This document shows, in pieces, positions 1 to 36,596 of a stretch of DNA of 36,596 nucleotides. Positions within the stretch are counted from its first letter, which is position 1; every line of letters starts with the position of its first letter. Origin of the DNA: Thermoproteota archaeon (GTDB lineage: Archaea; Thermoproteota; EX4484-205; JAAOZP01). The stretch covers positions 1 through 36,596 of the forward strand of contig JBNAVT010000022.1 in NCBI GenBank assembly GCA_049700215.1, in the 5' to 3' direction. The notes under the pieces are model-generated. The model saw only the letters and a program-made list of their open reading frames with translations, ran no database searches and was not told the DNA's origin. The position numbers were made by a program, and so were the translations under genes.

Positions 1-2
1 GC

Positions 3-746
3 AGGTATGAGGCAATAAGAGGAAGATTAAGAGGTAAAACTGTGATAATATACCGTTCCGGCAGCGTTGTTTACGACGAGGCGCTTAAAGAAGTCGGAAG
101 CATGCTTGAGGAGGCCCTCTACGAGCATTACATGAAGGCTGGCACGGTCGTTGGGTCAGATGAGGCGGGTAAGGGAGAGGCGCTCGGGCCGCTTGTTATT
201 GCAGCAGCCGCATTAACCCCCAGGCAGGCAGCATACCTTCAGTCAATAGGTGTGGCGGACAGCAAGATTGTTCCGGGGAACAGGATTCCGGAGCTTGCGA
301 GGAGAATTAAACATTTTTCACTCGGCTACAGCATCTTAAGAATCCCGCCTTTCAAGCTTAACGAAATGTTTGAGAAAAAGGAGAAGCACGGTAACTTGAA
401 CGATATTCTTGCGAAAGGACATTGCAAAGTTTTAAAGTCTGTTCTTTCAAAGATTTCTGAAAAGCCTGTCCAAATAATAATCGACAAGTTTGATTCAAGC
501 AAAACCAATAGGCGGACAAGGATTATTGAGAATGGCCTCGGTGGTTTAAGTGTCCAGACGGTTGAAAAAGGGGAGGTTTTCCCAGCGGTGGCAGCAGCAA
601 GCATACTCGCCAGAAACAGTTACTTGACATGGATAAGTAGAAACCTTAGCAGAGAAACCTTGAAGAGGATTAAGGAGGGAGACTATAGTGCCGTCGGAAG
701 CAGAGAGAGCCTTCCATACTATTTTAAGATGTGTTATTTAAAGTAG
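3..746 (+). CDS. rnhC: Ribonuclease HIII (type 2 RNase H with TBP-like N-terminal domain), 5'-truncated by the window edge
   Basis: The frame is open from nt 3 (RYEAIRGRLRGKTVIIYRSGSVVY, resembling the RNase HIII N-domain 'Y-x-SG' strand). Catalytic motifs GSDEAGKG, GVADSK, IIIDKF and KGE..AVAAASILAR; the fourth acidic residue is Glu (DEDE), as in HIII. Confidence 0.8.
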   Translation, partial: RYEAIRGRLRGKTVIIYRSGSVVYDEALKEVGSMLEEALYEHYMKAGTVVGSDEAGKGEALGPLVIAAAALTPRQAAYLQSIGVADSKIVPGNRIPELARRIKHFSLGYSILRIPPFKLNEMFEKKEKHGNLNDILAKGHCKVLKSVLSKISEKPVQIIIDKFDSSKTNRRTRIIENGLGGLSVQTVEKGEVFPAVAAASILARNSYLTWISRNLSRETLKRIKEGDYSAVGSRESLPYYFKMCYLK

Positions 747-764
747 AACCGCGTCACGGTTTTT
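747..764 (+). terminator. Possible terminator: short hairpin plus T-tract
   Basis: AACCG-CGTCA-CGGTT-TTT immediately after the TAG at 744-746. Confidence 0.35.
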
Positions 765-802
765 CATAACCCGGTGCCGGGGAAAGCTTAAAATTTGCCC
801 TC

Positions 803-1525
803 ATGCCTTCGATAACCGTGTTGACGGAACTGCTCTACATGGATGATTCATACATGAGGGAGTTCGACGCCAGGGTTATTGAAGTCCAAGGAGATAACGT
901 GGTGCTTGACAGAACAGCGTTTCATCCTAGGGGAGGAGGTCTTCCGGATGACTCGGGGGTTTTTCTTAGAGAAGAGGTGGCGGTGAAGGTTGTTCAAGTC
1001 TTCAGCGAAGGAGGGAGAGTCCTGCACTCAGCGCCTGGACACGGGTTGAACGTCGGTGATGCGGTTAAGGGTGTTCTCGACTGGGAGAGGAGGTATTTGA
1101 TCATGAGGATGCACACGGGTATTCATGCTTTAGCATCGGTTTTCAACAGGAGGATCGGGGCTTTAATAACTGGGAACCAGGTTAATGTGGATAAGTCTAG
1201 GCTCGACCTGAATCTTGAGAAGATGGATAGGGCTTTGATAGATGATGTTTTCAACGAGACTAACAGGGAGCTTGCCTCAGGGAGAAACGTTAAGATATAT
1301 TATCTTCCGAGGGATGAGGCTCTTAAAATACCGGGGATAGTTAAGCTTGCCGAGGCGGCACCGCCTAATGTTGAGAGGCTCAGAATAGTTGAGATTGAAG
1401 ACCTGGATATTCAGGCTGATGGTGGGCCTCACGTAGCCAACACGAGGGAGGTTGGGGAACTGGTTCTCTTAAAAATAGAGAATAAAGGGAAGAACAATAG
1501 GAGAGTATATTTCGCTTTAAAATAG
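803..1525 (+). CDS. alaX: Alanyl-tRNA editing protein AlaX (AlaX-M type); true start probably GTG 818 or TTG 821
   Basis: LYMDDSY, VLDRTAFHPRGGG, RMHTGIH (HxxxH), DIQADGGPHV, KGKNNRRVY. TATA-like CTTAAAA at about 787-793. Confidence 0.92.
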   Translation: MPSITVLTELLYMDDSYMREFDARVIEVQGDNVVLDRTAFHPRGGGLPDDSGVFLREEVAVKVVQVFSEGGRVLHSAPGHGLNVGDAVKGVLDWERRYLIMRMHTGIHALASVFNRRIGALITGNQVNVDKSRLDLNLEKMDRALIDDVFNETNRELASGRNVKIYYLPRDEALKIPGIVKLAEAAPPNVERLRIVEIEDLDIQADGGPHVANTREVGELVLLKIENKGKNNRRVYFALK

Positions 1526-1649
1526 GCTGATCCCGGCTTAAGGCAAGGTGAAGCATTTTCCAACTTATCTGCGGCCGGCTTATTCAGCTCGAAGCTTCTA
1601 AACGCGCTATGAGGATTGGGACTTTAGAGCGGTTCGAGTCGTTTACAGA

Positions 1650-2195
1650 TCATTCATATAATTCTGGCTTCAACTTTCTCGCCATTGCATAGATGAGAGT
1701 TTTTTCCCAAGCCTCTTGCCTGTCAACCATCCCGTTCGTAAGTATTCCGACAGCACCCATTTTCCTTTTAGTCTCCTTAATGCCTAGGATGTTGTCCATA
1801 ACATCTCCCAACTCCTCTCCTCCCAAAACCTTTTCCACAATCTTTTTCGGCAGCTCGATACCGCCGCCGTGGCCCACAGCTAGTTCGCCGCTTTTATCGA
1901 CCACAATACACCAGCCTGTCAGAAAATACCTGTCGAGCCTTTTGACGATTCCACCCTCCATGCCGATTCCCAAGTCGGCTTTAGCAAGCTCAATAGCGTC
2001 TTTAGCCCTTTTAAGGGCACCTTTCATGCATTCTTCATCAGATAGTGGTGTGTGCGAAACATCCGCCAGAACATCAAGCGAGATGATTTCAACATCACTG
2101 TAAATCTTCCTCATCACGTTTTCGACGGCCTTTACCTTAACGGGATTCTTTGAGCCTATTGCAATCCTGGTTCTTCCAGACTTCCCAATGCTCAA
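1650..2195 (-). CDS. yjjX: Inosine/xanthosine triphosphatase (non-canonical purine NTPase)
   Basis: GSKNPVKVKAV, GALKRA, GIGMEGG, ELGDVMD, GAVGILTNG..DR. Confidence 0.93.
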   Translation of the reverse strand: MSIGKSGRTRIAIGSKNPVKVKAVENVMRKIYSDVEIISLDVLADVSHTPLSDEECMKGALKRAKDAIELAKADLGIGMEGGIVKRLDRYFLTGWCIVVDKSGELAVGHGGGIELPKKIVEKVLGGEELGDVMDNILGIKETKRKMGAVGILTNGMVDRQEAWEKTLIYAMARKLKPELYE

Positions 2196-2357
2196 GAGAG
2201 ATTCTGGAGGCGACTCTTTTCACAGGCCTATAAACCTTTTCGATTATCGGCTTACTTACTTGAATTTAGTAGTTCAATCTTTTCTGGGAAAGAAGATCTG
2301 GGAGATGGGCAAGGGCTCCAACAATGTTTAAACAAGAATTTTTAAGGAAAAACAGGT

Positions 2358-2608
2358 TTGAGAAAAGGCGTGTGAGAGGCTATTCTGCTATTCGGCATTG
2401 TAAGTCTAATGGGGGATGTAATATATGAGGGGTCAAGGAAGATAGTTCCAGACTACGCGTGCTAGCCCTGTCGATCTACCGTGCGGCCGTGTCAGACCTG
2501 GTTGAGGTCAGCGTTAGGAGTTCTGCATACACGATGTTTAACACGGCGTAAGGGTTGGGAATGCTTTTAGGAGGCTTAGCACACGGGTTTTTCAAAGTCT
2601 ACTCTTAA
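2358..2608 (+). pseudogene. Remnant of an MFS transporter gene (large internal deletion, frameshift, internal stop)
   Basis: 2379-2456 reads AILLFGIVSLMGDVIYEGSRKIVPDY (MFS TM1-like). In another frame 2471-2605 reads SIYRAAVSDLVEVSVRSSAYTMFNTA*GLGMLLGGLAHGFF (TM10-11-like, TAA at 2549). Confidence 0.7.
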
Positions 2609-2649
2609 CCCATAAAGGTATTTAAGTACGAGAAGGCTTGGGGAGAACC

Positions 2650-3102
2650 ATGGTGGAGACTGTTCAAGGATTTAGAAGAGTGGTGCAGATCGGGATTGTC
2701 GTGAAAAACATTGAGCAGAGTGTAAGGGTCTGGGAGAAACTCCTTGGTTTAAAGGCTTCAAGCATAGTTGAAACCGAGCCTCAGGAGAAGACGGGCATGA
2801 GGTACAGGAGTAGGGCAGCCGGTGGAATGGCTAAGCTAGCCTTCTTCCAGCTTGAAAACATAACTGTCGAGCTGATAGAGCCCGTTGGGGGGCCCAGCAC
2901 TTGGAGAGACTTTTTAGAAAAACATGGTGAGGGGTTGCACCATATTGCTTTCAACGTTGAGAACATGGATTCTGTCAAGAACAGCCTTAGAGAAATGGGG
3001 GTGGACATAGAGCAGGAGGGGGTTTTCACAGGAGGCGCCTACGCCTATACGGATCCTGAAAGCCCCCTGGGGATCATAATAGAGCTCTTAACACATAATT
3101 AG
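2650..3102 (+). CDS. VOC family protein (methylmalonyl-CoA epimerase/glyoxalase-like)
   Basis: VVQIGIVV, VELIEP, FLEKHGEGLHHIAF, IIIELL. ATG 2650 preferred to TTG 2638; TATA-like TTTAAG at about 2621. Confidence 0.88.
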   Translation: MVETVQGFRRVVQIGIVVKNIEQSVRVWEKLLGLKASSIVETEPQEKTGMRYRSRAAGGMAKLAFFQLENITVELIEPVGGPSTWRDFLEKHGEGLHHIAFNVENMDSVKNSLREMGVDIEQEGVFTGGAYAYTDPESPLGIIIELLTHN

Positions 3103-3222
3103 CGCAAGCTAACCCCTTCTTTTTCCAGAAACCTATGCAGAGTGAAACTGAATTATTCCCTCTTAATGGAGGAAGGGCTCTACCGACAAGGTTAAAATCC
3201 CTGGGGGACTTAATACTCAGGG

Positions 3223-5568
3223 TTGGAAGTAAGGCTCTGGCTTCTGGATTTAAACGCGGAGCTCCTTTCAGGCGGAGATGTTGTTTTCCTCTGGGGGGTT
3301 TCAGAGGACGGTGGAAGGGTTTTACTTGTGGATGATGCTGTTGAAAACTTTTTCTTCCTGAAGCCTTCGAGCAGCGTTAATCCCGATGAAGCGTCGAGGG
3401 AGGCCTTTGCTGAAGGCAGTCGCTACGGTGTCACTAGGACTGAGGTTTGCACTAAAAGGATTCTCGGAAAACCTGTGAGAGTGGTTAAAGTATGCGTCGA
3501 CAGGTCTGACAATGTTGAGAGGGCTGCTGGCAAGCTGGAGAAGCTTAAACTGTTCGAAAAGACTTATGAAGGCGACATAAGGCTTTCAACAAGGTATCTT
3601 CTCGAGAAGAATATCACGCCATCCTCCTGGCTTGAAGCAGAGGTTGAAAGCAGCGGGGCGCTACCGTCTTTCTCCAACGTTAAAACTTTCAGGGTTAAAA
3701 CAGTTAAACCCTTAGAGGAAGAGAGGGTTCCTGAGCTACGCGTGATGACTATACACTTTCTAAAAGTTGGTGGAAAAGGCTCTCCCAAGCCGGAACATGA
3801 CCCTATTATTGCAATATCGACTTTCGACGGGAAGGAGGTAAGACAATTCAGATATGACGGGGAAACAGACAAGCATTTAATAGAGGATTTTCTAAACCAG
3901 GTGAAAACCTTTGACCCGGATATCATAGCAGGGTATGGGATAACTGAGGACTGGAGTTATCTCGCTGAGAGGTGCAAGAGGGTTGATGTTCAGCTGGAGG
4001 TTGGACGAAACTATGCTAAGCCTCATACAAGCGTTTTCGGACATGTTTCAGTAACGGGTAGGATTAATATCGATTTTTACCATAATGCTCGCGAAAACAC
4101 CCAGTTGACGGAGTACACGCTGGACGAGTACGCTGAGTCGCTTGGCTTAAGCGTCTCCAACAGGATTCCGGAGCACAAATACTCCGAGTATTTATCAAGC
4201 TCTTCTGAGGCGGAGAAGCTTTTCAAACAATCAGAGGAGTATGCTAAGCTACTATACGGGATTTGGATGATGCTGGGGGATTTCGCAATACAGCTTTCCC
4301 AGATCACTGGCCTACCTATGGATCATGTTTTCACAGCCTCTTCGGGGCATAGGGCAGAGGCCTACCTCATCAGGGAGGCCTACTCTCTCGGGGAGCTGAT
4401 TCCGCCGAGGGTGGAGAAGCCGTATATTCCTTACGCGGGCGGTCTAGTTCTGCAGCCGCGGGAAGGGGTTTACGAGAACGTCAGCGTGATCGACTTTTCA
4501 TCCATGTATCCCAATCTCATGCTGAAATACAATATTTCTCCGGACACGTATGTTCCGGAGGGTGAGGAGTGCAAGGACTGTTTCGTCTCACCCGAGTCTA
4601 AACACAGGTTCAGGAGGGACTATAGAGGAGTCTACACTAACATGCTTCACAAGCTTCTGGAGGCCAGGAGAAACGTGAGGAAGAAGCTTGAATCCGTTAA
4701 GCAGGGGAGTGTTGAACACAGGATTCTCGATGCTAGGCAGAAAGCCCTGAAGATACTTGCGAACACGCTTTACGGTTATGCCGGCTGGATTGGTGCACGC
4801 TGGTATCTGAGGGAGGTTGCCGAATCTGTTGCGGAGTGGGGAAGATACACGATAAGAATGGCTATTCAGAAAGCCAGGCAAATGGGGATGGAGATAGTCT
4901 ACGGGGATACTGACAGCATATTCGTTAGGGATGGTGAGAAACTTGGGGAGCTAGTGGGCTGGATTGAGCGTGAGCTGGAGATGGAGGCGCGGATCGATAA
5001 GAAATACAGGAGAGTACTTTTTACTGAGGCAAAGAAAAGGTACGGGGGTCTTTTGGAAGACGGGGGTCTTGAGGTTGTTGGCCTAGAGGTTGTCAGGGGC
5101 GACTGGGCGGAAATCGCTAAGGAGACTCAACTAGGGGTTCTCAAGACGATGCTTGAAACAATGGATGTTGATAAGGCGGTTTCCTACGTTAGGAGAATCA
5201 TAGCGGAAACCAGAGGCGGCAGAATCGAGATGGAGAAGATGATCATATGGAAGAGGATGACCAAGCCCCCTGAGGCTTACGAGGTCAGGGCGCCACACGT
5301 CTTGGCTGCGCTCGAGCTCTCTAAAAGGGGCTGGAGGATAGATGTTGGCGATAAGGTTGGGTATGTTGTTGTAAGGGGGTCTTCGAAAATAGGTGAACGG
5401 GCTAAACCCTACCAGCTGGTTGAGAAGAAGGATGTTGACTACGAGTATTACGTTAGGAATCAAATAGTTCCTGCGGCCATGAGAATACTTAAAGTGTTCG
5501 GGGTAGACGAACAGAGTCTACTGCAGGAGTCTAAGAGAGGACTGATGGCGTTTAGAGGGGTTGAATGA
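3223..5568 (+). CDS. polB3: Family B DNA polymerase, PolB3-like, with intact polymerase motifs and degenerate 3'-5' exonuclease motifs
   Basis: DFSSMYP (motif A), QKALKILANTLYGY (motif B), YGDTDS (motif C), KKRY, GLEVVRGDW. Crenarchaeal B3-type N-terminus WLLD..LWG. C-terminal PIP-like KRGLMAF. Confidence 0.95.
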   Translation: MEVRLWLLDLNAELLSGGDVVFLWGVSEDGGRVLLVDDAVENFFFLKPSSSVNPDEASREAFAEGSRYGVTRTEVCTKRILGKPVRVVKVCVDRSDNVERAAGKLEKLKLFEKTYEGDIRLSTRYLLEKNITPSSWLEAEVESSGALPSFSNVKTFRVKTVKPLEEERVPELRVMTIHFLKVGGKGSPKPEHDPIIAISTFDGKEVRQFRYDGETDKHLIEDFLNQVKTFDPDIIAGYGITEDWSYLAERCKRVDVQLEVGRNYAKPHTSVFGHVSVTGRINIDFYHNARENTQLTEYTLDEYAESLGLSVSNRIPEHKYSEYLSSSSEAEKLFKQSEEYAKLLYGIWMMLGDFAIQLSQITGLPMDHVFTASSGHRAEAYLIREAYSLGELIPPRVEKPYIPYAGGLVLQPREGVYENVSVIDFSSMYPNLMLKYNISPDTYVPEGEECKDCFVSPESKHRFRRDYRGVYTNMLHKLLEARRNVRKKLESVKQGSVEHRILDARQKALKILANTLYGYAGWIGARWYLREVAESVAEWGRYTIRMAIQKARQMGMEIVYGDTDSIFVRDGEKLGELVGWIERELEMEARIDKKYRRVLFTEAKKRYGGLLEDGGLEVVGLEVVRGDWAEIAKETQLGVLKTMLETMDVDKAVSYVRRIIAETRGGRIEMEKMIIWKRMTKPPEAYEVRAPHVLAALELSKRGWRIDVGDKVGYVVVRGSSKIGERAKPYQLVEKKDVDYEYYVRNQIVPAAMRILKVFGVDEQSLLQESKRGLMAFRGVE

Positions 5569-5621
5569 CATTAAAAGCCCATCTTTCTCTATTAGGTAAT
5601 AATTAACTATTGAGTAAAAAC

Positions 5622-5641
5622 TTAATAACTGGTTTAAACCA
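5622..5641 (+). promoter_or_regulatory. TATA box followed by a perfect 12-bp palindrome (candidate operator of the MNT-HEPN operon)
   Basis: TTAATAA at 5622-5628, TGGTTTAAACCA at 5630-5641, ATG at 5650. Confidence 0.5.
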
Positions 5642-5649
5642 TTAATTTT

Positions 5650-6393
5650 ATGGCGAAAGCCCTGCCTAACTGGTTAGCAGTCAAATACTTCAGGCTCCTC
5701 TCATCATTCGGCCTTCTTCCCTTCACGGTAAAGGATGCTGAGGTAGCTCTACTTTCAAAGAAAGCCCCACTGTTCCTGCACAAGATTTGCTCATATGGCT
5801 GGGCGGATAAGGTGGAGAGGGGCGTATACAGGGTCATACACCCGTTTATAGCTCTGATGGAGGCTTCAGGGTTTACTTGGAGGGATAAGGTGAAAAACAG
5901 GGATAGGTTGCTTGTGCTCGAGTTAGCGGTCGTTAAGCTTTTCGAAGTATTAGGATCAAGGCTAGAATCTATAGTATTGTTTGGTTCTTTATCCACGGGG
6001 AAGGCTAAGCCTGAGAGCGACATAGACCTGCTGGTCGTTGCGAGGGATCTGCCTAGCAAGTATGGTGAGAGAACAAGCATTATTCGCGAGGCCGTATCCT
6101 GCAGGCTAGTGGATGATGTCATAATCCATGCTTGGAAAGAAAAAGGCATGTATACAGATCTTGACATATTGTTGATAGACGTTAAGGAAGCTGGTGTAAC
6201 GCACCCGTTTTACCTCGACATGACTAAGGATTGTATAATCATCTATGATAAAAACGAGTTGATGTCTAGAAAGATAGCGGAAGTCAGGGAGAAGCTTGAA
6301 AAAATGGGTGCAAAAAGGTTTGAGGAGCCGGATGGGAGCTGGTACTGGATTCTAAGTCCCGAAGCTGAGACGGTTAAGGGTGTAGAATTATGA
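5650..6393 (+). CDS. Minimal nucleotidyltransferase (MNT) antitoxin with an extra N-terminal winged-helix-like domain
   Basis: LFGSLSTGKAKPESDIDLLVV (GS-x10-DxD). N-terminal FTVKDAE...GWADKVERGVYRV looks like a wHTH. ATGA overlap with the HEPN gene. Confidence 0.88.
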   Translation: MAKALPNWLAVKYFRLLSSFGLLPFTVKDAEVALLSKKAPLFLHKICSYGWADKVERGVYRVIHPFIALMEASGFTWRDKVKNRDRLLVLELAVVKLFEVLGSRLESIVLFGSLSTGKAKPESDIDLLVVARDLPSKYGERTSIIREAVSCRLVDDVIIHAWKEKGMYTDLDILLIDVKEAGVTHPFYLDMTKDCIIIYDKNELMSRKIAEVREKLEKMGAKRFEEPDGSWYWILSPEAETVKGVEL

Positions 6394-6833
6394 AGCTGGC
6401 AAAGTTGGCTGAAGACCATTTCAGGAGGGCAAGAGTTAGGGTTAAGAGCGCTGAACTCGCCTACTCTGATGAATCCTATCCTGACGTGGTTAGGTACAGT
6501 CAGGAGTGTGTTGAGCTTTCCTTGAAGGCAACTCTAAGGGCCGTGGGCGTGGAATACCCTAAGGAGCACGACGTGAGCAGGATTCTGAGAGCTGTCAAAG
6601 ATAGGTTTCCCGAATGGTTTAGGAGGGAAGTTGAGAAGTTGGGTGAGGTTTCTAGAGACTTGGCTGATAAGAGGGCACCGAGCCTGTACGGCATCGAGTC
6701 TCTAGGCAAGGCACCCAGCGACATCTTCGACAGGGGTGATGCTGAAAAAGCATTATCCGATGCTAAGTACGTTTTGAATACCGTTGGTAAACTTCTCCTA
6801 GAACTTCAAATAATACCTGAAAGCTATGTTTGA
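6390..6833 (+). CDS. HEPN domain protein (toxin partner of MNT)
   Basis: SQECVELSLKA, YPKEHDV, KRAPSLYG, DAEKALSDA. Coupled to the MNT gene by a 4-nt overlap. Confidence 0.9.
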   Translation: MKLAKLAEDHFRRARVRVKSAELAYSDESYPDVVRYSQECVELSLKATLRAVGVEYPKEHDVSRILRAVKDRFPEWFRREVEKLGEVSRDLADKRAPSLYGIESLGKAPSDIFDRGDAEKALSDAKYVLNTVGKLLLELQIIPESYV

Positions 6834-6879
6834 TGAAGACAAAGGAAGAGGCCGCGATTTTTCACTTATATGGTTTTAC

Positions 6880-7089
6880 TCAAAACTCTTCTATTTGAAC
6901 AGCTAAACCTTTACTAATCCCCTTGATTTGCATTATGCCTTCAACCCCTTGTTTTTGAAAAATAGTCTTAATGCTTTCTTCTAATTCATCTAAACTCCAA
7001 GCAGCCTTCCTGTAGGCCCATTCCCTGTAGCTTCCTTCTCCTGACAGTTGCAACTCCCTAGCCTGAGCGCGCGCTATTTCCGTTAGCAC
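6880..7089 (-). pseudogene. Isolated helix-hairpin-helix domain resembling the DNA polymerase X N-terminal (HHH_8) domain; probable gene remnant
   Basis: ELQLSGE..YREWAYRKAAWSLDELEESI...IMQIKGISKGLAVQIEEF matches the 'F/YR..AYRKAA...L..IPGIG..IA..I.E' pattern. Only 69 aa with a weak GTG start. Confidence 0.6.
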
Positions 7090-7253
7090 GTGCGAATCGC
7101 ATTTGGACGAGATACCGTTTTTAAGAACAAAGACTTAAAACTCTGCAAGATATCTGCTAGTTAAGGTTTTAAAGAAATCAAAACAGATTGTCTTATCTTC
7201 CTTATGGAGACACGTAAGATTAATGAGCCAACTAATATTTTAGTGACAAAGGA

Positions 7254-7709
7254 ATGTTCAGAAATGACTGCACGGTAAGGAGGGCTAGAGAAAGCGATTT
7301 GGAGACGATAATGAGAATTGAAAAGGCCTCTTTTCTCAAGTATCCCTACTCCTTCGAGGTTTTCGAAGAACTCTTAAGACGCTGTCCGGAATATTTTTTG
7401 ATAGCAGAATACAAAGGGGAGGTTTCGGGCTATGTTTGTGGAAGGCTTGTTAGAAAAGACATGGGAGAAGTCGTATCCATAGCTGTTGAGCCAAGGTTAA
7501 GGAGGAGAGGAATTGGCAGGATGCTGATGCTTGGGCTCGAGTCAAGGTTTAGGGCGGACCGTGTTAAAACCGTTCGTCTGGAAGTGGGTGTTGAAAACGA
7601 TGCAACTATACGACTCTACGAGTCGCTGGGTTATGAGACGGTTTGGTTAAGAATAGGATACTACCCTGATGGGAGCGACGCGTTGGTGATGGTTAAAAAC
7701 CTCTCGTGA
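7254..7709 (+). CDS. rimI: RimI/Ard1-like N-acetyltransferase (GNAT)
   Basis: IEKASF..PY, VVSIAVEPRLRRRGIGRMLM, LEV...N..IRLYESLGY, GYYPDGSDALVM. Confidence 0.88.
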   Translation: MFRNDCTVRRARESDLETIMRIEKASFLKYPYSFEVFEELLRRCPEYFLIAEYKGEVSGYVCGRLVRKDMGEVVSIAVEPRLRRRGIGRMLMLGLESRFRADRVKTVRLEVGVENDATIRLYESLGYETVWLRIGYYPDGSDALVMVKNLS

Positions 7710-7746
7710 AACAATGTTTATAATATTCGTCTGAGTGGGTTTAACC

Positions 7747-8145
7747 ATGACGGGCAGGATTGTCAGGACATCGGTCTCATTGCCAGGGGATTTGATAAAA
7801 GAGCTTGACAAGTTCGTGGATTCGATTAAATCCGACAGGTCTAAGGTTGTTCAGCAAGCGTTAAGGAATTTTTTAAGCATACCGCATGAGGAGGATGATA
7901 TGGTTTCAGGCTCCCTGATGATAGTTTACAGCCATGACAAACCTAGCCTAGAAGAAGAGTTGACAGATATCCAGCATAGATTCATCAGCCTGATTATTTC
8001 AAACATCCACATTCATTTAGACGAGCATAGATGCATGTTAACGATATTTGTAAAAGGAAGCTTCAAGGATGTTCAGAGCCTGATGAGAAGGATTACGGGC
8101 AGGAGAGGCGTGTTAATGGTCAGAGAGTCACTGGTGCGGCTTTGA
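7747..8145 (+). CDS. nikR: NikR-family nickel-responsive regulator (RHH plus NikR_C)
   Basis: RTSVSLP..L..ELD, DRSKVVQQALR (RHH). Metal ligands in IQH and HIHLDEHRC. TATA TTTATAAT at about 7717. Confidence 0.85.
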   Translation: MTGRIVRTSVSLPGDLIKELDKFVDSIKSDRSKVVQQALRNFLSIPHEEDDMVSGSLMIVYSHDKPSLEEELTDIQHRFISLIISNIHIHLDEHRCMLTIFVKGSFKDVQSLMRRITGRRGVLMVRESLVRL

Positions 8146-8162
8146 AATAAATAGTTAGGGGA

Positions 8163-9164
8163 TCACTCTGGGAACACTAAAATCTCCATGACTGACAATA
8201 GGAATACCATGTAGATGGTTAACAGGTAGAGACCTTCTCTTGAGCCAAGGTTCCCCTTATGCATTAAATACCATAAGAGTATGTTTGCGAGCGTTGAAAA
8301 AGCCACCAAGTCGGAGAAAACTTTGATGTTGAATCTTACTGGGGAAAAGAGAAGTGTTACTCCGAGTATAAGCGTAATGTTCGTGAAGCAGCTTCCTATA
8401 ACGTCGCCGAAGGCAAGATCCACATGCCCGTTCAACATGGCTTGAATATCCAGCGACAACTCCGGGAAGCTTGTCCCTACGGCGATAATGGTGGCGGATA
8501 TTATGGAGGCCGGTACTCCGATTATGAGGGCGATTTCTGCCGTTGAGTTAACCAGGATGTCTGCGCTGACAACAACCCCGATTATACCCATTAACCCTAA
8601 CACCGTGTGAAGCATTAACCTGCTTCTCCCACGATTCTTCGCTATGCCAGACTCAGCGTTTTCCTCCAGGGGGAGTTCTCTCTTTAAAATTATTTGAAAA
8701 GTGCGGTAGGCGTATATAAGTATCAGTATTAACCCGACGATCTTGCTAGCGGGCAGGAAGCTTATCAGGAGGATGGGAATAACGGATGCCGTGAATATCC
8801 CAAGGTACAGCATGTCGAGCTCTTCAGGTTTAAACCTGACAGGGGGGAGTTTCTTAGATCTTGTTCTGAAAGAATATAAGACTAAGCCTAATCCTATAAT
8901 CAGGCAAACGTTAGCAACGTTAGAACCCAGCACGTTCCCTATAGATACTGCGGCTTCTCCCGACATTGCTGCGAAAAAAGCTACTGCAAGCTCCGGTAGA
9001 GACGTTAATGTTGCTACTAGGGTGAAGCCTATTCTGGACTTCCCTAAGCCAGTTATCTCGGATATTTTCACGACGCTCCTAATGGCCACGTGGCTACTTA
9101 TTAAGAGCACTAGCAGAGAAACAGCCATGTTCGCAATGTTTAGCAAAAGTTCGTTCCCAATCAT
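8163..9164 (-). CDS. Na+/Ca2+ exchanger (CaCA, YrbG/NCX_Mj type)
   Basis: Alpha-1 repeat TSLPEL..GNVLGSNVAN and alpha-2 repeat GTSFPEL..GDVIGS; about 10 TM segments. Confidence 0.92.
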   Translation of the reverse strand: MIGNELLLNIANMAVSLLVLLISSHVAIRSVVKISEITGLGKSRIGFTLVATLTSLPELAVAFFAAMSGEAAVSIGNVLGSNVANVCLIIGLGLVLYSFRTRSKKLPPVRFKPEELDMLYLGIFTASVIPILLISFLPASKIVGLILILIYAYRTFQIILKRELPLEENAESGIAKNRGRSRLMLHTVLGLMGIIGVVVSADILVNSTAEIALIIGVPASIISATIIAVGTSFPELSLDIQAMLNGHVDLAFGDVIGSCFTNITLILGVTLLFSPVRFNIKVFSDLVAFSTLANILLWYLMHKGNLGSREGLYLLTIYMVFLLSVMEILVFPE

Positions 9165-9398
9165 CTACAGGCTTTTTAAAAACAGGGTTTAAAAGTTTTT
9201 CTCCCACCCTCCCATTCGACACTTATTGTTAAACGTTGCAACAGTGTTCGCGTTATAAACCCGGTTCTTCAAAAATTACATTTATCAATAAGTTAAATAT
9301 GTGAAGAAGTGGCTGAATTGGCGACGTTCTTCTTTGGATTTTGTATGGACGCGGATTTAAGGGAAAAAGTATATAAGGTTCCCGATTAAGATGGATGC

Positions 9399-10051
9399 AT
9401 GTTCCTCGAGCTGCTTACGCTAGTATCAGGCATATTTATTCTTGCCTATTGTAGTGAACGTGACGTAAGCCACGTTAGCGCGCCGCGCGCGGTTTCATTT
9501 CTAGAATAGATGCGCTGCTTCTCATCGCTGGCTATGTTCTTCTAATGATTGCTTCAAGGCATTATTTGCTGAAGAACTATAAGACACAGGGTGTTGAGAA
9601 CGGAAGTGCTTTCAAGCATTTACTATTGTTTTTCACATATCTGGCCGGCGTAGCGGTAGGGTCCTATATGGTGGTAAACGCTGTAATACTGCTTTCCAGC
9701 GAATTGCATATTCTCGAATACTTGATAAGCTTCTTCGTTCTCGCTATAGGCACTTCGCTCCCAGAATTAGTTGTCGACATAACTGCTGCGAGGAAGAAAG
9801 AGTATGCGATAGCATTAGGAGACATAATTGGAAGCAATATTGTTGATTCAACGTTAAGTATAGCTGCAGGCCCTATTATCGCTCCGATCGGTTTTGACGG
9901 AAGCCTTGCTTTCATCACCGGCCTATGGGCTTTCTCAGTCTCGTTAATAGTGTTTCTGCTTCTCGGGTTGAAGAGAGAGGTGAATCCTAGAATGAGGGTC
10001 TTTTTCATAATTCTCTACCTGTTTTCATATAGTCTGCTTTTCTTAGGTTGA
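9399..10051 (+). pseudogene. Second Na+/Ca2+ exchanger, inactivated by an internal deletion and frameshift that removes the alpha-1 half
   Basis: ATG 9399 gives MFLELLTLVSGIFILAYCSE..VSH (TM1), then stops. A second frame resumes at about 9491 as GFISRIDALLLIAGY and continues into the 9545 ORF, which has only the alpha-2 repeat GTSLPEL..GDIIGSN. TATA-like TATATAA at about 9370. Confidence 0.75.
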
Positions 10052-10088
10052 GACACGGGTTTACTAAGGGGATTGTTTACTCGTCTTA

Positions 10089-11093
10089 TCAGCGGTTTTC
10101 CCAGAGGAGTATAACCCCTAAAGCCTTCGTCCTGTCTTTCAACAGTTGCCCGTAGACTTCTGGAGCTTCCGTGTAAGGTATTTTATGAGTTATCATTTTC
10201 GAAACATCCAGCTCCTTGTTTTGAAGCATGTCGAAGAAGAGTTCAACATGCCTCCTCCTGCTCCAGGGATTGTTCAGGGTTTCAACTGGCGGGTGTGAAG
10301 AGTTGTGTGCACCTATTATGGTGAAGCTGGGAGCATTGCAGTAGTCGTGTAGATCGATGTAAGTCGGGCCTCTCGGGCTGCTTAACACAACGAACCTTCC
10401 AAGTCTTCTCAAGCATTTAAGCTCTTCAACAATCAGGTTCTGGTCTCCAGTGACCTCGAAAACAATATCCGCCATTCTCCCCTTAGTCAGTCTCTCAACC
10501 TCTGAGGCAACATTCTGTTTCAACGGGTTTATCCTAACAATATTCTCAGGAAGGTATCCAAGCCTATTTTCAGCGACGTCGACGACGATAACCGGCATCG
10601 CGCCCGCCATCTTGCAGATCCTCGCGGTCAACTGGCCGAGTATCCCGGCGCCGTAGATCACGACGGATTCTCCGAATGAAAGCTGGCTTCTCCTGACGCC
10701 GTTCATAACGATCTCCGCTATCGTGAAGAAGGATGCTTCCTCTTCAGAGACACCCTGGGGGACGAGCATAACATCCTTCTGCGAGGCTGAAACATACATG
10801 GCGTGAGGAGAGTATGAGGCTACGGTTTTCCCTATTAGGCTCCGGTCAGCATCAGGACCTGTGTCGACAACCACGCCTATATTGTCATAGCCTGGGACAA
10901 ACGGGTATTTGCCGTAGCCCGCCCAATACGACTGGGGAGGAAACTCTCCGCTTAAGATGGTAAGCTCTGTTCCTATGCTGATCAGGCTCCGCTTGGTTCT
11001 TATGAGAACCTCATCCCCCTCGACGTCAGGCGCCTTCCTGTCTTCAACGACAACGCTTTTAGGCTTCTGGAACACAACTGTCGGATTCTTCAA
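10089..11093 (-). CDS. Medium-chain (MDR) dehydrogenase, BchC/sugar-alcohol dehydrogenase-like subfamily
   Basis: SLISIGTE, YPFVPGYDNIG, Rossmann GAGILG, ADIVFEVTG, MITH. Confidence 0.85.
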   Translation of the reverse strand: MKNPTVVFQKPKSVVVEDRKAPDVEGDEVLIRTKRSLISIGTELTILSGEFPPQSYWAGYGKYPFVPGYDNIGVVVDTGPDADRSLIGKTVASYSPHAMYVSASQKDVMLVPQGVSEEEASFFTIAEIVMNGVRRSQLSFGESVVIYGAGILGQLTARICKMAGAMPVIVVDVAENRLGYLPENIVRINPLKQNVASEVERLTKGRMADIVFEVTGDQNLIVEELKCLRRLGRFVVLSSPRGPTYIDLHDYCNAPSFTIIGAHNSSHPPVETLNNPWSRRRHVELFFDMLQNKELDVSKMITHKIPYTEAPEVYGQLLKDRTKALGVILLWENR

Positions 11094-11199
11094 CCCTGTT
11101 TCATTAGGCTTCCCCTATAGATATCTTTTTCGCTCTATTCCGCGAAATATACGGGGAAACCTTATAAACCTGTTATAGTGTTTACGCCCTGTGACTCGA

Positions 11200-12714
11200 A
11201 TGTTCGACGAAATAATCCTGCCTGACGAGTTCAGAGATATTTACGACGAGGAAGACGGGGTGAAGAGGTTCAGGCTTTTCATAGGGGGTAAATGGGTTAA
11301 GCCTAGAAACGGGAGATACTTCAGTGTTAAATCGCCTTCAACCAGAAGGGTTTTGGCGGAGGCGCCGCTGGGAAGCAGGGACGAGGCCCTAGAAGCCATT
11401 TCGGAAGCAGATTCCTCTAGAAGCAGAATAAGGAATCTTGCAGCAATAGACAGGATAGAGATACTGGAAGCAGCGTCAAGACTACTGGCGAAATACGAGG
11501 ATTATTTGGTTAGCATCCTAGTTTCCGAGGCCGGCAAACCCTTGGCGTACGCGAAGGCGGAGGTTAACGCTGCAATCGAGAGAATGAGGCTCACGCTGGA
11601 GGAGGCTAGAAAGATCTATGGGGAATACATTCCGGGGGACTGGGTTAACGATACTAAGAACAAGTTCGCAATAGTTCTGAGGGAACCGGTTGGGATAGTT
11701 GCCGCCATCACGCCTTTCAACTACCCTCTTTTCTCCCCTGTTGCGAAGATTGCGCCTGCACTCGCCTCTGGGAACTGTGTTGTTCATAAGCCTGCTAGCG
11801 ATACTCCGGTGGCTGGGCTCCTCCTAGCTAGGGTTCTGCAGGCCGCTGGGCTTCCAGACGGTGTTTTAAACGTTGTAACAGGGCCTGGAGGCGAGGTTGG
11901 AGACGTTTTCGTCTCAGACCAGAGGGTGAGGGCTGTGAGCTTCACTGGAAGCACTGAGGTTGGTTCAAAGATCCCTGCTAAAGCAGGCTTGAAAAAACTG
12001 CATTTAGAGCTCGGGGGAAAGGCTGCCGCGATAGTGCTTAAGGATGCCGACATGGACCTGGCTGCGGAGAAGATTACGCTGGGGGTTGTGAAGAACTCTG
12101 GCCAGCGATGCGACGCCATAAGCCGGGCTTTAGTGGTTAAGGAGGTTGCAGACGAGCTTGTTGGGAAACTTGAAGAGAGATTCAGAAGCATCAGGTTCGG
12201 CTACCCTTGGGAGGAAGGTGTTCAGGTAGGCCCGTTGATAAATGAAAGGGCTCTGAACAATGTTGCCAGCCTCGTTGAGGATGCTGTGAGCAAGAATGCT
12301 GTTTTACTCGTCGGAGGCAGAAACCATGGTTTGATCTATGAGCCGACGCTTCTAGACCATGTTCCGCTTGAAGCAAGGATCGCCTGGGAGGAGACATTCG
12401 GCCCAGTCTTGCCTGTGATAAGGGTTAGTGACGAGCGCGAAGCCGTGGAAATCGCGAACAAGTCCAACCTGGGTCTAGACTCCGCGGTTTTCACGAGCTC
12501 GCTGTACAGCATGTGGAGGGTTGCTAAGACTCTTCAAGTCGGGACGGTGAGTGTGAACGATGCTCCTGCACACGGGGTTGGGAACTTTCCTTTCGGCGGG
12601 GTTAAAGACTCGGGAGTGGGGAGAGAGGGGCTTGGATACAGTATAGACGAGTTGACCGTTATAAAAACGATTTCTGTGAACATCGCGCCATCCGGGCTCT
12701 GGAAAGGAAGATGA
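11200..12714 (+). CDS. gapN: Non-phosphorylating glyceraldehyde-3-phosphate dehydrogenase (archaeal GAPN, ALDH superfamily)
   Basis: GEYIPGDW, ITPFNYP, FTGSTEVG, LELGGK, catalytic GQRCDAI, EETFGP, FPFGGVKDSG. TATA CTTATAAA at 11161. Confidence 0.85.
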   Translation: MFDEIILPDEFRDIYDEEDGVKRFRLFIGGKWVKPRNGRYFSVKSPSTRRVLAEAPLGSRDEALEAISEADSSRSRIRNLAAIDRIEILEAASRLLAKYEDYLVSILVSEAGKPLAYAKAEVNAAIERMRLTLEEARKIYGEYIPGDWVNDTKNKFAIVLREPVGIVAAITPFNYPLFSPVAKIAPALASGNCVVHKPASDTPVAGLLLARVLQAAGLPDGVLNVVTGPGGEVGDVFVSDQRVRAVSFTGSTEVGSKIPAKAGLKKLHLELGGKAAAIVLKDADMDLAAEKITLGVVKNSGQRCDAISRALVVKEVADELVGKLEERFRSIRFGYPWEEGVQVGPLINERALNNVASLVEDAVSKNAVLLVGGRNHGLIYEPTLLDHVPLEARIAWEETFGPVLPVIRVSDEREAVEIANKSNLGLDSAVFTSSLYSMWRVAKTLQVGTVSVNDAPAHGVGNFPFGGVKDSGVGREGLGYSIDELTVIKTISVNIAPSGLWKGR

Positions 12715-12760
12715 CCCGAGAAGCTTAAAAATTAATATTCTAAGGATTACCGGTAAACCC

Positions 12761-13726
12761 ATGGCATTAGGCGGGTCGCAAAGGATCCTAGGCTTGGTTT
12801 ATGGGGAGGAACTGTTATCCTATGACTTCGGCCCAAGCCACGTGATGAATTCAGCCAGGCTTAAATCCTTCTTCACCTCTCTAGAATCATCCGGGCTGCT
12901 TTCAGACAACCGGATCCTTCTGATTAAGCCTAGGAGGGCCACAATAGAGGAGATAGCCCTCTACCATGACAGGAAGTACATAGAGTTCGTGGAGGAAATG
13001 TCTGAAGAGGGCAAAGGTCTTCTCGACCACGGGGATACTCCTGCTTTTCCAGGTGTTTTCGAAGCGGCGTCGCTTGTAGTCGGCTCCACGCTTGAAGCAC
13101 TTGAAGCAGTCGTGAGGCGAGACGCTTTATACTCTATGAACCCGATGGGAGGACTACACCACGCGAGGCGCGGCAAGGCGGCTGGGTTCTGTGTTTTCAA
13201 CGATATCGGTGTTTTGATCGAGAAGGCTAGAAGAGAATACGGCCTGAGAAAAATACTTTACGTAGACTTGGATGCTCACCACGGCGACGGAGTGATGTAT
13301 GATTATTATTATGACCCCAATCTTTTCATAGTAGATTTTCACGAGAACGGGAGGTATCTTTACCCTGGTACTGGCTTCGAAGGCGAGACTGGCGCTGGGG
13401 AAGCCGTTGGGACTAAGCTGAACCTTCCTTTAAAACCATGGGCGACCGACCGGGATTTCAAGGAGAAACTGGAGAAGGCTAAGCAGTTCATGTCTGAAGG
13501 CTCTTTCGAGTTGATGGTTTTCCAAGCTGGTGCCGACAGCGTTGCTGGAGACCCCATTACTCATCTGAAGCTTACCGCTCAGGCTCATCTCCATATCGTT
13601 TCCCTCCTTAAAGAGTTGTCACGCAGGTCAGGCATGTGCCCCTTGATAGTGCTGGGCGGTGGAGGGTATAATCCGAGTAACACTGCGGAAGTCTGGCTTA
13701 AAATAGTTAATGCTTTAATAGAATAA
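12761..13726 (+). CDS. Zn-dependent histone deacetylase family / AcuC-like deacetylase
   Basis: GGLHHA, GFCVFND, DLDAHHGDG, YPGTG, GAD...DP, LGGGGY. Confidence 0.92.
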   Translation: MALGGSQRILGLVYGEELLSYDFGPSHVMNSARLKSFFTSLESSGLLSDNRILLIKPRRATIEEIALYHDRKYIEFVEEMSEEGKGLLDHGDTPAFPGVFEAASLVVGSTLEALEAVVRRDALYSMNPMGGLHHARRGKAAGFCVFNDIGVLIEKARREYGLRKILYVDLDAHHGDGVMYDYYYDPNLFIVDFHENGRYLYPGTGFEGETGAGEAVGTKLNLPLKPWATDRDFKEKLEKAKQFMSEGSFELMVFQAGADSVAGDPITHLKLTAQAHLHIVSLLKELSRRSGMCPLIVLGGGGYNPSNTAEVWLKIVNALIE

Positions 13727-13794
13727 AAGGTTTACTAAAGGCCTCCGTAGACGCGTAAATGGTTAAATGGGCGTAGCCCCCCCGGTATGACTGC

Positions 13795-14700
13795 ATGAAG
13801 ACAGCCGTGTTGATGGAGCTCCTCGCAATATTCCTTTGGGCGTTGGGAAACATATTCGTAGCCTATCTTAACATGTTTTTCGACAATTATACTCAGAACT
13901 TTTTCAGGTTTGTTTCAGCCGCCATGGTGTTACTTTTTTTCTCCATGTTCTTAAACAAGGATGACTACTTAAACTCTTTGAAAAACCTGAAGATGCTTTC
14001 AACCCCAGTCTTCACAGTCTTCGCCTTCCAGATACTGATTGTTTACGGAATAGCTTTTACAACGCCAACCATAGCCACGCTAATAACTAGGCTCAGCATC
14101 ATCTTCGTCGACCTACTCTCCTTCCTCCTATTTCCGGAGGAGAAGGCAGCGCTTTCGAAAAAAGGCTTCGCAACCGGCACTATAATATCTTTCATAGGGG
14201 TTTCAGGGGTTGTTCTAACAGGTTCCGGTCTTTTCCACTCAGATGGATTTTTTCTAGCCGGAGTCGTCCTCCTATTGTTGGCCTCAATACTCTGGGCGGT
14301 TTACACGGTTTCCGTCAAGATTGTTCTTAGGGGTTCGGACCCGCTTTCAGCAACAGTCAACATATTCCTGTTTTCCGGAATAATGTACCTGCCCTTCTCA
14401 ATATTAACGGGGGGAATATACAGGGTTTTTAAAGTAGAGCCTGCTCTGAACCTGCTGCTAATCGTCTCAGGCATCCTTGCAGTAGGCTTAGCGAATTTTC
14501 TCAACTATTCCGCCATCCGGAGGCTGGGCGCATCCCTGCCTGCAAACCTTCAGATCCTCCTTCCGGTTTTCACCGGCGTGATGTCGGTTGCAGTGTTCCA
14601 TGAAGAAATGCAACCCCATAAAATCTTCTTCTCCGCCCTAACTTTGATCGGGTGCTGGATCATCGTTAAAACTTCAGAAAAAACCGTTTTAAAAGGCTGA
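13795..14700 (+). CDS. DMT/EamA family transporter
   Basis: Two 5-TM repeats (AIFLWALG..FFRF; SILWAVYTV..AIRRLGAS). Confidence 0.88.
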   Translation: MKTAVLMELLAIFLWALGNIFVAYLNMFFDNYTQNFFRFVSAAMVLLFFSMFLNKDDYLNSLKNLKMLSTPVFTVFAFQILIVYGIAFTTPTIATLITRLSIIFVDLLSFLLFPEEKAALSKKGFATGTIISFIGVSGVVLTGSGLFHSDGFFLAGVVLLLLASILWAVYTVSVKIVLRGSDPLSATVNIFLFSGIMYLPFSILTGGIYRVFKVEPALNLLLIVSGILAVGLANFLNYSAIRRLGASLPANLQILLPVFTGVMSVAVFHEEMQPHKIFFSALTLIGCWIIVKTSEKTVLKG

Positions 14701-14790
14701 GTGTTCAGTGTTAAACGTCTCCAGTGAACCCGACCTAGCCGGCACCTGTTCAATAGAAAACTTTATCCACATGGTTTAGCCGGCTGATTC

Positions 14791-16107
14791 ATGAGCACTA
14801 CGGATGAGCTTGTGAAGCTGCTTTCAAACCTGCTGCAAATAGACACCAGTAATCCACCTGGGAACGAGAGTAGTGCCGCAGGCTTCCTGAGAGACTGGCT
14901 TCGCGACAAGGGTGTTGAATCTGAAATCCTAGAGTTTGAGAAAGCAAGGGGGAACCTGGTTTCCAAGATAAAAGGGTCCGGTGAAGGACTCTCTTTACTC
15001 CTGCTTTCGCACACGGATGTTGTTCCCGCCGACCCAGCCAGGTGGAGGATCCCTCCTTTCTCAGGCGCTGTTAAAGACGGGTATGTCTGGGGGAGGGGAG
15101 CGTTAGACATGAAGAGCATGGTTGCTGTGGAAACAATGGTTTTCAGCGAAATGGTTGACAGGGAGTTGAAGGGTGACTTGGTTCTTGCAGCAACTGCCGA
15201 CGAGGAGAAAGGTGGCTCAGGCATAAAAGACATGATGGAGAAAGCGTTGGGAAAGATTGCTGTCGACTACGTTATAAACGAGGGCGGGGGGGAGGGGATA
15301 CTTACCAGGAAGGGTTGGCTTTTCGACATTCAGACGGCTGAAAGAGGGGTTTTTTGGTATCGGGTTCGTACAAAGGGTTCTCCTGCGCACGGCTCAGTAC
15401 CCGGGCTAGGGGTGAACGCTATAGATAGGATGCGCCCCCTACTTAACAGGGTTTCAGAATTCAAGGGAGCCAGCGAGAGGGTTGAGCCCTCTTGGAGGCA
15501 TGTTGAATCCCTGTTGAAAATGATGGGGCTCGCCGATGAAGAGGCTAGCATAAACATGAACAATATTGATATTCTACTAGACAGGTTGGCTGAAGCCGAT
15601 AAAGGACTGGGGGAGTCTGCGAAATCAATGCTTCGGGTTACGATGACGCCTACAGTGATACAGGGAGGTGTTAAGGAGAACGTTGTTCCATACGAGTGTA
15701 CGCTAACGGTTGACTGCAGGGTCCCCCCGGGCTACTCTGTGGAGCGTGTGAAAAGGATGATTAGGGATTTGTTCCATGGCCTCGAATACGAGTTGGAGTT
15801 CATACAAGAGTCGGAGCCCACCGTCTCCCCTGTTAACACCCCCTTATACAGGGCTGTTGAGAGTTCTCTCTTAAAACTGGTTCCCGGCGCTAGGCTTGAA
15901 CCAACTACGATGACCGGTGGAACTGATTCGCGATACTTCAGGAGGATAGGCATACCTGCATACGGCTTTCAGCCTTTAATGGTTGAGGGAAACTATTACG
16001 ACTGGTCTAGAATGGTGCACGGAGATAATGAAAGGATTTCAATAGAGAATCTAGTATTCTGTTACAGAGTGTTGAAACAAGTGGTGGAATCATTCATGTT
16101 GAAGTAG
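14791..16107 (+). CDS. M20 family metallopeptidase/amidohydrolase (ArgE/DapE-like)
   Basis: IDTSNPPGNE, HTDVVP, WGRGALDMK, DEE, NEGG, GGTDSR, HGDNERI. Confidence 0.92.
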   Translation: MSTTDELVKLLSNLLQIDTSNPPGNESSAAGFLRDWLRDKGVESEILEFEKARGNLVSKIKGSGEGLSLLLLSHTDVVPADPARWRIPPFSGAVKDGYVWGRGALDMKSMVAVETMVFSEMVDRELKGDLVLAATADEEKGGSGIKDMMEKALGKIAVDYVINEGGGEGILTRKGWLFDIQTAERGVFWYRVRTKGSPAHGSVPGLGVNAIDRMRPLLNRVSEFKGASERVEPSWRHVESLLKMMGLADEEASINMNNIDILLDRLAEADKGLGESAKSMLRVTMTPTVIQGGVKENVVPYECTLTVDCRVPPGYSVERVKRMIRDLFHGLEYELEFIQESEPTVSPVNTPLYRAVESSLLKLVPGARLEPTTMTGGTDSRYFRRIGIPAYGFQPLMVEGNYYDWSRMVHGDNERISIENLVFCYRVLKQVVESFMLK

Positions 16108-16182
16108 GACCAACTGTTCACGTGTTAGAAAGCATGTCGACTAAAGCCTGTTACGGATTAAAAAAAGCGTGGAACATACAGT

Positions 16183-16566
16183 TTAGATATATTGTTTGCA
16201 GTTGTAACAGTAGTATCTCTTATACTGTGGTATCCATGTTCCGGGCTTGCCACACTTAGGGCAGAGCGGTATTGAGGGTTGAGCTGCAGGAGCCGCTGCG
16301 GCTGGAGCTTGCTGTGCAACAGGTGCAGTAGCCATAGCAACCTGGGGTATCTCAATCTTCCTAGAAAGCAGGATTATGTCTCCAACAGTCTTCACGTCGC
16401 CCCACTCTATCTCAACAGTGCTGCCGGCTTTTGTCGAAATATACAGGGTTATGCCTCCCTCGCCTGGAACAAGCCCTATTTCCTTAACCGTACCTACGAA
16501 AAGGCAATCAGGGTCATAGACCTGCATGCCTATCAGTTTTGACTGAGGAATCCCTTTCCCACTCAT
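16183..16566 (-). CDS. PRC-barrel protein with Ala/Pro linker and C-terminal zinc ribbon
   Basis: KLIGMQVYD...VGTVKEI...IEWGDVKTVGDIILL (PRC barrel); CPKCG..TWIPQYKRYYCYNC. ATG 16566 fits the TATA at about 16591-16598 (- strand). T7 tract downstream at 16160-16166. Confidence 0.85.
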   Translation of the reverse strand: MSGKGIPQSKLIGMQVYDPDCLFVGTVKEIGLVPGEGGITLYISTKAGSTVEIEWGDVKTVGDIILLSRKIEIPQVAMATAPVAQQAPAAAAPAAQPSIPLCPKCGKPGTWIPQYKRYYCYNCKQYI

Positions 16567-16668
16567 CGCTGATGAGAACATTATAGGGTCATATATTAAC
16601 TTTCACGTTTTTCATCCAAGATGCCTATGGAAACATTTTTGAAAGACTAGGAACGCAGGCATCCGTCC

Positions 16669-17901
16669 TTAAGACATGCTAAGCTCATCCGCGTTCCTCC
16701 TAACCTTTTCGAACGCAGCTATTATGTCATCCATATCCTCCTTTGAGCCGAGCAGCACGTTCTGAGGCAGCCATAAGCCCTCCTCGTAACAAGCCTTCTC
16801 AGCCACAGGCAGGCTTAGCTTAGAGTAATCCATTGAACCACCGTAGTATGCGCAGGACAGCGGGCACTTTTTGAAATATTCGAAGTATGGCTCCCTATAG
16901 AGCGGCTTGGAATATCCAACGCTTACAGGTATTCCCTCTGCCTTCATCGCCTCGGCAAAACCAGCCTTGGATACTCCTCCGAAGGCCTCTGGGTCGTACC
17001 TGAATATGTAGAGGTGCCAAGCATGCCTAGTGATCCTCTCATCATTCTTCAGAGGCTTTAAACCATCTATTTTAGAAAGCTTGCTGTTAAGATAGCTTGC
17101 GTTCTCCATTCGTCTCCTCGTATGCTCGTCAAGCCTCTCGAGTTGAACGAGCAGTAGTGCAGCCTGAAACTCAGTCATACGGTAGTTGACACCGGGAAGA
17201 TAATGCTCGTACCATGCTCCCTGAGGGAGGCGGCCGCAGTTATGCAGGCTCCAAGCCTTAACGTACAGCTCCTGGTCACTTGTTACCGTGATTCCTCCCT
17301 CCCCGCTGGTAATGTTCTTGCTCGACTGGAAGCTGAAGCACCCGAAGTCGCCGAAGCTCCCTGTTCTCCTTCCCCTCCACTCTGCGCCCCAGGCTTGACA
17401 CGCGTCTTCAACCACACGCAGATCATGCTTCTCCGCTATCCTCATGATCTCATCCATGTTAGCCGGCCTGCCTCCTATGTGGACGGGGAGGATTGCCCTT
17501 GTTTTTCCAGTTACAGCCTCCTCTATTCTCCGAGGGTCAATGTTGAAAGTATCCGGCTCAATGTCGACGAAGACCGGTATGGCGTTAACGTAAAGGATTG
17601 CTGTGGCTGTAGCCATGAAAGTGTAGGGGGTTGTTATAACCTCGCTCCCGCAGCCTATTCCACATGCCCTGAGAGATATTTCAAGAGCGGTTGTGCCACT
17701 GGTAACAGCAACCCCATACTTCGCATGCTGGTATGCTGCGAATTTCTCCTCAAGCTGCTTAACGTATTGTCCCCCTATGCCCCACACGCTGCTTTCCAAA
17801 ACTTTTTTCAAAGCTTCAAGCTCCCTGTCATCGAAGACAGGCCATTTCGGAAATGGCTTATCCCTGACTGGTCTACCTCCCTTTAAGGCTAGTTGAACCA
17901 T
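16669..17901 (-). CDS. DegT/DnrJ/EryC1/StrS PLP-dependent sugar aminotransferase (AHBA-synthase-like)
   Basis: LALKGGRPV, SGTTAL, TFMAT, EDACQAWG, FSFQSSKNITSGEGG (PLP Lys), NYRMTEFQAA. Start taken as ATG 17901. Confidence 0.92.
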   Translation of the reverse strand: MVQLALKGGRPVRDKPFPKWPVFDDRELEALKKVLESSVWGIGGQYVKQLEEKFAAYQHAKYGVAVTSGTTALEISLRACGIGCGSEVITTPYTFMATATAILYVNAIPVFVDIEPDTFNIDPRRIEEAVTGKTRAILPVHIGGRPANMDEIMRIAEKHDLRVVEDACQAWGAEWRGRRTGSFGDFGCFSFQSSKNITSGEGGITVTSDQELYVKAWSLHNCGRLPQGAWYEHYLPGVNYRMTEFQAALLLVQLERLDEHTRRRMENASYLNSKLSKIDGLKPLKNDERITRHAWHLYIFRYDPEAFGGVSKAGFAEAMKAEGIPVSVGYSKPLYREPYFEYFKKCPLSCAYYGGSMDYSKLSLPVAEKACYEEGLWLPQNVLLGSKEDMDDIIAAFEKVRRNADELSMS

Positions 17902-18044
17902 GTCTCCAGCTTTATTCAAGCTGTATAAAAACATATCTCGCGAAATCAGCCTCAACCTCTTGACTCATCTCAATATCGTGGAACATTTTGAATATTTACC
18001 TTGCAAGGTTTAAATAAGAGAGGCGGGTGAATTAGAAGCCTGCA

Positions 18045-18224
18045 ATGGCGGCAGGTGTTTCGAGAAAATACAGGTGCACTGTATGCGGGTATGTTTACGA
18101 TCCTTCTGAGGGGGATCCTGATTCCGGGGTCCTGCCAGGAACACCTTTCGAAAAGCTTCCTGAGGAATGGGTTTGCCCGGTTTGCGGAGCCAGCAAAGAT
18201 CTTTTTGAACCAGTAGCCGGATAA
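18045..18224 (+). CDS. rub: Rubredoxin (59 aa; absent from the ORF track)
   Basis: Manual translation: [59 protein letters not shown]. Canonical CxxCGY and WVCPxCG motifs. TATA TTTAAATA at 18009-18016. Confidence 0.97.
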
Positions 18225-18296
18225 TTTCCGCCGGGAAGGCCCTTCCAGTTCTTTTTAAACTAATCGGGTGTTGAAGGATATCGTTTAAAGCTTAGG

Positions 18297-20819
18297 CTAG
18301 ACGCTTAAAACATAGTTTAAGACGAATAGTGCAACGTTGTAGGAGGCGTGCAACGCTATTGGACACCATAGCCTGTATCCTCTTTTCTTGAAAACATATC
18401 CGAGTATGGTTCCAAGTAGGAAAGCAGGAAGAAATTGCCAGGGGTTCAGATGGAAAACCCCGAAAAGGAGTGACGACAATAGTATTCCTTTCCTGCTTCC
18501 AAGGCTTGACTCCAAGCCTCGCTGTATAAATCCTCTGAACAAGACTTCTTCACAAGGAGCGACGACGAGTATCGTGGTTATAGAGAGCACAACTAGTTCT
18601 GTGAACGAGGAGGGCGAGAGTATTTGGAAAAACTCTTCGAACCATGGTGGAACCGGTATTAGAGTCTCAACGATCACTCCGGCTGAAATACCCGTTAACA
18701 CGGTTAAAGGCAGGATCAGCAGCGCTACTTTATACTCCTGCAGGGCGCTCTGCGAGTCTAATCCGAGGAATGCTAAACTTATCTTCTTGCCAACCATGTA
18801 GAGCAGCACGGGGATTATCATCGCAACCTCCCCTATTATGAGCAGTGATAAATCATCAATGCTCAAGCCTTTGGAAAGAGAGAATGCTAGAAAGGGTAGT
18901 TCTAAGACGGCCGGGAGAAACATTGCTAGAACCAGCATGATGAAGGATTGTGACGCTCTCCAGGGCACGTTGCGAGGAGCCTCGTACAAGGCTTTCTCAC
19001 CAGCTTGGTTTGCTGCCTTCCCCTGGAGAAGGATGGATGCCGCGAGCACTAGGCTTGCTAACCCCGCTAAGGGTGGTCCGTACACCCATCTTTCCGGGTC
19101 GGACTTGCCGAGCGAAACCGCTTCAGGTTTTCCAAGAAATAGCCCGATCAGGCTTACGACAAGAAGTATTGACGAAGCCAGCGTCGAAAAGTTCAACACG
19201 TAATTCCTGTAATCTACGTGGTATTGTGCTTGGAGTTCCGGAGGTGGTGGCGGAGAAGCTTTCTCAACAGGAGCCTGGCCGAAGAACGTTTCTGACTTTG
19301 CAAGCGTGTACTTAGCCAATAGGAAGGCAATTAGGATCGTGTAGGAGACCAGTATGAGGATTATCGTGGGCGGGGGCGTGTCTGCAATGCTGATCGTGGT
19401 TCTCGCAATTATTGCAGGCATTGAGAGGAATACTGCTCCGAACAACGGTATGAAAACGTATAGTAGTGCGCTGAGGGAAAGCGCGTTAGAAGGCTTGCTC
19501 AAAACTAGTGCTGTAGCTACTGAAAGTATGGATGAGAAGAGCGTTACAGACAATAGGAGCAGGAAATCCAGCACTAGGAAAGGTGTTCCAGCCAAAAGAA
19601 TGCTGAAAATACTGTAGAAAACAAGGGCGAAGCTAAAGGTCGCTATAAAGTATGCAGTGAGCATGCCCTTCACGTATCTCCGGAACCCTTTTTCCGAGAC
19701 CGCCACCGTCCAAAGGGTTTCACGCTCCATTATCCCCCAGTTTATCGAGAAGATCGCTGGGATTAGAGGCGTGTAGAGTATGCTGAAGGTTAAGGCTGCC
19801 AGTGCGAAGAATCTAAACTGCCTGACTAGAATCGGGAAGCTTAAATTGGATACTGTGGCGATTGCGAAAAGCATGATGGCTGTGAAAAGACTGCCGTCCC
19901 TCAGTATTCTCAGAAGATTCAGCTTAACAACTAGAGCCATTGGTTTCTCGCTCATTTTAGGCGAAAGTATCTGTGTAAATAGCCTTGGCACCCATCTAAG
20001 TATTCTCCGGCTGCTTGAAGGCATTTCCATTAATGCTGTGGTTAGCAGGGGGGTAACGTGAGGAAGGAAATTAATCCTCATCACAGAAAAGTAGGCGCCG
20101 GCAATCAAAACCATGTAGGCCAACCCTATGATGGTTTCCAAGCTCCCTATAGAGCCTAGGGAGCATTTAGCCAGCAGTGTTGAAGGATAAGGCAGGTCAG
20201 AGTAGTTCAGCCCGAGCCCCATGACCATGCTTATCAGGGGCGTGAAAAGTATCATGAGGATAGCCCATCCCGCAGCCTTCACTTCAACATCCTTCATAAT
20301 GCTCTTCAGAATCCCCAGCGTCTGGGCTATTGCGGAGGAGGCGAAAAGCATGGTTTCATACGATAGGAAGATAGCCGGCAGAATGTTTAAGCGGGGATGA
20401 AGCATTACAGCCATGAAGGAAACCAGCGGCGGTGTGACTGAGAAGTTTAGGAAGAAGAATTGGAAAAGCAGGTCTGCCACAAGGTAAGTCGACGGCTTAA
20501 TGGGGGATGTTAAGATGAAATCTATTTCTGGTTCAAGCGCCGTTATCCCGCCTTTGAGGCCTAGGAAAACACCCATGGCTATCACGCTTGAAAAAGTTAT
20601 TGAAACTATGTTAACAAGCTCCTTCTCACTCATCTCGGAGAAACCGTAGAATCCTCTTATGAAAAACCCGCTGAAAAGGGATGAGAAAACTATGACGAAG
20701 TAAAGCATGATTGTGGAAAACTTTACTGAAAGGCTTCTCCTCAACGGCCCGTAATACTGGAGAAGCTTGAAAAAGAATATTTGCAGGAGCCTAGAGCCCT
20801 CCACCCCTCGTTCCCCCAA
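18297..20819 (-). CDS. ABC-2-type exporter permease fused to a C-terminal CPBP (CAAX/Abi, Rce1-like) intramembrane glutamic protease
   Basis: N-terminal ~510 aa with about 12 TMs and the permease-like motif PEIDFILTSPIKP; Pro-rich linker ASPPPPPE; C-terminal EEVLFRG, FGVFH and HASYN (CPBP motifs). Overlaps the ABC ATPase gene. Confidence 0.8.
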   Translation of the reverse strand: MGERGVEGSRLLQIFFFKLLQYYGPLRRSLSVKFSTIMLYFVIVFSSLFSGFFIRGFYGFSEMSEKELVNIVSITFSSVIAMGVFLGLKGGITALEPEIDFILTSPIKPSTYLVADLLFQFFFLNFSVTPPLVSFMAVMLHPRLNILPAIFLSYETMLFASSAIAQTLGILKSIMKDVEVKAAGWAILMILFTPLISMVMGLGLNYSDLPYPSTLLAKCSLGSIGSLETIIGLAYMVLIAGAYFSVMRINFLPHVTPLLTTALMEMPSSSRRILRWVPRLFTQILSPKMSEKPMALVVKLNLLRILRDGSLFTAIMLFAIATVSNLSFPILVRQFRFFALAALTFSILYTPLIPAIFSINWGIMERETLWTVAVSEKGFRRYVKGMLTAYFIATFSFALVFYSIFSILLAGTPFLVLDFLLLLSVTLFSSILSVATALVLSKPSNALSLSALLYVFIPLFGAVFLSMPAIIARTTISIADTPPPTIILILVSYTILIAFLLAKYTLAKSETFFGQAPVEKASPPPPPELQAQYHVDYRNYVLNFSTLASSILLVVSLIGLFLGKPEAVSLGKSDPERWVYGPPLAGLASLVLAASILLQGKAANQAGEKALYEAPRNVPWRASQSFIMLVLAMFLPAVLELPFLAFSLSKGLSIDDLSLLIIGEVAMIIPVLLYMVGKKISLAFLGLDSQSALQEYKVALLILPLTVLTGISAGVIVETLIPVPPWFEEFFQILSPSSFTELVVLSITTILVVAPCEEVLFRGFIQRGLESSLGSRKGILLSSLLFGVFHLNPWQFLPAFLLGTILGYVFKKRGYRLWCPIALHASYNVALFVLNYVLSV

Positions 20820-21573
20820 CTATTCTGAAGAAGGCTTCCTCCAGCGTCCCTGAGGATTCTAGCCCCACGATTCTCTTAAGCGCGTCTATAGAGCCTTCAG
20901 CTATGCTTCTACCCCTATTTATTATTGTGGCGCTGGTGCAGAATCTTTCAGCCATGTCAAGCATGTGCGTGCACACGAGCGCTGCCCCACCCTCGCTAAC
21001 AATGTCTTTAACAAGATTTTTCACGAGGCGCTGGCCCTCCGGATCCAGCCCGATGAAAGGCTCGTCCATTATTATCAGCCTAGGCTGGTGAATGAATACT
21101 GTTGCTAGGGCGAGCCTTTGCTTCAAGCCTTTTGAAAGCTCGAGGATAAACCTGTTTTCACAATCGTTAAGCTCAAACATGCTTAGAAACTCGTGAACCC
21201 TTCTTCTAGTCTCCTCCCCGGGTTCAACCCCCCTGATTCTCGCGACATACCCTAGAAACTCCTTGGGGGTAAGGTAGTCTGGGAGAGACGGGGCTTCAGG
21301 CAAGTATCCGATGAGCCTTTTGAAGCTCTCGTAGCTTTTAACATCCCTGCCCATGACCATTATCCTCCCCTTGTCAGGCTTGAGAAGGCCGACTACGCAT
21401 TTCACGGTGGTTGTCTTACCGGCTCCGTTTGGACCTATTAAGCCATGAATACTCCCGGAGTTAACCTTCATAAATAAGCCTGCCACGCCCACTGTTTCTC
21501 CATAGCTCTTCCAGAGGTCCTCAATATTCAGCAGAACCCCGTTTCCTAAGCGTTCGTCGCGCACCTGGAGCAA
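20791..21573 (-). CDS. ABC transporter ATP-binding protein (multidrug/CcmA-like exporter)
   Basis: Walker A GPNGAGKTT, signature LSKGLKQR, Walker B IIMDEP, H-loop CTH, C-terminal LEEAF. Confidence 0.95.
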   Translation of the reverse strand: MLQVRDERLGNGVLLNIEDLWKSYGETVGVAGLFMKVNSGSIHGLIGPNGAGKTTTVKCVVGLLKPDKGRIMVMGRDVKSYESFKRLIGYLPEAPSLPDYLTPKEFLGYVARIRGVEPGEETRRRVHEFLSMFELNDCENRFILELSKGLKQRLALATVFIHQPRLIIMDEPFIGLDPEGQRLVKNLVKDIVSEGGAALVCTHMLDMAERFCTSATIINRGRSIAEGSIDALKRIVGLESSGTLEEAFFRIVGGTRGGGL

Positions 21574-21641
21574 GACTTAAGGTCTGAGAGAAGAGTAGAA
21601 TTTTTAAGTTTTTAACAATCCGGTGAAAGACATTCGGGAAC

Positions 21642-22850
21642 ATGGAGCTTAGACGGCTGCAAGTGCTCATCTACATGGGGTGGACGCATTCCTTAAACCA
21701 CGGTCTATTCACAGCAATAACGCCTTTAATCCCGATGATCGTTTCAGAAGGATACGACTACCTTAGCATAGGCCTGTTCTTATCCATCTACCTTCTTCTC
21801 TACAGCTTCGGCGCACTACTCTCCACGCCCATACTAAGGCGCATGGAAGACAGGAAAATCCTGTTCGCATCCCTTATGCTCCAGGGCTCGTCAACACTAT
21901 TCCTGCTCATGCCTGGTTTAACGGGCCTAGGCCTCTTCATACTCTTCTCAGGAGTTTTCGCCAGCCTTTACCACCCTGTTTCGAATATCTTCATATTCAA
22001 CAGGTTTAGGAAAAACGTTAATTTCGCGATGGGGCTGCACGGCACCGGTGGAAACCTGGCTCAATTCGTGTTCCCATTAATGTCTTTCCTGATGGCGGCC
22101 AACCTCGGCTGGAGGTCGGCGCTCATCCTAACCGGTTTCATGGTTTCCCTCTCGTCAATCCCGTATCTCGCAACACCACGTGTTGAGAAAAATGTTTTTG
22201 AAACACCAGACGTCATACGTGGATTCATTAAGGTTGTTTCGCAAAGGTCACTCCTTCTCCTAATATGCTTCTCGCTCCTCTTCGGGCTCTACTATAGGGG
22301 GATAGAAGTATTCCTGCCGACTTACTTGAATTCGGAGAAGGGTTTCAGCGGAGAAGCTGGCAGCGCCGCTCTCTCAATACTGCTGCTTGCAGGCGCGCTT
22401 GGCCAATACTTAGGGGGGCTCGTAGGAGACAGGTTTAACGAGCAAACGGTTCTCCTGTCAGCATCAGTACTAGAGTTGCTTTCGCTCATACTGCTTCAAA
22501 CAGCCTCCGGCAGTATCCTAGTCATGCTTTCCACTGCTCTGCTTGGGTTAGGTTTCTACTGTCACCAGCCTGCTGCAAACTCCCTTTTAGGGAAAAAGAG
22601 TGCTGAGGAGTTGAGGACATACAGCTACAGCATCTGGTTTTTCCTTGGCTTCATATCCTCGTCACCATCCACCGTAGCTGTCAGCTTAATAGGTCAAGAA
22701 TTCGGTTTCGCAGCAGCAATGTTCTTCTCAAACATAATGGTGCTTATACCTTTAGCATTAGCCATCTATATTTATCATGATTCGAAGCACGCGTCCATAG
22801 AGACGAGGGCTAGACGCGATTTTCTCAAGGACTTTGCAAAGCTTATATAG
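21642..22850 (+). CDS. MFS transporter (Fsr-like)
   Basis: 12 TMs; HSLNHG, ASLYHP, AMGLHGTGGNL, GGLVGDRF. Confidence 0.9.
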   Translation: MELRRLQVLIYMGWTHSLNHGLFTAITPLIPMIVSEGYDYLSIGLFLSIYLLLYSFGALLSTPILRRMEDRKILFASLMLQGSSTLFLLMPGLTGLGLFILFSGVFASLYHPVSNIFIFNRFRKNVNFAMGLHGTGGNLAQFVFPLMSFLMAANLGWRSALILTGFMVSLSSIPYLATPRVEKNVFETPDVIRGFIKVVSQRSLLLLICFSLLFGLYYRGIEVFLPTYLNSEKGFSGEAGSAALSILLLAGALGQYLGGLVGDRFNEQTVLLSASVLELLSLILLQTASGSILVMLSTALLGLGFYCHQPAANSLLGKKSAEELRTYSYSIWFFLGFISSSPSTVAVSLIGQEFGFAAAMFFSNIMVLIPLALAIYIYHDSKHASIETRARRDFLKDFAKLI

Positions 22851-22878
22851 TTCAGTTAGACGTTCTAATCGAATAGAA

Positions 22879-23289
22879 ATGGCGCAAGCCACAATAACAG
22901 ATGCCAGGAACTTTGCTAACTACTCTTATCTAGCGCTATTAATACTTGGGGCACTAATGGCTTTAGCCGGGCTTTGGAACATCATAACCTTCATATCACT
23001 TTTAGGGTATTGGGGTTTCGCTTTCTTCGGTGGCCTAATATTATGGGGAATTGTTTTACTCGCCCTAGGAGGATTCGGAGCCTTTACAGCTTTCACAGTG
23101 TGGAAGCCTAAGATCGTTGACGCGATCGACCAGGGAAGGTATGCGGAAGCCTACCAAGTTGCTTCAAATCCTATTCAACTCATAATTGGACTCGTATGCG
23201 GCGGAGTGATTCCTGCAATTCTACTGTTCTTAACACAACAGAAACTTGCTGAAATAGCAAGACCGCCGCCTCCTCCTCCATCCGCATAA
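22879..23289 (+). CDS. Hypothetical small multi-pass membrane protein with a C-terminal polyproline tail
   Basis: About 3 hydrophobic helices, ending RPPPPPPSA. TATA CTTATATA at about 22842 supports ATG 22879. T-tract at about 23303. Confidence 0.7.
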   Translation: MAQATITDARNFANYSYLALLILGALMALAGLWNIITFISLLGYWGFAFFGGLILWGIVLLALGGFGAFTAFTVWKPKIVDAIDQGRYAEAYQVASNPIQLIIGLVCGGVIPAILLFLTQQKLAEIARPPPPPPSA

Positions 23290-23325
23290 GATGTCTAAAA
23301 CCTTTTTTTCTAAACTGAAAGTTAA

Positions 23326-24546
23326 TTACCTAACAAAGTAGGGTAGAATTATCAAGCCTATTATAAGGCAGAGTATGGTGAGGCTAACAAAATAAACCAT
23401 TTTATCAACAGTTTTTATATCCATCCTGCTGCTAAGTTTCTTCCTGAAGAACAGCTTTAAGAATACTCCTCCATCCATAGGATAAAGGGGGAGAGAGTTG
23501 AATATTCCAAGGTTTAGGTTTATGAACCAGGCCCAGAAGAAAAAGTTCACTGAATAATGATAATCCTCACCTAGAAGAGTCGAAACATAGTATTTTTGAA
23601 GAAGGCTGGAGAAGGGGATTGTCTCGTAAACCCATGGAAAGGGTACTGTAGGTATCATAAGGTATGTTACGAGGCCTTCAAGAGGCGAGCGTGCAAAGGC
23701 TAGAGAATAGTTCTCAAGAACATCTTTAAGCGGAACCAGGCTAAGTATTCCGCTGGAGCTAAGGTTGCTCCCTATTGTGAAAGTATAGTTTGGAAAACTG
23801 TTCCGTGAAACCCTGAATGTTATGTTTCCCCCCTGCTTGTAAACGTTTTTTACAGCTCTGGCAAAACTATTCCAGTCGGGCGTCGGCTCACCGTTCACAC
23901 TTATTATTATGTCGCCGGGCCTCATTCCTTTTTGGTAAGCCGACCCGTTGGTGGAGATTCCAACTACGAGAACCCCGTTAACCACCGGCTTCAAAGTAAG
24001 CATTAGAAGCATGAAAACGGCTAGCGCGGCTAAAGCGGCGATGACGTTGGAAACGGGGCCTGAGGACAGGATTCTCCCTGCTTTCTCAAGCCCAGCTTCC
24101 TCGAGCTGCTTCTCATCAACCTCGGCGAAAGCGCCGACAGGTATTACTAGAAACAGGACTAAGCCGGTAGACTTAACACTCAGGCCGTTAGCCCTAGCCT
24201 GAGTCCCATGGGCATACTCGTGAATCACCATGGCCATGAGCAGCGCCACCCAACCGTAGAAAACAGGCAGGTAGGGGTTTACGCCTGGCAGAAGAATGTT
24301 GGCGGCGGGCCCGAGCTCCCTTAAAACTCTGCTGACGCTGGGGTTGCTCAGCATATTGTTTATCGCGTTAAGCAGCAAGTAAACCATCACCGCCCCTAGA
24401 AACGGCATTACCACCAGGGAGATGAGCCCCATTCTCCTGGAGAACCAGGTTTCCCCCATTCTATCCATCAGTGTTAGTCCGATTCTAGTCCTGATTAGAA
24501 CGAATGGGAACTGGACTTCAACCATGCTCGGCAGGCGTAAGCGCAT
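23326..24546 (-). CDS. Site-2 protease (M50 intramembrane metalloprotease) with PDZ domain
   Basis: HEYAH, PVGAFAE, GPVSN, PDZ-like GMRPGDIIISVNG, FNSLPLYPMDGG. Confidence 0.93.
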   Translation of the reverse strand: MRLRLPSMVEVQFPFVLIRTRIGLTLMDRMGETWFSRRMGLISLVVMPFLGAVMVYLLLNAINNMLSNPSVSRVLRELGPAANILLPGVNPYLPVFYGWVALLMAMVIHEYAHGTQARANGLSVKSTGLVLFLVIPVGAFAEVDEKQLEEAGLEKAGRILSSGPVSNVIAALAALAVFMLLMLTLKPVVNGVLVVGISTNGSAYQKGMRPGDIIISVNGEPTPDWNSFARAVKNVYKQGGNITFRVSRNSFPNYTFTIGSNLSSSGILSLVPLKDVLENYSLAFARSPLEGLVTYLMIPTVPFPWVYETIPFSSLLQKYYVSTLLGEDYHYSVNFFFWAWFINLNLGIFNSLPLYPMDGGVFLKLFFRKKLSSRMDIKTVDKMVYFVSLTILCLIIGLIILPYFVR

Positions 24547-24671
24547 CTAACAATGTTCGGCTGAAGAGGACCTTTTTAAACATAGCCTGGTTTAATTGTT
24601 TTTAAGCCAGTCGATAACGCTAGTCTCACCTTAAACCAACGTTGACGGACACTGTCCCGACCAACCTTCTG

Positions 24672-25208
24672 CTATTGTTTAAAGCCGTCGAAAGAAACTA
24701 TTTCGCTCAAAGGCTTCCTGGCATCTGGCTCTCTAAACTCCTCGCCGGCAGGATACCCAAGCGGTGTTATGGCGACAACGTTATACTCCTCAGGTATTCC
24801 TAGAACCTCCTTAACCTTCCTGTTGTCGAAGGAGCCTATCCAGCATGTTCCAAGACCCTCAGCCCTAGCCGCGAGGATAAGGTGTGTGAAAGCTATTGAA
24901 ACGTCTACAAGCATGCTCATGGAACCCATGTATCCACCCCTGTTCCACCCTATGTCGCGGCCACACGCAACAATAACCACCGGGGCCTCAGCTATGAAAC
25001 CCTGGTTGCCGCACGCAGGTATAAGCCTTTTCTTCAAAGCCTCGTTCCTCACCACTATGAACCTCCAAGGCTGGCGGTTTGAACCCGAAGGAGATATTCT
25101 CGCAGCATCCAGAACTCTGGTTAACACGTCGTCCGGAACAGGATCCGGCTTGTAAGACCTTATGCTTCTCCTAGTCCTCACCACCTCGTAGAAATCCATC
25201 CTATCCAC
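24672..25208 (-). CDS. Nitroreductase family protein
   Basis: RRSIRSY, SPSGSNRQPW, LAARAEGLGTCWIG, LGYP. Confidence 0.93.
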   Translation of the reverse strand: MDRMDFYEVVRTRRSIRSYKPDPVPDDVLTRVLDAARISPSGSNRQPWRFIVVRNEALKKRLIPACGNQGFIAEAPVVIVACGRDIGWNRGGYMGSMSMLVDVSIAFTHLILAARAEGLGTCWIGSFDNRKVKEVLGIPEEYNVVAITPLGYPAGEEFREPDARKPLSEIVSFDGFKQ

Positions 25209-25304
25209 CGTTTTATCCTCGCAAAAAGATGAATAAAAGTTTTAACATGTGCTAACTGTAGATTTAGCGCGCGCTGCTGCGAATTATATGCCTTGAGCGC
25301 GCGC

Positions 25305-25379
25305 AAGATATGCAGAGCAATAGCGAGGATCATACGTGAAAACTGCACGATTGGGGAAGCAGCAAGGGAACTAGAGTAG
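25305..25379 (+). pseudogene. Probable 3' remnant of a DhnA/LsrF-type class I aldolase gene
   Basis: Reads KICRAIARIIRENCTIGEAARELE*, resembling the C-terminal helices of DhnA-family aldolases ('K.RAIA.IVHE..SVEEA..EL'). Followed by a T-tract; no clear start codon. Confidence 0.4.
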
Positions 25380-25529
25380 CCCAGTTTTTAAGCGTTTGCA
25401 ACGGGGAAAAAGCCTGATTGGAGATGCTTGTTCAACAATATTCTACCCTTTAAGCCTCTGCGATGGGGATGGCTAAGTTTTTTTAACAGTATGGCGAAGA
25501 AAAGAATGATAAAATAAAGAGCCTATCCT

Positions 25530-26954
25530 CTAGCTGGGTGGTGGAGGCGGCGGAGGAATAGGTGGAATTTCACCCTTGGGCTTCCTTCTTAATAGCAGTA
25601 CCACAAGCACCACGACGACTACTGCCACGACTGCTCCTATAATGACAAGCCACGGGACCTCCGGGGCTGCTGCAGCTCCCTCCTCCTTGCTTACCGTCAA
25701 GCTTCCCGTTAAACCGTTCACGTCAATACTGTATGTTCCCTCGCTTGTCGGCGTGTACGTGAAGCTTACTGTCGTAGACTGGTCTGGGCCTAGAGTTCCT
25801 GTTTTAGTGTCGACAACCTGGTTGTTAACCCTGAGCGTGACCTCGTAGTTACCAGACTCCCCGCCGGTGTTCTTAACTGTGACGGAGATGGTTGAAGACT
25901 GGCCAACCTTAACTGAACTCGGGCTTATGTTAAGGCTGCTAGCCTCAAACCTTGCTGGAAGGGTTGTTGAAACATTTATTTTGACCGTCTGGTCGCCGAT
26001 GCTTACAGTGTACAACCCGTCTGCGGTAAAGGATAATTTGTGGCTTATACTCTTACTCTCACCAGGATTCAGAACAATCAGCCAACTCTTCTTAACTTCC
26101 CCGCCCACGCCTATAGTCAAATTATGAGTCCCCATGGCATTGCCAGTATTAGAAGCAGTAATTGTGATAGTGACTTCCTCGTTCGGCTTTAACCGCGTCT
26201 TATCAAGGTTGGCGTTAATCACTATGTTCGGCCATGGCTGCGGGCTAACCAGCTCAACTGATAAAAGCTCTATCTTAGCCCATTCAGTGCGATCTAGCGA
26301 CTCCCAGTAGATTTTAACTATAAGGGTGCCGAAGCTGACAGGGGCGAACCACCATTCCACAATAGCACGGTAACCTTCTGGTGCGTTCGCATACCCCTCC
26401 CACCTATATTTATAGATTAGGAGCTGGCTTGGGCCGAAGGTTCCAGTTTCTGGACCCAGGTAAACTAGTCTTCCAAACCCGAGCTCCTCGTAATTGTATA
26501 CTGTAGTGAAGTTCCATGCTTCTTCCCATGTGCCAATCCAAGCAACCCAGACAAACAGCATGAGGTTCCCAAACATCTCGGCGTATTGTCCCGTGTAGGT
26601 TTCCTCGTCAACCACCACTTGCAGGCATTTGCCAGTCGACTTTGAAATCCACAGTAGCATTGTCTGCGGGGTCTCCCCCTCCTCCTCATACTCCCATTCA
26701 ACTTTCCACGTGGCCTCCCCGCCTACGGTTTCCTCTTCGAGGACTCGGAAGCCTATTTCTCCAACGGTCCCCTCTTCATCCGAGTAACGGTACCTGGCTG
26801 ACTTAACGTTGCTCAGCAGGATCGCCACGCTCTCATACTCAGATTCCTGAGCGTAAGACACTATTGGCTGGTTTCGAATCAGCGACAGCATTATTAGAAG
26901 GATCAGACAGAACGCAACTGGTTTCTGCTTATCCAAACTACTTTGTGTTTTCAT
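25530..26954 (-). CDS. Membrane-anchored cell-surface protein with two CARDB (Ig-like) domains
   Basis: N-terminal signal-peptide-like stretch; repeats VTITITASNTG...LNPGESKSI and ISVTVKNTGG...LGPDQSTTVSF; C-terminal TM, RRK and PPIPPPPPPPS tail. Confidence 0.85.
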   Translation of the reverse strand: MKTQSSLDKQKPVAFCLILLIMLSLIRNQPIVSYAQESEYESVAILLSNVKSARYRYSDEEGTVGEIGFRVLEEETVGGEATWKVEWEYEEEGETPQTMLLWISKSTGKCLQVVVDEETYTGQYAEMFGNLMLFVWVAWIGTWEEAWNFTTVYNYEELGFGRLVYLGPETGTFGPSQLLIYKYRWEGYANAPEGYRAIVEWWFAPVSFGTLIVKIYWESLDRTEWAKIELLSVELVSPQPWPNIVINANLDKTRLKPNEEVTITITASNTGNAMGTHNLTIGVGGEVKKSWLIVLNPGESKSISHKLSFTADGLYTVSIGDQTVKINVSTTLPARFEASSLNISPSSVKVGQSSTISVTVKNTGGESGNYEVTLRVNNQVVDTKTGTLGPDQSTTVSFTYTPTSEGTYSIDVNGLTGSLTVSKEEGAAAAPEVPWLVIIGAVVAVVVVVLVVLLLRRKPKGEIPPIPPPPPPPS

Positions 26955-27056
26955 TTTAGTAAAAACCCGTATTCTTCCATATAAAGTTTATCCTGATTAA
27001 CCTCGTCTTTATAGTGTTTCCAAGCATGCGTAAACGCCTTAAACACTTGAAAAACA

Positions 27057-27671
27057 TTATTTAAAAGGTTTCTTTAAGCATGTTTTGTTTACAGGGCAAG
27101 CTTCACAGGCCTTTCTCCTACAGTATTCCAAGTTCAGCCTGACGAGTTGAGACTCTACTTCTCTAATCCTCTTCACCCCAAGCCTCCGGGCGGTTTCAAC
27201 AGCAAGTTTAGAGGGCTCGGGATCAGCTTTACTCCAGACGCCCCTCAGCTCTCTGAGAAAAATATTGACCCCCACCGGGCCGATTCCTCGGAAACTGGCG
27301 AGCAGCTCCTCCAGATGCTTAGATGATTCAGCTCTATGATGAACCTCGTCAATGCTTCCGAACCTTTCTAGAAGGCTCTTCGAAACATCCAGCAGGTTCG
27401 TGGCGGTTGAAAAATCATACCTAACGTACCCTCCTGAGTCGAGAACCTCCACCAGCTTGTGCCATCCTGCTTTGAGTATCGCCTCCGGCGTTACGAGGCC
27501 CTCCTCCTGAAACCTTTTGAAAGTCTTCTTAGCAACCTGGGATGATATTCTCCTGGCGAAGAGCATTGAGGCGAGAAACCATTTAAACCGGTCCCCGGGC
27601 TTATTCAAATCCAAGCCTAGCTCCTCAGAGTAAGTCTTAATCTTCCTCAGCCTTCTAATCGCAGCATCCAC
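27057..27671 (-). CDS. HhH-GPD superfamily (endonuclease III-like) protein with C-terminal 4-Cys motif
   Basis: KWFLASMLF, GYVRYD, HhH LASFRGIGPVGVNIFLRE, C-x4-C-x2-C-x5-C. GTG 27671 fits the TATA at about 27694-27699. Confidence 0.75.
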   Translation of the reverse strand: MDAAIRRLRKIKTYSEELGLDLNKPGDRFKWFLASMLFARRISSQVAKKTFKRFQEEGLVTPEAILKAGWHKLVEVLDSGGYVRYDFSTATNLLDVSKSLLERFGSIDEVHHRAESSKHLEELLASFRGIGPVGVNIFLRELRGVWSKADPEPSKLAVETARRLGVKRIREVESQLVRLNLEYCRRKACEACPVNKTCLKKPFK

Positions 27672-27751
27672 GTAGAAACAAGGAGTAGCAGAGTTTAAAG
27701 GTTTACTGCTGCTCAAAAACCTTGCCTACTGGAAGCAGGTTTTAAATCCCT

Positions 27752-28567
27752 CTAGAGCGAGCTTAAGATGCTTTTCAAGTACTGAACGTCCCTCTTGGTT
27801 TGCGTCACGATCTCGGCCAGCGGCAAATCGTATTCGCTGTGTATAGATACTGGACCCTTGAAGCCCGTTTCCCCAAGTATTTCGAAAACCGTTTTCCACG
27901 GAACCAGTCCTTCTCCCAGCGGGACTGTTTTCACCCGCCATCCTCCCTCTTCTTTAAACCAGCCGTAATCCTTTACGGAAACCATCCTTATTCTTCTGCT
28001 CAGAATATCCATGCCCATTAGCCATCCTGCTAAGCCTCCCTCCACAGCCATGTGGCCAGGATCCACGTAGACACCAACAAGATCCGGGTTAAACCCTTTC
28101 AGAATCAGCCATACGACGGCTGGCTCCGCAGACATGAACATTCCTGAATGAACATGTATCGCCGAAGTCACCCGGTACCTCCTGCTTAACTCCTGAATCT
28201 TTCTAAGCTCCCTACGTATTTCCCCCACTTGTCTCTGGAGAAAGCCGAAACCCCTGTACTGCCAGTAGCCCAGCTTCAAGTATTTCACCCCGTTTTCGAA
28301 AGCCGCCTTGAAAACTTCCTCAGCATACGGCTGGTTGACACTAGTTATTTCAGTAGTTATCATCGGTACTTTCAAGCCTTTAGACTCGAATATTCCAACA
28401 GCCTCCGGAAGCTTTTCCAGCGCTTCGCTTGGCTTAATGTAGCCGTTTGACCTGACCGTCAGGTCGACGCCTTCTAACCCTGTTTCCGCAACTAGTTCCG
28501 CAAACCCAGTTAAAGGAAGGGGCTGAAACATTTTTGAAAAAAGGATTAGCCGCATTGCTTTACTCAC
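27752..28567 (-). CDS. Sugar phosphate isomerase/epimerase (xylose isomerase-like TIM barrel)
   Basis: GLEGVDLTVR, HVHSG, DPGH, SVKD, VPLGEG.VPW, GPVSIHSEY. Confidence 0.88.
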   Translation of the reverse strand: MSKAMRLILFSKMFQPLPLTGFAELVAETGLEGVDLTVRSNGYIKPSEALEKLPEAVGIFESKGLKVPMITTEITSVNQPYAEEVFKAAFENGVKYLKLGYWQYRGFGFLQRQVGEIRRELRKIQELSRRYRVTSAIHVHSGMFMSAEPAVVWLILKGFNPDLVGVYVDPGHMAVEGGLAGWLMGMDILSRRIRMVSVKDYGWFKEEGGWRVKTVPLGEGLVPWKTVFEILGETGFKGPVSIHSEYDLPLAEIVTQTKRDVQYLKSILSSL

Positions 28568-28579
28568 CCTTTTCCAGCA

Positions 28580-29938
28580 TCAAAACCCCAGGCCGATCGT
28601 CCCGTTTAAGCATCCTGTTCTTATCCTCCCATCCTTGACGTTAAAAACCTGAGGAAACTTTTCCTGAACCTCTTTAAAGGCTGAGGGCAAGTATTGTCTA
28701 GCATTATACTCAACCCCCATTATCGGGTTTGTTCTGGCGGCAAACCCTGCTGAATGCACGAAAGCCAGACCCGGGCAGGTTAAATCCTGTATGCTGTAGG
28801 GTACTCCAAGCTCTTCTGCTTTAGCCACTAGAAGAAGAATGGAGCTTTGACACTTGCATGTTTTCAACGCTACCCCGGACCAGCCTAGCCTCATTGACAG
28901 GTCGAAGCTCCTCAGGTCAGTAATGCCCTCGTCCGCTAAAACAGGCTTTACTTCAGCAACCCTCCTCATGTTAAACATGTGTTTCTCAATATTCCGGCTA
29001 ACCGGCTGCTCGATGTAAAGGATTCTTTCAAAGGCTTCAGGAGCCTCCCTCCTGACTCTTCGCAAGTATTCTAAAACAGCCTCCGGAGAGGGGTGCATCT
29101 CGTTAGAATCCACGGACAGGTAGAAATCCTTCTTACCCTGCTTCCTCAGCGCTTCAGACACGACTTCAGCTACTTCTCTTGTTCGTTTCACATCCCAGTC
29201 TGTATCGTTGCCGCTGAGCTTAATCTTGAAGCAGAATACTCCCTCCTTCTCAATCCATTCCTCAAGACTCTCCGGTGAGTCCCCAGCACCCTCCAAACCC
29301 GTCTCTTTTCTTCTCAACTCATCCAGCCCGCCGACGAGATGAAAAACCGGGATTTCAGAGGAGTATTCAGGTTTAACGTAGTCAGTTATGTACTTATTCC
29401 TGAATTTTTCTCCAAGGTAAAAGCTCAAGTCGTGGCTGACATGCCTGGGACCATAACCTTCGTAGCTGCATATTTCGTTAACCTTTCCAAACCCGTCGTG
29501 AAGAGATGCGTCTATCGGGGAAACGGCCACTAAAGACGCGAGAACAGGAAGCTCCTCCTTAAGCCCCAGTTCTGAGGAAACCCTTCTAGCAATACTGGGT
29601 ATCTCCTCCTCGTGTCTTGCAAACCAGTCTATGGGATGCATGAAGCGGCTCCCAGCCTCTTTAACCAGAAGCTCACCGTAGCGTTCGGCAACAAGCTTCA
29701 TGGCTTCAAGTTTTTTCTCATGCGTTTCCCCGGTGCTTGGAAAAGCCCATTCACAGGCCAATGGCATGGATCCTAAGCCTAGGGACTCCTTCCCATTCCT
29801 GTTTTTAACCACGGTTGTTACTGTGAGTGAAGTGGACTCCTCCACTATGACACTGCCGAATTTCAGAGGAGTCTTAAGCCTCTGGCTGTTGTATTCGAAA
29901 CTTATTTCAACCGGCCGAATGTCAGAATCCTTGCCCAT
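28580..29938 (-). CDS. Enolase superfamily (mandelate racemase/muconate-lactonizing-like) enzyme of unknown substrate
   Basis: SPIDASLHD, KxK motif FKIKL, metal ligands in DSNE, IEQP and ADE, then ALKTCK. Confidence 0.82.
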   Translation of the reverse strand: MGKDSDIRPVEISFEYNSQRLKTPLKFGSVIVEESTSLTVTTVVKNRNGKESLGLGSMPLACEWAFPSTGETHEKKLEAMKLVAERYGELLVKEAGSRFMHPIDWFARHEEEIPSIARRVSSELGLKEELPVLASLVAVSPIDASLHDGFGKVNEICSYEGYGPRHVSHDLSFYLGEKFRNKYITDYVKPEYSSEIPVFHLVGGLDELRRKETGLEGAGDSPESLEEWIEKEGVFCFKIKLSGNDTDWDVKRTREVAEVVSEALRKQGKKDFYLSVDSNEMHPSPEAVLEYLRRVRREAPEAFERILYIEQPVSRNIEKHMFNMRRVAEVKPVLADEGITDLRSFDLSMRLGWSGVALKTCKCQSSILLLVAKAEELGVPYSIQDLTCPGLAFVHSAGFAARTNPIMGVEYNARQYLPSAFKEVQEKFPQVFNVKDGRIRTGCLNGTIGLGF

Positions 29939-29966
29939 TGCGAAGGCGACACTAGTCTCACACTCT

Positions 29967-30917
29967 TTAACCTTTCGCTGAAGCCTCCGAGAATTGTTTT
30001 TTCAAAGCTGCTTCCCTCGCTTCAGAAGCCCGCTTAAAATACTCCTCCCTTGTTTCTAGGCTGAACTCTTCAATAATGCTCCCCACAGTAGTCTCCCCTG
30101 CTTCGCAAGACATGAGGAACACTGCTTCCGGCCGAGCCACTTCAAACCAGATCTTTGAACCATACTTCTCCTTCACCCGATCCATTTTTTCCCAGTTGTA
30201 GTCCAGATGCAGAACCTCGTAGTCCAGGTTTATGTTGCAGCATATAACCGGCTGGTAGATGCTTGAAACAGCTAGAACCCTGCCCAGGGGGTTTATAATC
30301 ATGCTCCCCCTGTCGTCCGCTATTGAGGAAACCATGTAGACGCCATGGTTGAAGGCCCATGTCTTTAACTGTAGCCCTCCAGGATACATGGATGGGAAGA
30401 ACACTATCTTAACCCGGTTCTCGGCTAGGCCCTTGATAACGTCTTCGAAATTCAGGTCGAAACATATTGCTACACCGAATCTCCCAAGATCCAGTTCAAA
30501 CGACCGAGGCTCAACCCCTGGCGTAACGCCTGCTTCAATCTCCCACATCGTAGGGTGAATCTTATCATAGCTTCCAACATACTCCCCGTCCACACCTATT
30601 AAAACAGCCGAGTTGTAAATCTTATTGCCGCTTCTCCGCATCACCGGGAAGATTATGTTAACCCTGTTTTCCTCGGCGAAACGAGAGACCCTGGAGAAAA
30701 TGGTTCCAGGGATTTCCTCCGCGTTCTCAACCATCTCCTCCGCACTTAACCCGAGGAAGGGCGAGCATTCGGGCAGGCAGATTATATCCGGCTTGTCGAA
30801 AACAGCTTTCCTCAAGAGGCGGAGTATTTCCACCATATTGTTTTCTATTGTTTCACCGGCTGTTTTCCTCCTTATTCCTTTAAAAGTCACTGAGGCCACT
30901 CGAACATGCTTCGCCAA
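29967..30917 (-). CDS. Carbon-nitrogen hydrolase (nitrilase/amidase family)
   Basis: Glu-Lys-Cys triad: CLPE, YDKIHP, AICFDLNF. TTG 30917 is preceded by SD-like GGAGGG. Confidence 0.9.
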   Translation of the reverse strand: MAKHVRVASVTFKGIRRKTAGETIENNMVEILRLLRKAVFDKPDIICLPECSPFLGLSAEEMVENAEEIPGTIFSRVSRFAEENRVNIIFPVMRRSGNKIYNSAVLIGVDGEYVGSYDKIHPTMWEIEAGVTPGVEPRSFELDLGRFGVAICFDLNFEDVIKGLAENRVKIVFFPSMYPGGLQLKTWAFNHGVYMVSSIADDRGSMIINPLGRVLAVSSIYQPVICCNINLDYEVLHLDYNWEKMDRVKEKYGSKIWFEVARPEAVFLMSCEAGETTVGSIIEEFSLETREEYFKRASEAREAALKKQFSEASAKG

Positions 30918-30938
30918 CTTGACCCTCCACACACTCGT

Positions 30939-30962
30939 CTTACGATTTAAATATTGCTTACG
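30939..30962. promoter_or_regulatory. Candidate bidirectional promoter: palindromic TATA flanked by CTTACG direct repeats
   Basis: ATTTAAAT at 30945-30952 lies exactly midway between TTG 30917 (-) and ATG 30980 (+). CTTACG at 30939-30944 and 30957-30962. Confidence 0.5.
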
Positions 30963-30979
30963 TTTTTAGAAACACGGCT

Positions 30980-32002
30980 ATGAGTCTAAAGGATGGGAAA
31001 ATCAGGGTTTTGATAACAATACCGAGGAGCCTCTATAAGAGGGTCTCCAGTTTTGAAGACGAGGAGAGGCTCAAGTCTTTTGCGGAATGTGTTTTCAACC
31101 CGTTGGATAGGAATCTGAACGAGGAGGAGCTATCCAGGCTCATTGTCAACATGGATGGGTGTATTACTAGCTGGGGTTCTCCAAGGTTCACTGAAACAGT
31201 GTTGAATAACGCGAACAGGCTTAAAATCATAGGTCACGCTGCTGGAAGCGTTAAACCCTATGTGACAGACGAGGTTTTTAAGAAAGGGATAGTCGTTGTT
31301 AACGCTGTCTCGACAATAGCCAAGCCGGTGGCAGAGTTCACCCTAGCCATGATCCTGAACTGTTTAAGAGGAATACCAAAGTATATTGAGGCAATGAGGA
31401 GGAGAAACTGGGTTTACAGGGATCAGAGATGCTTTACGACTTGTGATTTGAACGGAAAGACAGTGGGAATAATAGGGTTTGGTGCAGTGGCTAGAGAACT
31501 GGTGAAGCTTCTTAAACCGTTTGAGGTCAGCCTAATGGTGTACGACCCCTACGTTGAGCCAAGCCAGGTGGCTGCTTTCGGAGCGAGAAAGGTTGATTTG
31601 AACGAGCTGCTCGCATGTTCAGACGTTGTGACCCTGCATGCTGCTTTAACCCCGGAGACCCGGCACATGTTCGGCGAGAAAGAGTTTAGACTCATGAAGC
31701 CTACAGCATTCTTGATAAATACTTCCAGAGGCTCGCTTATAGATGAGAATGCACTGGTTAAGGCTTTAAGGGAGAAACAGTTAGCGGGGGCGGCACTGGA
31801 TGTTTTTGAACAGGAGCCTTTGGAGAGCAATAGTCCACTGTATGATTTGGAAGACGTTTTTCTAACACCCCACATAGCGGGCGGGTCTGACGAGAGTATA
31901 AGCCAGTTGTTCGGCACAGTCGTCGAGGATTTTAAAAGATTCTTTTCAGGAGAGAAGCCTATTAACGAGGTGCCGTACGAGAAGCTTAAAATTCTTGCTT
32001 AA
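30980..32002 (+). CDS. D-isomer-specific 2-hydroxyacid dehydrogenase
   Basis: HAAGSVK, GIIGFGAVAR, YDPY, INTSRG, ALDVFEQEP, TPHIAG. T7 tract after the stop. Confidence 0.93.
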   Translation: MSLKDGKIRVLITIPRSLYKRVSSFEDEERLKSFAECVFNPLDRNLNEEELSRLIVNMDGCITSWGSPRFTETVLNNANRLKIIGHAAGSVKPYVTDEVFKKGIVVVNAVSTIAKPVAEFTLAMILNCLRGIPKYIEAMRRRNWVYRDQRCFTTCDLNGKTVGIIGFGAVARELVKLLKPFEVSLMVYDPYVEPSQVAAFGARKVDLNELLACSDVVTLHAALTPETRHMFGEKEFRLMKPTAFLINTSRGSLIDENALVKALREKQLAGAALDVFEQEPLESNSPLYDLEDVFLTPHIAGGSDESISQLFGTVVEDFKRFFSGEKPINEVPYEKLKILA

Positions 32003-32125
32003 TTTTTTTGGAAAACACTGCTTTAAGCATATTGAATCTTCCTTTGTTTTTCACGAGCGCATTATTTTCCATTGAAAAATAAACACTTAAATAAAAAGAC
32101 CGGATGACCCACTGTAAACCGGTTA

Positions 32126-32815
32126 ATGAGAAAAGGATTAGGCGCAGAGGATGTTGCGGTCTCCATCCTGGAGAAGCTTGGTTACACGGTCTTGGAAAAA
32201 AGGAAGCCCGTGATCGTCGGAGGAGTAAAGGTTGCTGAAATAGATATGGTCGCCAGGGACCAAGAGGGGGATGTTTTAGCGGTCGAGGTTAAGTCTGGAA
32301 AAGCCTCCGTTACTGATGTTAGACAGGTCTTCAGCAACTCTAAGCTTTTAAAAGTTAAGCCGCTCCTAGTCTGTAAAGGGTTTTCTGATGCTTCAGCGGC
32401 TAGCCTTGCTAGCGAGCTGGGTGTTAGATACATCCTTCTCCCAGAGTACTACCTTTTCACGTTTGAAGATTTTAAAGAGGTTTCGAAGGAGCTTATAAAT
32501 GACTTGTTGACAATGTACTTGTCGCTTGATGTTGAGGAGATTAGTAGCGAGGAGGAGAGAATAGTTGAGGCTATTGCGAGTTCGAACAGCTTTTCAGAAG
32601 CCTCTGCGAAGCTGAACACTTTAGAGGAGGAGCTTGGAAAAATAATCTCCAATATGAATGTTTTCAAGCCCGGGGATAAACAGGGCTTCAGCCAACTTAA
32701 GCTTAGAGCACTGCTCGTTAAAAATAGGCTTAACGATAAGAGACTGATCAAAAGCATTGAGCGTAAACTCGATACTCTTGAAAAGAAAATAGACGCTTTG
32801 AGAGATAAAAAATAA
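32126..32815 (+). CDS. PD-(D/E)XK nuclease (YraN/Mrr-like) with C-terminal helical and coiled-coil region
   Basis: GLGAEDVA..LEKLGY, EIDMVA, AVEVKSG, DVRQ; heptad-like tail IERKLDTLEKKIDAL. Confidence 0.8.
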   Translation: MRKGLGAEDVAVSILEKLGYTVLEKRKPVIVGGVKVAEIDMVARDQEGDVLAVEVKSGKASVTDVRQVFSNSKLLKVKPLLVCKGFSDASAASLASELGVRYILLPEYYLFTFEDFKEVSKELINDLLTMYLSLDVEEISSEEERIVEAIASSNSFSEASAKLNTLEEELGKIISNMNVFKPGDKQGFSQLKLRALLVKNRLNDKRLIKSIERKLDTLEKKIDALRDKK

Positions 32816-32819
32816 GGTT

Positions 32820-33509
32820 TTACTTTTCCTGCAGCTTCCTATGACAGAACCACCAGTCGAAGCATTCTAATTCGCCTGCTTTAGCCTTCTCGGCACGGTT
32901 TCTCGCCGTTTCCACGTCTCTTGCTGGCGGGATTATTACGCGGTCTCCAATCAGCTCGTTGTTCGGCCAGTTGGCAGGCATTGCAACACCATTCCTGTCA
33001 GATATCTGCATGGCTTCAACAGCTCTAAGTATTTCATCCATATTTCTCCCCAGCTCCTGAGGATAGTAGAGGATTATACGTATCTTCCCCTTATCGTCGA
33101 CAACGAATACTGCTCTAACCGTGTTGGTTCCCTTGCCCGGATGGATGAGCCCCAGCTTTTCAGCAACCTCGCCAGTGTCAGCGATTATCGGAAACTTTAT
33201 TTCAACACCCAGCTTCTCCCTTATCCACTCCATCCATTTAATGTGCGAGAAAACCTGATCGACGCTGAGACCGATTAACTCGCAGTTTAACGCTTTAAAC
33301 TTATCGTGTCTTTTCTGGAAGGCAACAAACTCCGTCGTGCAGACTGGAGTGAAGTCCGCAGGATGGCTGAACAGCACGAACCATTTTCCGGAGAAAGCCT
33401 TAGGAAGCTCTATGACCCCGTGTGTAGTTTGCACCTTCATCTCTGGAAAATCATCTCCTAGAAGAGGCATGCCTCTCTTTCTAATCTCGACAATTTTCTC
33501 TAATTTCTC
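32820..33509 (-). CDS. Peroxiredoxin (archaeal Prx6-class thioredoxin peroxidase)
   Basis: [29 protein letters not shown]-terminal CFDWWFC. SD GGAGGT before ATG 33509. Confidence 0.95.
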
Positions 33510-33630
33510 CATTTTACCTCCATACAAATTACTCTGTCTTATATATAAAAACTTTTTTCGAAAAGGCAGAACAGTTTGAGAAAAATAGGAAGCGTAACAG
33601 CCTTTTACAGCTTGATCGCCAGATGCAGGC

Positions 33631-34590
33631 TCAAAACTGTTTCACCAGCCTCTTTAAGACTTGGACCGGAGGTTTTAAACCTATTTCTCTAAACGCTATA
33701 ATTAACGCTCCTACAGTAGGAGGGTATATGGGTCTCCTAACAGTAACCTTATTGTACTCTGATGAAAGATACTTCCGAATTCTTCTAACCAGTATGCCTG
33801 AATGACGGTTGAACATTCCTCCGACGAGGTAAATGTTCAACTCGTCTTCAGAGGTCAATCTCATCCGCCTAGCCACAGCCAGCAAGCCTCTTGAGAGAGA
33901 CAATGCAGCATTCTCAATTATGCTCCTGGCGACAACGTCCCCCTTCTCCGCCTCAGCTTTAACTATTTTTGCAAAGAGAGCTATACGCTCCTTCCTCATT
34001 TCGTGAACTCGTCTAGCCAACTCCTCCATGCTCCTAGCTTTGAAGAAACGCTTCGCCCTCTCCTCCAAGCTTGTCTCACTCCCTCTCCCGTCGTAAGACT
34101 GGAAAGCCGCTCTCAAAGCCTCTATTGCGACGGAGTATGCTCCACCCTCATCGTCAAAGACATGCCCCCAGCCACCAGCTCGGAAGAATAATCCTCCTGA
34201 AACACCTATAACTACTGAGCCCGTTCCAGCTATGACCACAATACCCTGCTTGTCAAACCCTAAGCAGGCTGCTGCAGCAGCCTCAACATCGCTTTTAATC
34301 AGGATTTTATCGGCCCTGATCTTCTCGCGAAACAGTTTCGCTAGTCTTCCACCTGCCGTCCAGGCTCCTGAGAGGCAGAGTGCAACGACTTCAGCTTCGT
34401 CACGCCCGATTTTCCTCAATGCCCCTTCAAACGCTTCCCTCACTGAAAAAAGGGTTGTTTCTGGGCCTGCGGAAAGAATGTTCGAAGGCCCGGATTTGCA
34501 TGCGGCGACACGCCAAGAACACGTCTCGACGGCGAGGCATCTGGTTGAGCTAGCACCCCCGTCTACACCGGCTATAACAATGTGTTTCAA
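33631..34590 (-). CDS. BadF/BadG/BcrA/BcrD-type ATPase, N-acetylglucosamine/N-acetylmuramate kinase-like
   Basis: [41 protein letters not shown]. 4-nt overlap with namZ. Confidence 0.88.
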
Positions 34591-35735
34591 TCGTATAGAA
34601 GAATCCTTCTGATTCTGGCTTTAAACTTTTTTTGCTCCTCCCTCAGTTTTGAAACTATCTCCTCAACACTCATCCCGCTTAGGATGTTTCTCCTAGTCTC
34701 GCTGTCGCCGAGCAGCCTATCCATCTTTCCATGGTCGACTTCAAACTCCACAGGGTTAGTCTCCAGCACGGATTGAATAATGTGCACCGCGACCTTGAAA
34801 GGCCTGACTTCCTCCGGGTCTTGAACCAGCAGGTGGACCCCTCTGCAAACCTGCCCCTTATGCTTCGACGAGAAAGGTATAAACCTCGTCTCCATAACGA
34901 GACAATCCTTGCCCAGTCTTCTTTTCAACGTGGAAACAAGCTCCGCCGACTTAAGCCAGGGGGCGCCGAAGACTTCGAACGGCTTATACGTTCCCCTACC
35001 TTCAGACAGGTTCGTTGCTTCAAGCAGAACCATTCCGGAGTAGAGCAGCGCAGTTACTGGAGTAGGTATTGCAGGCGAAGGATACACCCAGGGGAGGCCT
35101 GTTTCACGATAGTGCATCATCCTGCTCCACCCGGACATTCTAACCACGTGAGGAGGCTTCAAACCCTTATCGTAAGCGTAGAGGAGGCAGAGTTCACCAG
35201 GAGTCATACCGTATCTGAGCGGAAGATAATACGGTCCGACGAATGATTCCAGACCCTTCTTCAAAACCGGCCCCTCAACAGTAAGACCCCCCAGCGGGTT
35301 AGGCCTGTCAAGAACCATGAAGCCGACGCTGTTCCTACAGGCTTCTTCAAAACAGTTAAGCATCGTCGATATGTAAGTGTAGGTTCTGCAACCAACGTCT
35401 TGAATATCGTAAACCAGCAGGTCTAGGTTCTCAAGAGCCTCAACGCTCGGCTTCCTCTGGGGGCCGTATAGGCTTTGAACCCTAACCCTGTTTAAAGAAA
35501 GGCTTTCAGACTCCACAGGCTCACCCGCAGCATAGGCCCCCCAAAGCCCGTGTTCAGGCGTAAAAATGGTTTTCACCCGTATCCCTTTCTCTAGGAACCG
35601 TAGGTAAGATGGCTCAAGGCTTCTCGTCACGGACGTGTGGTTTACAACCAGCCCGATGCTTAGGCCGGAGAGCCTTTCAAGCAGTGTTTCCCTCTTGAGA
35701 AGAACGTCTAGGCCAGGCTTAACCCTACTCGCCAA
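34587..35735 (-). CDS. namZ: Exo-beta-N-acetylmuramidase NamZ (DUF1343), no signal peptide
   Basis: GLVVNHTS, PEHG, SLYG, DIQDVGCRTYTY, VLDRPNP, RYGMTPGE, WVYPSP, SEGRGT..PFE..GAPW, DRLLG. Confidence 0.92.
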   Translation of the reverse strand: MASRVKPGLDVLLKRETLLERLSGLSIGLVVNHTSVTRSLEPSYLRFLEKGIRVKTIFTPEHGLWGAYAAGEPVESESLSLNRVRVQSLYGPQRKPSVEALENLDLLVYDIQDVGCRTYTYISTMLNCFEEACRNSVGFMVLDRPNPLGGLTVEGPVLKKGLESFVGPYYLPLRYGMTPGELCLLYAYDKGLKPPHVVRMSGWSRMMHYRETGLPWVYPSPAIPTPVTALLYSGMVLLEATNLSEGRGTYKPFEVFGAPWLKSAELVSTLKRRLGKDCLVMETRFIPFSSKHKGQVCRGVHLLVQDPEEVRPFKVAVHIIQSVLETNPVEFEVDHGKMDRLLGDSETRRNILSGMSVEEIVSKLREEQKKFKARIRRILLYD

Positions 35736-35736
35736 A

Positions 35737-36450
35737 CTACTCGCCCAGGAGGCTTTTTCTCCTTATCCTCTTAACACCCCAGTCTCCGAATGTCATGAAG
35801 GCTTCCGCGTACTTGAAACCGACTTCAAGCCCCCTGATTCTTTTCAAGCAGGAATAGTAATCCACGTAGTTGAACCCGCTGTACTTTCCAGAGGTAAAAT
35901 CGTAAGTCTTAATCACATCCAAGTATTTTTCGAAAACATTGCTGACGTCGACATAAACCTCCGGCTGAAAGCCCTGCGGGTCCTCCCAGTTCTCCGGGTA
36001 GTAAAGCTCTACCGGCTCGCCGTGTTTCCCCTCCGCCCCCTGTTCTCCCGTGAAGCGTTCGAAAGCCTGTATAGCGAGAAGGTGGCATGCAAGATGATCA
36101 GGATGATAGCTTCCCTTCCAGTGCATCAGGATCGCGTCAGGCGTGAACTCTAAAATAGCCTTATACATCTTCACCTTAACCTCCTCAGCATCATAGGGTA
36201 CGCCCTCGACACACCCTAAGAAAACGGCTTCGGCATTCAGCTTCCTGGATGCTTCTAAAGCCTGTTTAACCCTTATTTCAGCATACTCCTCCGCGGAGAG
36301 CCCCGGCGGCCGGGCCCATTTGCCGGACGGCTTAAACATGTGGAGTATTAGACACCTCCCCCCGTCCTCAGCGTTCTGCAGAATTGTCCCGCCCGCCGTG
36401 ATTTCAACATCCCCAGTGTGGGCACTGAACGCGAGTATTTTAATGCCCAA
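35737..36450 (-). CDS. PIG-L/LmbE family N-acetyl-sugar deacetylase
   Basis: AHTGD (variant of AHPDD), AGG, HWKGSYHPDH, YVDVS, YAEAF. SD GGAGGGTGAT upstream. Confidence 0.88.
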   Translation of the reverse strand: MGIKILAFSAHTGDVEITAGGTILQNAEDGGRCLILHMFKPSGKWARPPGLSAEEYAEIRVKQALEASRKLNAEAVFLGCVEGVPYDAEEVKVKMYKAILEFTPDAILMHWKGSYHPDHLACHLLAIQAFERFTGEQGAEGKHGEPVELYYPENWEDPQGFQPEVYVDVSNVFEKYLDVIKTYDFTSGKYSGFNYVDYYSCLKRIRGLEVGFKYAEAFMTFGDWGVKRIRRKSLLGE

Positions 36451-36456
36451 GGGTGA

Positions 36457-36594
36457 TCACCCTCCTTCAAGACTCTTGGCGAAAACCGCGAACCTCCGGG
36501 TCTCAGACATGCCGTTCCTAACGTAGAAACTGTAGTTTCTCCCACCACCCCAAGCCAGCCAAGCATTCTTACCGCCGAGAGACTGGATAAGCCT
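36457..36594 (-). CDS. C-terminus of an upstream operon gene, probably a GNAT acetyltransferase (truncated by the window edge)
   Basis: Manual translation RLIQSLGGKNAWLAWGGGRNYSFYVRNGMSETRRFAVFAKSLEGG* has a GNAT-like 'FY..NG' end and stops 6 nt before the PIG-L start. Confidence 0.5.
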   Translation of the reverse strand, partial: RLIQSLGGKNAWLAWGGGRNYSFYVRNGMSETRRFAVFAKSLEGG

Positions 36595-36596
36595 TA

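Follow-up and report, generated by a model that had tools for sequence, protein, structure and literature searches.

What would an organism that makes no murein do with a homologue of an enzyme that trims bacterial cell walls? The question is raised by a window of 36,596 nt, the entire contig C22 of an 85-contig, 2.09-Mb metagenome bin (genome G000) from an archaeon of a hot spring. Four genes lie at the end of this contig and a fifth lies just past it, on contig C65 of the same bin:

36457..36594, minus strand: C-terminal fragment of a GNAT acetyltransferase, 45 codons; the gene runs off the contig end
35737..36450, minus strand: predicted PIG-L/LmbE-family metal-dependent sugar N-deacetylase, 237 aa (PF02585)
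34587..35735, minus strand: NamZ (DUF1343, CAZy GH171) exo-beta-N-acetylmuramidase homologue, 382 aa (NamZ_N and NamZ_C)
33631..34590, minus strand: BadF/BcrAD-type ASKHA sugar kinase, MurK-like, candidate MurNAc/GlcNAc 6-kinase, 319 aa (PF01869)
C65:788-1657, divergent from GNAT: murQ (MurNAc-6-P etherase, TIGR00274)

The operon is likely the core of a cytoplasmic, bacterial-type pathway that would consume the amino sugars of imported soluble bacterial peptidoglycan fragments; gene presence, family assignments and clustering are observed, and every enzyme activity is deduced from homology and gene context. The archaeon, which has no bacterial-type cell wall, probably feeds on the fragments of dead or growing bacteria.

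Operon structure and archaeal setting

The gene spacings in the ORF list, stop codons counted, are 6 nt (GNAT to PIG-L), 1 nt (PIG-L to NamZ) and a 4-nt overlap (NamZ to kinase). A sequence-only reading had described the same ORFs as four co-oriented genes with gaps of 6, 1 and -4 nt; the orientation is corrected here to the minus strand for all four. The operon is split across the two contigs, with about 41 GNAT codons unassembled between them. In particular, five congeneric genomes encode a 330-aa tandem GNAT whose C-terminus shares 91-96% identity with the GNAT fragment, and the N-terminal 220 residues are encoded on the minus strand of the second contig (C65:2-661/673), which settles the question mark that had been attached to this gene; the complete protein is a tandem acetyltransferase of about 310-330 aa. 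The murQ gene adjoins GNAT both on C65 and in a congener (L017). Further, the five congeners keep the gene order Prx - kinase - NamZ - PIG-L - GNAT - murQ between the same flanking genes on contigs of 52-180 kb.

These observations bear on the explanation that bacterial DNA was misjoined or misbinned into an archaeal genome, which is scarcely credible. The operon lies at the end of one of the many contigs of a metagenome bin, its local GC content is 0.51-0.52 as compared to about 0.48 for the whole contig, and all six families are typically bacterial; however, this GC content falls inside the contig's own range of 0.43-0.52, and the operon and its archaeal flanks are kept together in the five congeners. 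Moreover, a contig from the best-holding run of another assembler covers positions 30000-34275 with no differences. A bacterial misjoin fails the synteny test in the congeners, whose conserved order rules out a chimeric join, and the second assembler's contig runs through 33500-33700, where confirmation of read continuity had been asked for. The bin is 94.6% complete and 0.8% contaminated, and the archaeal genomic context that had been proposed agrees with an archaeal SSU fragment in the bin and a family-B DNA polymerase gene on the window itself.

Misbinning is also at odds with the distribution of NamZ, a gene carried by 41 of the 401 Thermoproteota genomes sampled (about one in ten), including a one-contig genome of 2.08 Mb (G077). 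Clusters of NamZ, MurQ and kinase genes lie inside archaeal contigs of 0.6-1.1 Mb (0.65-1.08 Mb; G095, G177 and G379), and a thermosome gene is located about 5 kb from the cluster of another genome (G033). The closest bacterial NamZ found is only 43-46% identical, so the transfer was not recent; in the tree that had been suggested for separating an archaeal clade from recent transfer, a single archaeal NamZ clade is not rejected (p-AU 0.295). Its genus shows a patchy distribution of the module, with 8 of 17 genomes having it, this one included.

Enzyme families of the operon

The operon's NamZ is a putative GH171 exo-beta-N-acetylmuramidase, as judged from its sequence. Both domains of the family, the Rossmann-like NamZ_N (PF07075; 229.1 bits, 4.6e-68) and NamZ_C (PF20732; 149.7 bits, 1.4e-43), are present at near full length, and its matches in the PDB are 4k05 (4.2e-64) and 4jja (9.7e-38). 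Its motifs are intact, as had been stated: among the archaeal rows of the alignment, 41 of 42 keep E61 (PEHG) and all 42 keep R247 (GRGT), and among the bacterial rows the counts are 24 and 27 of 28, respectively. These residues are tentatively paired, by position offset, with two conserved residues that PMC8054146 describes for B. subtilis NamZ, Glu92 (tip of strand beta-2) and Arg279 (C-terminal domain). According to the same paper, few members of the family have a known substrate specificity, and a preprint on T. forsythia NamZ1 and NamZ2 reports enzymes of 'distinct substrate specificity'; MurNAc release by the archaeal NamZ is therefore not certain. A crude Kyte-Doolittle scan finds no hydrophobic N-terminus or TM-like segment in NamZ, PIG-L, GNAT or MurQ, in line with the earlier claim that NamZ has no signal peptide.

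The kinase is a MurK-like candidate for a MurNAc/GlcNAc 6-kinase. It matches BcrAD_BadFG (PF01869) with 135 bits (4.6e-39), and its best solved relative is clostridial MurK (8zo3; 1.8e-37 over residues 6-302), which shares its DxGxT, GTGS and GGWGH motifs and outranks the S. tokodaii hexokinase (2e2n; 2.2e-28). In the NCBIfam profile search the kinase scores under every cut-off (for example, 95.8 bits for NagK_SO3507, whose cut-off is 370). The lactyl-ether pocket of T. forsythia MurK is lined by the small residues S133-P134-L135 and T94 (PMC10465942); that protein is absent among the sequence matches of the kinase.

The GNAT structure model is that of a congener protein of 95.5% identity (pLDDT 86.5), the organism's own gene being split between contigs. 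The best Foldseek matches of the model are the two known glucosamine N-acetyltransferases, the fungal 4zm6 (E 1.4e-22) and GlmA (5kf1/5kgh; E ~1e-20, TM 0.77-0.81, rmsd 2.8-3.0), and other tandem GNATs have a TM of 0.70 or less. The predicted tandem fold is closest to GlmA, the glucosamine N-acetyltransferase with which clostridia recycle their cell walls (PMC10936415 gives 5KF1 as GlmA), with an identity of about 18% in the structural alignment. The PDB titles of GlmA mutants give D287 and Y297 as its catalytic residues. Separately, Y309 of the GNAT is invariant across a 14-sequence alignment.

The PIG-L protein matches PF02585 with 64.6 bits (1.7e-17), and its H11 and D14 (AHxxD) and H116, D118 and H119 (HxDH) do not vary among the 15 sequences aligned. 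Its structure model (pLDDT 89.3) is closest to Pyrococcus diacetylchitobiose deacetylase, B. cereus BC1534 and BshB, and these predicted similarities (TM 0.71-0.78) do not discriminate among PIG-L substrates. It scores under all NCBIfam subfamily cut-offs (BshB1, 64.2 versus 182.5; Mca, 27.7 versus 277; BshB2, 25.1 versus 195) and is thus assigned to no named subfamily. As a best guess, it acts on GlcNAc, on a disaccharide ending in GlcNAc or on a wall sugar with an unusual N-acyl group. The earlier suggestion that PIG-L acts instead of NagA loses its necessity, because the genome has a NagA. A deacetylase and an acetyltransferase within one operon look opposed.

Proposed pathway and the origin of its substrates

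Several partners that the sequence-only reading expected nearby are present in the genome. MurQ, the MurNAc-consuming step, is next door on C65, where it scores 363.9 bits on TIGR00274 (364.9 bits for the L017 protein; equivalog cut-off of 302). AnmK (438.8 bits; cut-off of 387), NagA (322.2; 225.65) and NagB (333.8; 236.9) also exceed their NCBIfam equivalog cut-offs, and there is an AmiE/PBP4b-like serine hydrolase (PF00144). For NagZ no protein passes the cut-off of 207, a 514-aa GH3 protein with 77.6 bits being a weak candidate; likewise, the operon holds no sugar ABC importer and an Opp-type ABC system adjoins anmK. A profile search of the genome finds no match to MurB and no true MurA (best match, 56 bits versus a cut-off of 392.7), which argues that MurNAc is taken from outside as soluble fragments. 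Overall, the presence of murQ, anmK, nagA and nagB and the absence of MurB support the earlier proposal of cytoplasmic catabolism of imported bacterial cell-wall debris.

In the proposed pathway, fragments would be imported by an ABC system, for which the Opp-type system beside anmK is the candidate, and the PF00144 hydrolase would remove the stem peptide; Amidase_2 and Amidase_3 were searched for and not found in the genome, so this step rests on analogy with AmiE. NamZ would then free MurNAc from the non-reducing end of, for example, MurNAc-beta-1,4-GlcNAc, and the MurK-like kinase would convert it to MurNAc-6-P, probably also producing GlcNAc-6-P. AnmK would phosphorylate 1,6-anhydro-MurNAc, a product of bacterial lytic transglycosylases, to the same end. 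MurQ would split the lactyl ether to yield GlcNAc-6-P and D-lactate, and NagA and NagB would carry GlcNAc-6-P to fructose-6-P. For the GlmA-like GNAT, the most likely role is to re-acetylate glucosamine, or fragments ending in GlcN, from de-N-acetylated walls, which would let glycosidases and kinases act on them, and PIG-L may serve as a sugar N-deacylase.

Alternatively, the cluster could turn over a polymer made by this or other archaea, with an acetamido or lactyl-ether sugar that is not murein MurNAc, or chiefly salvage GlcNAc-6-P for the organism's own N-glycans and S-layer rather than for energy. The few known specificities of the NamZ family leave room for such a substrate, and glycan genes abound in the window and around it, including a DegT/LegC-like aminotransferase, the GT2 and PMT-like transferases that adjoin the cluster in a related genome (G002), and an uncharacterised GHL6/GH42M glycosidase beside murQ. 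We nevertheless consider it unlikely: the equivalog cut-offs exceeded by MurQ, AnmK, NagA and NagB were built on murein-recycling enzymes, the substrate of AnmK points to bacterial lytic transglycosylases, no MurB or true MurA was found in the genome, and NamZ is flanked by the same gene partners in bacteria. Use of GlcNAc-6-P for glycan synthesis is compatible with peptidoglycan catabolism and does not constitute an alternative to it.

A third explanation, that the archaeon lyses neighbouring bacteria through predation or antagonism and the operon processes the spoils, draws on PMC8054146, in which exo-acting NamZ together with NagZ and AmiE of B. subtilis degrades intact peptidoglycan in vitro. 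It is very unlikely here. NamZ, the AmiE-like protein and the GHL6/GH42M glycosidase are without a hydrophobic N-terminus, and the lysin families covered (GH25, SLT/GH23, GH73, Amidase_2 and Amidase_3) have no match in a genome of such completeness; GH73 is absent from all 17 genomes of the genus. The archaeon seems to scavenge fragments that have already been released and not to prey on bacteria by lysis.

Related systems, distribution and implications

The B. subtilis MurNAc recycling operon is murQ-murR-murP-amiE-nagZ-namZ (PMC8054146, PMC5061867), where AmiE (YbbE), a PF00144 member according to Table 1 of PMC10653849, is an exo-MurNAc-L-Ala amidase that acts with NagZ and NamZ (PMC8054146). 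The archaeal set has in common with it NamZ, MurQ, a PF00144 AmiE-type amidase and, as proposed here, exo-trimming of glycan ends followed by conversion of MurNAc-6-P to GlcNAc-6-P and D-lactate. In contrast, B. subtilis secretes its NamZ, NagZ and AmiE and takes up MurNAc in phosphorylated form via the PTS protein MurP, whereas the archaeal proteins show no signal peptides, there is neither a PTS nor MurR, phosphorylation is predicted to use a soluble BadF-type kinase and AnmK, and GNAT and PIG-L genes are added in a host that makes no murein. Clostridium acetobutylicum, whose MurK (8zo3) is cited in PMC10465942, is closer in its kinase, in the superposition of GlmA on the GNAT model and, by inference, in a cytoplasmic kinase route instead of a PTS route; the low GNAT/GlmA identity and the archaeal host set the two apart, and the PIG-L neighbour and the NamZ within one operon may do so too.

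Among archaea, the Thermococcales chitin pathway employs the diacetylchitobiose deacetylase Dac and an exo-beta-glucosaminidase likewise called GlmA (PMC6566704). Here too, a PIG-L/LmbE deacetylase may act on an acetamido disaccharide in an archaeal cytoplasm, Dac structures are top Foldseek matches of the PIG-L model, and a GH42-related glycosidase is nearby; however, the chitin pathway is without MurQ, NamZ, AnmK and GNAT, all four of which are in the archaeal MurNAc set, and the PIG-L/Dac sequence match is weak (3e-6), no better than that to BshB or BC1534. In PMC13198582, anaerobic ciliates have laterally acquired pbp4b (PF00144), NamZ, anmK, murQ and a nagB-PIG-L fusion, read by its authors as a pathway digesting bacterial walls. 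The gene set is the same and neither organism has murein, but the ciliate is a phagocytic eukaryote with PIG-L fused to NagB, whereas the archaeal PIG-L is free-standing and paired with GNAT.

Few pools of microbial necromass are larger than peptidoglycan, whose turnover is credited to bacteria. NamZ, a MurK-like kinase, MurQ, AnmK, NagA and NagB in archaea unable to make MurNAc present a concrete, testable route to bacteria-derived carbon and nitrogen, and a clear example of a catabolic module of several genes that has passed from one domain to another. They also offer thermostable candidates in enzyme groups that have received little study (GH171, MurK and the GNAT/PIG-L pair). Apart from the same gene set in ciliates, no paper describing the pathway in archaea was found; supplementary tables of archaeal MAG papers may list such genes.

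Tentatively, an old murein-eating regulon may be widespread in Thermoproteota and include two uncharacterised steps. In one, the always-paired GNAT and PIG-L would be an 'N-acyl editing' couple that brings variant wall sugars back to a standard form, whether GlcN or muramic acid in need of re-acetylation, sugars with N-glycolyl groups to be removed or muramic delta-lactam to be opened, to name examples; in the other, the GHL6/GH42M glycosidase beside murQ would be a new exo-glycosidase replacing NagZ. If so, archaea of hot springs and sediments would be a substantial sink, so far overlooked, for the carbon and nitrogen of bacterial cell walls.

Co-occurrence was counted in three samples. Across 41 relatives, MurQ exceeds its cut-off in 15 of 15 NamZ-positive genomes (17 of 41 overall, the two MurQ-positive genomes without NamZ being 77% and 57% complete), and AnmK is present in 14 of 15 (16 of 41 overall). 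Of 26 further Thermoproteota NamZ loci, 20 have MurQ no more than about 7 kb away, 19 have a BadF kinase, 14 a PF00144 protein, 9 an adjacent GNAT-then-PIG-L pair and 8 AnmK. Of 77 bacterial NamZ loci, 23 are flanked by PF00144 (which is fused to NamZ in Planctomycetota), 11 by AnmK, 10 by BadF and 9 by MurQ, and a Chloroflexales locus (L041) has GNAT, PIG-L and NamZ in collinear order.

Operon layout and genomic context

The operon at the right-hand end of the window probably serves a cytoplasmic pathway that scavenges the soluble murein fragments that bacteria release, with each of its activities being a predicted one. Gene presence, conserved clustering and co-occurrence are observed, as are MurQ, AnmK, NagA and NagB proteins that score above curated cut-offs, and the genes for MurNAc synthesis are absent in what was searched. 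The sequence-only reading had described four co-oriented genes, and the ORF listing and Pfam matches bear this out, including the two gaps of 6 and 1 nt and the overlap of 4 nt; the sole correction is that the genes lie on the minus strand.

Genes of the operon, by position in the window
36457-36594, minus strand: C-terminal fragment of GNAT, 45 codons, running off the contig (ORF listing)
35737-36450, minus strand: PIG-L, 237 aa (Pfam, 1.7e-17)
34587-35735, minus strand: NamZ, 382 aa (Pfam NamZ_N, 4.6e-68; NamZ_C, 1.4e-43)
33631-34590, minus strand: BadF-type kinase, 319 aa (Pfam BcrAD_BadFG, 4.6e-39)

The genome bin (G000) comprises 2.09 Mb in 85 contigs, is 94.6% complete and 0.8% contaminated, and includes the entire window as contig C22. 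The archaeal context proposed earlier holds: the bin contains an archaeal SSU rRNA fragment, C22 encodes a family-B DNA polymerase, the closest named NamZ relatives among the matches listed are from Thermoproteota archaeon, and synteny extends to congeners. In particular, five congeneric genomes preserve the entire arrangement on contigs of 52-180 kb (protein identities of 72-96%), in the order CN-hydrolase, 2-hydroxyacid dehydrogenase, UPF0102, peroxiredoxin, kinase, NamZ, PIG-L and GNAT. The host class is represented in the genome collection by one order with 26 species-level genomes. Further, in the public run that covers the window best (X1, a hot-springs metagenome and possibly the source sample), a contig from a different assembler spans 30000-34275 with zero differences, and a second contig begins at 36392 and extends about 2.2 kb beyond the window end. 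The synteny and the spanning contig support continuity across the operon boundary and, in practical terms, rule out that bacterial DNA was joined on chimerically. Three other runs (X2, X3 and X4) contain small shares of the window in short pieces, and none of the listed public runs containing window sequence is an RNA run. At position 35616, inside NamZ, the window has A and the X1 contig from the other assembler has G, a single difference (depth of about 8.5). Rfam and tRNA scans of the window gave no matches.

Pathway genes beyond the contig end

In the congener genome G002 (locus L017), a 330-aa tandem GNAT lies upstream of PIG-L, a 337-aa SIS protein divergent from GNAT scores 364.9 bits against the MurQ equivalog model TIGR00274 (cut-off 302), and GHL6 and GH42M glycosidase-like frames follow MurQ. 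Within the bin, the 5.4-kb contig C65 continues C22 in orientation and carries part of GNAT, MurQ and GHL6+GH42M, leaving about 41 GNAT codons unassembled between the two contigs. The bin has a predicted MurNAc-consuming step, of the kind that the sequence-only reading asked for, in a MurQ above the TIGR00274 cut-off, and the anmK and nagB that it named are likewise present above their NCBIfam cut-offs.

Pathway genes on other contigs of the bin
C65, 673-2, minus strand: GNAT, residues 21-244
C65, 746-1759, divergent from GNAT: MurQ (TIGR00274, 363.9 bits; cut-off 302)
C65, 1710-3908, minus strand: GHL6+GH42M, single 732-aa frame
C36: AnmK (NCBIfam, 438.8 bits; cut-off 387)
C4: NagA (NCBIfam, 322.2 bits; cut-off 225.65)
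C69: NagB (NCBIfam, 333.8 bits; cut-off 236.9)

The GHL6+GH42M gene adjoining murQ is one frame in the bin and two frames (405 and 310 aa; L017, 5306-7503) in G002, and a homologue with 52% identity lies about 8 kb from NamZ in genome G023. The protein has no NCBIfam match, and most of its neighbours in the Atlas, all uncharacterised, come from bacteria; it could be the exo-glycosidase that the pathway lacks. In the short divergent GNAT/murQ intergenic region (about 662-745 of L024, the C65 locus, and its equivalent in L014-L018), two AT-rich boxes are kept across six genomes, one containing ATATAAG and the other TTTATCA; these may be the pair of archaeal TATA elements. The cluster shows no gene for a regulator.

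On C36, the gene after anmK encodes a 360-aa PF00144 protein ('beta-lactamase family') with E. coli PBP4B as its top NCBIfam match (under cut-off), and the one after that an Opp-type ABC ATPase; in the congener G008, this locus extends further to a second ATPase, part of a permease, and GH36-like and GH3 genes. Table 1 of PMC10653849 places B. subtilis AmiE (YbbE) under PF00144, and AmiE is described as an exo-MurNAc-L-alanine amidase that partners NagZ and NamZ. Because AmiE belongs to this family, the archaeal PF00144 protein is a candidate for removing the stem peptide; the canonical MurNAc-L-Ala amidase families, Amidase_2 and Amidase_3, had no match in the bin. The lysin families GH25, SLT and GH73 also had no match. 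MurB had none either, and the MurA model reached only 56 bits, presumably on a related enzyme, so the genome has no visible route to its own MurNAc. Elsewhere on C36 (L122, 3855-7346, minus strand), a gene for a 1163-aa HdrA-like flavoprotein/ferredoxin contains an intein with a LAGLIDADG domain.

For nagZ there is one weak candidate: a 514-aa GH3 protein leans towards NagZ, at 77.6 bits against a cut-off of 207. Among the five GH3 matches in the bin, four were scanned on NCBIfam, the C7 gene being left out, and three of those scanned were rejected as NagZ, resembling beta-glucosidases or xylosidases. A role in D-lactate oxidation for the window's D-2-hydroxyacid dehydrogenase (30980-32002) is not supported: the protein's top NCBIfam matches, none of which reaches cut-off, are phosphoglycerate dehydrogenase-like and glyoxylate reductase-like.

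On C4 (L123, G000:C4:34000-53999, 6346-14686), nagA stands in a row with genes for a YdjC-like carbohydrate deacetylase, an MFS transporter and an AAC(3)-like N-acetyltransferase, beside a divergent gene for a GlcD-like FAD oxidase, accompanied by EtfA and EtfB; as a speculation, an Etf-coupled D-lactate dehydrogenase would suit the D-lactate from MurQ. Within the window, the stretches 12761-17955 and 27752-30932 carry further hydrolase and sugar genes, including a histone-deacetylase-family protein, a LegC/PseC-like aminotransferase, and xylose-isomerase-like, enolase-superfamily and CN-hydrolase genes in a run. These stretches also encode an ArgE/DapE-type M20 deacylase (TIGR01910, 217.4 against 217.6 bits), which could bear on the handling of stem peptides or diaminopimelate.

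Predicted roles and proposed pathway

The NamZ protein aligns over nearly its full length with two solved DUF1343 proteins and keeps E61 in PEHG and R247 in GRGT, which correspond, by position only, to Glu92 and Arg279, the putative catalytic residues of B. subtilis NamZ (PMC8054146). For a model of the congener GNAT (pLDDT 86.5), the best superpositions are with the two known glucosamine N-acetyltransferases: 4zm6, which is fungal and fused to GH3, and C. acetobutylicum GlmA (5kf1 and related, TM scores of 0.77-0.81; 5KF1 is identified as GlmA in PMC10936415). Other tandem GNATs reach a TM score of at most 0.70. It is about an even chance that GNAT re-acetylates GlcN-type ends in the fashion of GlmA. 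PIG-L retains the AHxxD and HxDH motifs and has a fold resembling the sugar N-deacetylases Dac, BC1534 and BshB; it fits none of the named subfamilies, and Foldseek with the PIG-L model did not separate Dac, BC1534, BshB and GalB. PIG-L is a predicted deacylase, and any one specific substrate is unlikely to be the right one. The earlier suggestion that PIG-L replaces NagA is not necessary, as the bin has a NagA above cut-off (322.2 against 225.65 bits). The absence of a signal peptide agrees with a crude hydropathy scan, in which all pathway proteins lack a hydrophobic N-terminus.

In the proposed order, murein fragments would be imported by a putative ABC transporter, the AmiE-like hydrolase would remove the stem peptide, and NamZ would release MurNAc by exo-cleavage. 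The MurK-like kinase would then 6-phosphorylate MurNAc, with AnmK handling anhydro-MurNAc, after which MurQ would cleave the ether and NagA and NagB would yield fructose-6-P; GNAT would re-acetylate GlcN-type ends and PIG-L would act as a deacylase. Like the activities, the import system, the part played by the amidase, the sequence of reactions and the ecological significance are inferred.

The module resembles the systems with which B. subtilis and C. acetobutylicum recycle and catabolise MurNAc, using the same families and apparently working alike. In contrast to the PTS-based system of B. subtilis, it is wholly cytoplasmic and kinase-based, adds the GNAT/PIG-L pair, and occurs in a host without murein. 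The nearest conceptual parallel is in anaerobic ciliates, which are reported to have acquired the same gene set laterally (PMC13198582). Full-text literature searches, supplementary tables excepted, gave no description of this pathway, or of NamZ, MurQ or AnmK, in archaea, and the word 'archaea' is absent from the main text of the founding NamZ paper.

Distribution, clustering and phylogeny

Of 41 relatives, 15 have NamZ, 17 have a MurQ above cut-off and 16 have AnmK; MurQ accompanies NamZ in all 15 and AnmK does so in 14, and the two relatives with MurQ but no NamZ have completeness values of 77% and 57%. The module is found in 8 of the 17 genomes of the genus, mostly larger ones, and NamZ in 41 of 401 sampled Thermoproteota genomes (20 of 161 genera); four archaeal control genomes had no NamZ or AnmK match. 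Within about 7 kb of NamZ in the other 26 archaeal loci, MurQ is present in 20, a BadF kinase in 19, PF00144 in 14 and AnmK in 8. The GNAT-then-PIG-L pair occurs in 9, its two genes always side by side. Several of these clusters are internal to contigs of 0.65-1.08 Mb, including that of genome G033, about 5 kb from a thermosome gene. Three loci of family f25 (L147, L149 and L151), which includes the one-contig genome G077, have NamZ without MurQ, kinase, GNAT or PIG-L within about 7 kb.

NamZ trees were built from 97 rows and from 70 rows (42 archaeal and 28 bacterial); the latter drops 53 of 81 bacterial rows, three being long-branched (L037, L042 and L055) and 50 sharing 52% identity or more with a retained row. 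In both trees, the window's NamZ falls in a 10-row clade of its own genus and one genus of a second family of the class (SH-aLRT 97). The 70-row tree has a separate archaea-only clade (SH-aLRT 94) whose 26 rows represent 10 families; a few further archaeal copies fall between bacterial rows, and the deep branching order is left open. Constraining all 42 archaeal rows to one clade, a group chosen after viewing the tree, lowers the log-likelihood by 10.3 units, and the AU test does not reject it (p-AU 0.295). On the question of an archaeal clade or a recent transfer, NamZ is long established in these archaea, because of this placement and because the best bacterial NamZ among the matches listed, to which closer ones may exist, is 43-46% identical; the trees neither establish nor reject one archaeal clade, and whether there were one or several transfers is undecided.

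Of 77 bacterial NamZ loci, 23 have PF00144, 11 AnmK, 10 BadF and 9 MurQ beside NamZ, the partners also found in archaea; one Chloroflexales locus has the collinear order GNAT-PIG-L-NamZ, and one Bacillota locus GNAT-PIG-L-PF00144-NamZ. In three Planctomycetota loci (L069, L072 and L087, at about 6500-9130), PF00144 (AmiE/PBP4b-like) and NamZ are fused in frames of 796-884 aa, which argues that both activities act together. A second NamZ paralogue follows the fusion in L069 and L087, and all three loci have a divergent murQ with a BadF kinase.
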